The position numbers and the translations under genes are program-made. Shown in pieces: positions 1-64,000 of a DNA stretch of 64,000 nt. The notes under the pieces were generated by a model. That model saw only the letters and a list, made by a program, of their open reading frames with translations. It was not told where the DNA came from and searched no databases. Origin of the DNA: Eubacteriales bacterium. Its GTDB lineage: Bacteria; Bacillota; Clostridia; Oscillospirales; CAG-272. The DNA lies in contig JAZQWO010000017.1 in NCBI GenBank assembly GCA_045632405.1, positions 12,512 through 76,511 on the forward strand, written 5' to 3'. How positions within the stretch are numbered: position 1 is the stretch's first letter; each line of letters begins with the position of its first letter.

Positions 1-655
1 GGCTATTAGTGGCGAATGTATGACGGAAAATTGTCAACGAAAGATACGGAATTCTTTTCCTAACACGAAAATATATAGTGTTTATGGTCTTACAGAGGCT
101 TCTCCTCGTGTTTCTTATGTTCCTTCTGAATTGATTGATACTTATCCTACATCGGCAGGAATACCGCTTAAATCGGTTAAAATACGAATTGTAGATGATA
201 ATGGAAATGATGTTCCAAAGGGAACGGTTGGTGAACTTCTTGTTAAGGGTGATAATGTAATGATTGGATATTACAAAGAGCCAAATAGAACTGCTAAAGT
301 GTTGAAAAACGGTTGGTTACATACTAAGGATTTAGCATATATAGATAAATCATCCGGGATGTTATATATAAAAGGTCGTAAGGATGGTATGATTATCAGA
401 GGTGGGATGAACATTTATCCGCAGGAAATAGAAAATGCACTAATGCAAGATAGCCGTGTTCAAGATGTGTTAGCTTATGGCGCAAAGGATAATGATGTTA
501 CAAGAATTGGTATAAAGATAAAAGGAAACTTTAACAACATAAAGGAAGTTAAAGAAATGTGTGTTAAATTGCTATCTACGTACCAAGTTCCAAATATAAT
601 TGAAATCGTTAATGAGATACCTAAAAATGGCTCAGGAAAAAAGATAAGAATTTAA
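1..655 (+). CDS. AMP-binding (acyl-CoA synthetase/ANL superfamily) enzyme, 5'-truncated by window edge
   Basis: YGLTEA, GELLVKG, WLHTKDLAY, GRKDGMIIRGGMNIYPQEIE and PKNGSGKK adenylation-domain motifs. Confidence 0.9.
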   Translation, partial: AISGECMTENCQRKIRNSFPNTKIYSVYGLTEASPRVSYVPSELIDTYPTSAGIPLKSVKIRIVDDNGNDVPKGTVGELLVKGDNVMIGYYKEPNRTAKVLKNGWLHTKDLAYIDKSSGMLYIKGRKDGMIIRGGMNIYPQEIENALMQDSRVQDVLAYGAKDNDVTRIGIKIKGNFNNIKEVKEMCVKLLSTYQVPNIIEIVNEIPKNGSGKKIRI

Positions 656-671
656 AAATTGAATATATGAA

Positions 672-704
672 AGCAGTTGCATTGTGATGGTGCAACTGTT
701 TTTA
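672..704 (+). terminator. intrinsic terminator
   Basis: CAGTTGCA..TGCAACTG stem followed by T-run. Confidence 0.7.
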
Positions 705-711
705 TGTACTG

Positions 712-745
712 AAAAACGCACACGGATTGCTCCGTGTGCGTCAAA
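712..745 (-). terminator. terminator of orphan Rhs/immunity cassette (copy 1)
   Basis: ACGCACACGGA-TTGC-TCCGTGTGCGT hairpin; near-identical copy at ~2996-3023. Confidence 0.75.
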
Positions 746-841
746 ACTATTTAGTTTTTTATTTGTTTTTGCAGGACACTAATTATCTTTTTGTTGTAGA
801 CAAGGAACCGTCATTTGTCCCCTGCCACCGTCCCCTGTCCA

Positions 842-873
842 TGTTTTTTGTGAACTAAATGGGGTTCACTTCA
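842..873 (-). mobile_element. IS3-family-like terminal inverted repeat remnant
   Basis: TGAAGTGAACCCCATTTAGTTCACAAAAAACA; 30/32 identical to 53542-53573. Confidence 0.5.
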
Positions 874-1192
874 TCTTGTCTCCATTGTTTTCAGCACTTT
901 TATCTACGATAATTCCTGTTGCAACCAATTTAAAACCTTCATACAACATGAATTTAATTCCAGGATAAAGATTTTTTGGAGCCTTTTCGGAAAGGTATTG
1001 GATTTTGCAAATGGTCTTAAAGGTATCAATTATCTGCGTATCGCTAATAATGATGCTCCAACACTCTTTTTGTGGGTCAAATACATTTCCTTCCGTAATA
1101 ATAATTGGACAATATTTGTTGCCTGATGGTAATTTTTTGCGACCACCTTGAGTAGCAGGAAGCCATTCTATTTTTGCTACATACATATCCAT
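866..1192 (-). CDS. putative immunity protein resembling EF-Tu domain III
   Basis: directly follows orphan Rhs-CT; QGGRKK..YCP and KFMLYEGFKLVATGII resemble EF-Tu EGGRHT..YRP and RFAIREGGRTVGAGVV. Confidence 0.6.
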   Translation of the reverse strand: MDMYVAKIEWLPATQGGRKKLPSGNKYCPIIITEGNVFDPQKECWSIIISDTQIIDTFKTICKIQYLSEKAPKNLYPGIKFMLYEGFKLVATGIIVDKSAENNGDKMK

Positions 1193-1208
1193 TTAATAAA
1201 AATTCTCC

Positions 1209-2979
1209 TTAAAAAAATTTGATATTGGTAAAAACAGAGTTTAAGAAATCAAGGTCGGAAAAATAATATGCTGGTCCGATACCATCAAGTCTATACTTAA
1301 AATATTCAACACTTGAGTGAGATAAAGCAGATTTCGGAATTCGTATACTAATGAGTTTATTTGAGCCAAGTTTGACACCCCATTGAGATGCGTGAATTTT
1401 TTTTGTTGCAAAGAACTTGCCTTCCATTTGACCTGCTCCTTCACTAAACATTTTGGTTTTTGAAATACTATTTGCTTCTGCCGAATTTACAGCACGGAAT
1501 AATTTTGTAGTTGTTAAACCTTTATAGAGCTGTCCACCTAAAAAACCACCAACAATGTTTCCAATTGCAGAGCCAAAGGTAAAACTACCACCAAGAGCTT
1601 CACTAATATAACCTCCAGCAATTCCAAGTACACCTGAACCTATCATACTTGCACCGATAGAAGCGAACGGAGTAAAGCAGAGAGCTATTCCTCCTATGAT
1701 ATTTAACGCATTTGTGACAATACTTGCTACTTTGCCATCAACACCAGCGGCATCCATTGTGTTAGAAATGAGTCCAGAGGCTCCAGCTACTATCAAACCT
1801 ACGCCGAATACTTGGCCACCTGGGATAATACAAAGAACAATTCCTGCTACTAGAGCAATTCCAGATACAAGCCATTCCCACCAAGCCGGAGAACAACCAT
1901 TATTATCAGCCATCATAATCGGATTATTCAAACAATAAGCATAAAGATTTAGACCGTTAATGTTTTCTGGATCAAGATATGAAATATCATCAACATTGAT
2001 AAATCTACCGATCTGTGGGTCATAGTATCTTGTCTGTAAGAAATACAAGCCTGTTTCGGTATCATAGTAGTATGAACGGTATCTGATTGGGTTAACACTA
2101 CTTAAACCAAAGTCAGTGTAATCTGTTACAGTATGATTACCCCAAGCATCGTATGTATATTTTACCACAGTTGTGCCTGTTGTGTCAAGAATTTCAATTA
2201 TATTTCCAAGTAAATCCTTCTTGTAGTAATATACTTCACCATTATATGCAAATGCAATAGGTGAAGAATTTTCATCATAGAAATACTCAATACCGTTAGA
2301 CTGTGCGAACAAGCGGCCTTGACTATCATAAATATACGAAATATTGTTCTTCTTAATTCGCTTACCTTCAGCATTATAATCAAAGGTATTTGAACCAAAT
2401 GATGTAAGTCTTCTGCCAAAACGCCAAGTTAATGTATTTCCTCTGTATGTTGTTGGGTTGCCTATATCATCATATTCAAATACTTCGCCATTGTATGAAA
2501 CAAGCTTTTCTCCGCTATATACATACTCAAATACCTCGCCTGTGGCTTCCTTAACAAAATCGTCATCCTTTAATGTGAAAGCATATTCAGTTCTTGTTAC
2601 AATATTGCCCTTATTATCATATGAGAATACAAAGGTCTTGTCAAGCTTCTTGTTATTTTCTCTTACAAGTCTGCCTAATGCGTCATACTTATACTCAGTT
2701 ACAAACTGTCCGTTTTCGTATACCTAACAGATATTGCCCATTTCGTCATACTTGTACTTAATTCTATCCTTTACAACGAAGCCACTTTCTGTATTCTTGC
2801 CATAGCTAATAGTGAGCGGCATACTTGTTGCGTGGTCTCCGTGCTTAAGGTATGTAATATCCTCTGAATATATCTTAGTGCCAAGCCAAGAAACTGTCTT
2901 TCCTCTGTTTCTGCCAAGACAGTCAAGCTTTGGCTCAATTCTTGTAGAGCCTGCACAAGTAAATGCTTTCAACTTTTGA
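1209..2979 (-). pseudogene. orphan Rhs core + C-terminal toxin (TM helices + ART-like domain)
   Basis: about 1 kb near-identical to the main Rhs core; begins abruptly with no real start; in-frame TAG at 2724-2726 where the main gene has GAG; RYYDPQIGRF..NLYAYCLNNP core. Confidence 0.85.
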
Positions 2980-2995
2980 TCGCTTTCGTTACATT

Positions 2996-3023
2996 AAAAC
3001 GCACACGGATTGTTCCGTGTGCG
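2996..3023 (-). terminator. terminator of main Rhs/immunity operon (copy 2)
   Basis: CGCACACGGA-TTGT-TCCGTGTGCG hairpin with A-run on + strand. Confidence 0.75.
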
Positions 3024-3172
3024 CCAAACAATTAAGTTTTTGTTATGATTGCACATAACATTCACAATTTATTAATGCCATAAAGCAGCCTTGCCAAATT
3101 GTTAAGCATTATCTGTTACTATAGATATTTCACTATCAATTATTAAACCCGAAAAATTCTTTTATCTATAGT

Positions 3173-3691
3173 TTAATTAGAATTTTGCAAATAACTCGCA
3201 ATTTTTTGTAAAATGATTTTGTTTCTACTGTATGGAGATTCTTTCAAAATCTTTATTTTTTTCGGTTCAAAACAAAGTAATAATTCCGTTCGTTTTTCTG
3301 TTAACATCATATAAAATCCTTTACTTTTTATGGATTTGGATTCTATCTCTTCTTCTGAAAGATAATGATCATCAAAATACACATAATAATCAAAAGAATT
3401 TCTTGCAATATTAGGTTTGGAGTAAGTAACTGTAATATATACATCATCCCAATCATAACTTTGCTTGTTGTGACAAACTATTTTCTTTGACACTTCAATA
3501 AAATTCCAATATTTATGTTTAAGATAATAAATCATAATCATACTAAACACAAGCGAAAATGCAAATAAACCTATTGCCGTAATAGAAGGCAACAACATTA
3601 CTCCTAACAAAAAAGTTAAAAGAATTTCAAATGCAATAGTAAAAATAATAATTCTTCCGTTTGGTATGGTATTTATTTTTTTCACTTTCAC
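3173..3691 (-). CDS. putative membrane immunity protein for main Rhs toxin
   Basis: directly downstream of Rhs; two N-terminal TM helices. Confidence 0.65.
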   Translation of the reverse strand: MKVKKINTIPNGRIIIFTIAFEILLTFLLGVMLLPSITAIGLFAFSLVFSMIMIYYLKHKYWNFIEVSKKIVCHNKQSYDWDDVYITVTYSKPNIARNSFDYYVYFDDHYLSEEEIESKSIKSKGFYMMLTEKRTELLLCFEPKKIKILKESPYSRNKIILQKIASYLQNSN

Positions 3692-3712
3692 AACTCCTAT
3701 CTCCTATATAAA

Positions 3713-6700
3713 TTACTTGGACATTAGTGCATTAATGATTATATCTGTTGCAAAATTTTGCGCTGAAAAAACAAATGAAAATAATACACTGGCTATAGAT
3801 TCAATGGTCTTGCTAGCTAATTCGTTTTTTACTGCATTAAACATACCATTACAAGAGCGCGCAAATAAACCAGCTGTTAATCCAGCTAAGGCAGCTTTAA
3901 ACAAAGAACCCATCCCTGCTTTTTCTCCATTGATTCTATCATTTATTAAAGACATTCCAGCAGCTCCAGCAAATGCTGCCCAGCTAGAAACACCCCCTAA
4001 TGCTCCAACAAACATTCCAGTAAATGCACCTTGTAAAACATTACCTCCGCTAGCTAGTGCATTAATAGCGCCAAAGGCAGCACCAAAAACTGCTCCTGCA
4101 ATTACACCAGCGATAACAGTTCCAGCTCCAAAAGTCACAACACTAATAACAATAGCACCTATTACTAGTCCTACACCTAAGATAATATCCCAGTTGTTTT
4201 CAAAAAATGTTCCAATTGGCTTAAGAACATTATTATTCACCCATTGACCCGCGGCAGAAAAGGCATTACCAATACTTTTGAATATTCCACTCCAATCCCA
4301 TGTAAAAGGATTCCACCAGTCGCATCCGCATGCATCTATTCTTGTTATAGGATTATTACCACAGTAAGAATATAGATTTAATCCGTTAATTGTTTTAGGA
4401 TCAAGATAAGAAATATCATCAATATTGATAAATCTTCCAATCTGTGGGTCATAGTACCTTGTCTGCAAGAAGTACAAGCCTGTTTCGGTATCATAGTAGT
4501 AGGAACGGTATTTGATTGGGTTAACACTACCTAAATCGAAATCAGTGTAATCTATAACTGTATGATTACCCCAAGCATCGTATGTATATCTTACCACAGC
4601 TGTACCTGTTGTGTCAAGTATTTCAATTACATTGCCAAGCAAGTCCTTTTTGTAATAATATACTTCGCCATTATATGCAAAGGCAATAGGCAATGAACTT
4701 TCGTCATAGAAAAATTCAATACCATTAGACTGTGAGAACAAACGACCTTGACTATCATAAATATATGAAATGTCATTTTTCTTAATTCGCTTACCTTCAG
4801 CACTATAATCAAAGGTATTTGAACCAAATGATGTAAGTCTTCTGCCAAATCTCCAAGTTAATGTATTTCCTCTGTATGTTGTTGGGTTGCCTATATCATC
4901 ATATTCAAAGGATTCTCCATTGTATGAAACAAGCTTTTCTCCGCTATATACATACTCAAATACCTCGCCTGTGGCTTCCTTAATAAAATCGTCATCCTTT
5001 AATGTGAACGCATATTCTGTTCTTGTTAAGATGTTACCCTTATTGTCATAAGAGAATACAAAGGTCTTGCCAAGCTTCTTGTTATTTTCTCTTACAAGTC
5101 TGCCTAATGCATCATACTTATATTCAGTTACAAACTGTCCGTTTTCGTACGCCTCACAGATATTGCCCATTTCGTCATACTTGTACTTGATTCTATCCTT
5201 TACAATAAAGCCGTTTTCAGTATTATTACCATAACTGATAGTAAGCGGCATATTTGTTGCGTGGTCGCCGTGCTTGAGGTATGTAATATCCTCTGAATAC
5301 ACCTTAGTACCGAGCCAAGAAACTGTTTTGCCTCTATTTCTGCCAAGACAGTCAACCTTTGGTTCAATTCTTGTAGAGCCTGCACAAGTAAATGCTTTCA
5401 ACTTTTGAGTTTGCTCATCATATTCGCATGTTGTTGTATCTGTTCTTCCGTTATTAAATCTAACAGTTCTTTCAGTTACATTACCGTGTGAATTGTATGA
5501 ATATTCTTCTTCAAACGGTAAGGATGAGCCAAATGTTGCCTCTCTACTGTAAGATGTTACCCTGTCCTGTTCATCATACTCATATTCACTGAATACACAA
5601 TCATTAACAGAGCTATCCATCTTTTTAATTACTCTGTGCTTATCATCATACTCGTTTGTAATATTAAGCTCTATCTGACTTGCGTTTGGATCAAGAAGCT
5701 TTGTTCTGTTTTCTACCACTAAAGCATCATAATCATAAGGCCTCTTATTTACAGATAACACATTACCGTCAAGATCCTCGGTTACAGTGACGTTATCACC
5801 ATTTGCATATGTGGCTGTAACCTTATTTACTGTTTTACCGTTTTCTGTAATTCTATCCTCATAGGAATAAGAAATATGGAGCTGACCGTTAATAGATACA
5901 GAGGTTTCTCTGCCCTTATGGTCGTAGGTATATTCATATACATTATCGCCACTAATTACCTGAGTTAACAAGCCATTAGTATAAAACCTTTGTGTGCTGT
6001 TTTCTTCTCCATCCTCTGTACTCATTGTGATAGAGTCTTGTCCGTTTTCAGGACTAAAGCCGTAGGATAGCTTACTTCCGTTTGGCGAAAGCTTGCTGCA
6101 AACAGTATTTGTGCCTGCCAAATATTCATAGGTTGATTTGCATTTGCCAAGCACATCAAGCTCGCTTATTACCTGACCTATATCGTTGGTTTCCTTTTCG
6201 GTATATAGCTTTGAGGACGTATCTAATGTATTGTACTTTATTGACTTTATTTCATAGCCCTTTTCGTTATATACATATTCCTCAATATCAATTCCGTTTT
6301 CTGCTTCCTTGCCTACCTCATAGCTTTGCTTCCTTACTAATCTGCTGGCACTGTCATATTCCATTGTTTGTACAACTGATGTGGTTTCAGTTTCATCCAC
6401 AGTCTTGACTTCAACCTTTACTACTCTGTCGCTTTCGTCATAAGTATAGTTGGTTGTTACTAATCTCTTAGACCCATCAACTTGAATGTCAATTTCCTTA
6501 ACAACCTTATTATATTCATCAAGTAGCTTTAACTTGTGATTGTTAACAGCTGTTTCCACATTTTGAATTGTTTCCACATCTACTGTTTCCACAGGAAATA
6601 CAAAATTGTCATAAGCGTATTTCTCTAATACAGATTCATTTGCCGACTCGACATTCATATGACCAAAGGCTACATACTCATATTTTTCTGCTTTTGTAAC

Positions 6701-9700
6701 TTTATTTCCTATAATTTCATAGTATTCACAAATATTTTCCGTTTCAGAATCAAAGATATAAACGAGCTTGTCACCATAATTGTCTGTTATAGTTGTAGTT
6801 AAAAGATCGTATTCTAATGATACTTCTGACAATTTTTCTGGCGTTTCAAAACGTTCAACTACATTGTGGCCAACAGATTTAATATTGGTGAACAATGCAA
6901 TTGATTGAGTTTTGTATTCAAAATTGCGAGTTATTTCTGCATATTTATCATCTGATGATACAGTTTCAACATTATCAATTCTTTCAAAAGAAACTGAATG
7001 ACCGTCTGCAAATGTAACCTTCTTAAGAATTCCTACATATACAGTTTTTAAAATGTCATAATCAAATGTTACCTTGTTGCCAACTGCATCTACAATTTCT
7101 GTAAGAAGCTGTCTATCATCATAGAAAAACTTAATTTCCCTCTCGTTTTCGTCATACACTCTTGAAATGCGTGTGTATGTACCCAAATCGTAATAATTAT
7201 ATTCAATAGCGATGTAACCACCGTTATTCTTATAAACTACCACAAGATCTCCGTTCTCGTTAAATCCTTTAGTAACATTATCACTAGTCAAGTAATTAAC
7301 CGGAATTTGAAGCTTGAGCTTTTTAAGTTCTTCAACAAGAGAATGATATTCTTTTGCATAGCTTCTAAACTGTGTTCTGTATTCATCATCCTTTGAGAAA
7401 AGCTCTTCAATCTGCTGTGTAACACTATCATTATATGGAGTGTCTATAGATAACTGCAATTCAACAGAATCAATATTTTCTTCAAGTGACTGCAACTGTA
7501 AAAAGAGTGATCTGAGCTGTGCTGCCTCTCCTTTTGTTAGTACATATAACGAATTTCCATTTTCATCATTATATTTGTCAGTTATACGTTTTATTGTTGT
7601 TTCAGAAACAGTTAAGTACGGGCTGTAAGATGTAATTGATATCTGATCAACAATTTCACCATTTCCGTTAACCAAAACATAGTTTACTATTTGATTAATG
7701 TATGTGATATTATAGTTTTCACTTTCAGCCTCAATTTTTTCATACTCCTTTCTCCTTCTGTAATCAAGTTCTTTCAAACTATTCATTTGATCTTGAATAG
7801 CATTAACCTGTTGCTTTTCGTTTTCAATAAGGGAATAGTTATATATTTCATCCTTTTCCTTAGTATTCTCATCTTCTTGATCTTCTATAGTGATTTCCAA
7901 ATTATTCTTTTGTAAATATAATGATCTATATTGAAGAGCCTCGCCGGTTGTCAATGCATATTTACCATCTTCCGAATCGTCTGAAGCCAACGATGCACCA
8001 CTAATAATTTCGCCATTTTCATTAATCACAACATAATCATCTAAAACATGAGCGTAATAAGCGCAAGCATTTCTCCTTCCATAGAACGCATTGCTCATTT
8101 CTGCTCTTCGAGTGGCATCCAATTGAACCTCTTTCAATGTGTTCATTTGTTTGATCACATCATTTTTCTGATTATTCAATGTCTCCAACTGGGATTCCAA
8201 TATTAACTTTTTTTCATCATTGCTTTCCTGTTCAATGGCTTCTCGTTCTTTTTGCAACATTAATGAACTTAATGAAAGTGCTTCATTTTTTGACATCATA
8301 TTACCTGTTGAATAAGCAAATCTATGGGTTTTCCAGCTAAGCTCAGAAGGAGATATTGTTTCACAAATTTCTCCATTTTCATCAACTACAACAAAATCAG
8401 TTAGAGCATTTTTATAGTTCTCGATCTGCTCTTCAAGTTGCTTTTGTTCATCAATTCTTTGCTCTATCGTATGTAAACCATTCATATTTTCAAGAGTTGT
8501 AACCGCTTTAAGACCGTTATGCGTATAAACCTCTCTATATGCTCTGCGAACACCCTCATCAGACATATAGTACATTATTCCACTTGGCTCTACATTAACA
8601 TATGGTTTTTCAACAGTATGTTTAACACCATTTTTATCGAGATAATAAAAATGCTCATTAAACAAATGTTTTTCACCCATCTCATCTGTGTAGATATAAT
8701 CTATAATTGGTGAGTCTGTTTCCTGTCGTTCCAATTTTTCATGAAGGTTCAATCGTACACTGTCTCCACAGCAAAAATCGTGATTTCCGTTTTTTAGCAC
8801 GTGCGAAATTTCAATACCCATTACATCATCAACTACATCAGTAAAGGTTTTTACTGTTTCTCCGGTAAGCAGATCTACATGTGCATCTACTCCACCAACT
8901 AAACACATACTTTTCTTTGTAGGAATTCTATTTATATTGTCAACATAATTTATTTTTATTGCAGGTGCATTTTCACCAGTAGCATAAAATTTAACTTCTT
9001 CACCAAATGTTACACTATCTAAATATTCAACAATTACTCTAATTTCTGTTTTTGCCGTTTTCAATGCAGTGGATAGGGGCAATAAAATACTGTCACATCC
9101 ACCGGGAATTTTACCCTTTGAAACCAACGTACCGTCAGCATATACAGAAATAGAAAGTTTATTGGCAACCGTTGTTTCCAATGGCGTTATGTACAGTGTA
9201 GCATCAGCAATATTGTTAGCACATAAATCCATCTCATCACGGCTTATGATTATTTCAGATGTGAGTGTTTCGGTAGAACTCTTATATACTTTCAAATAAT
9301 TGCTTACATTTATGTTAGTGGTAACGGTATTTGTTCCCGAGCTACTCTTTACTGATTGCACTATATTATACTTAATTATTTCATCGTTTGATGTTACTAA
9401 CTGAGGGTCAATAATAACAGGGAACTGTCTTTCGGCATCATTAATCCAAGTTTCAGAAGCAACCACATAAAATACGCAGCCCTCATTTTCTGTTTCTTCG
9501 ATTTCATAACATACGTCTGTTGATGTTGCATTATTTGCATCATACATATATGGTGAAGGAATAGTAAATTCCAACTTATCAGTTTTTTCAGAGTATAATT
9601 CAATCTTTGTGTGATCCTCTGACGCCTTCATTTTTAAGCCATTAAGCTTAAATGCGAACTTGAATTTATATTCTTTTTGCTTTTCCTTAACAATAATGTT

Positions 9701-10162
9701 TTCCTTTACATTATTGCCCTGCATAATATATTGAATATCTACTCCGTCGTCTGCTTCTTCATATAAAGCATCACTGCCTACAATAATATCTTCGTTGTCT
9801 GCCTTTCGTGTTTTAACCTTCATGTTGGGCTTTTTTGTGTTCGTCGGATTTTTGCCTTTTTTCTTTGGCTTTTCCATGCCGAGGTATTCCCAAGCAACTG
9901 ACACATCCTTACCTAACACATCAATTCCTTTATTTTCTTTTGAAATCTTTGCTTGAAAATTACCTAAATTTCCCTCGTAGCAATTTTCCTTTTCTACAAG
10001 AGAGTTATCTGTGTGCTTCCATTTTTGCTCTTTTTCATCAAAATAATTGATATTACCATTAGAAATCACACACTCCGTTGTACCGTCATTTTTACGGTAA
10101 TGTCGTTCATTCTTCTTGGTTCTTCTTTCAATTTCACCAAGAATTGTCTTTTCTTTATTCAT
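3713..10162 (-). CDS. large Rhs/YD-repeat polymorphic toxin (WapA-like N-terminus, hydrophobic Gly/Ala-rich C-terminus)
   Basis: YD repeats, Rhs core, PITRIDACG cleavage-site variant, FPVIIDP motif; no signal peptide seen. Confidence 0.92.
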   Translation of the reverse strand: MNKEKTILGEIERRTKKNERHYRKNDGTTECVISNGNINYFDEKEQKWKHTDNSLVEKENCYEGNLGNFQAKISKENKGIDVLGKDVSVAWEYLGMEKPKKKGKNPTNTKKPNMKVKTRKADNEDIIVGSDALYEEADDGVDIQYIMQGNNVKENIIVKEKQKEYKFKFAFKLNGLKMKASEDHTKIELYSEKTDKLEFTIPSPYMYDANNATSTDVCYEIEETENEGCVFYVVASETWINDAERQFPVIIDPQLVTSNDEIIKYNIVQSVKSSSGTNTVTTNINVSNYLKVYKSSTETLTSEIIISRDEMDLCANNIADATLYITPLETTVANKLSISVYADGTLVSKGKIPGGCDSILLPLSTALKTAKTEIRVIVEYLDSVTFGEEVKFYATGENAPAIKINYVDNINRIPTKKSMCLVGGVDAHVDLLTGETVKTFTDVVDDVMGIEISHVLKNGNHDFCCGDSVRLNLHEKLERQETDSPIIDYIYTDEMGEKHLFNEHFYYLDKNGVKHTVEKPYVNVEPSGIMYYMSDEGVRRAYREVYTHNGLKAVTTLENMNGLHTIEQRIDEQKQLEEQIENYKNALTDFVVVDENGEICETISPSELSWKTHRFAYSTGNMMSKNEALSLSSLMLQKEREAIEQESNDEKKLILESQLETLNNQKNDVIKQMNTLKEVQLDATRRAEMSNAFYGRRNACAYYAHVLDDYVVINENGEIISGASLASDDSEDGKYALTTGEALQYRSLYLQKNNLEITIEDQEDENTKEKDEIYNYSLIENEKQQVNAIQDQMNSLKELDYRRRKEYEKIEAESENYNITYINQIVNYVLVNGNGEIVDQISITSYSPYLTVSETTIKRITDKYNDENGNSLYVLTKGEAAQLRSLFLQLQSLEENIDSVELQLSIDTPYNDSVTQQIEELFSKDDEYRTQFRSYAKEYHSLVEELKKLKLQIPVNYLTSDNVTKGFNENGDLVVVYKNNGGYIAIEYNYYDLGTYTRISRVYDENEREIKFFYDDRQLLTEIVDAVGNKVTFDYDILKTVYVGILKKVTFADGHSVSFERIDNVETVSSDDKYAEITRNFEYKTQSIALFTNIKSVGHNVVERFETPEKLSEVSLEYDLLTTTITDNYGDKLVYIFDSETENICEYYEIIGNKVTKAEKYEYVAFGHMNVESANESVLEKYAYDNFVFPVETVDVETIQNVETAVNNHKLKLLDEYNKVVKEIDIQVDGSKRLVTTNYTYDESDRVVKVEVKTVDETETTSVVQTMEYDSASRLVRKQSYEVGKEAENGIDIEEYVYNEKGYEIKSIKYNTLDTSSKLYTEKETNDIGQVISELDVLGKCKSTYEYLAGTNTVCSKLSPNGSKLSYGFSPENGQDSITMSTEDGEENSTQRFYTNGLLTQVISGDNVYEYTYDHKGRETSVSINGQLHISYSYEDRITENGKTVNKVTATYANGDNVTVTEDLDGNVLSVNKRPYDYDALVVENRTKLLDPNASQIELNITNEYDDKHRVIKKMDSSVNDCVFSEYEYDEQDRVTSYSREATFGSSLPFEEEYSYNSHGNVTERTVRFNNGRTDTTTCEYDEQTQKLKAFTCAGSTRIEPKVDCLGRNRGKTVSWLGTKVYSEDITYLKHGDHATNMPLTISYGNNTENGFIVKDRIKYKYDEMGNICEAYENGQFVTEYKYDALGRLVRENNKKLGKTFVFSYDNKGNILTRTEYAFTLKDDDFIKEATGEVFEYVYSGEKLVSYNGESFEYDDIGNPTTYRGNTLTWRFGRRLTSFGSNTFDYSAEGKRIKKNDISYIYDSQGRLFSQSNGIEFFYDESSLPIAFAYNGEVYYYKKDLLGNVIEILDTTGTAVVRYTYDAWGNHTVIDYTDFDLGSVNPIKYRSYYYDTETGLYFLQTRYYDPQIGRFINIDDISYLDPKTINGLNLYSYCGNNPITRIDACGCDWWNPFTWDWSGIFKSIGNAFSAAGQWVNNNVLKPIGTFFENNWDIILGVGLVIGAIVISVVTFGAGTVIAGVIAGAVFGAAFGAINALASGGNVLQGAFTGMFVGALGGVSSWAAFAGAAGMSLINDRINGEKAGMGSLFKAALAGLTAGLFARSCNGMFNAVKNELASKTIESIASVLFSFVFSAQNFATDIIINALMSK

Positions 10163-10174
10163 TATTTTTCTCCT

Positions 10175-11428
10175 TTAATCTATAATTGAGCGTATATTTT
10201 TTTCGCTTAATCTGTTTAACATTTCCAGATTTGTTGTTTCTACATAATCAATAAATTTTTTACTATCAGATGTTATTATATTGTCTTTAATAATTCCTGC
10301 GTTTCTTTCGGCAAGAATTCCACAATCCTTCAAATTCTTGATTATGTTATCTTTGATAATAGTTCCTTTTACATTTCCTCTCAGATATATGCCACAGCCT
10401 GTTACACAGATATCTGTTTCTAACACGGCATCAATGTAATTATTGGTAATAATACATTCGGTTCCATAACTTTCAATTAATCTTGGATTTCTACTTGTTG
10501 AGGTTATAATATTTCCGTCAATTATGCATTTTTCAGCATAATTTTTTATTCCTATTCCCCTTATCGCATGGGTGGCAAGAATTTTATTTGATGAGATTTT
10601 TGCATAGCCTTTTCTGTTTTCAATACCGATTGACATTCCTGCCCATTCGCCAATAATGTTGTTTGATGTGATGATAGAAAAATATCCTTCGTTATAAAAT
10701 CCAAACGAACTGCCTTGTTCTCTTATTTTTCCTTCTGGGTGAGAAGAACAGGCTTTAATGTTGTTGCCTATAAACCTACCAAATCTGCCACTCGTATAAA
10801 TGCCAAAGGCTCGCTGACTCTCTCCAACACCTCGGTTTCTTGCGTATATGAAATTGTTTTGAACAGATATACTATTTCCCAAATGATTATATATACCGTA
10901 CACATTACATTCTTTGGTAAAGCTCTCGGTGCAGCATCTAACTTTTATATTACAGTTGGACACTGCCAAATTATGGGCACGTGTTTCCATATGGGTGCTT
11001 ATATCGGCACAATTATAGATGCCTATTAAATTCATTTGCTTTTGGCTCATTAATTCAATTGTGCAGCTTTCAAGTCTTGTACCAAAAGTTCCATTGTATA
11101 TTGCATAGAATGTCTTCGTTATATCCTTTGGATTTTTAACATAAATGTATATTTTCATATTTTTCAAGCATATGTTTTTTGCCAAACTGCTAACATAAAA
11201 CAATGCAATATCCGTATCAATGTTAACATTATCGTCAATTTCAACTTTGATAGTGCTATTCGATCCATCAATAACAATGTCAGGGCGATTAATAGTTATT
11301 ATTTTTCGAACAACGCTTTTTCCTATTGAAATTACATTGCTACTTTCAACAAATAAGTTAATATCACCTTTAAGCTTTATCTCTCGTGAGGTAGAATCAT
11401 TAATCAGTTTTTCAAGCGTGTTTTTCAT
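10175..11428 (-). CDS. right-handed parallel beta-helix (pectin lyase-like) protein
   Basis: repeated I.NN.I / GIY motifs; AGGAGG RBS before ATG at 11428. Confidence 0.7.
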   Translation of the reverse strand: MKNTLEKLINDSTSREIKLKGDINLFVESSNVISIGKSVVRKIITINRPDIVIDGSNSTIKVEIDDNVNIDTDIALFYVSSLAKNICLKNMKIYIYVKNPKDITKTFYAIYNGTFGTRLESCTIELMSQKQMNLIGIYNCADISTHMETRAHNLAVSNCNIKVRCCTESFTKECNVYGIYNHLGNSISVQNNFIYARNRGVGESQRAFGIYTSGRFGRFIGNNIKACSSHPEGKIREQGSSFGFYNEGYFSIITSNNIIGEWAGMSIGIENRKGYAKISSNKILATHAIRGIGIKNYAEKCIIDGNIITSTSRNPRLIESYGTECIITNNYIDAVLETDICVTGCGIYLRGNVKGTIIKDNIIKNLKDCGILAERNAGIIKDNIITSDSKKFIDYVETTNLEMLNRLSEKNIRSIID

Positions 11429-11503
11429 ATATTTCCTCCTTTCCTTAGATTTGAGGCTATCATAAGATAAATCCTCTACGAAGCCTATTTTATAGATTAA
11501 AAG

Positions 11504-11518
11504 TGACAACGTCTGTCA
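11504..11518. promoter_or_regulatory. palindromic operator TGACA-N5-TGTCA upstream of the beta-helix/Rhs operon
   Basis: second copy TGACA-N5-TGCCA at 11958-11972 upstream of the HTH gene. Confidence 0.5.
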
Positions 11519-11542
11519 ACGTTAAAAATAAATTTATGAAAT

Positions 11543-11920
11543 TTAAGAAAAAACAGTTGATTTGATATAAGAGGATTTTGAGTATTTATTTACAATTTCA
11601 ATTACTGATTCTATTTCATCAAAGGTAAGTATGCAAAATCCATAGGTTTTAATTTCAAAGACAATCTTATTTAACACCTTTTGATGTTCTTCTTTCATAT
11701 AGAATTTGTAATCACAATATATGTAATCGTCAATATAAGATACACCGCCACCATATCTTCCTTGCATAGTACGAATAGGTAGAAATCCGCTTAAATCACT
11801 TATATCTCTTAGGATTGTTCTTTCGGATACATTAAGCTCAGCAGCCAGCTCTGCTACCGTTGTTGTTCTCTTTCTATTTACAATTTTTAAAAGCTTATAC
11901 TGTCTTTCAAGAGTCTTCAA
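11543..11920 (-). CDS. HTH_11/DeoR-like winged-helix regulator (no WYL domain)
   Basis: TVAELAAELNVSERTILRDI..GRYGGG; TTG start with AGGAGG RBS. Confidence 0.8.
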   Translation of the reverse strand: MKTLERQYKLLKIVNRKRTTTVAELAAELNVSERTILRDISDLSGFLPIRTMQGRYGGGVSYIDDYIYCDYKFYMKEEHQKVLNKIVFEIKTYGFCILTFDEIESVIEIVNKYSKSSYIKSTVFS

Positions 11921-12089
11921 ATTTCTACCTCCTTTCGATTTTTGCAAATATAAAACCTGACAATAACTGCCAGGCATTAGTAAAATTATAGATAGAGGCC
12001 TTATATAAGCACACCGGTTCCTATTCATATAAGACCTCTATTTTTGGAAGACAATTCTAATTTAAATTTTTATATTTTAATGAAGTCTA

Positions 12090-12509
12090 TTAATTATATT
12101 TTTTTACACATTCAAGAACATCTGTTTCTGCTGTTGTAGCATCAATAGCTGTTAATGTATAAACCGCTTTATATGTTTTGCCTTGAGTAGCATCAAACTC
12201 TCCGCTTACAACTAACGAAGCACGTGTGCTTTCGTTTGCAAATGAAGCTACAAATACCCACTCGCCGTTTACTGATTCATACACATTAACAACGCCTGCC
12301 ATTTTCGTTGTCCCAATTCGTCTCGTCGCAGATGCTGTTACTAAGCCAACACCATCGAAATAACCTATATCTAAGTCGGCTGTAGAAATGTTTTCGTAGC
12401 AGGGAGCTACTCCATCGTTACCTGTTGCTGCAAAAGCTGTTACACTTAGTGATAAAATGCAAAGTACGCAAATGATAGCGGTTGTTAAAAGCTTTTTTGT
12501 TTTTTTCAT
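12090..12509 (-). CDS. secreted hypothetical protein
   Basis: signal peptide MKKTKKLL..TAFA; downstream of ECF/anti-sigma pair. Confidence 0.7.
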   Translation of the reverse strand: MKKTKKLLTTAIICVLCILSLSVTAFAATGNDGVAPCYENISTADLDIGYFDGVGLVTASATRRIGTTKMAGVVNVYESVNGEWVFVASFANESTRASLVVSGEFDATQGKTYKAVYTLTAIDATTAETDVLECVKKYN

Positions 12510-12592
12510 AATTACCTCTTTTCTGTGTCTTCCATAACAATAAGAAAAAAACTTGAAAATTGTGACACACAAAATTCAAGTTTTTTAAAATT

Positions 12593-13294
12593 TTATTCAA
12601 TTCGAGAAATTAAGTCCTTTAAAGTAGCAATATCGTAGCCATCCATCGTATAAAAATAATAGTCGTCAGACCAAAACATACTTATCTGTCCGTCATTATA
12701 ATCTATAATAGTTATGTAATTTTCTCCACAAACATAATTTGAAAGTGTTGCTGTCTCTGAATTTACATGAACAGAAGATGTTTCATCTAATATGCGCTGT
12801 TTGAAAGTTGCCAAATGTTCATCGCCTTTATAATAATCAGCCAAAAACATTCTTTTTCCATTTATCGCTATTTCTTCCTCTACACCCTCAGGCAATGTTG
12901 AAGGTTTGTGAACAACCTGTATTTCAGTTACAGCTTCGCTCTGCGTCGTATCATCACCATCATCGTGACTGATTTCAAAATACTCGTTATACATTTCCAC
13001 GATAGTGTTCCATACAGCTTGTCTTACAGCAGACACACTCATCATTGTCGTAAAGCTAAGCGACAGAACAACAAGGCATACGATCGCTACCCTAGAAAGT
13101 ACTCTTTTAAATTGAACCGTAAATGGTTCTATTTTTCCTTTACTAAGAATTTTTTCTTTATTTCTTTTGAACTTCTTGCTAAAAGTAACATTGGAGGTAT
13201 CAATACTGTTGTATAACTCTAATTCTTCGTCGCCACAACCCTCTACCAACAGTTCAAGTAGCAAGTCTGTTCTTTCATTACTTGAACAAGTCAT
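12593..13294 (-). CDS. anti-sigma factor-like membrane protein (DUF4367-like)
   Basis: FSKKFKR, single TM, P..LPEG motif; overlaps ECF sigma stop. Confidence 0.7.
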   Translation of the reverse strand: MTCSSNERTDLLLELLVEGCGDEELELYNSIDTSNVTFSKKFKRNKEKILSKGKIEPFTVQFKRVLSRVAIVCLVVLSLSFTTMMSVSAVRQAVWNTIVEMYNEYFEISHDDGDDTTQSEAVTEIQVVHKPSTLPEGVEEEIAINGKRMFLADYYKGDEHLATFKQRILDETSSVHVNSETATLSNYVCGENYITIIDYNDGQISMFWSDDYYFYTMDGYDIATLKDLISRIE

Positions 13295-13856
13295 AAAGTT
13301 CTTTACCTCCTACTTCTTTCAACTTTTTCTTTGCTCTTTGAATTCTTTTGCGTGCCATATCTTCGGAGATATGTAACGCCTCGCTGATTTCTTTTCCTTT
13401 CATTTTGTACTGAAATCTCAAAATTAAAACATGCCTGTATTGCGGCTCAAGAGAATCAATACATTCTCTTAATTTCTTTTTGAGTTCATTGTTTACCACG
13501 ATTTCAAAAACATCTGATGCTTCATCCTTTACATCATCTTCTCCTCTGTTATCATAATCAGTAGCATCTTTTGTTAAAGATTGATATTTAGTTCTGTCTT
13601 TGCATTTTGCTATTGCTGAATTTTTAATGCAAATAACCAAATATTTGATCTGATCTTCTTCAGGAAAAGATTTAAAACGTTCAAGCATATTAATAACCGA
13701 AAGAAATACATCTTGCACACAATCCTCGGCTAAGCTTTCATCTTTTACTATGGAATAAGCAATAACCTTTAATTTCAATTGGTGTTTTGAATATAATGCT
13801 TCAACGAATATGCGATCATCATCGGAGTCGATCGACATCAATAGAAACTGCAACAT
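13278..13856 (-). CDS. ECF RNA polymerase sigma factor
   Basis: AEDCVQDVFL region 2; EISEALHISEDMARKRIQRAKKKL region 4. Confidence 0.9.
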   Translation of the reverse strand: MLQFLLMSIDSDDDRIFVEALYSKHQLKLKVIAYSIVKDESLAEDCVQDVFLSVINMLERFKSFPEEDQIKYLVICIKNSAIAKCKDRTKYQSLTKDATDYDNRGEDDVKDEASDVFEIVVNNELKKKLRECIDSLEPQYRHVLILRFQYKMKGKEISEALHISEDMARKRIQRAKKKLKEVGGKELYDLFK

Positions 13857-13963
13857 AAATTCACCTCCCTTTATTTTTGTAAAGTCAAGGTAAATTATAT
13901 CACAATTTATTAATTGACTCAATATAATTTCCTATAACTTATATATTAATAAGTCAAAACTTT

Positions 13964-14362
13964 TCAAAATGTGACAAAATTTATTGAAATTTTTTTATTT
14001 TTTACAGAAAAATCTATAAATTTACAAATTTTTAATGCTTTTTCAAATAAATTTTTAGTCGGATTGAACTTTACATTGCTTTCTACATACAGCTTTTCTA
14101 CCAGTAAATTTACACAAACGGTGTCTTTTTCTTCTATTTGTAGTTTTCCACCTAATGCTTCGGCACAGTTGTTTACCATAAGAAGAAAATCTGCCAAATC
14201 CTTGAATTCATAATAGTCATTGCCAACAAAGTTATGTTCTAAAATGCCGATTACTTGCTGTATAGTTGTGTCTGAAATTTTTAAATCTACATATACATCC
14301 TCCCCCTTTATAAAATCTACAGCACTCTTAAAGTTTATTTCATAATTAAAATTCCATTTCAT
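13964..14362 (-). CDS. hypothetical protein
   Basis: ORF with AAGAGG RBS. Confidence 0.55.
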   Translation of the reverse strand: MKWNFNYEINFKSAVDFIKGEDVYVDLKISDTTIQQVIGILEHNFVGNDYYEFKDLADFLLMVNNCAEALGGKLQIEEKDTVCVNLLVEKLYVESNVKFNPTKNLFEKALKICKFIDFSVKNKKISINFVTF

Positions 14363-14417
14363 AAATATAACCTCTTTCTTTGTGAAAATTTGATGTACAA
14401 AATTATAAAATTCCAGC

Positions 14418-14579
14418 ACATCTATCTATACATTAAATGTGAGTATTTAAAACCTTATGTACACTTATTTTTAACAATATGGTATAATTTAGTCGAATTT
14501 CAGTTGCTTTGTTGACTTTTACTACTGCTATATGTTAAAATTTTCACGAAAAATGTACATTTAATGTATAGATAAATGT
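14418..14579. promoter_or_regulatory. segment bounded by 23-bp inverted repeats and containing promoters (candidate invertible switch)
   Basis: 14418-14440 vs 14557-14579 match 22/23; internal TGgTATAAT (14480) and TTGACT-18-TAAAAT (14512-14541). Confidence 0.55.
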
Positions 14580-14609
14580 ACAAAAAACTATGGCTGTGAA
14601 GTCATAATT

Positions 14610-15521
14610 TTATACTAGAGATTTTCCTACTTTGTTCATCATATCAATCTTGTGTGCAAATAATGAGTGTGCATATCTTTTAAGTGTGATAGTGGGGTTT
14701 TTGTGACCTAAAATCTCAGATAAAGTTTTTACATCAACTCCGCATTCTGTCGCTCTTGTAGCAAAAGTATGACGCAAAGAATGAAAGCCTTTGTGTTGTA
14801 TTCCCAATTTTACAAGCAAATTTTCAAAGGTTCTTTGGTACGAACGAATTTGCACCCCTTGATCAGTTCTGCCAAGCACTACAAACTCTCCTTTAGCTTC
14901 TTTCTTTAATTCCTTCAATAACGGGATTAGCTGCTTTGGAAACGGTATAATTCTTTCAGAGCCGATAGTCTTGGTAGAATCGAGTATTTTGATATACTTA
15001 CCATTCTGCCAAGTATCTCTACATGTTTTAGTTATGCTCATTGTAGCACACTTCATATCTACATCATCCCAAGTCAAAGCAAGAAGCTCACCTATTCTTA
15101 ATCCTGTATATAAACAAATTACTATTCCGTATAGGCTGAATTTTTTCTTATCAATGATATATCTTTCTATTTTGTGCTGCTCATCCTTACTAAAACACTC
15201 AACCTGCTTTTCACGGCATTTAGGTCTTTGAATCAATTCCATATAATTTCTTTTGATTTTCTCCAAGTTTGTCGCTATTTGTAAGCAATTATTGAGTATA
15301 TTAATAATTCCATTTACCGAGTTTGACGATAAACCCTCTTCCATAAGGTTAACTACAAATCTTTGCAGCTTTTCTGCTGATATCTCATCCAATTCATATT
15401 CGCCTAATTTAGGAATAATGTGTTTGCTAATTTGTTGCTCATACAAAGCTTGTGTTCTATACTTAGCTCTTGGCTTAACATAATATTCAAGCCATTCAGA
15501 TAGCCAATCCTTAAATTTCAT
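14610..15521 (-). CDS. tyrosine recombinase/integrase (no obvious arm-binding domain)
   Basis: GLRIGELLAL, TKT, HSLRHTFATR, LGHKNPTITLKRYAH catalytic motifs. Confidence 0.95.
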   Translation of the reverse strand: MKFKDWLSEWLEYYVKPRAKYRTQALYEQQISKHIIPKLGEYELDEISAEKLQRFVVNLMEEGLSSNSVNGIINILNNCLQIATNLEKIKRNYMELIQRPKCREKQVECFSKDEQHKIERYIIDKKKFSLYGIVICLYTGLRIGELLALTWDDVDMKCATMSITKTCRDTWQNGKYIKILDSTKTIGSERIIPFPKQLIPLLKELKKEAKGEFVVLGRTDQGVQIRSYQRTFENLLVKLGIQHKGFHSLRHTFATRATECGVDVKTLSEILGHKNPTITLKRYAHSLFAHKIDMMNKVGKSLV

Positions 15522-15654
15522 AATTTTAATCTCCTTTACTATGTATTTTGTACGCATATTCGTACTTTTATTGTGTATTAAAAAATATTGGTTTTGTAAA
15601 ATTTTTGTCAATGTTTGAAAGCTTTCACTAAATGTTTGAAAAGGTCATGTAAAC

Positions 15655-15846
15655 AGGGCGTGTGCTTGTCTTGAACAAGTGGCTCGGCTTCGCCTCGCCA
15701 GACAAGCACACACCCTCACTAAACCAACAAACAAAATCCATTTGAACGAAAGCCGAGGGGTTGCGGGTTTGGCGCTGAGCCGCTTGCCAAAACTCCGCAA
15801 TCACCCTCGGCGGCTTTTTCGTTATTCAATGTAGGATTTTTTGTTT
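15655..15846. other. candidate rolling-circle origin region (dso/sso-like hairpins)
   Basis: GC-rich stems in AT-rich context directly after rep; contains CTTGT-CTTGA-ACAAG and a long imperfect hairpin. Confidence 0.55.
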
Positions 15847-15855
15847 TAGTATAGG

Positions 15856-16896
15856 TTATACGTTAGAGGTCGGCATTTGCTTTATTACTTCTGGCGATAC
15901 CGTTCCCACATATTCGCCCTCTTTCCAACAAGTAAAGTCGTCAAAAAGCAGTAGCTTTCTGTCCTCTAAGCCAATATTACACACTACATCTTCTTCTAAT
16001 ATGTCAGAAACGAAGTATTGTGGTAAGCCTTTAGAATACACTATTTTTTCGCCTGTCTTTTCAATGTATTTCATCATATATGCTAAGGACTCTCCAATGT
16101 TCTCATTTTCATTCAATGGTTCAAAGTCTGTCCTTCCAAACAGTTCATTAAAATAGTCAGATTGCCACGTTTCTTGCATCCTTTTCTTTTTGGTGTTAAA
16201 ATCACGAACCTTTATTAAATATCCCGGTAATGTTTTATCGGGAATATAAAAAATGCCGTGAAAATGTAATCTTTGGTTTTTGGGAGATCTCTCCCATACT
16301 CCTATATACTTCCATCCCTTACGGTTTGCAAATGAGCCCAGCTTATTTCTTAACTTTTTTCTAAAAGAATCCTCTGTATGCTTCTTATCGTCATAAGTGA
16401 ATGTGCAGAAATAATTGAATTTTTGAAGGTTTGCTTTCCTTGTCATTCGTATTCTGCGACAGATAAGGTTTCGTTGCTTTCTTTCGAGCTGCTGATCTAC
16501 ATATTCTTCCGTTTTTTCAAGAGAATAGAAGTACGGTCTTAGCTTTTGTATCATAAGTTCTCGCCTTTTATCCTTCTTCATTTTAAGGGTTTCCCTATAC
16601 ATTTCTTCAAACAACTCTTTACGGGTTGTTTTTCTTGTTTTAGGCTTGCTCTGAGCCTCTTTTTCAACACTTTCTTGCTCATTCAAGTCTATGCTTGACT
16701 GAGAAAAATCCTCTGAATTTTCGGTTATTTCAAGGTCAAAAGGCGGTGCTTTTTCGTCTGTGTTTTCGGAGTCATTAACAGGAACTTCTATGATTTCCTC
16801 AAGGCGTGATACCGTTCTTTTTGTAGGCTTTTCTGTGTGCGGAATACCAATATAATGGCTTCCGTCAAAATATACCTTTGTTTGATAGTACGGCAT
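15856..16896 (-). CDS. HUH rolling-circle replication initiator (Rep)
   Basis: motif I YFCTFTY, motif II RLHFHGI, motif III YMMKY (two Tyr). Confidence 0.88.
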   Translation of the reverse strand: MPYYQTKVYFDGSHYIGIPHTEKPTKRTVSRLEEIIEVPVNDSENTDEKAPPFDLEITENSEDFSQSSIDLNEQESVEKEAQSKPKTRKTTRKELFEEMYRETLKMKKDKRRELMIQKLRPYFYSLEKTEEYVDQQLERKQRNLICRRIRMTRKANLQKFNYFCTFTYDDKKHTEDSFRKKLRNKLGSFANRKGWKYIGVWERSPKNQRLHFHGIFYIPDKTLPGYLIKVRDFNTKKKRMQETWQSDYFNELFGRTDFEPLNENENIGESLAYMMKYIEKTGEKIVYSKGLPQYFVSDILEEDVVCNIGLEDRKLLLFDDFTCWKEGEYVGTVSPEVIKQMPTSNV

Positions 16897-16930
16897 CCGA
16901 TTCCTCCTTTCCCACAGGCTTTAAATTTTA

Positions 16931-19060
16931 CTATGAGATAGTAGAGCCTGTGTTTGAATATAATGCGTCAATAAAATAACTATTTTGCATTCTAAGTTCA
17001 TCAACAGTAGCTCTTTCGGTTGTGTATTCGATATAATCGTCAAGTCCAATATTTGTATTTCTTGCTATGTCGTTAAAATAATCGCTAAAGCAGTCGGTTA
17101 AGAAACGTCTTGCATAAATCTTTTTGTTCATCAAGAAATACTTTTTTCTAACGATTTTCCCATCCATTCTTCCGTTTTCTTTTTCTATAATGGCTATGCT
17201 GTATCCATATTTGTTGTAATTTCTCAAATTGTATTTGAATAGTGCTGATATCACACTTTTGAGTAAGTGCATAAACAAGGTATTATCACCTCGTCTATGT
17301 CTAAAATCATAGTAGATTCCCAAAAACCAACCAAGTGATATTTCCACTATCATTTCCTCATAAATGTAAAATGGTAGTGCAATTCTTTGATTGCCACAGG
17401 ATGCAACAGTTAAAATGTCGCACAAATCCCTGGCATCTGCTCCCCAGCTTTCAGGTCTTTGCTCGTCTGTAAAAACCTTAATGAAAGGGAAATTATCTAT
17501 TGTTGCCGAGTGTCGGCACATTTTTAACCAAGAATTAAATAAATCGTTCTTTTGATTTGTTTCGTCCTTGCTTTTCTTAATTTCACGAAGCTCCAAGTTG
17601 TTACCTCGCTCCTTTCCAATCTCTGACATTACTAAAACACCAAATTCAAAACTGCCGGTTTTCGGATTATCCTCAAGAACCTTTCGTCCAAGCCTTAAAG
17701 CATCATAATCAATGATATGTGCATGCCTTCCTTCACAAGAAGTTGCTTCTGGAAAGAAATCATAAATCCACATAGGGAAGTTACCGGAGTCTATCATAAT
17801 GTTTTCAGTTCTGATAGAGTAGTTAGCTACAATAAGGCTGCTTTCAATTATGTAAACAAAATATAGCTGTGCATAGGTTGACAATACATCAAATAAGTAA
17901 AGATACTTTAGACCATCATCAAAAAACAAACCGTACCTGTTTATATCATAACCATAAAGCTGCCTTTGTGCATTTCCCGTTCTTTCAAATCTTTCTTGTT
18001 TCTTTGCCACCCAATCCTTGATGGTTGCAAGGTTATATACTGTATGGTATTCAATGCACCTTCTAAGCTCGTCCTCAAACGCAATCCACGGGAAGTTAGG
18101 AAAACGCAAATCATTCTTTTGTAGCAAGTCAACCGCTGTTTGCTTGAACATTACCTCTTGGCTAAGGGACATATCAGTTATAACTGTCGTTTTCTTTTTA
18201 CCCATAGAGCCGCAGGTCATTGAAACAATAGGCAGTTCCTTTATAAATCCACAGTTGCGTGCTTCCATGTGCCTTAACTGAGATTTTGCTATTCCTTTCC
18301 TGCGATTATGCAACCACCTTACAACAAAGATAAGTATAATCCACAGGGGGACGTGTATGAAAATAGCCTGTAAATCTATAAAAAGTTTACCAAATTGGAC
18401 GTAGAGTGTCGATAATTCGTATGTAACCACAAAGTAAAAATAGTATGCCAAGAACTCAATCAAGACTGTAATGATATTGAAATTTAGCAACCAAATTACA
18501 GTTGTCGCTGTAACAAGGTTCTGATTGCTCCTATAAAATCTTATGTATTGAGATGCAAAATTTCTTATAGGATGATACGATATTCCCATTAACTTTTTGT
18601 ACACTTTAAGGGGAATGGTATCACGATTATGATTTGTATTGCTTTTACTATATATTGCCTTAATAATCAACCACAGTATTAAGCCAACCGGTATTATGAT
18701 AACTAACGATTTTGCAAAATTACCCAACCATGTGGCTATATTTGACATATATAGATTAAGGTTTTCTCCTGTTGCAAATAGACTGAAATATGATTTCGCT
18801 TTGATTCCAAAGTTATCAAAGCTTTCTGGTAATATGTTTTTCCAATGCAAAACCTTAGAATAATCTATTACCGTCGGTTGAGCGTCGATATCAAGCATAA
18901 ATACCTCTTTGCCAAAAAATTTAAGACTATTCCAAAGGTCTTTAAGCGATTCCCAAACACGGAGATATGAGTCTTTATACACAAATATCGCAAGTGCTAC
19001 AAACCCACCGAATATTAGTATAGTTAGTATAATGTTAATTGCTCTTAATCTTCTATTCAT
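16931..19060 (-). CDS. multi-TM Zot/pI-like (FtsK-HerA superfamily) ATPase
   Basis: N-terminal TM helices; Walker A GSMGKKKTT, Walker B VLVMSE, KMCRH and TDEQRPESWGADARDL motifs. Confidence 0.75.
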   Translation of the reverse strand: MNRRLRAINIILTILIFGGFVALAIFVYKDSYLRVWESLKDLWNSLKFFGKEVFMLDIDAQPTVIDYSKVLHWKNILPESFDNFGIKAKSYFSLFATGENLNLYMSNIATWLGNFAKSLVIIIPVGLILWLIIKAIYSKSNTNHNRDTIPLKVYKKLMGISYHPIRNFASQYIRFYRSNQNLVTATTVIWLLNFNIITVLIEFLAYYFYFVVTYELSTLYVQFGKLFIDLQAIFIHVPLWIILIFVVRWLHNRRKGIAKSQLRHMEARNCGFIKELPIVSMTCGSMGKKKTTVITDMSLSQEVMFKQTAVDLLQKNDLRFPNFPWIAFEDELRRCIEYHTVYNLATIKDWVAKKQERFERTGNAQRQLYGYDINRYGLFFDDGLKYLYLFDVLSTYAQLYFVYIIESSLIVANYSIRTENIMIDSGNFPMWIYDFFPEATSCEGRHAHIIDYDALRLGRKVLEDNPKTGSFEFGVLVMSEIGKERGNNLELREIKKSKDETNQKNDLFNSWLKMCRHSATIDNFPFIKVFTDEQRPESWGADARDLCDILTVASCGNQRIALPFYIYEEMIVEISLGWFLGIYYDFRHRRGDNTLFMHLLKSVISALFKYNLRNYNKYGYSIAIIEKENGRMDGKIVRKKYFLMNKKIYARRFLTDCFSDYFNDIARNTNIGLDDYIEYTTERATVDELRMQNSYFIDALYSNTGSTIS

Positions 19061-19061
19061 A

Positions 19062-19403
19062 CTAACTCACCCCCAATACTACACGAAGCTGCAAATCAAA
19101 TAGTCCTTCGGGAACTGTTACAAAATAATATGGTGTTTCACCATCCAAATAAGTTATAACTCCGTCCTCAAAATTGTCGAAAATTAAAGATTTTCCCACA
19201 CCCTGTGTGTAAAATTTAGCCTCTAATGTGTCTGTAATCTCTAAAAAATACTCTTTGTTGTTATACTGATAAAATGTTCCTTTTAGTGCCTCCTCATTGC
19301 TTTCATTTGAAAATAATCGGCTACCTGTCATACACAAATAGCCGATTATCCATATTACCAGCAACAAGGACACAATCGCTATTATCCTTTTTACTGTTTT
19401 CAT
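19062..19403 (-). CDS. N-terminally anchored membrane protein
   Basis: single N-terminal TM; abuts ATPase start. Confidence 0.7.
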   Translation of the reverse strand: MKTVKRIIAIVSLLLVIWIIGYLCMTGSRLFSNESNEEALKGTFYQYNNKEYFLEITDTLEAKFYTQGVGKSLIFDNFEDGVITYLDGETPYYFVTVPEGLFDLQLRVVLGVS

Positions 19404-19412
19404 AATTTCCTC

Positions 19413-19679
19413 CTAACCTAAAGGAAATAAATGCTTATTAACGAAGTCGAGAACCTTATTTGATGCCTCTTTGTGAGCAGCCTTCTTTTCCTCGCTCGTT
19501 AATACGCGCTTTAAGCTCTTTTGTGCATTATACACCTTTGAGTGATATTCTTCATTTATCCAATTTTCTGGTGTAGGAACACCTGCATCAAAATTGATTT
19601 TACATAAAGTTTCCATTTGCTTTTTATGGTGCTTTTGGCTTTCCTTAAATTCTTTACGTTTTCTGAACCATCCTACCAT
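19413..19679 (-). CDS. small basic hypothetical protein
   Basis: AAGGAG RBS; tight operon packing. Confidence 0.65.
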   Translation of the reverse strand: MVGWFRKRKEFKESQKHHKKQMETLCKINFDAGVPTPENWINEEYHSKVYNAQKSLKRVLTSEEKKAAHKEASNKVLDFVNKHLFPLG

Positions 19680-19837
19680 ACTAAGTGTTTCTCCTTTACA
19701 TAGTTATTTTTATAGGCAATAGCATCAATCAAATCTTCTGCCTCAAAGTCGTGTAAAGACTGTCTACCCCTTAAATTGAATGTTTCAACCGCTACAAAAT
19801 ATCTGTATTCGGCTCTTACTATATGAAATGTTTTCAT
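19673..19837 (-). CDS. 54-aa hypothetical protein (absent from ORF track)
   Basis: MKTFHIVRAEYRYF..KHLVW; ATGA overlap with upstream stop; AAGGAG RBS. Confidence 0.55.
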   Translation of the reverse strand: MKTFHIVRAEYRYFVAVETFNLRGRQSLHDFEAEDLIDAIAYKNNYVKEKHLVW

Positions 19838-20166
19838 GAAAATTTCTCCTTTATTTTTTTATTATTTATTTTCCATTTGCGAATAATTCCCGTTGAAATG
19901 AAAGCGTTTTTTCTAAGAAAATCCACACACCTTTCAAATGATTTACTTGTTGTGTGGACGATACAGCCCATCTTGTTTAAGCAAAGAATAACTCTAAATC
20001 TGTTATTAGTTAAATAAACAATCTGGGCGTAATTACCGTCCTTTTCGTTGCGTAAGAAAAGCCTGCTTTCAAGTTCAAATGATAAGTTATCGTATGTTAC
20101 CTCATACCCAAGCGCCTCCGCTATGTAGTCGAAGTGTTTTGAAAAATCATAAGCCTTGAATGCCAT
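19834..20166 (-). CDS. hypothetical protein
   Basis: AAGGAG RBS; operonic. Confidence 0.65.
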   Translation of the reverse strand: MAFKAYDFSKHFDYIAEALGYEVTYDNLSFELESRLFLRNEKDGNYAQIVYLTNNRFRVILCLNKMGCIVHTTSKSFERCVDFLRKNAFISTGIIRKWKINNKKIKEKFS

Positions 20167-20176
20167 ACGCTACTCC

Positions 20177-20500
20177 TTACTGCTGGTCTTGCTGTTCTTT
20201 TTGGATTCTCTTTAGATGCTTTGCTGTTCTGTGAGCATCTCTAAGTCCGTTCTTGTAACCAATAGCAGCCATCATATGACTACCAAAACGGGTTGAAATA
20301 TGCTCGTAATCTCCAGCTCCGGAATTATAACCAACATGATATGCTTGTTTCCAATCAGTTTGGGTTTCGCTATAGGTCTTTTTGCCCTTTTCCCAACCTT
20401 TTTTGGTTACTTCTTTGGTTTTACCCCAAGCCTTCTTTGTGTTTTCCTTGGTCTTTCCCCAAGCTTCCTTTGCTTTTTCTTTTGTTGGTGATACTGACAT
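20177..20500 (-). CDS. basic protein with 11-mer amphipathic repeats
   Basis: KEAWGKTKENT-KKAWGKTKEVT-KKGWEKGKKTY. Confidence 0.7.
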   Translation of the reverse strand: MSVSPTKEKAKEAWGKTKENTKKAWGKTKEVTKKGWEKGKKTYSETQTDWKQAYHVGYNSGAGDYEHISTRFGSHMMAAIGYKNGLRDAHRTAKHLKRIQKEQQDQQ

Positions 20501-20501
20501 A

Positions 20502-22118
20502 TTAAGCCACCTCACCTTCATCTGGTGTAGGAACAACTGTTACAGGTGTTTCAACAGCATTTCCTTGATTGTCAAATACTATTGCTACATTTGCGAACTC
20601 TCTTTCAGGGTTGCACATACCGTAACCAATGTCTTGTGGCTCTGTATAAATTGCCTCGTAAACGAATATATCACCTGCTTTTGCAGTTATTTCACACTCT
20701 GGAAGAATGTAGCCTGCAAGTCCTGCTCCGTGGTGTCCTGTTCCAATACCTGCTGCGTTAATACCGCCTTGTGCATTGATAACTGTATCTTCACCGATAA
20801 TTTCTATATAACATACACCGTAGTTTGTTTGACAGTATGTATCATAACCTGTTCCAATGCCTGCGCCGTATTGACCGCCTGTTACATTGATTTTAGAATT
20901 ATCAATGAAAATCTTTACATACTGGTCCTTGCTTACATTCTTGTAAACACGGCTACCACCAATGCCGGCTGATGCTGTTCCACCGATTACTTCCTCAAAA
21001 TTACAATTTTGAATTGTAATATCAACCGCAGTCCAATAAAGAGCTCCGATTGCTGCACTCTTAGAGCCGCCTTCAGCTTTCTTTACTGTTACGTTCTTCA
21101 TTTTAAGAATGCCTGAGTCATAGTCGCCATCAACACCACAACCGACACCGATAGCACAACCACCTTCGGCTTCTGCCTTACCATAGCTTAAATCACTTGC
21201 TATAAATGTATCCTGTGCAAATCCGCCCTTGGCATATTCAATAACGGTATTTTCAATAACTACAACTGACTTATCTCCACCACCAATACCAAAAGCCTTA
21301 TTACCATAACCCTTAGCTGTGAGTGAAGCCATATCCTTAATGGTTAGTGAACCTATGTTCTTGACGGCATTTCCTATGCCACTACCCCTCTTATTCATAT
21401 ATGTTTCATCATCTGTGTTATCATAGCCCTCAATACCTGTGTATTCAAGACCGTTATTACCTACCGCTACAAGCGTATCACCTGTAAGTAAAAGCTTTGT
21501 TCCATAAGGAACTTCGATACCATCACCGTCTTTTGCACCTGTTAAAGATACATTACCTACGATTTTTGCTGTAATATCTGCACCGTCAAGGAGAGCTAAA
21601 CCGCTATCTCCCTCAGTTGTTGCCAATGACATTACATTATCAAGAATGAGAGTTCCTTTGCCACCAATGTCAATTCCATTGAAATGACCGTTCATAATGG
21701 TAAGTTTACCTTCTTCAAGCTGAACACTTACAGGCTTATCGAAATCTTCAGAGAAAATAAAGGTTACTTCCTTATTGCCAAGTGAAATTGGCTCTGAAAA
21801 CTCAATGGTTGAAGGAATCGCTATTGCTGCACCACTTTCAATAGTTTCAAGTGCTGTCGCAAGCTCTGTTAAATCTTCAATTTCAATGATTTCAGGTTCG
21901 CTTGGCTCGTCAGTTGGCTTATCATTTGGATCTTCGATATCAACATTTGTATCGCCTGTGCCGGTATCTGTGCTTGTATCGGTATTAGTGTCAGTTGTTG
22001 AATCTGTGCCTGTGTCTGTTGAATTATCTGGAGCGTCTGGTGTAACCCAAATCGCAACTGCTCCAATGGCTGCGATTGCTAAGAATACTGCTAAAAAAAT
22101 CATTATAAATTTCTTCAT
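20502..22118 (-). CDS. membrane-anchored beta-helix adhesin-like protein
   Basis: N-terminal TM, Thr/Asp-rich stalk, repeated AGIG(G/T)G motifs. Confidence 0.75.
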   Translation of the reverse strand: MKKFIMIFLAVFLAIAAIGAVAIWVTPDAPDNSTDTGTDSTTDTNTDTSTDTGTGDTNVDIEDPNDKPTDEPSEPEIIEIEDLTELATALETIESGAAIAIPSTIEFSEPISLGNKEVTFIFSEDFDKPVSVQLEEGKLTIMNGHFNGIDIGGKGTLILDNVMSLATTEGDSGLALLDGADITAKIVGNVSLTGAKDGDGIEVPYGTKLLLTGDTLVAVGNNGLEYTGIEGYDNTDDETYMNKRGSGIGNAVKNIGSLTIKDMASLTAKGYGNKAFGIGGGDKSVVVIENTVIEYAKGGFAQDTFIASDLSYGKAEAEGGCAIGVGCGVDGDYDSGILKMKNVTVKKAEGGSKSAAIGALYWTAVDITIQNCNFEEVIGGTASAGIGGSRVYKNVSKDQYVKIFIDNSKINVTGGQYGAGIGTGYDTYCQTNYGVCYIEIIGEDTVINAQGGINAAGIGTGHHGAGLAGYILPECEITAKAGDIFVYEAIYTEPQDIGYGMCNPEREFANVAIVFDNQGNAVETPVTVVPTPDEGEVA

Positions 22119-22174
22119 AAAACTCCTTTCTGCGCAAGTGGGAATTTAATCCCACCTACGACTTAAAATTTAAT

Positions 22175-24181
22175 TTATTGTGTTGTGTTTTGATTAGATT
22201 CTTCCTGTTCTTTAGGCTTGTCCCGCTTCTTTTTTACGGCTTTCCATAATAGTTTGAATGGGAACGTTATAGCCCATATAATGCCCTTAATTACTACTGC
22301 TATGAGCTTAATAATAAGTGGCAAAATAGGGTAAAAAATCACTACCAAAAGAACAAGAATTAAAAGTGCTAATACTAACTTCCACCATTCAAATTCAAGT
22401 GGTGGAGGTGTAAAACCATTTACGATATCCATAGGGATTGATACAACAGGAATAACATGATAAACGCCATCCTTATTGAATGTAAGCTCTATGATGTCGA
22501 AGTCAAAAAATACGGTTTGCTGTGCTACGTATATGTCTGTGCTATTTATGTTTTGAACATGTGGAGCAAAGGCAGGAGCACAATAATAGTCCGTATTTGC
22601 AAAACGGAACAGAATAACTCTTTCGTTATTAGCTTTTGCTTCATCGAAAAAATCCTCTAAATCGTCAACGTCATCAGAATTAACCAATAGTCTTTTGGCA
22701 ACATCGTCTGGATCTCCGGAAAAATCACTTTCCTTTACTTCATAAATCGGTGCTACATCCTTGTATTCTTCGCTGGTATCAGGCCAAGAAAAACCATAAT
22801 CCCAAAACTTATTCCACCAATTATGAGTACTATCATAACTATTCAAATCAAAAATATCACCTAAATCAATGGTTTTGTCGTTGTAGCCCATTGTTCTACC
22901 ACTATCAACATATGTTTCAAACAAATCCTTGCTGATTTTTCTGCCATTACAGTCAATATATCCGTTTCCAAGATTATTAGAATAGCTATAAATCCATTCT
23001 GCAACCTGTGTACTATCAACCGAACCGGCTATTGGATCAGAGTACAGATATTTGAATACGCTATCTACATCAACAGCAGGAGAATAGAAGGCATAAGGCA
23101 TAATATTTGATACTTTTTTGCTTGTATATGTTTGAGAAAAAAGTCCTGTTTGTGAGGTTAAATTCTTATTGTAAGTCCAATCAAAATAGTGATTTGCATA
23201 ACCATTTCCGCTTTGTCCGTAATAACCGCTATACAAAAAATTATCTACCGATGAATTGTATTCTCCTGTATATGTACCCGTATATGGCAAAAGTGTGTTT
23301 TTATAATAGTCATAATTAGAAGTGATGGCTGCCATTTTGGTCTTATATTCCCACCATTCAGCTCGTATTTTTTGCAGATTACCATATTCCTCGAAAATTC
23401 GGTTTGGCACTGCAAAATATACCGTGTTTACCTCGTTATAATGGTCTGCACCAAGACTTGACACTCCTGTTCTGTAATTGGTGTGGTGAACCTCTAATGA
23501 TAATGTTTCAAGGTTTTCTACTGTGCAATTAAGGTTAGACTCTGCGTTTTCATCAGGTCCATAGCCCTTAGCATAACCTGTGAACTTATATGTACCACCT
23601 ACCCCATATTCTATTACATTGGTATTTCCATTCGTAAGAAGCTCAATACCTGATACCTTGTACACTCTTTCATTGGAGTTTACTCGGTCTATGAGAGTTT
23701 TTCCGTCCTTGCCTTCTTTATCAACAATTTTGAACTTGTAAAACAATCCTTTATAGTTGCTTTGGTTCGCTTCGTTAATAAATTCAAGCTCGAATTTGTC
23801 GTAATGCTCTCCAAATTCATCAGAATATGTTGCTAACTGAATTTTGTTTTGCTTTGAAGTTTTGTCTATATCTAAACCTTGTGGGTTATACACATAAACA
23901 TAAAGCCCAAAATCGTCCTTCTTGCTTTCCTTGTAAGTGTAGCAAAACTCTATAAAGCTAAGAATTTGTATGCTGCTTTTCTCATTAAAAGGAAAGTTTT
24001 TGATGTCAAATGGCAATCCGTTTACTGTTGAAGAAAACAAATCGTCAAGTACGTTTGAACTCTCAAAGCTTAGTCCATTAGATGTCCCTGCCGCAACAAC
24101 GCTTAAAGGGTAAAATACTGATGTTAGAAGTATTAAAACTACTGACAACAAACAAAAAATAGATTTTTTGAGTTTACTCAT
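22175..24181 (-). CDS. type I membrane protein (signal peptide, large ectodomain, C-terminal TM, basic tail); spike/attachment candidate
   Basis: MSKLKK..VVAA signal; WWKLVLALLILVLLVVIFYP.. anchor; KKKRDK tail. Confidence 0.75.
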   Translation of the reverse strand: MSKLKKSIFCLLSVVLILLTSVFYPLSVVAAGTSNGLSFESSNVLDDLFSSTVNGLPFDIKNFPFNEKSSIQILSFIEFCYTYKESKKDDFGLYVYVYNPQGLDIDKTSKQNKIQLATYSDEFGEHYDKFELEFINEANQSNYKGLFYKFKIVDKEGKDGKTLIDRVNSNERVYKVSGIELLTNGNTNVIEYGVGGTYKFTGYAKGYGPDENAESNLNCTVENLETLSLEVHHTNYRTGVSSLGADHYNEVNTVYFAVPNRIFEEYGNLQKIRAEWWEYKTKMAAITSNYDYYKNTLLPYTGTYTGEYNSSVDNFLYSGYYGQSGNGYANHYFDWTYNKNLTSQTGLFSQTYTSKKVSNIMPYAFYSPAVDVDSVFKYLYSDPIAGSVDSTQVAEWIYSYSNNLGNGYIDCNGRKISKDLFETYVDSGRTMGYNDKTIDLGDIFDLNSYDSTHNWWNKFWDYGFSWPDTSEEYKDVAPIYEVKESDFSGDPDDVAKRLLVNSDDVDDLEDFFDEAKANNERVILFRFANTDYYCAPAFAPHVQNINSTDIYVAQQTVFFDFDIIELTFNKDGVYHVIPVVSIPMDIVNGFTPPPLEFEWWKLVLALLILVLLVVIFYPILPLIIKLIAVVIKGIIWAITFPFKLLWKAVKKKRDKPKEQEESNQNTTQ

Positions 24182-24192
24182 ATCTACACCCC

Positions 24193-24780
24193 CTACTCAT
24201 TTATAGGTACAGGCGTATTCATTTCCGATTTATGCTTTGCATCCTCAGCATTGTTGAAATGGATTTTAACTGATGCTTCACCGTCGTTTGAATACACAAC
24301 TAAAGTGTACATATTGTCATAATCTACATTATGATTATGTGAAAGTGTTTCTCCGTCTTGTACAAGTTCTTCAAGGTAAACATTTGTTAAAATCATACCT
24401 AAACAGCCTTTTGATTTGATTGTGAAATAAGTATCTTCTTTTTCAATAATGAACCCTTTTGTCAAATCTGGTATTGCTTGGAATGATTTTTCCGTTTCTC
24501 CGAGCTTATATGTAAAATCCTTACCGGCTATTGCATTTGGAACAACCATTACGGAATAGCCTGACATATCTTTTTCTCCACCGAAATCAAAGGTATAACC
24601 TAAATCGACTTTCAATGGTGTAGTGCTTGAAACGGTATAACCGCTTCCTGTATCGAAAATTGTGTCCTCTCCGACTCTTGCATACATGGTATAGCCACTA
24701 AAATACATAGCTATACCAATAAGACCTACAAGAACAGCGATTAAAATAATGAATTTAGCTACCGAAATCGCAATCTTCAC
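24193..24780 (-). CDS. N-anchored membrane protein, paralog of upstream gene
   Basis: N-terminal TM; GYSVMVV..DLTKGFIIEKEDTYFTI. Confidence 0.7.
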   Translation of the reverse strand: MKIAISVAKFIILIAVLVGLIGIAMYFSGYTMYARVGEDTIFDTGSGYTVSSTTPLKVDLGYTFDFGGEKDMSGYSVMVVPNAIAGKDFTYKLGETEKSFQAIPDLTKGFIIEKEDTYFTIKSKGCLGMILTNVYLEELVQDGETLSHNHNVDYDNMYTLVVYSNDGEASVKIHFNNAEDAKHKSEMNTPVPINE

Positions 24781-25375
24781 TAAAACCACCTCCGAAATAC
24801 GGTGTGTTGCCGTCTATATTTAGTCCTTCTGCTTTGTATTCGCATCTAAAAGGTAAAGTATAGACAGCAGTTCCATCTTCCAAATGAACCACTATTTGAT
24901 AGAATGCTTTTGAGCAATCCACTTCATCAGGGAAATATACACTTTTATCGGAATATACCCACTCAATAACATCTGTTGCTTTGAATTTTTCAGCAAGAGT
25001 AATAGTAAAATATTCCTCTTGCTTATCAATTTCAAAAAACTCTGTTACGTCGGATTTTGTTGCATAAAACGAAGAGTCTTTACCTTGAATTTTAAAGTAA
25101 AAGTTGTTTCCGTTCGGTATGGTTTCAACCGTTACATAATACCCTTGCTTTTCTTCCTCTAAGCCTTCGAAATATGCAATATCAAAACGCTCCGCTGTTC
25201 CTCTATCAAGCATCAGCTCTGTTGAACTGTTTGTAATTTGAGTGCCTTCATGCACTAAGTAAAAGTTAGCCTTTTTTGACTCTCTTACAACATTGATACT
25301 TATAAAAGCTACTAAGGCTACCGCAAGAAGCACTACAATCACTATTGCACAAATTCTTATCACCTTATTGCTCAT
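24755..25375 (-). CDS. N-anchored membrane protein, paralog of downstream gene
   Basis: N-terminal TM; GYYVTVE..DVTEFFEIDKQEEYFTI. Confidence 0.7.
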   Translation of the reverse strand: MSNKVIRICAIVIVVLLAVALVAFISINVVRESKKANFYLVHEGTQITNSSTELMLDRGTAERFDIAYFEGLEEEKQGYYVTVETIPNGNNFYFKIQGKDSSFYATKSDVTEFFEIDKQEEYFTITLAEKFKATDVIEWVYSDKSVYFPDEVDCSKAFYQIVVHLEDGTAVYTLPFRCEYKAEGLNIDGNTPYFGGGFSEDCDFGS

Positions 25376-25383
25376 ATATCAAA

Positions 25384-26550
25384 TCACTCTCCAAACTTCA
25401 TATAATCAAGCTCTGTAGCATTGAAATTAAAGGTCGTTTGGTTAAGAGTAATAGCTGTTGGCGCAACACCGCTATTTACAATATCCCTTACCTTAATTTC
25501 AAAATTAATTCTGTGTCCTGTTGGATGGATAACCTCAAGCAAGAAAAATGTATCCGTGCCACTTTCCTTAGCATTTGTAAGGATTTCCGCAAGTAAAGCA
25601 GGGTCCATTTTGTCAATGTTATATGTTGTGCCACTTGAGTCCTTAACTAAATATGCTCCTAAGTTAGAAAGGCTATCTACATCAAAATACAAGATTTTTT
25701 CTCTTGAAAACTCGCTATAACAAAAGTTAGGCATACCTGTATATTTCATACCGTCTGCTGTCATACCCATAAAGGATGACATAGAAGCATCAGAGCCGAG
25801 ATTTGAGTTACCACCGATAATACCCCACTGTGAAAGGTCAGTAGCATCATAGCTATCACTATCCCAAGACTCGATTGTGTAAACATCAGTAAAGTCAACA
25901 TCAAGTGTTACCTTACCACCTGTACCTTTATTACCTGTTGCAACCTCAAAGTCAGCATAATTTACGCCGGGAGTAAATACATAATCATCACCTACTTTAA
26001 GGCTTACACTCTCTACACGACGCATATATTCAAGAGGGCAAGAGTCATTTACAGTTGCATTTTCTCTTGAAATAACATTTACAATGATTTGCTCGCCAAA
26101 TGGCTGCAAACATTCAAGTGTAGCAGTTAAGCTACCGTCCTCGGTAGGTGTAATTGTTACGTAATCAGTTACAGTTTTACCTGTTGCCCATTCGCTATCT
26201 GGGTTTGCAAATGAAACAGTCCAATCTACTGCTGTTTTGGTAGCATAAGACGGTTCTACTGTTGCTACAAGTGTGATACCTTCGCCTGCTGTTCTTGAAT
26301 AGGCTGTAGGTGTTGCAAATACCATTCCAGAACGTGCCATTTTATATGACATATTTGACACCATCGGTGTACCGTCCATCATAGCTACGTCGGGAATGTT
26401 ATCAAGGTTTTGGTTAATGTTTTCTGTGTTTTCACCCGTATCTGTGGATGAATTATCCGTGTTTTGGTCCTCTGGTGAGCAACTTGCCATAATTACACAA
26501 GTAAGCAAAATAAGGACACTTAAAATGATTGATAAAATTCTCTTTTTCAT
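25384..26550 (-). CDS. lipoprotein with Ig-like (Big_2-like) domain
   Basis: lipobox MASC; ITLVATVEPSYATKTAVDW Ig-like motif; AGGAGG RBS. Confidence 0.7.
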   Translation of the reverse strand: MKKRILSIILSVLILLTCVIMASCSPEDQNTDNSSTDTGENTENINQNLDNIPDVAMMDGTPMVSNMSYKMARSGMVFATPTAYSRTAGEGITLVATVEPSYATKTAVDWTVSFANPDSEWATGKTVTDYVTITPTEDGSLTATLECLQPFGEQIIVNVISRENATVNDSCPLEYMRRVESVSLKVGDDYVFTPGVNYADFEVATGNKGTGGKVTLDVDFTDVYTIESWDSDSYDATDLSQWGIIGGNSNLGSDASMSSFMGMTADGMKYTGMPNFCYSEFSREKILYFDVDSLSNLGAYLVKDSSGTTYNIDKMDPALLAEILTNAKESGTDTFFLLEVIHPTGHRINFEIKVRDIVNSGVAPTAITLNQTTFNFNATELDYMKFGE

Positions 26551-26650
26551 TAAAAATCCTCCTAAAAATTTGATTTTAAAGTATAAAATAGGCTTGTGCT
26601 CGTATTTGAACACAAGCCCATTTCGTTAGTTATTAAGCTCTTGATTTATC

Positions 26651-26989
26651 TTATCTTAAAAGCATATCAAGAAGCGTCTTGTCGGATGAACGGCTTGGCT
26701 TAATCTTACACTCGTAAACCTCACCGTTTTCGTCAGCAGAGCAAACTGCGTATGAGTTACCTCTCATTACGTTACCCTTTTCATCCTTAATTTCATAAGG
26801 CTTGAGGACAAGCTCGCATGCCATAGCATCGTTAAATACGATGTCAAGAACTACATAACCGCCGTTATCAGGTGGAACTACGCCAATCTTTACATTACGT
26901 CCTCTGATATTGCCCTTGATAAAGTAACTAAAATAGGTGTTACCATCCTTTTCGAAAGTTTCTCTTTCAACAAAAATCTGTTTGTTCAT
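26651..26989 (-). CDS. small beta-rich protein, possible ssDNA-binding protein
   Basis: strong RBS; size, aromatic beta-strand pattern and position in an RCR element (inference). Confidence 0.45.
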   Translation of the reverse strand: MNKQIFVERETFEKDGNTYFSYFIKGNIRGRNVKIGVVPPDNGGYVVLDIVFNDAMACELVLKPYEIKDEKGNVMRGNSYAVCSADENGEVYECKIKPSRSSDKTLLDMLLR

Positions 26990-27011
26990 TTTTAAATCCT
27001 CCTAAATTTGA

Positions 27012-27332
27012 TTATTTCTTCTTTTTCTTTTGGTTTTGCTTGGAATACTCCATAGCCTGTTCCTTAGTCATGCCAAGTTTTTCTTGTGCATAATAGTACT
27101 TGTAAACACCTGCGTGGTCGTGCTGACACTGGAGATAACCTAAACGAACACCCTGCTCGATATCGGTAAGCTCCTGACCTTCCTTATCGCCCCACATATG
27201 TACACGCTTTCTGTTTTCCTGTGCGTAACCCTTTGCTCTTGTATGAGGGTAAGCCCATCTACCCTTATCATACTTCTTCTTTTCTGCCGGAGCAGCTGAT
27301 GCCGCTGGCTTCTTTGATTTTGAATTTGCCAT
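27012..27332 (-). CDS. highly basic protein, possible nucleic-acid-condensing protein
   Basis: Lys-rich termini MANSKSKK..QKKKKK; AAAGGAG RBS. Confidence 0.65.
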   Translation of the reverse strand: MANSKSKKPAASAAPAEKKKYDKGRWAYPHTRAKGYAQENRKRVHMWGDKEGQELTDIEQGVRLGYLQCQHDHAGVYKYYYAQEKLGMTKEQAMEYSKQNQKKKKK

Positions 27333-27526
27333 CTTCGATAGCTCCTTTCTATAACATAAAAGTAATGGTTCGGCTCTTCGCCTATATTCAATTTTCAATT
27401 TGTAATCAGAGTTAATTTAAACATTTTGTTTGTGCGATCTGTTTTGGTCGGTGGCCACCGTTATCTACCTCGTAATACCGCAACAATCAATCGTTTTGTT
27501 TTCGCTCTCTTCGTGATTACGATAAC

Positions 27527-27598
27527 AGTATAGCTAATAAAATTGGCAATTTCTACTATCTGACTCACAAGGTTTTTACTATTACACACAAAGTTTTT
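27527..27598 (-). promoter_or_regulatory. activator-dependent promoter of structural operon
   Basis: AAAAACTTTGTG-N9-AAAAACCTTGTGAGTCA-N28-TATACT. Confidence 0.6.
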
Positions 27599-27741
27599 AA
27601 TCGTATTTTTACTTGATTTTTAGTTGTTTCAAACTGCGCTTTTTTACACTTTTTTAAAAACTTACAAACCCTTTCAAAACCACACTAATTTTGTAGAGAA
27701 AAGAAAAAAGAGCAAGGCAATTTTTGCCCTGCTCCAAGTAA

Positions 27742-27996
27742 TTAAGCTATGTATTTTCTTGTGTATGCAGTTGACGGTAATCGTTTTCCATCCATTTTTC
27801 TGCGATTTACAAATATACAGTTGTATTGAAATTCCCTTATAGGGGTTCTTGCGTAAAATGTATCCTCGCTTAACATATAGCTATCTTTTCCCGGTGATAC
27901 AATAAGTGTCATTTGTTGTTTAACTATATATTCCGGTGTCCTATATACGTTGGTTGCGTTTATCATAAAATCTGGTACAGATTTTCCTGTTTTCAT
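27742..27996 (-). CDS. hypothetical protein
   Basis: ATGA-coupled to upstream gene. Confidence 0.6.
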   Translation of the reverse strand: MKTGKSVPDFMINATNVYRTPEYIVKQQMTLIVSPGKDSYMLSEDTFYARTPIREFQYNCIFVNRRKMDGKRLPSTAYTRKYIA

Positions 27997-28304
27997 GCGA
28001 CTTCCTCCTTGTTTAATTCTTCAACAAAGAATTTGACTAATCTCTTATTCAAATTCCACACATGGTTTAATGAAAAATTCATCATAGATGCTGTTGCTTC
28101 TTGTGTATTGTTTTTAACATACATATTAAGATAAAGCTCATAAAGCTTTGGTGGTAGCTTTGATAGCATAGAGCTATATTTATCTACCTTTTTTACTATA
28201 TCGCACATACCGTAAACATCAAATGCTTTTTGAAACATTTCCTGCTTACCGTAAAAATATTTGATTTCCGCTAAATCCTCTTTTACTTGTTTTTCTGTTA
28301 TCAT
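27993..28304 (-). CDS. sigma-70 region 4-like / RinA-ArpU-like transcriptional activator
   Basis: LPPKLYELYLNMYVKNNTQEATASMMNFSLNHV HTH pattern. Confidence 0.6.
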   Translation of the reverse strand: MITEKQVKEDLAEIKYFYGKQEMFQKAFDVYGMCDIVKKVDKYSSMLSKLPPKLYELYLNMYVKNNTQEATASMMNFSLNHVWNLNKRLVKFFVEELNKEEVA

Positions 28305-28495
28305 TATTATGCTCCTATTTGTTTAAAAAAGAAACCTCTACAAATAGTAATCTGCCTTTCTTTCGGTCAGACTCTATTCGTAGAGGTAATTGACTAATTA
28401 CTTTGCACGAATCTTATTTATATGGTAGGGAACACGGTTTTACCATTTGCTCTGTTTCAGCACGACCTTAGATTTGCCATATAAACGTTAAATTT

Positions 28496-28702
28496 TTAAC
28501 TATGAATTACACGATATCTTGTTTCGTTTGTGGAAATTTGTTGGCACATTACAGTTGATTTGCATACTACGCAAACACCTACAATAGTTCCTTTATGTTC
28601 CTTTACATTTGCTATGCTATTAGTGCAGCGAGGACATTTCAACTTTGTGCTTTGCTTATGCCTTTGTTTTTCAAGTTGCATTTTTACCCTCCTTTTTCCC
28701 AT
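28496..28702 (-). CDS. small zinc-ribbon protein
   Basis: CPRC..CVVC. Confidence 0.6.
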   Translation of the reverse strand: MGKRRVKMQLEKQRHKQSTKLKCPRCTNSIANVKEHKGTIVGVCVVCKSTVMCQQISTNETRYRVIHS

Positions 28703-28835
28703 TAGAAGAACGTAAGGTGGAAAAAAGCTAACTATGTTTATATGGTGGGAAAATTCCGATATAATAGCAGGCTAACCTCGTTTTCTTCTTTCATTATTAT
28801 AATCAAGCTCTGCTTAATGGAACAGAGCCGTATTA

Positions 28836-29486
28836 TCATATTACATCTGTGTCTGGCGAATGTATAACATTATCTACAACACCGAGTATTTCCCAATTTC
28901 CTGTTGGGTATATATCTTGGTAAACTCTGTTTCCTTTCGCATCCACCTCATCATTTGCAGGTTTTAAATAATACTTGCCGTTTGCTTTTGCTAATACCTT
29001 TGCAGTTGCTTCTTCGTTTTCTATTCTTGCTATTACTACCTCACCTATGTTTGCATTTGGTTGAACTCTTACCACCATTAAATCTCCATCAAATATGCCA
29101 CGCTTTATCATACTGCGTCCTTTTGCATAGAGAAGAAAGTGTTTGCCGCTTCCAAATATATCAATAGGTAGATTTACAGTTGAAATTACATTTTCTACCG
29201 CAAGTATAGGTTCACCGCAGGAGCATACTCCTACTATGGATGCACTTTCACTTTTTCCTACCTTTAATTCTTTAGGTGTAGATATATATGCACGATTATC
29301 TTGATAAATTAAATCTATCAGTCCTCTTCTTTCAAGCTCCTTTAATGCCCTTGATACTGTTGCTGTAGAATTAACTCTACATTCACTTGCTATCTCTCTT
29401 ACGGTTGGAGCTTCGCCATATTCTCTCTGATATTCTTTTACATATTCTAATATTGTTTTCAAACGTGCTTCATCAAGTTTTCTCAT
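28836..29486 (-). CDS. LexA-like repressor (HTH + S24 peptidase)
   Basis: PTVREIA HTH; CG cleavage-site variant (CSCGEP); catalytic Ser (GRSM) and Lys (ATAK). Confidence 0.9.
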   Translation of the reverse strand: MRKLDEARLKTILEYVKEYQREYGEAPTVREIASECRVNSTATVSRALKELERRGLIDLIYQDNRAYISTPKELKVGKSESASIVGVCSCGEPILAVENVISTVNLPIDIFGSGKHFLLYAKGRSMIKRGIFDGDLMVVRVQPNANIGEVVIARIENEEATAKVLAKANGKYYLKPANDEVDAKGNRVYQDIYPTGNWEILGVVDNVIHSPDTDVI

Positions 29487-29510
29487 ACTACACCCTCCTT
29501 TGCAACATAT

Positions 29511-29563
29511 CGAAACGGGCTGTTTCGTTAATTTATTTTAGCACATAGCGAGTGCTTTGTCAA
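29511..29563 (-). promoter_or_regulatory. sigma-A promoter of repressor with downstream palindromic operator
   Basis: TTGACA-17-TAAAAT; CGAAAC-N5-GTTTCG at 29511-29527. Confidence 0.65.
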
Positions 29564-29607
29564 TACAAAAAATTTAAGTTTTTTACTACTGTCCTAAAAT
29601 CATGACA

Positions 29608-29790
29608 TCACTTTTTATTTCCTGTATATTTACGTCTTTTTTGATAATTTTCGTAGTGTTCAGATATGGCCCTCTCAAGATTTACTACAACAGGAGATAA
29701 ATCATCCGTATGTATATTTTCCAAACGTGGAACGCCGTTAATAAAGACTTTTAACCCGGTCTTATTATTTTTTAGAACGATTTCCTCCAT
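29608..29790 (-). CDS. small hypothetical protein (possible recombination directionality factor)
   Basis: AAGGAGG RBS; divergent from serine recombinase; shares the activator-type promoter. Confidence 0.55.
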   Translation of the reverse strand: MEEIVLKNNKTGLKVFINGVPRLENIHTDDLSPVVVNLERAISEHYENYQKRRKYTGNKK

Positions 29791-30334
29791 TTCACTTTCA
29801 CCTCCTTACACTAATACTTTACCACATAAATTTTCGAGTTTCTACTATTTGACTCACAAGAAAAGTTGTTTAGTTCACAAAGTTTTTAATCATAACCTTT
29901 TTCAAATTTTACTTACCCTTTTCAACCCTTATTTTTTGTAGGTTTTTTTCTTTTTCTTTTCTTTTTTAGAGGGTTTTTATGATAGCAGAAAATGTCATTT
30001 ATGACAAGGGGGAACGAAAATGCGTTGCTTACGATAAATATTGTTAGGTGAGCATTTTAGTTCTGGCAAGCCCTTGTCATCCCTGCCATTTCCCGCTGAG
30101 AGAAAGGTGGATTTTTGAGTAGAGGGGGTGAATAATACTCAATGTTTGTATGTGTTTTTTCATATTCAGTAAGGGTTGAAATAAATCTATATTTACTTAA
30201 CTCAAATTTAGATAAAAAACCTTGTGTATCAAATTAAAAACCTTGTGAGTGCAAGTGTTAACTTTTGAATTTTTTTAGGTTATCATTGTAATCACAAAGA
30301 TAAATTCATATTAAAAAGGAAAGGAAATCAAAAA

Positions 30335-31849
30335 ATGAAAACCGCAGTAGTTTATGCTCGATATTCGAGTGAAAGACAAACAGAACAATCTATTGAAGGA
30401 CAATTAAGGGAATGTAATGAATATGCTGCACGAAACGATATTGTTATTGTTGATACATATATTGACCGTGCTATGACGGGAACAAATGATAACAGAACAG
30501 ACTTTCAACGATTATTAAAAGATTGTTCAAAGCGTGCATGGGATTATGTGCTTGTTTACAAGCTTGATAGATTTTCAAGAAACAAGTACGAAATGGCTAT
30601 GCACAAAAAGACCTTGCGTGATAATGGCATTAAGCTTATATCCGTAAAAGAAAACATTCCAGACTCTCCAGAGGGCATTATTCTTGAATCCTTGCTTGAG
30701 GGTATGGCAGAATATTATTCTGCTGAATTATCACAAAAAGTAAGACGTGGAATGCGTGAAGGAAGGATTAAAGGACACTTTGCCGGTGGAGCTGTTCTAT
30801 ATGGCTACAAGGTAATAAACAAGAAAATATTTGTTGATGAAAATACCTCTCAGATTGTCATTAGAATATTTCAAGAGTTTGCAGCAGGCAAATTTGTTAA
30901 AGACATTATTGCCGACCTTACAAATGAGGGAATATATCATAATGGCAAGCCGTTAGGCAGAAATACAGTGTATAAACTTCTAAGAAATGAAAAATATATT
31001 GGTTTGGTACGATACGGTAACGAAGAATTTACTAACATTTATCCTCAAATTGTCCCCAATGCGTTATTTGAAGTTGTTCAAGCAAAGATTGACAATAATC
31101 GTTATGGCAAACACGATTCGGATGCAGTTTATATTTTAAAAGGTAAAATGAGATGTGGTTACTGTGGCAAAACTATTACGTCAGAAAGCGGAACAGGCAA
31201 AAGCGGCAAGGTAAAACGTTACTACAAGTGCTTTGGTAGAAAAAATGCTGGCAATGGTTGTCAAAAAGAAACTATTAGAAAAGAAACTCTCGAATCCTTA
31301 ATTGTTGACACGACTCTCAAATTTTTTGAAGATAAACTTAATTTATCTTTTATTGCAGATAAGATATTGGAATTGCATCAAAAGAGAGTTGCTGACACAT
31401 CTGTTCTCAATATTTTATTAGAAGAAAAAGCTTCGCTTACAAAATCTATTGATAACATTTTAGACGCAATAGCCGAGGGATACCGTTCTTCTAAAACAAA
31501 AGAAAAACTTGAAGAATTTGAAGCAAGGCTTGATATTGTAGAGGGTAAAATCTTAATTGAAAAGGCTAAAGAAAAATCCTCTATTTCAAGAGAGGATATT
31601 ATTAAGTTCCTATCTAAATGTATCAAAAAAGAGCCTTTGCAAATGATTAAGCTTTTGGTAAAAAAAATCATACTATTTGATGATAAGGTTGAAATTTATT
31701 ATAATTACATAGACAAGAAAAGTCCTGATGAATTTGAACATCAGGCTTTTTTGTTTTATACAGAAAATGTTGATTTGTATATAAAGGATGATTACAAATT
31801 AAAGGAGCAGGATTACATTTTAAATATGCTTATTCAAATGTTTATTTGA
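30335..31849 (+). CDS. large serine recombinase (integrase)
   Basis: YARYSS catalytic Ser, KLDRFSR, recombinase domain, CGYCG zinc ribbon, coiled coil. Confidence 0.95.
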   Translation: MKTAVVYARYSSERQTEQSIEGQLRECNEYAARNDIVIVDTYIDRAMTGTNDNRTDFQRLLKDCSKRAWDYVLVYKLDRFSRNKYEMAMHKKTLRDNGIKLISVKENIPDSPEGIILESLLEGMAEYYSAELSQKVRRGMREGRIKGHFAGGAVLYGYKVINKKIFVDENTSQIVIRIFQEFAAGKFVKDIIADLTNEGIYHNGKPLGRNTVYKLLRNEKYIGLVRYGNEEFTNIYPQIVPNALFEVVQAKIDNNRYGKHDSDAVYILKGKMRCGYCGKTITSESGTGKSGKVKRYYKCFGRKNAGNGCQKETIRKETLESLIVDTTLKFFEDKLNLSFIADKILELHQKRVADTSVLNILLEEKASLTKSIDNILDAIAEGYRSSKTKEKLEEFEARLDIVEGKILIEKAKEKSSISREDIIKFLSKCIKKEPLQMIKLLVKKIILFDDKVEIYYNYIDKKSPDEFEHQAFLFYTENVDLYIKDDYKLKEQDYILNMLIQMFI

Positions 31850-32003
31850 GTTTGTTTTTCAAAAAATACACCGTTTTTTGCTTTATTTTTAACGTTCAAA
31901 ATTACAAAATTTACACTTTTTACATTTTAACAAAAGTGCCACAACCCCTTATACCATAAGGCTTTTCGGATTTTTTACAAAGGTGTTCAACTGAGGTTAA
32001 CTG

Positions 32004-32049
32004 TGGCGCGCCATAAACAGAAAAGACAGGACTTGCTCCTGTCTTTTTT
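32004..32049 (+). other. putative att site: tRNA 3'-end remnant (Arg-like GGCGCGCCA) plus terminator
   Basis: TGGCGCGCCA followed by AAAAGACAGG..CCTGTCTTTTTT; composition shifts here. Confidence 0.6.
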
Positions 32050-32064
32050 GTTTATCTTGCCTTG

Positions 32065-32565
32065 GGGAGAGAGTGCGCTCCTTTGCGATTTATCGCAAAT
32101 AGAGTTCGCAAGCAGGGCTAAGCCATCGGGGAGCTTGCTCACCAGTGGCGTGCCGAAGCTCTTTTTGCTTGCAAAAAGCCTCTCCACGAGTCGCGCATGA
32201 TGTTCGCACTGATCCAAATTGCAACCACCCAATCGGGTGGTTTTCTTTTTATATCGCCCCGAGGGCGATGCGTGCGCTCTTTTAAAGCTTTGCTTTAAAT
32301 AGAGTGCGCAAGTGTGACGAAAGGCGTCTGGGAGCTTGCTCACAAGCGCCTCGGCACAACCCATTGCCAAAGGCAATGTATCTCCCGAGGGCGCGATGAT
32401 GTTCGCACCATTCTATATTGAGAGAGTTCGTCCCGTCGCTTCGAACCTCCTTCAAAAACGCAACGCGTTTTTGAATAGAGTTCGCAAGTCCGCCGAAAGC
32501 CGTCGGGGAGCTTGCTCACCAGGGGCTCGTTGCGACTCGTTGCCATAGGCAACGCATCTCCTTCA
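32065..32565. repeat. three tandem structured repeats (multi-hairpin)
   Basis: shared ATAGAGT(T/G)CGCAAG and GGGAGCTTGCTCAC blocks with variable hairpins. Confidence 0.75.
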
Positions 32566-32657
32566 CAATGCATCAGCATTGTCGGGGCGCGCCCATTTTT
32601 CAAGACACACCACCGTCCCCTGTCTCCGTCTCCGGCAATCCTTCTTTTTTAATTGAA

Positions 32658-33704
32658 TTATTTGAGTCTAAAATAACGTATATTCTTTCCGTTGCCTTCG
32701 CGCTTGATCTCTCCTTCGGCAACCATCTTTCGAAGAGCGCCCTCAATAGAGCTTATGCTAAGCGAAGGACATAGCTCTCTGATGTCTTGCTTTGAAAATC
32801 TGCCGATCTTGTTCATCGTTGCACGGCGTACGGTTTCAAGTGCCGGTAGCTTTGTTTCTACAAGTGCGAATCTATCTTCAAAATCCTTATAGGATGCAAG
32901 TATCGTGCCGAGCAAATACTTGATGAACGGAACAGCATCTGCATTTCCTTCGTGCCATCCGTTCTGCGCTTTGCCAAGAGCATCGTAGTACAAGTCTTTA
33001 TTCTTGGCTATCTTTGCTTCAAGAGATATATATTTGCCAACGTAGAATCCGCTTCTATAGAGGAGCAGAGTTGTAAGCAGACGGCTCATTCTGCCGTTAC
33101 CGTCATTGAACGGATGGATGCAGAGGAAATCATGAATGAATATCGGAATCGCAATCAACGGTTCAAGCTCATTGTTGCCGATTACTCTATTAAACTCACT
33201 ACAGATACTATCCAATGCGGTCGGTGTTTCAAAGGGAACAAGCGGAGTGAACAGTGTCCTCGTGCTGCCATCAGGATAGGTTGCACTGATATAATTCTGC
33301 ACGCTCTTTATTCTGCCTGCGTGCGGGTTGTTCATATGGCTATATAGTATTTTGTGGAGTTGCAGAATGTAATTTGGAGTAATCGGGATAGCATCAAAGC
33401 TCTCGTGAATAATATTTAACACATCACGATAGCCTGCGATCTCTTGCTCATCTCTATTTTTGGGCGTGGTCTTATCCTCCACGATCTGCCTAATTCTCGT
33501 GTTGGTCGTAACGATACCTTCAATCGCATTGGAACTCTCGGTACTCTGCACCTTTGCGATCTCTACAAGCTTTTCAAGCTCGTCGGGACGTTGTTTGAGG
33601 TACATCTCTTGCTTTCCGGCTTCCTTGTAGATTGCCGCTATCAGGCCGAGAAGTTCTGAATCCCATTTTTGTTCGTTTATTTTAGAGTAGTTAAATGTTC
33701 TCAT
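32658..33704 (-). CDS. Fic family protein (class II-like, C-terminal HTH)
   Basis: HPFNDGNGRMSR; N-terminal inhibitory SSNAIEG. Confidence 0.95.
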   Translation of the reverse strand: MRTFNYSKINEQKWDSELLGLIAAIYKEAGKQEMYLKQRPDELEKLVEIAKVQSTESSNAIEGIVTTNTRIRQIVEDKTTPKNRDEQEIAGYRDVLNIIHESFDAIPITPNYILQLHKILYSHMNNPHAGRIKSVQNYISATYPDGSTRTLFTPLVPFETPTALDSICSEFNRVIGNNELEPLIAIPIFIHDFLCIHPFNDGNGRMSRLLTTLLLYRSGFYVGKYISLEAKIAKNKDLYYDALGKAQNGWHEGNADAVPFIKYLLGTILASYKDFEDRFALVETKLPALETVRRATMNKIGRFSKQDIRELCPSLSISSIEGALRKMVAEGEIKREGNGKNIRYFRLK

Positions 33705-33902
33705 AACCTTAACCTCACTTTCATTCCCTTAAATGATATCATGTTTTGAGGTTATTGTCAATCGTTTGAGGGAATATTTCCTCAATATTATTTGAAAAAA
33801 GAGGGGATGTTAATCCCTCACTGTTAATATCTGCAGGAAGACAAGTGACGGAGGAAGACAGGGGATGAGCCTGTTCTCTGTCGTCTCCTTTACTGCGATA
33901 TT

Positions 33903-33939
33903 AAAAACAGGATTAAAGGTCGACCTTTAATCCTGTTTT
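33903..33939. terminator. palindromic terminator
   Basis: AAAACAGGATTAAAGGTCGACCTTTAATCCTGTTTT. Confidence 0.75.
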
Positions 33940-33948
33940 GTTATTTAG

Positions 33949-36900
33949 TTACTGTGCGTTCTCGTCAAGAACCTCAAGAGGTCTTGTTTCCTCTGCCTGG
34001 CACTTAGAGCAAACGCGAACCTCGCTTACGTTATCGGTAGCTACTGTCCAGTTGCCCCACTTGTGGTTATAAGAGCCGTCTGTGCACTTTGGAATCTCTT
34101 CCCAAACTGCGTTAAAAGTTGTGTCCTCTGTGAACACGAAGCCGCCTTCAACCTCTTTCACGTCCCAACCGAGGAACTTATAGCCCTCTCTTGTAGGAGT
34201 TGGAAGTGTGAGAGAATCATATGCTGTACCAGCGGAAACGTACATTTCGTACTCGTCCCAGTCAAGCTTGCCCTCGCCCGGTTCAAAGGTAATTGTTACC
34301 TTTTCCTCGTAGTCAGCGCTCTCGTTCTTTTCACCAAGAGTGATTACAACGTCGCCTGCATCGGGAACAACGTCAACATAAAGGAAGCCGTCCTCAATTG
34401 TGCAGGAAATGTTATTCATATACTTTGTGTGCTTATACTCAGAGAGTGCAACAAATGGAATGTTTTTGCCACCCTGTGTAGCTGTTACAGTTGTCCAGCT
34501 ATCAGGAATGTCAACCTTGATTGTCAACGCCTGGTCGAACATAAAGTCGTCAAGACCGTCAGTTACGGAAATTGTGATTGAGCTGTCTGTTCTTTCAAGT
34601 GTTTCAACGCTTGCCTTCTGTGCTTCCTTCAAGTACTTAACAAGGTCATTGTAGGAAGGCGCCCACATACCAAATCTTGTGATATGCTCAAGCTTGGAAA
34701 TGGTTGAAGCATAGCTTGAATAAATTGAACCTGAGCCAAGTGAGTGCAAGCACTCTACTGTGAAGCCGCCAACGGAGTAAAGCTTTTCAACGCCCTTTTC
34801 GTAAGAGCCGATTGTAGCCTTCAAAAGTCTGTACTCACCGCCGTTGCCATCAACAAACTCGAATGTATTGCCATTCAAGTTATATGAGCCGTTTTCACGG
34901 AATTCATACTTATAATCGTTATAGTAATATGTACCTGCATCGTAGCCCATATCAACAAAGGTCATTACGCTCTCGTCAAATACAAGGTTAACGCCTGCCT
35001 TTTCGTAGCCCTCTGTGAGGTAGAACTTAGCGCCGTTAAATGTAACCTCAGTAGCACCCTCGGTAGCCTTGTTGAGGTAAACAACAGAGCCGTCCTTCTT
35101 AACGAAGATATATTCACCCTCTGTCTGGTCTGCCTTGGAAATGTAGGAGTTCAAGTCACCCCAAATCTCTCTGTTTGTAAGCTGATCAGGTGTGTTATAG
35201 AAGATACCTGTATCACCGCCGTTACGGTTAGCAGCAAGTGTGCCTGCCAAATATTCCGCAACAGATGTGGATGTAGCGCCAAGAGGTGCTGCAAAGGTAA
35301 TAACCTGCTGACCCTTGAAGTTGTGTCTGAACCAATACTGTGCAACAACAACCTCACCAAGCAAAGCGGAGCCGGTTGCCTGTCCTGAGTAAATAGATGT
35401 ATGGTTGTATGAGTGTGAGCCTAAGTCAAATACACCTCTTGTGAAGTGCTCCTGCCATATGGAAACAAGAGCGTCGGAATATGTAATAGACATCATAAGA
35501 GTTGCTCTTACACCGTATCTAATATAGTATTCGTTAGCCCAAGTATATGTGTCAAGATAGTTACCGTCGTCAAATGTCTGTGCCCAAGCGCTTGGAGCGT
35601 TATGGAGATAAGGTGTTACCACAGGGTTAACATAGTTCTCTGCATAGCTCATTGTGCTTGTAGCACCGCAGCCCTCGTTACGGCAGGTAGATACCTTTGT
35701 GCCAAGGGTTGTAGTTGTTGCCGCGGTTTCAATTGTGTATTTGCCCCAATCGTGCACCAGGGCATCTGTTGCCTTTGTTCTGATTACCGCACCGCAGGTA
35801 CAGTTCATAACCGTGTAGCCGGGTACACCGCAGGATGCAGGAACAACCTCGCCTGCTCTTGGGTTTGCGTGTGAGCAGCCTGTTGCAGGGTACTCACCAA
35901 ATGGCTGTTCTACAATAGTATATGGTGTGATGTCATATACATAGCTGGTCCAATATTCAGGCTCTCTTGTAAGAGTAAGCTTGATTTTGGATGTTGATTT
36001 TTCAAGGTTAACGTTAAAGGTACAAATACCGTCTGCGTTTGTAACTACAACATCGTTTGTAACGCCTGCCGCAGGAACTGTCAATTCAGTTACCTTTACC
36101 CACTGGCCGTTTTCATAGATTTCAAGGTCAAATCTTCTGTTCTGTCTTGCGCCAACAGAAATTTGAATACAAGCAATATACTTGTCGCTTGGATACTCGA
36201 AAATTGCCCAAGGAGTAGCGTTATATCTTGCGTCAGTTGTCCAATAAGAAGCTGTTGTGTTATCCTTAAGTGTGTCGCCACCTGTTACCCACTCGTTGTA
36301 CTTACCTGAAATGGAAACAGTTGCCTCAGCTGCGATAGAAACAGGAACTCTTTCAACCGCCTCTGTCTTTGCGTATGTCTCAATTTCATAAATAACCGCA
36401 GGTGCATAACGGCTTGCGTGTGTTACGCTTGCCTTAATCTTGTTTGTCTTGATAGGAGCATCAAGGGTCATCATAAACTCACAGCTAATGCCTGCCGCAG
36501 TTGCGTTTTTGTCGCTAACCTCGCCAAGATATACCCATTCTCCGCTTGTTGCATCAAAATATTCAATCTTATATGAAACGTAGCAATCCTCGCCAAGCTC
36601 CCAAGCATAGTAGTTTGGAAGGACGAATTTAAGTGCGCCTACCTCATATTCCCTTGCCAGCTCAAGCTCAACCCAGTCACTTGTGTAGTTTGCGCCGTCA
36701 ACGTATGTGTCTGCATTCCAGAAGGTTGTTACATTGCCGTCAATTGCCATGTTACCCTTTGTTCCGTCAAAGTAAGAGGAAACAAGGAGCTTGCCAAGCT
36801 TTGCAACGTTAACAAACTTTTCATTTACGTAGTTACCACCTGTGTAAAGGTAGCTAACGTTAACTCTTTCGTGATAAAGCTCATCCTCTGTTGCGTTGTA

Positions 36901-37698
36901 GCCCGCGCTCATTTTCTGAATTGCACCGCCACAGTGGATACAAGGATTTTCCATCATACCGCCAACGTACAAGGTTGGCTTAACTACTGTTGTCCAACCA
37001 AGTGGGTCATACTCGTGCGCACCTGTTGCCTTAAGCTTTGTAGTTGCAGAAAGCCCGCAGCCGTTTGGACAGTATGTCTTTGAATAACCGTCAAGAGCGC
37101 AGGTTGGCTCTACTCTTTCCTCAAGCTCCAAGTGGGGGAGCTTTTTGAGGCTTTCGTCATTGTTTCTGTCATATCTCTGCACATTCTTGCAAAGAACGCA
37201 CTTTTCAACGCGCTTGCCTGCATATTCACAGGTAGGTGCCTCGTACTCGGTCACCTCATAAACGTGCTCGCAGTCAGCTGTAGAACCGCCGCTGCCTGCA
37301 CGGTCAAACACTGCAACCAAGGTGATATCACCAGTTACAATGCTCTTGTTAAAGTCCCATTTCTGATTTTTGTCGCCGCCAACGCACCAGCCGTAAAACT
37401 CCATGCCCTTTCTGTATGGCTCGTAGTCAGGTCTTGCTACCTTACCGTTTGCCTTTACAACCTGGTCAGGAATAGATGGCTTGTCGCTTGTACGCGAGGT
37501 GTCAAACTTAACGGTATAGGTAGTATCGCTATCTGTACCGGGTCCGTCTGGTCCCTCATCCCCGTCGTTGCTAGATTCTGTGCTTGAGCTTGGAGCGGTG
37601 CTTGGTGGGGTGTCACTCTGACCGCAGGCAACAAAGCATAAGCAAAGCATCATAAGCATAGCCAACAACAGTGATATTCTAACTAATGCTTTTTTCAT
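33949..37698 (-). CDS. multidomain lipoprotein: InlB-B/Flg_new repeats, Cys/His repeats, discoidin-like domains, polysaccharide deacetylase-like domain
   Basis: lipobox FVAC; F.GW repeats; PTC..C..C; TFDDG and HSYNH CE4 motifs. Confidence 0.8.
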   Translation of the reverse strand: MKKALVRISLLLAMLMMLCLCFVACGQSDTPPSTAPSSSTESSNDGDEGPDGPGTDSDTTYTVKFDTSRTSDKPSIPDQVVKANGKVARPDYEPYRKGMEFYGWCVGGDKNQKWDFNKSIVTGDITLVAVFDRAGSGGSTADCEHVYEVTEYEAPTCEYAGKRVEKCVLCKNVQRYDRNNDESLKKLPHLELEERVEPTCALDGYSKTYCPNGCGLSATTKLKATGAHEYDPLGWTTVVKPTLYVGGMMENPCIHCGGAIQKMSAGYNATEDELYHERVNVSYLYTGGNYVNEKFVNVAKLGKLLVSSYFDGTKGNMAIDGNVTTFWNADTYVDGANYTSDWVELELAREYEVGALKFVLPNYYAWELGEDCYVSYKIEYFDATSGEWVYLGEVSDKNATAAGISCEFMMTLDAPIKTNKIKASVTHASRYAPAVIYEIETYAKTEAVERVPVSIAAEATVSISGKYNEWVTGGDTLKDNTTASYWTTDARYNATPWAIFEYPSDKYIACIQISVGARQNRRFDLEIYENGQWVKVTELTVPAAGVTNDVVVTNADGICTFNVNLEKSTSKIKLTLTREPEYWTSYVYDITPYTIVEQPFGEYPATGCSHANPRAGEVVPASCGVPGYTVMNCTCGAVIRTKATDALVHDWGKYTIETAATTTTLGTKVSTCRNEGCGATSTMSYAENYVNPVVTPYLHNAPSAWAQTFDDGNYLDTYTWANEYYIRYGVRATLMMSITYSDALVSIWQEHFTRGVFDLGSHSYNHTSIYSGQATGSALLGEVVVAQYWFRHNFKGQQVITFAAPLGATSTSVAEYLAGTLAANRNGGDTGIFYNTPDQLTNREIWGDLNSYISKADQTEGEYIFVKKDGSVVYLNKATEGATEVTFNGAKFYLTEGYEKAGVNLVFDESVMTFVDMGYDAGTYYYNDYKYEFRENGSYNLNGNTFEFVDGNGGEYRLLKATIGSYEKGVEKLYSVGGFTVECLHSLGSGSIYSSYASTISKLEHITRFGMWAPSYNDLVKYLKEAQKASVETLERTDSSITISVTDGLDDFMFDQALTIKVDIPDSWTTVTATQGGKNIPFVALSEYKHTKYMNNISCTIEDGFLYVDVVPDAGDVVITLGEKNESADYEEKVTITFEPGEGKLDWDEYEMYVSAGTAYDSLTLPTPTREGYKFLGWDVKEVEGGFVFTEDTTFNAVWEEIPKCTDGSYNHKWGNWTVATDNVSEVRVCSKCQAEETRPLEVLDENAQ

Positions 37699-37795
37699 TT
37701 TGTTCTCCTATTGCGAAATATCGCATTATAAATATTCCCCCCGGGAATTAGCCGGGGGGAACCAACTTGTTCACCAGTCGTTATTCAGTTGAAAA

Positions 37796-39115
37796 TTATT
37801 CCTCTGCAACCTTAACGAATGCAACCTCCTGCCACTTGGATGTACCTTGTGGTGGGTTATCCTCAACAAATTTAACAGCAATGATCTTCTTGGAAGAGTC
37901 AGGCTCTACAAATGGTGAGCTTTCCTTGTCAGGAGCTGCACCGCAAACGCCGAGAAGAACAAAGTCGCTCTCGCCCTCGTACTGAACGAATACGTTAATA
38001 GATGTTACGCCTTCACCCTTGAAGTAAATTCTATCAAGAGCTGTTGCCTCAAGCAAGTTGAACTGAACATAAGCAGCACCGTTACCTCTTGGGCCAACGA
38101 ATTCGCCAAAGCCTTCGTCCCATCTGTTGTTGATAAGGTTTGTGAATGGTACGTTATAGAAGTTAGCTGTGCTACCGTCAAGCTGTGCGCCTGGGTTGTT
38201 ACCGAGAAGAGCAACTGTTACGTTCTTATACTCAACAATTTCCTTTTCGCCACATCCAGGTCTTGAGCATGTGCGCTGCTTAGCCATGAATGCTTCTTCC
38301 CACATACCGAACTGATGTCCCTTAGCAGGGTCACCAATCTTGATTTCCTTGTTCTGGCAGTACTCGCAGTAACGAGCGGATGTACCTGGCTTTGTGCAGT
38401 CAGCCTTCTGGTCCTCTTCCCAAGCACCGTAAAGGTGGTCGTAAGAGCCGTCTGTACATTCAGCCTTCTGGTCCCACTTAGCATAAAGCATTGTGTCTGC
38501 ATCGTACTTGTTAGAAAGGGAAGCTGCAATTGTGCAAGCCTCATCCTTATACCAACCGCTGAATGCCCAACCGGACTCATCTGTAACAGGAGTTGGGAAC
38601 TTGTCAAGTCTGCCGCCCTTAGAAATTTCCATTTCGTAGTCAGCGCTGTTTTCAAAACGACCAATACCTGTGTTAAATTCGATTGTTACCTTTTCTTCTG
38701 GAACGTCAGGCTGATCGTTGCCGCCTGTTGATGAGTCTGTTGTACCTGGGTTATTGCCGCCCTTTTCTTCCCAGATAGCGTAAAGAGTTGTGTTCTCGTT
38801 GAAAATGTCAACGGAATCCCATTCCTCTTCGCCTGCTCTGTCATATGCCCAGTAAAGGAACTTGTAGCCGTCCTTTTCAGCCTCAGGGAGCATGCTCTTC
38901 TTGAGCTTTGTGCCCTTTTCAATCTCAATTTCCTCATCGCCGTCGATGATGTCACCGCCACGTGGGCTGAATGAGATAGTAATCATTTCTTTTGTTGCGG
39001 AGCTGTCTGTTGATGGTGTTGTTGGATCTTCCTCACCGCAGGCAATAACCATAGGGATGAGAAGCATGCAAGCAATCGCCAAGCAGATAAGCTTAATCAA
39101 TGTTGCTTTTTTCAT
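37796..39115 (-). CDS. lipoprotein with InlB-B repeats and C-terminal discoidin-like domain
   Basis: lipobox VIAC; GWAFSGWY..LYAKW. Confidence 0.8.
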   Translation of the reverse strand: MKKATLIKLICLAIACMLLIPMVIACGEEDPTTPSTDSSATKEMITISFSPRGGDIIDGDEEIEIEKGTKLKKSMLPEAEKDGYKFLYWAYDRAGEEEWDSVDIFNENTTLYAIWEEKGGNNPGTTDSSTGGNDQPDVPEEKVTIEFNTGIGRFENSADYEMEISKGGRLDKFPTPVTDESGWAFSGWYKDEACTIAASLSNKYDADTMLYAKWDQKAECTDGSYDHLYGAWEEDQKADCTKPGTSARYCEYCQNKEIKIGDPAKGHQFGMWEEAFMAKQRTCSRPGCGEKEIVEYKNVTVALLGNNPGAQLDGSTANFYNVPFTNLINNRWDEGFGEFVGPRGNGAAYVQFNLLEATALDRIYFKGEGVTSINVFVQYEGESDFVLLGVCGAAPDKESSPFVEPDSSKKIIAVKFVEDNPPQGTSKWQEVAFVKVAEE

Positions 39116-39333
39116 CGTTATGTTTCCTTTCAATATTTTTTTACTTAACAATAAGGGGTAGCAAATCCCCGCTTTTGCGTATATATTATAACATTTAACT
39201 AATACTAAGTCAATATCGACATTTCTTTTTGTGTCTTTTCGTTCTTTTGCACAACACCAAAGCCTTAAACAAAAAAATGTAGGCAATGCTTTTGTGCACA
39301 TTGCCTACAATTATATTACTTTATATAAATTTC

Positions 39334-40056
39334 TTAGAAGACGCTGTCTGCTATTTCCTTTAGCTTGGCTATAATTTCGGGGTCTGTATTTTCGGGCTCG
39401 TATTCAACGTCCTTCGCGCTCTTGCCTGTGAAATATCTGTTCATTACAAGCGCCGCCAAGTACCTGCCGTAGTCAAGGGACAGATGGAAGCCGTCACGGT
39501 GCATGGAAAGCTCCGCACCCAGCTTAAATTCGGGCAAGGTATCACTTGCCATTTCAACTGCGTTTCCGCAAGGAATAACATCAAAGCCGTACCTTTCGGC
39601 AATCTTGCTTGTTGTTTCAACTATGGCGTTGAACATCTTTTTTCTGTCGCGGTCATAGTTGACAAATCCACCGTGGTCGCTTGTTTCGGAGTAAGCCCAG
39701 GTTCTGTGCAGCACAATCCTTGCGTTTGGACACTTTTCGCGTATAAATTTCACAATTTCACCCAAAAAAGGCTCATACGTGTCGATAATTCCGCTATCCT
39801 GGCTAACCTGCTGAACTGTGATGTAGTCCCATTTTTTCTTTCCAAGAGCTTCCTCAATGGAAATTTTTCTCAAATATCTGCCGTTTTTCTGATAGTCATA
39901 ATCAGCAATATTTCCCACAATATTGTTGTAGTGGCGCTCCAAGGAGCAGCCGCCAATATAAAGGTTTCTTACAAAAAGCTCCTCTCCTGACACCTGATGC
40001 AAATATCTTGTTGCGTCCTGTGAAAAGCTGTTTCCTATGCATAATACATTTTTCAT
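39334..40056 (-). CDS. SGNH/GDSL-like hydrolase (DUF4886-like)
   Basis: IGNSFS, LYIGG, QQVS, DGFH motifs. Confidence 0.8.
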   Translation of the reverse strand: MKNVLCIGNSFSQDATRYLHQVSGEELFVRNLYIGGCSLERHYNNIVGNIADYDYQKNGRYLRKISIEEALGKKKWDYITVQQVSQDSGIIDTYEPFLGEIVKFIREKCPNARIVLHRTWAYSETSDHGGFVNYDRDRKKMFNAIVETTSKIAERYGFDVIPCGNAVEMASDTLPEFKLGAELSMHRDGFHLSLDYGRYLAALVMNRYFTGKSAKDVEYEPENTDPEIIAKLKEIADSVF

Positions 40057-40132
40057 TATTATTTCCTCGCTCTCTAAAGCCCTTGTTTTTTCTAATCTAA
40101 TTTTGCATTTTGCATTTTGAATTTTGCATTTA

Positions 40133-41116
40133 TCAAAGAAGATGCTTTCCCTGAAAGCTATTTCTTTGATATAGCTCTTTGTCAATATCATTAATAACGC
40201 ACACCTTTTTGCGGCTCCAGTCGGGGGCTAAAAGCTCCTCTGCTATGCCGTCACCTGTCACGCGCTCCACCACAATGTCGGGTGGCAAAAGCTCCAGCTG
40301 GTCGCACACTATCGAAACATACTCGTCCTTTTCCAAGGGGGTGTATTCTCCCGTTTTGTACATTTGACCAAGGACAGTTCCCTCGAGCACGTGCAAAAGA
40401 TGTATTTTGACAAGGTCAGGGTGCAATTTAGCCACACTCTCTGCGGTTTTTTTCATAATTTCCCTGTTTTCCCCGGGCAAGCCATTTATGATATGCACGC
40501 CTATTTTCACATTGGGCGCGCCACCTCTTAGCGCTTGGAATCCGTGCACAAAGGTATCAAAATCGTGGCCGCGGTTTATGAGCCTTGCGGTTTCATCATT
40601 GGCGCTTTGCAAGCCAAGCTCCACGGTTACGGGGATTTTTTCACTGACCTTATGTAAAACCTCAATAATGCCACTGTCTAAGCAATCCGCACGCGTGGCA
40701 ATATCTATCATTACCGCACCCTCAAATTGCGACACGCGGTCAAGGATTTTTCCCAAAATCTCGGGGGACGTGTAGGTATTTGAGTATGCTTGCAGGTATG
40801 GGATGCGTTTGCTTGTCTTCCATTTTGACGATAGCTTTTCCACCCCTTGTAAATATTGCTCCTCTAAGGACAAGAGAGCGCTTGCAAGTCTTGCACCGCT
40901 ACCGCCTGAGCAATAAATACAGCCGCCAACACCGCATTTTCCGTCTATGTTGGGACAGGTAAAGCCACAGTCAAGAGGTATCTTTGCGCACTTACCGCCA
41001 AAGCGGTGCTTCAAGTAATAGTCATAGGTGTGGTATCTTTTGTTAGTGTCCGAAAATTCAAAGGGATTATTTTCCGCTTGCGACACAGCACCACCTCCAC
41101 CTGCAACCAAAAGCAT
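40133..41116 (-). CDS. TIGR01212 (YhcC/YtqA-like) radical SAM protein
   Basis: GFTCPNIDG..GGCIYC; YLQAYSNTY; VELGLQS; HIINGLPGE. Confidence 0.9.
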   Translation of the reverse strand: MLLVAGGGGAVSQAENNPFEFSDTNKRYHTYDYYLKHRFGGKCAKIPLDCGFTCPNIDGKCGVGGCIYCSGGSGARLASALLSLEEQYLQGVEKLSSKWKTSKRIPYLQAYSNTYTSPEILGKILDRVSQFEGAVMIDIATRADCLDSGIIEVLHKVSEKIPVTVELGLQSANDETARLINRGHDFDTFVHGFQALRGGAPNVKIGVHIINGLPGENREIMKKTAESVAKLHPDLVKIHLLHVLEGTVLGQMYKTGEYTPLEKDEYVSIVCDQLELLPPDIVVERVTGDGIAEELLAPDWSRKKVCVINDIDKELYQRNSFQGKHLL

Positions 41117-41184
41117 CTTATATAGAAATCAAGCTCCAAGAAGAGCCATAAAAAACTAAAGCGACCGCTTGGGTCGCTTTAATT

Positions 41185-41260
41185 TGGAGCTACTAACCAG
41201 AGTCGAACTGGTGACCTCATCCTTACCAAGGATGTGCTCTACCAACTGAGCCATAGTAGC
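41185..41260 (-). tRNA. tRNA-Thr(GGT)
   Basis: 76-nt cloverleaf GCTACTA..TAGTAGC-TCCA; anticodon loop TTGGTAA; GTTCGA T-loop. Confidence 0.97.
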
Positions 41261-41362
41261 AAATATCCTATTGCGCTAACAATTATAACAGAATATCTTT
41301 TCTTTGTCAATAGATTTTTTGCAAAAATATTGGTGGGAGCAACCCCACCAACATAATAACCG

Positions 41363-41818
41363 CTAAAAATTCTTGTTCTTGCGTTTTTTGATATTGTACT
41401 CAGAGCGAGGGTTGATAAGCTCGCGGTAGTCAAGATCTCCACGTTCAAGAGCGCTGACAATAGTTTCCGCCGTGGCAATATTTGTAGCCAAAAGCACGTT
41501 ATGCACGTCGCAAAGACGGAGCAAATTCTGCTCAACCTGATTGTGCTGCTCCACCCAACCGTAGTTTTGAGGTGTGTTAGCGCGGAAATAGAACAAAATA
41601 TCAATTTCATCAAAGGCAATTCTTGAAGCAATCTGCTGCTCACCGCCAAGAGTACCTGACAAAAGCTTTTCAATCTTCAAGCCTGTTGCTTCAGCTATAT
41701 ATGAGCCTGTGGTGCTTGTTGCGCAAATGGAATGCTTGCTCAAAATGCCACAGTATGCAATGCAAAACTGTGTTATAAGCTCTTTTTTAGTGTCATCGGC
41801 AATAATTGCAATCTCCAT
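41363..41818 (-). CDS. mgsA: methylglyoxal synthase-like protein
   Basis: IAIIADDTKK, ATSTTG, SGTLGGEQQI, LRLCDVHNVLLATN. Confidence 0.8.
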   Translation of the reverse strand: MEIAIIADDTKKELITQFCIAYCGILSKHSICATSTTGSYIAEATGLKIEKLLSGTLGGEQQIASRIAFDEIDILFYFRANTPQNYGWVEQHNQVEQNLLRLCDVHNVLLATNIATAETIVSALERGDLDYRELINPRSEYNIKKRKNKNF

Positions 41819-42093
41819 ACATCCACCTCCTATGTCCTTACTTCTTAATAATAGCACAATGTTTAGGGATTTGTCAATAACTTTTTTCATTTTTTTGAGC
41901 AAATTGTCTGTATTTTCACACTTAGCATATGCAAAATTTTTGTTATTATGTACAAAAAGCCCTGTATTTTATCATTGATGCTAAGCTTTGCCTGCTTTTG
42001 ACATCAAATATGAGTAGAATAAAAAATGAGGTAGTATTATATTGATAGTATCGCGCGCATACGTACGTTTTTTAATAAATATGTAAAATTCTC

Positions 42094-42122
42094 TTGACAA
42101 ATCATAATTCCTTTGATATAAT
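42094..42122 (+). promoter_or_regulatory. sigma-A promoter of pyr operon
   Basis: perfect TTGACA-17-TATAAT. Confidence 0.9.
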
Positions 42123-42126
42123 AGTT

Positions 42127-42240
42127 TCAATCTTTAAGGTTGATACAGAGATATCGACAAGATTATAATATAAATTAGGTATGCCTTGGCATATCCTCGT
42201 TTGTTGCGGTTTAATCTTGTCGGTGGGCAAGATTTTTTTA
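42127..42240 (+). promoter_or_regulatory. PyrR-type attenuator leader
   Basis: TCTTTAA, stem with CAGAGA hexaloop, antiterminator-capable GACAAGATT/AATCTTGTC, terminator with T-run. Confidence 0.75.
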
Positions 42241-42268
42241 TTGCACTTTGCAAGATGGGAGGATTGTT

Positions 42269-43462
42269 ATGAGGAATTATACCGAATTTACAATAGACAA
42301 GCAGTCCGTAAGTGCCCTTCTTGGTAGCGCTCCTTTTGACATTGATAATATTGTTATTTTTCCCGGTTTTTGTGATGTCCACGTACATTTCAGAGAGCCG
42401 GGCTTTTCTTATAAGGAGACTATTAAGTCAGGCTCACTTTCCGCGGCAAACGGCGGCTACACAGATGTTTGCACAATGCCAAACCTGAAGCCTGTGCCCG
42501 ACAGTGTGGAAAGCTTGAAGGCCCAGCTTGATATTATCAAGCGCGACGGTCTTATCGGCATTCACCCTTACGCATCTATTACCGTAGGACAGAATGGCAA
42601 GGAGCTTTCCGACCTTGACGGTATGAAGGATTTATGTATTGCCTACTCCGACGACGGACGTGGTGTGCAAAGCGACGAAATGATGGAAGCGGCAATGCGA
42701 AAGGCAAAGGAGTGCGGCAAAATGATAGTTGCCCACTGCGAGGTCAATGACCTGCTTTTCGGTGGCTACATTCACGACGGAGAGTATTGCAAGCAACACG
42801 GTATGAAGGGCATTTGTTCTGAGAGCGAATGGGCGCAGGTAAAGCGCGATTTGGAGCTTGTGCGCAAAACAGGCTGCTCCTACCACGTGTGCCACATCTC
42901 CACAAAGGAAACTGTTGAGCTGATACGTCAGGCAAAAAAGGAAGGCTTGGACGTTACCTGCGAAACAGGACCTCACTACCTTGTTTTCAACGATATGGAT
43001 TTGAAGGACGAGGGCAGATTTAAAATGAACCCACCTATCAGAAGCGAGGCAGACCGCCAAGCACTTCTTGCAGGAATCTTAGACGGCACAATAGATATGA
43101 TTGCCACAGACCACGCACCCCACAGTGCAGAGGAAAAGTCCAAGGGTCTTTCCGGCAGCAACATGGGAGTTGTGGGTCTTGAAACCGCCTTTGCGGTAAT
43201 GTACACTAACTTTGTTAAAACAGGGGTTATGACCCTTGAAAAATTAGTCGAGCTTATGTCAACAAATCCGCGCAAGCGCTTCGGCATTGAGCTTGGCAAT
43301 TCATACACAATCTTTGATTTGAGCAAAAAATTCACCGTTGACCCACAAAAATTCCTGTCAATGGGCAAGGCTACTCCCTTTGAAGGGCTGGAGCTTTACG
43401 GTGAATGCTTGGCTACAATCAAGAACGGCGTGCCTGTGGTGGTTAACCACAAAACGCCATAA
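42269..43462 (+). CDS. pyrC: dihydroorotase
   Basis: DVHVHFREPG, MPN, KMNPP, ATDHAPH. Confidence 0.95.
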   Translation: MRNYTEFTIDKQSVSALLGSAPFDIDNIVIFPGFCDVHVHFREPGFSYKETIKSGSLSAANGGYTDVCTMPNLKPVPDSVESLKAQLDIIKRDGLIGIHPYASITVGQNGKELSDLDGMKDLCIAYSDDGRGVQSDEMMEAAMRKAKECGKMIVAHCEVNDLLFGGYIHDGEYCKQHGMKGICSESEWAQVKRDLELVRKTGCSYHVCHISTKETVELIRQAKKEGLDVTCETGPHYLVFNDMDLKDEGRFKMNPPIRSEADRQALLAGILDGTIDMIATDHAPHSAEEKSKGLSGSNMGVVGLETAFAVMYTNFVKTGVMTLEKLVELMSTNPRKRFGIELGNSYTIFDLSKKFTVDPQKFLSMGKATPFEGLELYGECLATIKNGVPVVVNHKTP

Positions 43463-43479
43463 AAATTCACGTTTTGCAT

Positions 43480-43690
43480 AGCGAAACATATGGAGTTTTC
43501 GAAGAAAACATATCGATTTTTGCAAAGCAAAAAATATCGAGTGCCTCAAGCCACATATCGATAAGATTTTGTTTTTCCTAACCGCTTGATTTCATCGATA
43601 TTTTGCGCAAAACGCAAATCGATATGTTACACAAAGCGCAACTCGATATGTCCCTTTGGGACTCGATATGTGCCACAGGCACAAGATTTT
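43480..43690. repeat. intergenic CATATCGA/TCGATATG hairpin array
   Basis: repeated inverted 8-mers separated by small hairpins. Confidence 0.75.
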
Positions 43691-43726
43691 GGTTATAATT
43701 AAGAGGAATATAAGGAGAAAGAAAAA

Positions 43727-46700
43727 ATGGCAAAGAGGAAAGACATCAAAAGAGTAATGATCATAGGCTCAGGTCCTATCGTTATCGGTCAGGCGGCTGA
43801 ATTTGACTATGCAGGCACACAGGCGTGTCTTGCGCTCAAGGAGGAGGGCTACGAGGTTATTCTCGTTAACTCTAACCCTGCTACAATTATGACAGACACT
43901 GTTATTGCAGACAAGGTATATATGGAGCCACTCACACTTGAATATGTGGCTAAGATTATCAGACACGAGCGTCCTGACGCTATCGTTCCGGGTATCGGCG
44001 GACAGACAGGTCTTAATATGGCTATGCTCCTTGAAAAGAAGGGCGTACTCAAGGAAAGCGGTGTTGAGCTTCTCGGCACATCAAGCGCTTCCATCGAAAG
44101 AGCCGAGGACAGAGAGCTTTTCAAATCCCTTTGCGAGGAAATTGGCGAGCCTGTTATTCCTTCCGAGATTGCTAACAATATGGACGAGGCAAAGGTGGCT
44201 ATTGAAAAGATTGGCTTCCCTGTTGTTCTCCGCCCTGCATTTACTCTTGGCGGCACAGGCGGCGGCTTTGCTTACAATATGGAAGAATACTTGGAGCTTG
44301 CAGAGGGCGCGCTTGCAGCTTCCCCTGTTCACCAGGTTCTTGTTGAAAAGAGCGTTAAGGGCTTCAAGGAAATCGAGTTTGAGGTTATGCGTGACGGTGC
44401 GGACAATGCAATTACAATTTGCGGTATGGAAAACATCGACCCTGTTGGCGTACACACAGGTGACTCCTTGGTTGTTGCTCCTATTATGACTCTCAACGAC
44501 CACGACCTCAAAATGCTCAACGATTCCGCTATCAAGCTTATCAGAGCATTGAAGATTGAGGGCGGCTGTAACGTTCAGTTCGCGCTCAACCCAACCACAA
44601 GCGAATATTATCTTATCGAGGTTAACCCACGTGTTTCCCGTTCCTCTGCTTTGGCATCCAAGGCAAGCGGATACCCAATTGCACGTGTTACCGCCAAGAT
44701 TGCGGTTGGTATGACCCTTGACGAAATCGAGGTTGCAGGAACAAAGGCTTCCTTTGAGCCACGTCTTGACTACGTTGTTGCCAAGTTCCCACTCTTCCCA
44801 TTTGATAAGTTTACAACAGTTCCAAACAAGCTTGGCACACAGATGAAGGCAACAGGCGAATGTATGGGCATCGGCTCAACTCTTGAGGAGTGCTTGCTCA
44901 AGTCCGTTCGTTCTCTTGAAATCGGTGTTTGCCACTTCTATCTCCCTAAGTTCGACTCTATGAGCGACCACGCAATGCTCGCTTATCTTGAGGAGTTCCA
45001 CGACGACAATATTTTTGCGGTTTGCCAGCTTCTCCGTCACGGTGTTTCTATTGAAACCTTGCACCAGGTTACTAAGATTACATCCTACTTCCTTGAAGCC
45101 TTCAAGAGAATTGTAGATATGGAAAAAACACTTTCCGAAAACGTAGGCTCTATCGCGGTTTTGAAGGATGCTAAAAAGATGGGCTTTGGCGACAAGTATA
45201 TCGCTAAGCTTTGGAGCATGAAAGAGGTTGAGGTTTACAATCTCCGCCACGAAAATGGCATCATTCCTTCCTTCAGAATGGTTGATACCGCCCACGTTGA
45301 TGCTTATATTCCTTATTTCTATTCCTCACACGAGGGCAAGAACCAGTCCATCCTCACAAACAGAAAAAAGGTTATTGTTCTTGGCGCAGGTCCTATCCGT
45401 ATCGGTCAGGGTGTTGAGTTTGACTACTCCACAGTTCACGCAGTAAAGACCATTAAGGAAAGCGGCTACGAGGCTATTATCATTAACAACAACCCGGAAA
45501 CAGTTTCCACTGACTACACAACTGCGGACAAGCTCTACTTTGAGCCACTCACAGTTGAGGACGTTATGGAGGTTATCGACTTTGAAAAGCCTGACGGCGT
45601 TATTGCTTCCCTTGGCGGACAAACAGCTATCAACCTGGCAGCACCGCTTCACGAAAGAGGAGTAAAGCTTATCGGTACAGACTGTGAGGCTATTGACAGA
45701 GCAGAAAACCGTGACACCTTTGAAAAGATACTTGAGGAGCTTCACATTCCTCAGCCAAGCGGACAGGCGGTTACAAATATCGAGGACGGTATCAAGGTTG
45801 CAAAGACCGTTGGCTATCCTGTTCTTGTTCGTCCTTCCTTCGTTTTGGGCGGACGCGCTATGCAGCTTGTACAAAACGAGGAGCAGCTCCGCCACTACCT
45901 GAGAACTGCCGTTGAAATTGACGAGGACAAGCCTGTTCTTGTTGACCACTACATTATGGGTAAAGAGGTTGAGGTTGACGCAATTTGTGACGGCCGCGAC
46001 GTATTTGTTGCAGGTATTATGGAGCTTGTTGAGCGTACAGGCGTTCACTCCGGTGACTCCATTTCCGTATATCCATCCTTCTCTATCTCCGATAAGGTTA
46101 AGGGCAAGATTCTCACCTACTCCAAAAAGCTTGGCCTTGGCATTGGCATTGTTGGCCTTTTCAACATTCAGTTTATCGTTGACGCAAATGACGATGTATA
46201 TATCATTGAGGTTAACCCACGTTCTTCAAGAACAGTTCCATTCCTTTCCAAGTCAACAGGCTACTCTCTTGCGGATATTGCAACAGAGGTTATCCTCGGC
46301 AAGTCCCTCAAAGAGCTTGGCATCTTTGATTTGTACCCACAGGAAAAGAAGAGATGGTACTGCAAGGTTCCTGTTTTCTCCTACAAGAAGATTAGCGGAA
46401 TTGACGCATATCTCAGCCCTGAAATGAAGTCCACAGGTGAAGCAATCGGCTATGACGACACCTTGAACAGAGCCTTCTACAAGGCATTGCAGGCGTCAGG
46501 CATGCAGGTGCAGAATTACGGTACAGTTCTTGTAACCGTTGCAGATAACGACAAGGAAGAGGCGCTTTCATTGATTCGCCGCTTCTACAACCTTGGCTTC
46601 AACATTGAAGCAACAGAGGGTACTGCAAACTACTTGAAGCAGCACGGCATCAGAACAAGAATTATGCACAAAATCGGTGACGGCTCCAGCGACATTCCTG

Positions 46701-46897
46701 AGGCTATGCGCCAGGGTCATATCGCTTACGTTATCAACACAAGCGACGGTGCGGCACAGGGTCAGAAGGACGGCTACCAGATAAGACACTTGGCAATTGA
46801 AAACAACATTTCTCTCTTCACATCTCTTGATACAGTTAGAATCTTGCTTGACGTGCTTGAGGAAATCACACTTACAATTTCTACAATCGACGCGTAA
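43727..46897 (+). CDS. carB: carbamoyl-phosphate synthase large subunit
   Basis: GSGPIVIGQAAEFDY, duplicated ATP-grasp halves, MGS domain. Confidence 0.98.
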   Translation: MAKRKDIKRVMIIGSGPIVIGQAAEFDYAGTQACLALKEEGYEVILVNSNPATIMTDTVIADKVYMEPLTLEYVAKIIRHERPDAIVPGIGGQTGLNMAMLLEKKGVLKESGVELLGTSSASIERAEDRELFKSLCEEIGEPVIPSEIANNMDEAKVAIEKIGFPVVLRPAFTLGGTGGGFAYNMEEYLELAEGALAASPVHQVLVEKSVKGFKEIEFEVMRDGADNAITICGMENIDPVGVHTGDSLVVAPIMTLNDHDLKMLNDSAIKLIRALKIEGGCNVQFALNPTTSEYYLIEVNPRVSRSSALASKASGYPIARVTAKIAVGMTLDEIEVAGTKASFEPRLDYVVAKFPLFPFDKFTTVPNKLGTQMKATGECMGIGSTLEECLLKSVRSLEIGVCHFYLPKFDSMSDHAMLAYLEEFHDDNIFAVCQLLRHGVSIETLHQVTKITSYFLEAFKRIVDMEKTLSENVGSIAVLKDAKKMGFGDKYIAKLWSMKEVEVYNLRHENGIIPSFRMVDTAHVDAYIPYFYSSHEGKNQSILTNRKKVIVLGAGPIRIGQGVEFDYSTVHAVKTIKESGYEAIIINNNPETVSTDYTTADKLYFEPLTVEDVMEVIDFEKPDGVIASLGGQTAINLAAPLHERGVKLIGTDCEAIDRAENRDTFEKILEELHIPQPSGQAVTNIEDGIKVAKTVGYPVLVRPSFVLGGRAMQLVQNEEQLRHYLRTAVEIDEDKPVLVDHYIMGKEVEVDAICDGRDVFVAGIMELVERTGVHSGDSISVYPSFSISDKVKGKILTYSKKLGLGIGIVGLFNIQFIVDANDDVYIIEVNPRSSRTVPFLSKSTGYSLADIATEVILGKSLKELGIFDLYPQEKKRWYCKVPVFSYKKISGIDAYLSPEMKSTGEAIGYDDTLNRAFYKALQASGMQVQNYGTVLVTVADNDKEEALSLIRRFYNLGFNIEATEGTANYLKQHGIRTRIMHKIGDGSSDIPEAMRQGHIAYVINTSDGAAQGQKDGYQIRHLAIENNISLFTSLDTVRILLDVLEEITLTISTIDA

Positions 46898-46899
46898 TG

Positions 46900-47082
46900 A
46901 CGCAAAGCGTCAATGAAATGAATCCGTAAATTCGTGAAATGACCCCCTGGGTCTTGAAATACTTGCTGCGCAAGAGTGAAATGCTCTTGCGAGCATAGGA
47001 TTCATTTTATTTCAAGAAAGGTTTTCCTTTCATTTCAAGACAAGCGCTACTTGTCATTTCAAGCGCATTAGCGCATTTCATT
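46900..47082. repeat. intergenic TGAAAT/ATTTCA hairpin array
   Basis: homologous to 49440-49620. Confidence 0.75.
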
Positions 47083-47099
47083 TGTTGAAAGAGGAAAAA

Positions 47100-47828
47100 A
47101 TGAAGGACTTAATTTTTACAATTGATGAAAACAAAAAAATAGCCAAAAACACCTACGAAATGGTGCTTTTGGGTGACTGCTCCGACATTAAATGCGGTCA
47201 GTTTGTTAATTTGAAAATCGAAGGCTTTTACCTTCGCCGTCCTATCTCCGTTTGCTGTGTAGAGGGGGACAGACTGACCCTTATCTACAAGGTAGTGGGA
47301 GAGGGCACCGAGGTGATGGCTAAAATGGAAAAGGGCGAGGAAATCCTCACTCTTACAGGCCTTGGCAACGGCTACGATATTTCAAAGAGCGGAGATAAGC
47401 CCCTTCTCGTTGGCGGTGGCGCAGGTGTGCCCCCTATGTATCAGCTCTGCCGTGAGCTTGTGGCACAGGGCAAGCGTCCTTGTGTTATTCTCGGCTTCAA
47501 CTCAGCGGACGAGGTGTTTTACGAAAACGAGTTTAAGGCTCTCGGCGCAAAGGTAATTGTTGCAACAGCAGACGGCTCTTATGGTGTGCGTGGCTTTGTA
47601 ACAGATGCCTTCCATATGGTTGATTATACATATTTCTACACCTGCGGTCCTGAGCCAATGCTAAAGGCGGTTTATAACAAAAGCGAAACGAGCGGTCAGT
47701 TCTCCTTTGAGGAAAGAATGGGCTGTGGCTTTGGCGCTTGTATGGGCTGCTCCTGCAAAACAAAATACGGCAACAAGAGAATTTGCAAGGACGGACCCGT
47801 TCTTGAAAAGGAGGAAATCATATGGTAA
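47100..47828 (+). CDS. pyrK: dihydroorotate dehydrogenase electron transfer subunit
   Basis: LRRPISV, GGGAGVPP, CGPEPM, MGCGFGACMGC. Confidence 0.95.
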   Translation: MKDLIFTIDENKKIAKNTYEMVLLGDCSDIKCGQFVNLKIEGFYLRRPISVCCVEGDRLTLIYKVVGEGTEVMAKMEKGEEILTLTGLGNGYDISKSGDKPLLVGGGAGVPPMYQLCRELVAQGKRPCVILGFNSADEVFYENEFKALGAKVIVATADGSYGVRGFVTDAFHMVDYTYFYTCGPEPMLKAVYNKSETSGQFSFEERMGCGFGACMGCSCKTKYGNKRICKDGPVLEKEEIIW

Positions 47829-48733
47829 GCTTGAAAACAAATCTTTGCGGCATAGAGCTTGACAACCCATTGATTCCCGCCAGCGGAACATTCGGCTTTG
47901 GCTATGAGTTTGCAGAAATTTATGATATTAATATTCTTGGTAGCTTCTCATTCAAGGGAACTACCAAAGAGCCCCGCTTCGGCAATCCCACACCAAGAAT
48001 TGCAGAGTGCAAAAAGGGTCTTATCAACTCTGTGGGACTTCAAAACCCAGGTGTTCACAAGGTTTTGGAAAATGAGCTTCCTAAGCTCAAGGCGTGCTTC
48101 CACAAGCCTGTTATGGCAAATGTCAGCGGATTTTCCGTTGAGGAATATGTTTACACTGTTAAAATGCTTGACCAAGAGCCCCAAATCGGTTGGTTTGAGG
48201 TAAATGTGAGCTGCCCTAACGTACACGGCGGTGGAATGAGCTTTGGCACATCTCCTGAGGCAGCGGCAGAGGTTGTCCGCGCTTGCAAGGCGGTGACAAA
48301 AAAGCCAATTATCGTTAAGCTCTCACCGAATGTTACCGACATTGTGTCTATCGCAAAGGCGTGCGAGGCGGCAGGGGCAGACGGTATCAGCTTAATCAAT
48401 ACTCTTCTCGGTATGAGAATAGATTTGAAATCCAAAAAGCCTGTAATCGCAAACAAAATGGGCGGCTTTTCAGGTCCAGCTATTAAGCCTGTGGCTATCC
48501 GCATGGTTTACCAGGTTTACGAGGCGGTTAACATTCCTATCGTTGGCGGCGGCGGAGTTGAATCTGCCGAGGACGTTATCGAAATGATGCTTGCAGGTGC
48601 TTCTGCTGTTGAGGTTGGTGCTGCTAACTTGGTTGACCCCCTTGCTTGCCCAAAAATCATTGAGGATTTGCCAAGGGTTATGGAAAAATACGGTATAAAA
48701 GATTTAAAGGATATAATAGGAGGTGCCCACTAA
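47822..48733 (+). CDS. pyrD: dihydroorotate dehydrogenase (family 1B)
   Basis: [29 protein letters not shown]. Confidence 0.97.
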
Positions 48734-49431
48734 TGGGAAAGGACGTAATTATCGCTTGCGACTTTGCAAGCAAGGAACAGGTTTTCAATTTTCTTGATTT
48801 GTTCAAGGAGGAAAAGCCATTTGTAAAAATCGGTATGGAGCTTTTCAATGCTGAGGGTCCGGACATTGTTCGCGAAATCAAGAAAAGAGGTCACAAAATA
48901 TTCCTCGATTTGAAGCTTCACGATATTCCAAACACAGTTAAAAAGGCAATGGCGGTGCTTTCCCGTCTTGACGTTGATATGACAAACGTACACGCAAGCG
49001 GCACTATCGCTATGATGGAAGCAGCTCTTGAGGGCTTGAAACGTGAGGACGGCACTTGCCCACTCTTGATTGCCGTTACACAGCTCACATCCACAAGCGA
49101 GGAAAGAATGAGAGATGACCTTTTAATTAACGAGCCAATGGACAAGGTTGTTATGCACTATGCGCAAAACGCAAAGAAGGCAGGTCTTGCAGGCATTGTT
49201 TGCTCTCCGCTTGAAGCAGAAAAGGTACACGCTACCTGCGGCAGCGACTTTGTAACAGTTACCCCAGGCGTTCGCTTTGCAGATGGCGACAAGGGCGACC
49301 AGGTGCGCGTTATGACCCCTGCCGAGGCTAAGAAAATCGGCTCTGACTACATTGTAGTCGGCAGACCAATCACAGCAGCTCAAGACCCTGTTGCGGCATA
49401 TCGCAGATGCGTTGCAGAATTCGTTGACTAA
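48733..49431 (+). CDS. pyrF: orotidine-5'-phosphate decarboxylase
   Basis: [23 protein letters not shown]. Confidence 0.97.
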
Positions 49432-49439
49432 CGAATTCT

Positions 49440-49712
49440 GCAATGAAATGAATCCGCAAAGCAAATTCTTGAAATAACCGTGCGGTTATGAAATGATTGC
49501 TACGCAATCTTGAAATGCACTGAGGTGCATAAGGATTCATTTTATTTCAAGAAAGGCTTGCCTTTCATTTCAAGACAAGCTCTGCTTGTCATTTCAAGCG
49601 CGCACGCGCATTTCATTGCTTTTTGTCGATATGTGCTTCGCACTCGATATGATTGCAAAAGCAATCTCGATATGTTCACTTTGTGAACTCGATATGTTGG
49701 CTCAAGCCAACG
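49440..49712. repeat. composite TGAAAT + TCGATATG hairpin arrays
   Basis: fusion of both intergenic repeat types. Confidence 0.75.
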
Positions 49713-49734
49713 AGAATTTAGGAGGAAAAATAAA

Positions 49735-50385
49735 ATGGAAGCATACAAGAGAGAATTCATACAATTTTTACAGAGCGCAGGAGTTTTAAAGTTTGGCGAC
49801 TTCACCGCTAAGAGTGGAAGAAAAATCCCATATTTTATCAACGCAGGCGAAATCAAGACAGGTGAGCACATTTCCAAGCTTGGCGAGTTCTATGCAAAGG
49901 CATATCTTGACAAGGTTGGCGCAAAAAAGACTGCTCTTTACGGCCCTGCATACAAGGGTATTTCAATCGCAGTTGCAACATCTATTGCGCTTGCAAAGAA
50001 CGGACTTGACTTGCCATTCTTCTTCAACAGAAAGGAAGCTAAGGATCACGGCGAGGGCGGCGTGTTTGTAGGCTACAAGCCACAGGCAGGCGAAGAGGTT
50101 GTTATCGTTGAGGACGTTATCACCGCAGGCACAGCTATTCGCGAAACTATGGAAATTATGAAGTCCGTTGAGGGTGTCAAGGTTGCCGCTTGCTTCGTTA
50201 TGGTTGACAGAAAAGAAAAGGGCAAGGGCGAAAAGGGTGCAATGGTTGAAATTGAGGAAGAATTCGGCTTCCCTGTTTACTCCGTTGTTGACGTTTACGA
50301 TATTATCGAATATTTGGAAGAAGACCCTGCAAACAAGGAAAACGTAGATAGAATTAAGAAATACCGCGAGGTTTACGGCGCGTAA
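49735..50385 (+). CDS. pyrE: orotate phosphoribosyltransferase
   Basis: GPAYKG, RKEAKDHGEGG, VEDVITAG. Confidence 0.97.
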   Translation: MEAYKREFIQFLQSAGVLKFGDFTAKSGRKIPYFINAGEIKTGEHISKLGEFYAKAYLDKVGAKKTALYGPAYKGISIAVATSIALAKNGLDLPFFFNRKEAKDHGEGGVFVGYKPQAGEEVVIVEDVITAGTAIRETMEIMKSVEGVKVAACFVMVDRKEKGKGEKGAMVEIEEEFGFPVYSVVDVYDIIEYLEEDPANKENVDRIKKYREVYGA

Positions 50386-50414
50386 AGCCACAATTCATTG
50401 TGGCTCGCGTTCCG

Positions 50415-50600
50415 CAGGAACATATCGAATCGTTTACGATATATCGAGTTTGATTTATCAAACATATCGAGTTCAATCTGCTGATTGAACATATCGACAC
50501 TTGTTTGTTTTTATCGATATTTTTCGCTTAATAGCGAAAATCGATATGTTGTTTCACAACTCGATATGGCTACACCTCGATATGTTGGCTTCGCCAACAA
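50415..50600. repeat. intergenic CATATCGA/TCGATATG hairpin array
   Basis: same unit as 43480-43690. Confidence 0.75.
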
Positions 50601-50614
50601 GAAAAGGAGAACAA

Positions 50615-51529
50615 ATGAGAAGTCTTATAGATATAAAGGAGCTCTCTTTACAGGAGCTTGACAATCTTATTGCCACAGCTCTTGATATAATTGATAATCC
50701 GCAAAAATACAGTGAAAAGTGTCGCGGCAAGAAGCTTGCTACTCTTTTCTTTGAGCCATCCACACGTACACGCCTGAGCTTTGAGGCGGCTATGTACGAG
50801 CTTGGCGGAAACGTGCTTGGCTTTTCCGAGGCATCAAGCTCATCCTCCGCAAAGGGCGAGAGCGTTGCCGATACTGCTAAAATGATTTCCTGCTATGCGG
50901 ACATTATGGCTATGCGTCATCCCAAGGAGGGCGCACCCCTTGTTGCGTCAATGAATGCTAGCATTCCTGTTGTTAACGCAGGTGACGGTGGACACAACCA
51001 CCCAACACAGACTCTTGCTGACTTGCTCACAATCAAGCGCAAAAAGGGCAGATTTGACAATCTTACCATCGGTCTTTGCGGCGACTTGAAGTTTGGCAGA
51101 ACAGTTCACTCATTAATAGGTGCTATGTCACGCTATGCAGGTGTTAAGTTCGTGCTTATCTCCCCCGAGGAGCTTCGCGTGCCTAACTATGTTAAAACAG
51201 ATATTCTTGACAAAAACGGAATTGACTACGTTGAAACAACAGACTTGTCCTCTGCTATGCCATCTCTTGACATTCTTTATATGACAAGAATTCAAAAGGA
51301 GCGCTTTTTCAACGAGGAGGACTATCTCCGCTTGAAGGACAGCTACATTCTTGACCTTCCAAAGCTCGATAACGCAAAGAGCGACCTTTGCATTATGCAT
51401 CCGCTTCCACGCGTTAACGAAATCAGTGTTAAGGTTGACTCCGACCCACGCGCATGCTACTTTGAGCAGGCGCTCAACGGCAAATATATGCGTATGGCAT
51501 TAATTTTGATGCTTCTTGGCATTAACTAA
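50615..51529 (+). CDS. pyrB: aspartate carbamoyltransferase catalytic subunit
   Basis: [16 protein letters not shown]. Confidence 0.97.
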
Positions 51530-51541
51530 GGGGGTATTAGG

Positions 51542-51970
51542 ATGAATATTGATTCAATAAAGAACGGTATCGTTATCGACCATATTACCGCAGGCAAGGC
51601 GACAGAGCTTTATGCTTTTTTGAACCTTGATGCCCTTGATTGCCCCATAGTTATAGGCAAAAATGTTGCAAGCCGCAAAATGGGCAAAAAGGACATTATC
51701 AAAATTGACGCAGACATTGAGCTGAACACCGATATTCTCGGCTACATCGACCCTGATGTAACCATCAATGTTATCAAGGACGGCAAAATCGCTGAAAAGA
51801 AAACCGTTTCTCTGCCCGAAAAATTGGTGAACGTAATCGCGTGCAAAAACCCCCGTTGCATCACATCCTGTGAGCAGGAGCTTGACCAGGTTTTCGTGCT
51901 GACAGATAAGGAAAACCGCGTTTACAGATGCTTATACTGCGAAACAAAAGCAAAGGAACAATCACACTAA
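51542..51970 (+). CDS. pyrI: aspartate carbamoyltransferase regulatory subunit
   Basis: IKNGIVIDHI; CKNPRC..CLYC zinc site. Confidence 0.95.
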   Translation: MNIDSIKNGIVIDHITAGKATELYAFLNLDALDCPIVIGKNVASRKMGKKDIIKIDADIELNTDILGYIDPDVTINVIKDGKIAEKKTVSLPEKLVNVIACKNPRCITSCEQELDQVFVLTDKENRVYRCLYCETKAKEQSH

Positions 51971-52327
51971 TTTATAGGAAAACGGTCTCTCCTTCCACCG
52001 CCTTTTTATGTGCTTTCATATTTATTGCTTGTGCGTTGGCGGTCCCCCTCCCTCTCAGATGGAGGCTATGGTTTACCGTTGCCTATATTGCGAAACAAAA
52101 GCAAAGGAACAATCACACTGAGCAAGACAGGCAAGATGTCTTGCAACGATATAGGATGCTCCTCATCCTGTGATATACGCCTTTGGCGTGTGATATTTGT
52201 TGCTCTGCAACAAGTGATATTTTTGCGACCCTGTGTCGCAAAAGAGATATGTTAGTTAAATACTAAGAAAATAGCTCGCCAAACGGCGAGCTATTTATAA
52301 AATGCTAAGAAAGGAGAGTGTTTGCAG

Positions 52328-52941
52328 GTGAGTAAAAATTACAAGCAGCGGCTAAAGGCGCACAGGCTACGCCTTTTCAAAAACTGCTTTACATTTCTCT
52401 TTTTCCGTTGATTTTAGTAATCTTTTTAGTGATTATTCAGCTTTCGCGTCCTTCTCCTGACGAATGGAATGCAGATACAATTATATTAAATAGCATTGAC
52501 GCAACCACCGTTTATAGACACCACGGCTCAAGCAGAGTTGCACAAATAACAAGCAATGACGGACGCAGCTTTGTTCTATCTCAAATGAAGCCCGAGGAGG
52601 CTTCAAATGCTTTAATCATAGGCGGCAAATATGAAATTGCATATTCTTCAGAATTTGGTCGATTAAGAATTAAAGGTATTTCTCAAAACGAAACCGAGAT
52701 TATAAGTAGGAGCGACTCTGCTTCCGGTTATAAAAGCAACCTTGTCACGATTATTATTTTTTGCTCCGCAGTTTTGCTAATTATGCTGGTGGTATTTGCC
52801 CTTACTGTAAAATTCCGCTGCAAGGACGAACTAAAGAATATAAAACACCTTAAAGAAAAAATCAAAAACAATTCCCCTCAGCCTTCTCCAGCGGAGAAGG
52901 GGGACCACGTAGTGGTGGATGAGGAGAGCAGTACAAAATAA
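52328..52941 (+). pseudogene. membrane protein apparently frameshifted in an A5 run
   Basis: GTG start at 52328 stops early; adding one A at 52379-52383 joins it to the 52408-52941 frame; two TM helices. Confidence 0.5.
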
Positions 52942-53504
52942 AACTATGATTTATAAATATAACAAAAAGCTTATTCCCACTGCCCAAGAGCTAAGAAAAA
53001 ATATGACTAAAGAGGAAAAACACCTATGGTATGATTTTTTAAAGCTTTTGCCTATTACGGTAAACAGGCAAAAAAATATTGGAAATTACATAGTTGATTT
53101 TTTTATATCTCACAAGCGTATTGTAATAGAGCTTGACGGCTCTCAACACGGAACAGAGGAAATTTTCAAGTCTGACCGGCTTCGCGATGATGATTTCGCA
53201 AAGTTAGGCATTACCATTTTGCGCTACTCTAACGCAGATATTAACACACACTTTATTGCGGTATGTGAGGACATCCTAAAGCATTTGGGTTTATCCTTCA
53301 GTGACCTGAAATCAAGTTAGCGCTTTTGTTCTCTCCTCATCCGTCGGCATAGCCGCCACCTTCCCCGCTGGGGAAGGCTTGTTTGCGTATTTTATTAAAA
53401 CCGCTTTTCACGGTTGAGAGCGCTTATTTCTTTATAATAAATCAACATACCACCCGTATAGCCTTCTCCAGCGGAGAAGGTGTCAACGGAGTTGACGGAT
53501 GAGA
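52881..53504. repeat. REP-like palindromes flanking the DUF559 gene
   Basis: CCTTCTCCAGCGGAGAAGG..GGATGAG at 52881 and 53461; inverted copy at 53335-53378. Confidence 0.75.
52946..53320 (+). CDS. DUF559/Vsr-like endonuclease
   Basis: AQELRKNMTKEEKHLW, RQ..IGNYIVDF, IELDGSQH. Confidence 0.9.
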   Translation: MIYKYNKKLIPTAQELRKNMTKEEKHLWYDFLKLLPITVNRQKNIGNYIVDFFISHKRIVIELDGSQHGTEEIFKSDRLRDDDFAKLGITILRYSNADINTHFIAVCEDILKHLGLSFSDLKSS

Positions 53505-53541
53505 AGATCATTCCAAAGTGAACTAAAAAAAGAGCCTCGAT

Positions 53542-53573
53542 TGAAGTGAACCCAATTCAGTTCACAAAAAACA
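53542..53573 (+). mobile_element. IS3-family-like terminal repeat remnant
   Basis: matches 842-873 at 30/32. Confidence 0.5.
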
Positions 53574-53625
53574 AAAAAGAAAAACCTCCTATGTTATAAC
53601 TACATCATAGGAGGTTTATGTCTTT

Positions 53626-53838
53626 TTATTTATTGACTTCCTTATTGTCTGTTCGTCCAAGAAGATAATCAAGAGAAACACCAAAATAGTCAGCGATACT
53701 GATAAGCGTGTTATAATCCGCTTGTCTTTCCATATTTTCATATCGACTAACACTGTTTTGACTCATATTCAAGTCAAGCGCCAGTTTCACCTGAGAAATT
53801 TTGTTCTGTTTTCTTAGCTTTTTTAGCCTAAACTCCAT
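53626..53838 (-). CDS. XRE-family HTH regulator
   Basis: RLKKLRK..SQ..LA..SRYE..YFGVSLDYLLGR. Confidence 0.9.
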   Translation of the reverse strand: MEFRLKKLRKQNKISQVKLALDLNMSQNSVSRYENMERQADYNTLISIADYFGVSLDYLLGRTDNKEVNK

Positions 53839-53935
53839 TTTCTCACCTTTTTCGACTTATCTATTGACAAAATTATACCATTATGGTATAATCATTATAT
53901 CCCAATTTGGTATATTTATAAGGAGAGTAAAAGTT

Positions 53936-54448
53936 ATGAAAAAAATTTTAGTTCTTGTTTTAGCCCTATGCTTGCTTCTTCCTACAATAATAGGATGCTC
54001 ATCATCAGGTAACGGCACATCCAATTCCAATTCAGGATTCAATGCCTCTTCCGAACCTACATACGAAATCCAACAGTACTACGACTTGGTATTATCAACA
54101 CAAGAATTGCTTGACGATGTGGCTGATGACATTTATTCCTATTGGTACGATGCAATCTACAAAGACAAATACAGCGGAAGCATTGATTTGGCTATCCTCT
54201 ATGCTCAATCAGCAAACTCAGAAAACTTGGATACAATAGAATCTAATAATGAAACGATTAAGAATCTCTATTCACAAATCAAGGATTCCAAGCTCAGCAC
54301 CGAGATCAAGGCAGTAATGCAGGCTTACAATGCATACTACTCGTTGGTAGTTGAAGTAAGCGGATCTTTTAAATCCTACTCTGCTGATAAAGAAACACTT
54401 AAGAAAGAGTTGGCAAACGCTCTTAAGAATCTTGATTTTGAGCTTTAA
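53936..54448 (+). CDS. lipoprotein
   Basis: lipobox IIGC; Ser-rich linker. Confidence 0.8.
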   Translation: MKKILVLVLALCLLLPTIIGCSSSGNGTSNSNSGFNASSEPTYEIQQYYDLVLSTQELLDDVADDIYSYWYDAIYKDKYSGSIDLAILYAQSANSENLDTIESNNETIKNLYSQIKDSKLSTEIKAVMQAYNAYYSLVVEVSGSFKSYSADKETLKKELANALKNLDFEL

Positions 54449-54639
54449 TTTCAACAACTAAAAAAGGCTGACATAAAAAGCTAATTAGAAATAATTAGCG
54501 AAAAGGTGTCAGCCTTTTTCTTTACTCTTGCAAATGTTTTATAAAAATGTTAAAATAAAGTGTAACCTATTGAGGGTAAAATCCGTTTATTAGGGTGAAG
54601 GGCTATTTTAATAGCGATTTTAAAAAAGGAGGCGAGAAT

Positions 54640-55197
54640 ATGGATGACAAAAAAATTGTTGACCTGTTTATAAAGAGAGACGAAAGCGCTCTTACTGAAA
54701 CAGAGCAAAAATACGGCCGTTACTGTCACTTTGTTGCCAACACCATTCTCGGCTCGGACGAGGACAGCGAGGAGTGCGTTAACGATACATATTTGCGCAC
54801 CTGGCACGCGATTCCGCCGTCAATTCCCGATAACCTAAAAGCGTTTATCGGTAAAATCACCCGTAACCTTGCCCTTGATATGTATGACAAAAGCCACGCC
54901 CAAAAGCGAAGCGAAGCAGTTGAGCTTGTGTTTGACGAGCTTGCCGAGGTGCTTTCCGACAAGCCAAGCGACTTCAATTTGGTTGATGAGCTTTCACTCA
55001 AAAATGCACTGAATGTATTTTTGGGCGAATTGAACGCAAAAAAGCGCACCATCTTTTTGCAAAGATATTGGTATATGTCATCGGTGAAGGACATTGCCGC
55101 AAGATTCGGTATGTCCGAAAACAGTGTTAAGGTCACACTCAAGCGCTTGCGCGAAAAGTTTAAGGAACGATTGGAAAAGGAGGGTTTTAAGCTATGA
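54640..55197 (+). CDS. ECF sigma factor
   Basis: DSEECVNDTYL; region 4 KDIAARFGMSENSVKVTL; TGTAAC..CGT ECF-type promoter just upstream. Confidence 0.92.
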   Translation: MDDKKIVDLFIKRDESALTETEQKYGRYCHFVANTILGSDEDSEECVNDTYLRTWHAIPPSIPDNLKAFIGKITRNLALDMYDKSHAQKRSEAVELVFDELAEVLSDKPSDFNLVDELSLKNALNVFLGELNAKKRTIFLQRYWYMSSVKDIAARFGMSENSVKVTLKRLREKFKERLEKEGFKL

Positions 55198-57140
55198 GTG
55201 AAAAGCCACGCTTTGATTTTATGAGCTTAGTTGACGATAAATTTATCGCCGAAGCCGACCCATACGCACCCAATCCTGCCTATAAATCCCGCTTCAAGTG
55301 GTCGCATATTCTTACAATTTCCCTGTGCCTGCTTTTGGTTATAAATTTAGCGGTGCTTTTGCCCATTTTGCTACGAGAGGATTCCCCGGTGGCTCCTACC
55401 CCACCCTCATCAAATGTTACTCTTAGCTCAGGCGACCTCAACCAAGTGCCAAATCCAGGCACTCCAGGTGGCAGCACAGAGCAAAAGCCAAGCGGTAACA
55501 CCAACCTGGTGGCTAATGACGCGCTTTTGGAAGCCTTGAAAAACCTGTTTGAAGCAAACGGAAGCAACAGCTTGATTGTGGAAAACGGTGAAATTGAGGG
55601 TATGGTCACCCCACCGTACGAAACTGTCACAGAGGGCGGCAGCTTAGACAATCTTGCCGTATATACAGACACACATCTGTTCTATTTAAAGGACAAGGCT
55701 TTTTATATTTACACCTTGGACGGCGCAGACTCCGCGCTTGCAGGTATGTACCCACTTGACGGCTACATCACAGAGCTTGTGAGCTACGCAAAATCAACCT
55801 TGGGTAACTCCTTGGTTAGCCTGCCATTGGAAAACAATAACTACGCCCTTGACAAGGACTGGAAAATGCTCCTTTCTCCCGACGGCAAGACTATCACCAT
55901 AATTTTGATACCGAACAACCACAATATGACAGGTGTTTTGACCTTTGATATTTCCAACGCCCCAACTGTCCGTCTCCGCGATTATAAGATTTTCTCAGGC
56001 GAGTTTGTTTCCTCATACATAGAAAACGGAGAAATGCTCCTTTTCACAAGATATTATGTGCGCTCATCCTTCTCCAAGGACAAGCCAAGCTCTTATGTTC
56101 CCTTCTATAAGCAGGGAGACAGCGAGCATTTTGCCCAAAACGTGTTTTTCCCTGCGGAATTAAACTCAAGCGCCTACTTGATGGTTTCTCGCCTTGATGC
56201 AACAGGCGACACGGTTAAGGACACCTGCGCTTACCTTTCATACAGCGACAGGCTTTATGTTTCGAGCGACAAGATATTTATAACAAGAAACGTTTTTGTG
56301 GGCGAAGAAAACGTTGCCTACATCACCCCACCGTACGAAACGGAAATCGTGTATGTGGACTGCAAAAACGGCACCTTTGAAAACAAGGGTACAGTTAACG
56401 TAAATGGCTACATTTACGGCAACTCCAATATGAGCGAGCAAAACGGAATTTTGCATATTGCCACAAGCTCATATGTTGCAAAGCAGGACTCTCCGCACGA
56501 TTGGTACGAAAAGAGCGTCAGCCTTTTTGTCATCGACCTGTCAAGCATGAAAATAATAGGCAAGGCGGAAAACTTTGCCGACGAGGGTGCATCCATTCAA
56601 TCCGTTTCCTTCTGGAACGGTCATGCATATTTGCGCGTTGTTTTGGAAAATTCATCCACCCCTGTGTACGATTTTGACCTGAGCGACCCCAAAAATCTAA
56701 CCTACACAGACAAGAGCGAGGATTTTATAGGCGCGCTCATAGACTTTGGCGGTGGCTATTATTTGCGCATTGGTGCAGGCTCTAACTCCCAAAGCCTAAA
56801 GATACAGCTGTTTATGAAACAAGAGGGCGAAATGTCACTCCTCGACACATACGAGCTTTCCAACACATATTTCCCACAAAACGGCGAGTCATATTACATT
56901 GACCGAAACAACCACCTGCTTGGCTTTGCCATAAGAACATACGACAAAAATGCCCAATCCCGCTATGTGAACAAGTATGTTCTTTTGAGCTTCAAGGAAA
57001 ACCTCTTTGAAACAGTTCTCACCCGTGAGGAATGCTTCACCTTGAGAGAATCCTGCCGTAGCATTTACAAAAACGGCTATCTCTACTTGATAACCGACAA
57101 GGAATTTTGTCCTGTTGGAATTAATGAAGCAAATAATTAA
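55194..57140 (+). CDS. anti-sigma-like membrane protein with extracellular beta-propeller
   Basis: VDDKFIAEA N-terminus, one TM, beta-rich ectodomain; ATGA-coupled to sigma. Confidence 0.7.
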   Translation: MSEKPRFDFMSLVDDKFIAEADPYAPNPAYKSRFKWSHILTISLCLLLVINLAVLLPILLREDSPVAPTPPSSNVTLSSGDLNQVPNPGTPGGSTEQKPSGNTNLVANDALLEALKNLFEANGSNSLIVENGEIEGMVTPPYETVTEGGSLDNLAVYTDTHLFYLKDKAFYIYTLDGADSALAGMYPLDGYITELVSYAKSTLGNSLVSLPLENNNYALDKDWKMLLSPDGKTITIILIPNNHNMTGVLTFDISNAPTVRLRDYKIFSGEFVSSYIENGEMLLFTRYYVRSSFSKDKPSSYVPFYKQGDSEHFAQNVFFPAELNSSAYLMVSRLDATGDTVKDTCAYLSYSDRLYVSSDKIFITRNVFVGEENVAYITPPYETEIVYVDCKNGTFENKGTVNVNGYIYGNSNMSEQNGILHIATSSYVAKQDSPHDWYEKSVSLFVIDLSSMKIIGKAENFADEGASIQSVSFWNGHAYLRVVLENSSTPVYDFDLSDPKNLTYTDKSEDFIGALIDFGGGYYLRIGAGSNSQSLKIQLFMKQEGEMSLLDTYELSNTYFPQNGESYYIDRNNHLLGFAIRTYDKNAQSRYVNKYVLLSFKENLFETVLTREECFTLRESCRSIYKNGYLYLITDKEFCPVGINEANN

Positions 57141-57175
57141 AAAACAAATGGCGTTACCAAGCAACGCCATTTGTT

Positions 57176-57499
57176 TTATTTTTCAATTAGAACTTCTACT
57201 ATTTTGAGTATCTTTTTCTTTGTTTCCAAATTAAGGTCCTGTATATTGTCCCAAAGCTCATTGGTCTTTGTAGCCTCTGCCTTGTCAACAATTTCAAGCA
57301 TAACCTCGTTTGGGGATGCGCCGATATAATTCAAAATTTTAATAAAATTCTCAAAGCTGGGGTAATTTGCCCCTCTTTCAATATTTGAGATTGAAGTGAT
57401 GCTGACACCGATGTGGTCTGCCAGCTCCTCTTGGCTAATCCCCGCCTTTTCACGATACATCTGTATACGTTGTCCTAATCTTGCATCTACCATTTTCAT
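57176..57499 (-). CDS. XRE-family HTH regulator
   Basis: LGQRIQMYREKAGISQEELA..ISNIERG. Confidence 0.9.
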   Translation of the reverse strand: MKMVDARLGQRIQMYREKAGISQEELADHIGVSITSISNIERGANYPSFENFIKILNYIGASPNEVMLEIVDKAEATKTNELWDNIQDLNLETKKKILKIVEVLIEK

Positions 57500-57631
57500 T
57501 TCTCCTAACTTAACTGAATTATATACTAAAGTCGTAGGGATACAGACAAAATATATTTTATTTAATTTTACAACAAAATCAAATAAAATTCAACCCTTTA
57601 TTTGTAAATTTACTATATTGAGCAAAAAATG

Positions 57632-57660
57632 TTGACAAACAAACGCCAAAATGATAAAAT
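57632..57660 (+). promoter_or_regulatory. sigma-A promoter
   Basis: TTGACA-17-TAAAAT. Confidence 0.75.
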
Positions 57661-57694
57661 ATAGCCACACAAAGAATAAACACAACTCACGCGT

Positions 57695-57880
57695 GCTTGA
57701 CACGGGTGTCGGCAATTTTGCCGATGGTAAGGAAACAGCGGTGAAAATCCGCGGCAACAGCCATTACCGTTACAGTCGGAATGCTTACCGTTTTGTGCCC
57801 ACAATTTGGCTCTTGGGCAAGGGAGAGGCTATTTCACACCATACGTGTTTTATCGCCTTTTTCGAAGGGCGATTTTGTTT
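57695..57880 (+). ncRNA. cobalamin riboswitch with terminator
   Basis: AAGGAAAC-GCGGTGAAAATCCGC-CAGCC..ACCGT..AGTCGG core; downstream B12-type transporter genes. Confidence 0.8.
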
Positions 57881-57915
57881 TATCCTTATGTGAATACACT
57901 AAGGAGGATTTTCAA

Positions 57916-58332
57916 ATGAAGAAAATCACATCACTACTCTTGGTAGCACTACTTTCATTCACCCTTATTTTTATGGTTTCCTGCGAGGACGGCACTGACC
58001 CCTGGGACGAGGCGATTTATACAGAAAATCAAACACTGGGCCAAGGCAAATCCACCTTCACCTTAGAGGTAGCTGTTAACGAGCATCTTGTTACCTTCAC
58101 CGTTTCCACAAATGAGGAAATGCTTGACAAGGCTCTTTTAGAGGTTGGTCTTATTGAAGGACGAGAGGACAAATACGGTCTTTATATGGAACGAGTAAAC
58201 GGCATTTTGGCGGACTTCAACACGGACCAAACATATTGGGCGCTTTACATAGACGGGAAGTATGCATTGACAGGTATCAGCTCAACTCCCGTTGAAAACG
58301 GAGCTACATATAAATTGAGCCGTGAAAAGTAA
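57916..58332 (+). CDS. DUF4430-like lipoprotein (cobalamin-binding candidate)
   Basis: lipobox MVSC; YGLYMERVNG..YWALYIDG. Confidence 0.8.
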   Translation: MKKITSLLLVALLSFTLIFMVSCEDGTDPWDEAIYTENQTLGQGKSTFTLEVAVNEHLVTFTVSTNEEMLDKALLEVGLIEGREDKYGLYMERVNGILADFNTDQTYWALYIDGKYALTGISSTPVENGATYKLSREK

Positions 58333-58846
58333 GCTTTCCATCAAGGAAATGTGCGTTTTTTCAATGCTTGGCACAATTATGTTTTTGTCAAAGCTCATTA
58401 TGGAATTTTTGCCAAATGTACATATGGTGGCTACATTAATTATAGTATATACCATTGTATATCGGGTAAAAGCGCTCATTCCTCTTTACATATTTGTTTT
58501 TTTGACAGGACTTTACGGCAGCTTTAATGCCTGGTGGGTTCCCTACATCTACATTTGGGCAATTCTTTGGGGAGTGGTTATGCTCTTTCCAAAAGGCCTT
58601 TCCCCTCGTGTGGGTGCAATTGTTTTTCCCATAGTGTCGGGCTTGTATGGCTTGCTCTTCGGTCTTTTGTATGCCCCTGCCCAAGCCATTATGCTTGGCT
58701 ACAACCTGCAAGAAACCCTTGCCTGGATTGCCGCAGGACTTTATTTTGACATTTCGCACACCGTTGGCAACCTCGTCTTAGGCTTTCTTATTTACCCTTT
58801 GGTAAAGCTTTTGACAAGGCTCTCGCGCCAAATCGGCATAATATAA
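58322..58846 (+). CDS. ECF transporter S component (CbrT-like)
   Basis: multi-TM; LPNVH; GLYFDISHTVGN. Confidence 0.8.
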   Translation: MKSKLSIKEMCVFSMLGTIMFLSKLIMEFLPNVHMVATLIIVYTIVYRVKALIPLYIFVFLTGLYGSFNAWWVPYIYIWAILWGVVMLFPKGLSPRVGAIVFPIVSGLYGLLFGLLYAPAQAIMLGYNLQETLAWIAAGLYFDISHTVGNLVLGFLIYPLVKLLTRLSRQIGII

Positions 58847-58875
58847 CAAAAAGCTCGACACGTGTCGAGCTTTTT

Positions 58876-59820
58876 TCAGTCTTCTTTTTTTATTCCGCAC
58901 ACAGTACAGTGTGTTTCATCAAACTGATGTCCCGTTGGTGGGATTTCTTTGCTTGGAAAAAGCATCAAGCCGCAAACAGAACAGTCCACGCTTTCTGTAC
59001 AACCTGCCACTGTGCATGTTGGGCTCTTTCCCGAGTTTGTTCTTTCAGTGTGTCCCTTAGGCGGGATTTTTTGGGATACTACAATGGTTTTACTACATAC
59101 GGAACAGAAAGCGCCTTCCGTTGCGCCCGACTTTGTACAGGTCGGCTGCTTAGCCTCGATAACCTGCTTTGTGTGACCCTTTGCAGGGATTGTTTCCTGC
59201 TCAAGAAGAACCTCTTTGCAGGTGACACATTCCTTGCCCATGGTCATGCCATCCGTTGTGCAGGTTGCCTTTATTCCGTCAATAATTCTTACCAGATGTC
59301 CCTTTGGTGGAATGACCTGATATAAGTATATTTTGCCACAAGCGGTACATTCCTTGCCGTCTGTTCTTCCCCACTCTGTGCAGGTGGCAGCAAATCCTTC
59401 TTTTAACACATAGCTATGCTCTGTTGTTCCAATAACCTGCTGCTCTAAAGTTACAACTCCGCAAACAGTACATTTTTTGCCCTCTGTCAGTCCTTCCTCG
59501 GTACAGCTTGGCTCTTTTTTCGCCAAAATTTCTTCCATATGCCCAAAGGGAGCTACATCTTCCTCGGTTGTGTAGCCGCACCCACATTTTTTCTGCACCC
59601 TACCTGTCTCTGTGCAGGTTGGCGCTTCAACCCATCTCTCTTCCTTCCATACATGCGTATGCGGAACATCGTTACTATCCCCTATGTGCGTGCTTGAAAC
59701 ATCGGGATTGTCCATTGTTGTGGAGCTTCTTGGCGCTATATTTTCCTCGCCGCAGGAAGCCAGCAAGAAAATAAACAGGCATACCGCCATCAAAATAATA
59801 AATCTTACCCTTGCTTTCAT
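58876..59820 (-). CDS. lipoprotein of tandem Cys/His repeats
   Basis: lipobox LASC; repeated (P/A)TCT..G...C..C..IP..GH units. Confidence 0.85.
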   Translation of the reverse strand: MKARVRFIILMAVCLFIFLLASCGEENIAPRSSTTMDNPDVSSTHIGDSNDVPHTHVWKEERWVEAPTCTETGRVQKKCGCGYTTEEDVAPFGHMEEILAKKEPSCTEEGLTEGKKCTVCGVVTLEQQVIGTTEHSYVLKEGFAATCTEWGRTDGKECTACGKIYLYQVIPPKGHLVRIIDGIKATCTTDGMTMGKECVTCKEVLLEQETIPAKGHTKQVIEAKQPTCTKSGATEGAFCSVCSKTIVVSQKIPPKGHTERTNSGKSPTCTVAGCTESVDCSVCGLMLFPSKEIPPTGHQFDETHCTVCGIKKED

Positions 59821-59844
59821 TCTGATTTTTCCTTTTTATCTGTC

Positions 59845-60372
59845 TTAAATGTATAACTCGTCATTTTCCCAATTTTCAGGATTTAAGGTTATGTAATTGC
59901 AAATTTCCATATGCTCGTCGCGGTTGCGAATTACGCGGTCGTAGAAGGATGTTTGAAACAGTTTTCCATTATAGCCAAATTCTTTACATTTTATTGTGGC
60001 TAACGACTTGAACGCACATATTACATCCATAATCGTAGGGCGGGGGCTTGCTCCCGCCGCGTCCTCGTTGATATGCAATATCAAATGAATATGGTTCGGC
60101 ATTATAACATACTCGCCAAGCTCGACCCCTTGAAAACGTACTTCGATATTTTTCAATTCGTTGTCTACAATCTGCCCATACAGGGTATTTTGTATCTTCA
60201 CGGCGGGAGCAAGCCCCCGCCCTACAAGGTCGTTATCATTTGTACGCTCAATTTTTGAAAGAATATTTTTTCTGCCCTGAACACATATTGTAACAAAATA
60301 TCCTCCACCGGAACTATAATCAAATTCTTTTAGACGAGGATGCTTCCTTTTTGGCAAATCCTTTTCATCCAT
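59845..60372 (-). CDS. REP-associated tyrosine transposase (RAYT, IS200-like Y1)
   Basis: YFVTIC, MPNHIH (HUH), FQTSFYDRVIR, YITLNP. Confidence 0.9.
   Translation of the reverse strand: MDEKDLPKRKHPRLKEFDYSSGGGYFVTICVQGRKNILSKIERTNDNDLVGRGLAPAVKIQNTLYGQIVDNELKNIEVRFQGVELGEYVIMPNHIHLILHINEDAAGASPRPTIMDVICAFKSLATIKCKEFGYNGKLFQTSFYDRVIRNRDEHMEICNYITLNPENWENDELYI
60035..60225. repeat. inverted GTAG-REP pair inside the RAYT gene
   Basis: GTAGGGCGGGGGCTTGCTCCCGCCG at 60035-60059 and exact reverse complement at 60201-60225. Confidence 0.85.
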
Positions 60373-61535
60373 TACTTTTTTGCCAGATGGGATGTGGCTT
60401 CGGCAACTGCTACAAAAAGCGCATCTGCCTCGGCTGTTGTATTTTGCGGGCAAAGACTGACTCTTACCGTGCTATCTGCCTCGTCTGCGCTCAAGCCAAA
60501 GGCTTCAAGGGCGGTGGTTTTCTTGCTTGTGTCATTTGATGAGCAGGCAGAGCCGCTTGATACGCAAATGCCCTTGGATGACAAGAAATGCAGCATAGTT
60601 TCACTTCTGATACCCTTGACCGTTACGCTTATAATATGGCAAGCGCTGTTTTTCGGTCTGTTGACGCTCACACCATCTATTTTTTCAAGCCCGGCTACTA
60701 TATAGTCCTTTAATTCCTGCATATAGGAAACCTCGTCCTTCAAGGAATTGTAATGCTCCCTTACCGCTTGACCGAAGGCGGCTATTCCATATACATTTTC
60801 CGTGCCGGAACGGAACCCAAACTCCTGTCCGCCACCGTACACGGTAGGTACTATGCGCTTCGTTTTAATGATATTAGGGTCAATATACAAGGCGCCAACG
60901 CCCTTTGCTCCGTTTATCTTATGGGCGCTTACTGAAATCAAGTCCGCGCCTATTGACTTTTTGCTCAATCGGGTTTTCATATAGGACTGCACACAGTCGC
61001 TATGGCAAACCGCATCGGGGGATTTGGCTCTTACAATATCAAATGCGCTTTTCACATCATAAAGCGCGCCTGTTTCGTTATTCACGTGCATAAAGGTTGC
61101 AAGAATACAGCCACTCGCATTTTTCTCAACAAAATCGAGGTCAAGCTCGCCGTTTTTGGTTGGCACGCGCACTATTTGAAAGCCCTTTTTCTCAAGGAAA
61201 GCAAGAACGTGCTCAACTGAGGCGTGCTCGCCCTGTGTTGTCAGAATTTTCTCGTTCCCTCTCCTTGCCTTTGCGTTTACAACACCTAAAATTGCTAAAT
61301 TGTTGGACTCTGTACCCCCAGAGGTAAACACAAGCTCGCCACGTACACCGCGGTTTATACCAAGGCTTGCAAGAACGGCGCTCCTTGCCCATTCCATAAT
61401 ATGCTCCGCATCCAAGCCTACCGCGTGTAATGAGGATGGATTGCCAAAATGCTTATCCATTACCTCTATCATTTTATTTTTTGCGCCATCACTGATTTTA
61501 GTGGTGGCACTATTGTCAAAATAAATCTCTGCCAT
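60372..61535 (-). CDS. cysteine desulfurase (IscS/NifS family)
   Basis: YFDNSATT, GNPSSLH, SAHK, SSGSACSS. Confidence 0.95.
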   Translation of the reverse strand: MAEIYFDNSATTKISDGAKNKMIEVMDKHFGNPSSLHAVGLDAEHIMEWARSAVLASLGINRGVRGELVFTSGGTESNNLAILGVVNAKARRGNEKILTTQGEHASVEHVLAFLEKKGFQIVRVPTKNGELDLDFVEKNASGCILATFMHVNNETGALYDVKSAFDIVRAKSPDAVCHSDCVQSYMKTRLSKKSIGADLISVSAHKINGAKGVGALYIDPNIIKTKRIVPTVYGGGQEFGFRSGTENVYGIAAFGQAVREHYNSLKDEVSYMQELKDYIVAGLEKIDGVSVNRPKNSACHIISVTVKGIRSETMLHFLSSKGICVSSGSACSSNDTSKKTTALEAFGLSADEADSTVRVSLCPQNTTAEADALFVAVAEATSHLAKK

Positions 61536-61536
61536 A

Positions 61537-62121
61537 TCAGTTAAACTTAAAGTTATCAAGAATCAAGGTGATAGCTTCCTTGTGCTTTGCCTCACCGCCA
61601 AATACAGGGTTGCCATTTTCGTCAACTGAAGGCACTACCTTATCACCGTCCATAGATGCATCCTGCATATATGTTACGTGAATAACGTGGATGCTACCGT
61701 CAGTTACACAGGCAATTACCGTGTATTTGAAGTATGTATCTCCTATCTTTCCTGTATATTCGTACTTAGTGGCAGGGCGCTTGTCAAGGGTGGTAGCCTC
61801 GCCCTCATTTGTCACCTTGCAGTCCTGAATGGCTGTGCCCATTACCTGTGGCTTATATTCATATTCCCACCAGTCCTCAATCTTGCCTGTGTATTCCCAC
61901 TGAGCAACACCGATGTTTGTTCTGTCAGTTTCGGATACATAAGCCTGTGTGGTGGCGGTTGCGTTTGATGCAATCCAGCTCTCAGGTACAAAGAGCTTGT
62001 ATGCCACAATGTCTGTGTTTGATGCCAGCTTCATACCGTCAGGCACACCGTCGTCCTCTCCGCAGGAGAACAAGCAAAGGCACATCAAAAGCGCCATTAA
62101 TACTAATAGAAATTTTTTCAT
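61537..62121 (-). CDS. lipoprotein (PsbP/DcrB-like)
   Basis: lipobox LFSC; VPESW motif. Confidence 0.7.
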   Translation of the reverse strand: MKKFLLVLMALLMCLCLFSCGEDDGVPDGMKLASNTDIVAYKLFVPESWIASNATATTQAYVSETDRTNIGVAQWEYTGKIEDWWEYEYKPQVMGTAIQDCKVTNEGEATTLDKRPATKYEYTGKIGDTYFKYTVIACVTDGSIHVIHVTYMQDASMDGDKVVPSVDENGNPVFGGEAKHKEAITLILDNFKFN

Positions 62122-62134
62122 TTGTCGTCCTCTC

Positions 62135-63112
62135 TTAAAGCTCCTCTGCCAAGCGCGCAGTCAATTGCACCGCATTCTTAACATCGTCCATATCAATCAT
62201 TTCAACACCTGTGTGAATAAATGCGGTAGCGATAGAAATTGCGCTAACCTCAGCACCTGTGCCTGTAATTTGAATAACAGAGTGGTCTGTGCCGCCCTGG
62301 AGCAATATTTCGTCCTGGTACTTAACCTTGTTTGCTTTTGCTATTTCCTTCATTTTGGAAACAAGTCTTGGTGAGGAAATCGCGCCTGCGTCCTTAATCT
62401 TTATGGTGCAGCCCTCTCCCATCTTCATGCTCACGTTTGATACCCCCGGCTTGTCCGCCATTGTTACGTCAAGTGCAATACCAATGTCGGGAGCAATAGC
62501 ATAAGCGGCAGGCTTAGCACCGCGAGAGCCAACCTCCTCCTGTGTGGAGAAAACAAAGTAAACATCGTTTTCTGTTTTCTTCATTTCACGGAGTGCCTCA
62601 ATCATAATGGCGCATCCAACCCTGTTGTCAAAGGGTCTGCCAACGTAACGGTTGCCCATAAGCTTCTTCATTGATGGCTGGCAGATAAAGAAATCTCCTA
62701 CGCTCACCTTCTTTTCAGCCTGCTTCTTTGTCTTTGCGCCAATGTCAATATACATGCTGTCCATCTCAGGCACACTGTCGCCTGTTGCCACAATAACGCC
62801 GGGGACTCCCTTTTCGGAAACAACGTGGCTAAAGGAAGTGGCAAGACGGTTGATTGCGCCAACTCCGCTAACCTTGATGCAGCCGTTTGGCTCAATATAG
62901 TTAACAAAAAATCCAATCTCATCCATATGAGCGCAGAACATAATTTTCTTGCCCTTGCCGCCCTTGCGTGCAATTACGTTGCCAAGCTTGTCAACGCTAA
63001 CCTCGCTCGCATACGGTGTTACCTCTTTTATGATAGCCTCTCTTATTTTGTCCTCTCTGCCTGAAATACCTGGGACGAGCATAAGGCTCTTTAATGTTTC
63101 AACTATATTCAT
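62135..63112 (-). CDS. M42 family aminopeptidase
   Basis: AHMDEIG, DNRVG, QEEVG, GGTD, IHT. Confidence 0.93.
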   Translation of the reverse strand: MNIVETLKSLMLVPGISGREDKIREAIIKEVTPYASEVSVDKLGNVIARKGGKGKKIMFCAHMDEIGFFVNYIEPNGCIKVSGVGAINRLATSFSHVVSEKGVPGVIVATGDSVPEMDSMYIDIGAKTKKQAEKKVSVGDFFICQPSMKKLMGNRYVGRPFDNRVGCAIMIEALREMKKTENDVYFVFSTQEEVGSRGAKPAAYAIAPDIGIALDVTMADKPGVSNVSMKMGEGCTIKIKDAGAISSPRLVSKMKEIAKANKVKYQDEILLQGGTDHSVIQITGTGAEVSAISIATAFIHTGVEMIDMDDVKNAVQLTARLAEEL

Positions 63113-63113
63113 T

Positions 63114-64000
63114 TTATATTCCTCTTTCCAAAATTACTTCTTTTAGTGCTTTGTAAATAGCGTCCAAATCGTCATAATGAACAACATCCGCAGGGGAATG
63201 TATATACCGTGAAGCCGCAGACAAGAGTCCCACGCGGCAGCCGTTGCAAGCGCCCTGTATATTGTGGGAGTCATTACCGCCCGACACCACTCTGTGAACC
63301 TGGTATTTAATTTCCTTTTTGTCGCACAGGCTCATTATATGCTGGACAAATTCACGGTCGTAAATTGTGCCAAGGTCAGCAAAGGAAATAACCGCGCCAT
63401 CCCCAAGCTCGCAAACCTTTTTCTGCTCGCTCACACCGTAAACATCTGCCACCGCCTTTGATTCAATAACAACGGCAAAATCGGGGTTGATATCATTTGC
63501 CGCACCAAACGCACCCGAAAATCCTACCTCCTCACGGCAGGTAAAGGCAAAATACAAATCATACTGAGGGAGCAGTGCCCCTTCCTTGATGTCCTTGACT
63601 GTTTGGCACATAATGGCACAGCCCAAGCGGTCGTCAAGCGCCTTGCATTTCACAAGACCCTCGCCATACTCCACATAGTCAGAGTCAAAGGTAAAATATT
63701 CCCCAACATATGTTAGCTTTTCCGCATCCTCACGGCTGCTTGCTCCTATGTCAATGAGCAAATCGTCAAGCTTTGGCTTTTTGTCCTTTTGCTCAGCAGC
63801 CAAAAGATGCACAGGCTTTACAACAATAGAGCCCAAGCGTCCGCTTTCGGAAACAACGCGCTTTGACGACAAAATAATTGTGTCAATACCGCCCACACAT
63901 CCAAAGCGCAAAAGTCCGCTTTCCTCAATATGAGTTACCATAAAGCCAATTTCGTCCATATGGGCGCTTATCATCAGCCTTGGCTTACCCTCTCTTGGTA
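63114..64000 (-). CDS. M42 family aminopeptidase, 5'-truncated by window edge
   Basis: AHMDEIG, KALDDRLG, REEVG, GGND, YIHS. Confidence 0.93.
   Translation of the reverse strand, partial: PREGKPRLMISAHMDEIGFMVTHIEESGLLRFGCVGGIDTIILSSKRVVSESGRLGSIVVKPVHLLAAEQKDKKPKLDDLLIDIGASSREDAEKLTYVGEYFTFDSDYVEYGEGLVKCKALDDRLGCAIMCQTVKDIKEGALLPQYDLYFAFTCREEVGFSGAFGAANDINPDFAVVIESKAVADVYGVSEQKKVCELGDGAVISFADLGTIYDREFVQHIMSLCDKKEIKYQVHRVVSGGNDSHNIQGACNGCRVGLLSAASRYIHSPADVVHYDDLDAIYKALKEVILERGI

Follow-up and report, generated by a model that had tools for sequence, protein, structure and literature searches.

Invertible promoters are well known. In fimS of E. coli, a promoter-bearing segment is flipped between ON and OFF by a neighboring tyrosine recombinase (FimB or FimE), and the switch uses sites for the host proteins IHF and Lrp. 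In the RecV system of C. difficile, each repeat is proposed to consist of two binding motifs around a spacer, and the partner sites of a tyrosine recombinase need identical spacers; the description gives 6-bp spacers, motifs of about 13 bp, no N-terminal DNA-binding domain in RecV, and several switches served by the one enzyme (PMC12282940). TnpI of Tn4430 acts on the IRS, whose core site adjoins two accessory motifs that the enzyme itself recognizes and that control directionality; TnpI resolves cointegrates, and both accessory motifs are present in every site (PMC2847244). Within the IntTn916 group, the arm-binding domain is described as preserved throughout, and the arm-less invertases (Rci) are placed in another integrase subgroup (PMC8138268). 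Finally, Jin et al. (2025) include a 33-member group of Clostridia invertons, group 139, which is linked to a tyrosine recombinase, invertase group 35 (PMC11892184).

Here, we describe a locus in a 64,000-nucleotide stretch of DNA (the window) that combines features of these systems. Like fimS, it has a promoter segment and a neighboring tyrosine recombinase; the enzymes are weakly alike (21.8 bits against the tyrosine-type DNA invertase model, whose cut-off is 222). Unlike at fimS, the extra sites resemble the recombinase's own arms. As in the “spacer code” of RecV (PMC12282940), the two spacers of any one switch are identical and inverted and those of separate switches differ, and a paralogous switch in the same genome (on C6) has a different spacer. 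In contrast to RecV, the spacer is 7 bp, a core-binding domain is part of the enzyme, every switch comes with an enzyme of its own, and a promoter lies in the segment. As with TnpI, predicted additional motifs for the recombinase stand at a set position next to a core site (in 18 and 16 of 37 loci), but only one of the two inverted sites is flanked by these accessory motifs, and one motif is inside the flipped segment. The recombinase also differs from IntTn916 in having no N-terminal arm-binding domain, and by its sequence it may be a case parallel to Rci, that is, an arm-less invertase within an integrase clade. Groups 139 and 35 are similar in that these are Clostridia invertons, nearly all near a tyrosine recombinase, with both orientations in reads; the two examples cited for group 139 have 206 and 228 bp between repeats, versus 116 here (PMC11892184). 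The cassette, compared by description only, may or may not belong to this group. Our literature search, mostly without subscription papers, returned no identifiable description of this cassette. What is new is the arm-less enzyme together with putative accessory half-sites that flipping would repartition; the principle of a flipped promoter is known.

Two inverted recombination sites beside an arm-less recombinase

The features of the locus and its island are, in window coordinates:

13278–13922, minus strand: ECF sigma gene (13278–13856) and its own promoter-like site (13894–13922); probably independent of the switch
13964–14362, minus strand: gene for a 132-aa protein of no known family, with a ribosome binding site (RBS); likely target of the switch
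14389–14399, minus strand: putative outer accessory half-site TGTACATCAAA, which would stay in place on flipping and lies between switch and RBS; its score of 6.7 falls just short of the cut-off (7), and its offset of 28 is the modal one
14415–14443, no strand: gene-side site, with arm AGCACATCTAT, spacer CTATACA (14426–14432), and arm TTAAATGTGAG; the layout is as in 40 of 51 homologous loci
14433–14564, no strand: putative invertible segment, 132 bp; judging by a probable flipped junction in X8 and by relatives in the opposite orientation, the window has the OFF state, with the promoter toward the recombinase
14458–14468, plus strand: putative inner accessory half-site TGTACACTTAT, inside the segment; matrix score 8.6, offset 27
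14460–14488, plus strand: second promoter candidate, with a perfect extended -10 (TG-n-TATAAT, 14480–14488) and a weak -35 (3 of 6); not listed by the promoter scan
14512–14541, plus strand: main sigma-A-like promoter, TTGACT (14512)-18-TG-n-TAAAAT (14541), 10 of 12 matches in the promoter scan
14554–14582, no strand: recombinase-side site, with arm TGTACATTTAA, spacer TGTATAG (14565–14571), and arm ATAAATGTACA
14584–14611, no strand: weak hairpin lying between the switch and the stop codon of the recombinase gene; it may terminate transcription in either direction
14610–15521, minus strand: 303-aa arm-less tyrosine recombinase (R142, K184, H247, R250, H273, Y283); likely the invertase
15551–15559, plus strand: 9-mer TACGCATAT that resembles an arm, upstream of the recombinase, with a possible autoregulatory role; 4 of the 37 loci have it, and these all belong to the closest clade
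30335–31849, plus strand: large serine integrase, likely the integrator of the island
31982–32013, plus strand: att-like right end, GGTGTTCAACTGAG...GGCGCGCCA, with a terminator-like hairpin after it

Two arms of 23 nt each (14418–14440 and 14557–14579) are complementary at 22 of 23 positions and lie 116 nt apart, on either side of an intergenic segment. When recomputed, they were the sole such pair in window positions 1–32000, and none of 100 local shuffles of that stretch yielded one. The earlier note's 23-bp inverted repeats are thus borne out, as are its four copies of TGTACA around the switch (at 14394, 14458, 14554, and 14577). Each 23-mer forms the middle of a longer arm-spacer-arm site, with an 11-bp arm, a 7-bp spacer, and another 11-bp arm. 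The two spacers are reverse complements of each other, and because inverted matching spacers lead to inversion, the part that flips should be 14433–14564. The previously stated length of about 116 bp therefore holds for the gap between the 23-mers but not for the flipping part, which is 132 bp. In six of eight strains (X1, X2, X4, X5, X8, and X9), the A at 14564 is a T, which makes the recombinase-side site a perfect 11-7-11 palindrome. A search of Rfam gave no match near the switch. Elsewhere in the window, another 23-bp inverted repeat is centered near 60130.

The recombinase gene starts at 15521 and has an RBS (AAGGAG). Core-binding and catalytic domains are present, with Pfam's Phage_int_SAM_3 starting at residue 3, and the domain scan found no arm-binding domain, which agrees with the earlier description of an arm-less tyrosine recombinase beside the repeats. 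The catalytic set is intact (the RKHRH pentad and the tyrosine nucleophile), with K184 placed by alignment to the best solved relative, the Int of Tn1549; the beta-stranded insertion of the catalytic domain was aligned to the same protein from sequence alone. The XerC, XerD, and XerS models gave 77.7, 62.4, and 32.3 bits against cut-offs of 335, 330, and 267, which does not support a Xer identity. Close homologues of the recombinase are mostly 301–307 aa. It was found at E ≤ 1e-80 in 38 of 401 genomes of the family, and at least 5550 protein clusters match it at E ≤ 1e-60. The scan of viral contigs found no relative; phage and plasmid records gave matches of 30–36% identity, among the matches listed. 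The adjacent recombinase is the likely catalyst of the flip. We rejected autoregulation through the upstream half-site as a general feature, as this half-site is present in just 4 of 37 loci.

Homologous loci in both orientations

We gathered 58 distinct loci with recombinase homologues of at least 46% identity, including the window's own, after dropping five duplicates. Seven of these were set aside because their downstream DNA was too short, and 51 remained. We chose sites by arm symmetry alone, so the identity of the spacers is a free test. Among the 39 loci scoring at least 36/54, 35 have spacers that are identical and inverted within the locus, and there are 22 different spacers. Between loci, spacers match at a mean of 3.6 of 7 positions and match perfectly in 53 of 1482 pairs. 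Overall, the cassette, with spacers matched at 6 or more of 7 positions, is present in 40 of 51 loci; these counts are not independent trials because the loci are related. The other 11 fail the automated spacer test, and in three of them (L039, L055, and L061) a repeat pair can be seen by eye. As a control, the cassette was found for none of six longer integrases (38–40% identity) versus four of six short class-level homologues from other families.

In all 40 loci, the -10 element of the best sigma-A-like promoter ends 12–24 nt from a spacer. The promoter is directed toward the recombinase (OFF) in 32 of these loci and away from it (ON) in eight. The earlier note had named a single orientation in deep reads and relatives, together with no recombinase-dependent inversion, as an outcome that would speak against a switch; among the relatives, four cassette types are found in opposite orientations (L030/L032, L031/L054, L025/L052, and L042 versus L001/L040/L041/L048). 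For L030/L032, L031/L054, and L042/L041, the inner arms are swapped and the outer arms are unchanged, which places the exchange at the spacer.

Leaving out three near-duplicate cassettes gives 37 loci. Their spacer-to-spacer distances cluster at 126–129, 137–139, 147–150, and 157–158 bp. These clusters are about one helical turn apart (the resultant length is 0.80 at 10.5 bp, as compared to a 99% bound of 0.36 for the uniform null, with the caveat that the loci are related).

The first downstream gene varies widely across the family, which fits a portable cassette. Most commonly, the gene behind the switch encodes a member of one family of proteins, mostly of 130–165 aa, with the motif FxGHR (L015, L018, L020, L030–L032, L045, L051, and L054). 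In L027, L029, L033, and L062, the first gene past the switch encodes 57–91 aa that by eye resemble the N-terminus of DUF4367 anti-sigma-like proteins; these may be phase-variable decoy anti-sigma factors. L034 and L069 have an extra full or partial third site beside the recombinase-side site, which may allow more than two states. When L022 is compared to L052, its full gene-side site has apparently been lost, leaving the promoter locked OFF. The window's genome has a paralogous switch, L001 (C6:21891–25906), which has a 67% identical recombinase and the same cassette with the spacer CTGTATA. Its island has a truncated Rep and a 93% identical serine integrase, and the switch faces a 96-aa orphan, which is followed by a convergent gene.

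Promoters and the genes likely to be controlled

An earlier reading had placed two plus-strand sigma-A-like promoters in the segment. The main one is well matched, and the second is half borne out: its -10 is perfect and its -35, which overlaps the inner accessory half-site, is weak. After a flip, the main promoter would lie on the minus strand from 14485 to 14456, about 90 nt before the ATG at 14362. The scan listed no other minus-strand promoter within 14046–15012. Given the match to the consensus and the conserved position in 40 loci, the segment's promoter is predicted to be able to face the gene.

The 132-aa gene looks real, judging by the pattern of substitutions: of the 16 listed changes in X5, 12 are at codon position 3 and none are at position 2, and 11 are synonymous. 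Its relatives are one close cluster and three distant proteins at 39–54%. We found no family for it in Pfam, PHROG, NCBIfam, or PADLOC. The Atlas gave clusters of hypothetical proteins only, plus one lead to Imm70 at 0.89 (23% of members), of low recognition value. The AlphaFold model of the protein has a pLDDT of 34.

The ECF sigma gene that follows has its own consensus promoter (TTGAGT-17-TG-n-TATAAT, from 13922 to 13894), so control by the switch probably reaches mainly the 132-aa gene. There is no terminator between the two genes, so read-through is possible. The idea that a flip would aim the promoters at the 132-aa gene and then at the ECF sigma gene is therefore likely for the former and weaker for the latter.

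The hairpin at 14584–14611 has a predicted energy of -7.8 kcal/mol (z = -2.65 on the plus strand and z = -1.3 on the minus strand). Hairpins of -10 to -21 kcal/mol, mostly with a U run, are at this position in the close relatives L001, L008, L012, L040–L043, L048, and L049, and many other loci have no room for one. In the OFF state, the hairpin may stop the antisense transcript before it reaches the recombinase. The promoters were earlier said to point antisense into the 3' end of the recombinase: this is the OFF orientation, but the antisense part is weaker, since the transcript may be cut short.

Orientation of the window's own cassette in gut runs

We examined 8 of the 20 runs that carry the stretch, all as contigs. 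Seven of the eight have the window orientation alone: contigs bridge both junctions in this orientation in X2, X3, X4, X5, X9, and X11, and they bridge the right junction in X1. No assembled ON copy of the exact window cassette was found.

In X8, whose strain is about 97% alike to the window, the contigs break at the switch. One ends at 14452, another spans 14423–14594 (172 nt, depth 6.4), and a third starts at 14565. The fourth contig has 50 nt (depth 2), of which 38 letters match 14557–14594, with an A at 14564. We simulated the assembly graph at k = 31, an assumed value that is backed by overlaps of 30 nt. All four of the ends and lengths in X8 were reproduced solely by the window orientation plus the right flipped junction; a SNP bubble, both junctions, or the left junction alone gave different ends or lengths. 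From this, we infer that the short contig, whose 12 decisive letters are not displayed, is the flipped right junction. The left flipped junction is absent from X8, and no strand-changing joint is listed there. A library artefact or a second strain that is fixed ON would look the same. The read check for both orientations that the earlier note had proposed, as carried out on the contigs of these eight runs, thus yields a probable flipped junction in X8 and the window orientation only in the other seven. According to the simulation, the start of a contig at 14441 in X1 is not a graph break that inversion predicts, and we discarded it as evidence.

Putative accessory half-sites beside the gene-side site

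We built an arm matrix from the core arms of the 37 loci (consensus TACATCTAT), set all of the loci to OFF, and used a score cut-off of 7. Extra half-sites were found on both flanks of the gene-side site: inside the segment at offsets of 24–27 in 18 of 37 loci, and outside at offsets of 26–28 in 16 of 37. In the controls, there were 0–2 hits in other windows, none in the wrong orientation, none at the other site, and a mean of 0.3 in shuffled sequences. Detectable accessory sites are missing from about half of the loci. In the window, the half-sites are the TGTACA copies at 14458 and 14394. As the inner half-site lies within the flipped segment, flipping would carry it to the other site.

It is plausible that these half-sites bind extra recombinase and bias the direction of the flip. 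Such a role in directionality fits the 32:8 skew toward OFF, and selection for OFF would account for the skew equally well.

The island and its integration

The GC content is low up to about window position 32000. The reverse complement of the att-like arm comes after the 3' ends of tRNA-Arg(ACG) (C5:545–620) and tRNA-Ser(TGA) (C26:542–629) in the same genome, and the tRNA-Arg(ACG) on C5 ends in GGCGCGCCA. Two att-like right ends (31982–32013 and C6:28528) and the two tRNA 3' ends share one inverted arm. The left junction of the island is not joined in the assembly, and contig gaps hide which left end is its own. Ends of the serine-integrase type at the 3' ends of tRNAs suggest that integration is likely the job of the serine enzyme and that the tyrosine enzyme likely inverts. 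This supports the earlier suggestion that, with a serine integrase present, the tyrosine enzyme may be an invertase.

A rolling-circle Rep is encoded upstream of the recombinase. Among the 34 switch loci with enough upstream DNA, Rep is present in four, which rules out a fixed link between the switch and a Rep element. The region at 15856–27398 contains this Rep (ORF2/G2P family), a membrane protein of 709 aa that has a Walker-A-like motif and matches no family, and a run of unannotated envelope-like genes. Between Rep and the recombinase is a 17-bp inverted repeat (15655–15716), matched by many unrelated contigs, that may act as a terminator or form the hairpin of a replication origin. The RHS genes (1209–2312 and 3713–10162) encode an RHS protein of 2149 aa and, downstream of it, an RHS fragment whose C-terminus differs. 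They have a common repeat of 1062 nt (90%), each is followed by a small gene, and the arrangement is like a polymorphic toxin array. A Gut-1 RNA and a cobalamin riboswitch lie at 52144–52225 and 57718–57794.

Proposed mechanism and alternative explanations

We think it very probable that this locus is a recombinase-driven invertible promoter switch. The invertible promoter that was first proposed from the sequence is supported by the predicted junction in X8 and by the pairs of cassettes in opposite orientations. The recombinase would join the two inverted arm-spacer-arm sites and thereby flip the 132-bp segment. In the OFF state, which is the state of the window, the promoter would face the recombinase, and in the ON state it would face the 132-aa orphan gene. 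With the promoter presumably active, the orientation would set this gene ON or OFF. The two accessory half-sites by the gene-side site would take extra recombinase and bias the reaction. The recombinase and the switch together would form a portable cassette that is placed before many unrelated genes in islands of gut Clostridia.

Could the family flip while the window's copy is in effect fixed in the OFF state, or depends on another recombinase acting in trans, for example the paralogue on C6? Both the assembly and seven of the eight runs are OFF, the gene-side inner arm has a low arm score (3.8, as compared to a mean of 8.7), and the 67% identical paralogue in the same genome has similar arms. 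We nevertheless consider this unlikely, given the predicted flipped junction in the close strain X8 and a cis enzyme that has all of its catalytic residues and adjoins the switch throughout the family. Another idea is that the repeats are operator sites only, at which the recombinase or another protein represses the promoter without strand exchange. Binding would explain neither why the spacers stay identical and inverted in each locus yet vary from locus to locus nor why opposite orientations with swapped inner arms exist, which makes this idea highly improbable, even though the extra half-sites, which are unable to recombine alone, and the half-site upstream of the recombinase in the closest clade would suit it.

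There is similarly little chance that the sites belong to a separate element, as its att arms or as a dif-like site for resolution, with the tyrosine enzyme integrating, excising, or resolving DNA. Inverted spacers 139 bp apart would give inversion, not excision; the genome contains no third copy of the site (allowing up to 3 mismatches); and the ends of the island match tRNA 3' ends, beside a serine integrase. This explanation could draw on the closest solved relative being the Tn1549 integrase and on the Rep upstream, as replicons often carry resolvases, but the enzyme is far below the Xer cut-offs and Rep is found in just the four switch loci noted above.

Returning to the invertible switch, we also make a broader and more tentative proposal, which is possible but which we hold with some doubt. 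An undescribed and very large family of arm-less Tn916-like recombinases may constitute a portable switch cassette with a built-in ratchet, helical phasing, and a 7-bp spacer code. In the ratchet, the OFF state would have both half-sites at one site, and a flip would leave one half-site at each site, so that the enzyme alone would set unequal rates for ON and OFF. With helically phased spacing and this spacer code, a single genome would be able to accommodate many orthogonal switches.

Implications

For orthogonal memory switches in Gram-positive hosts, the family could be a source of about two dozen naturally occurring spacers. If the direction is set by the accessory sites without host factors or a partner protein, then the cassette would be a compact and testable model for how tyrosine invertases acquire directionality. 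Phase variation has been little studied in uncultured gut Clostridia, and the cassette is common in these bacteria. Because it is found before many unrelated genes, it may give ON/OFF control to any island cargo.
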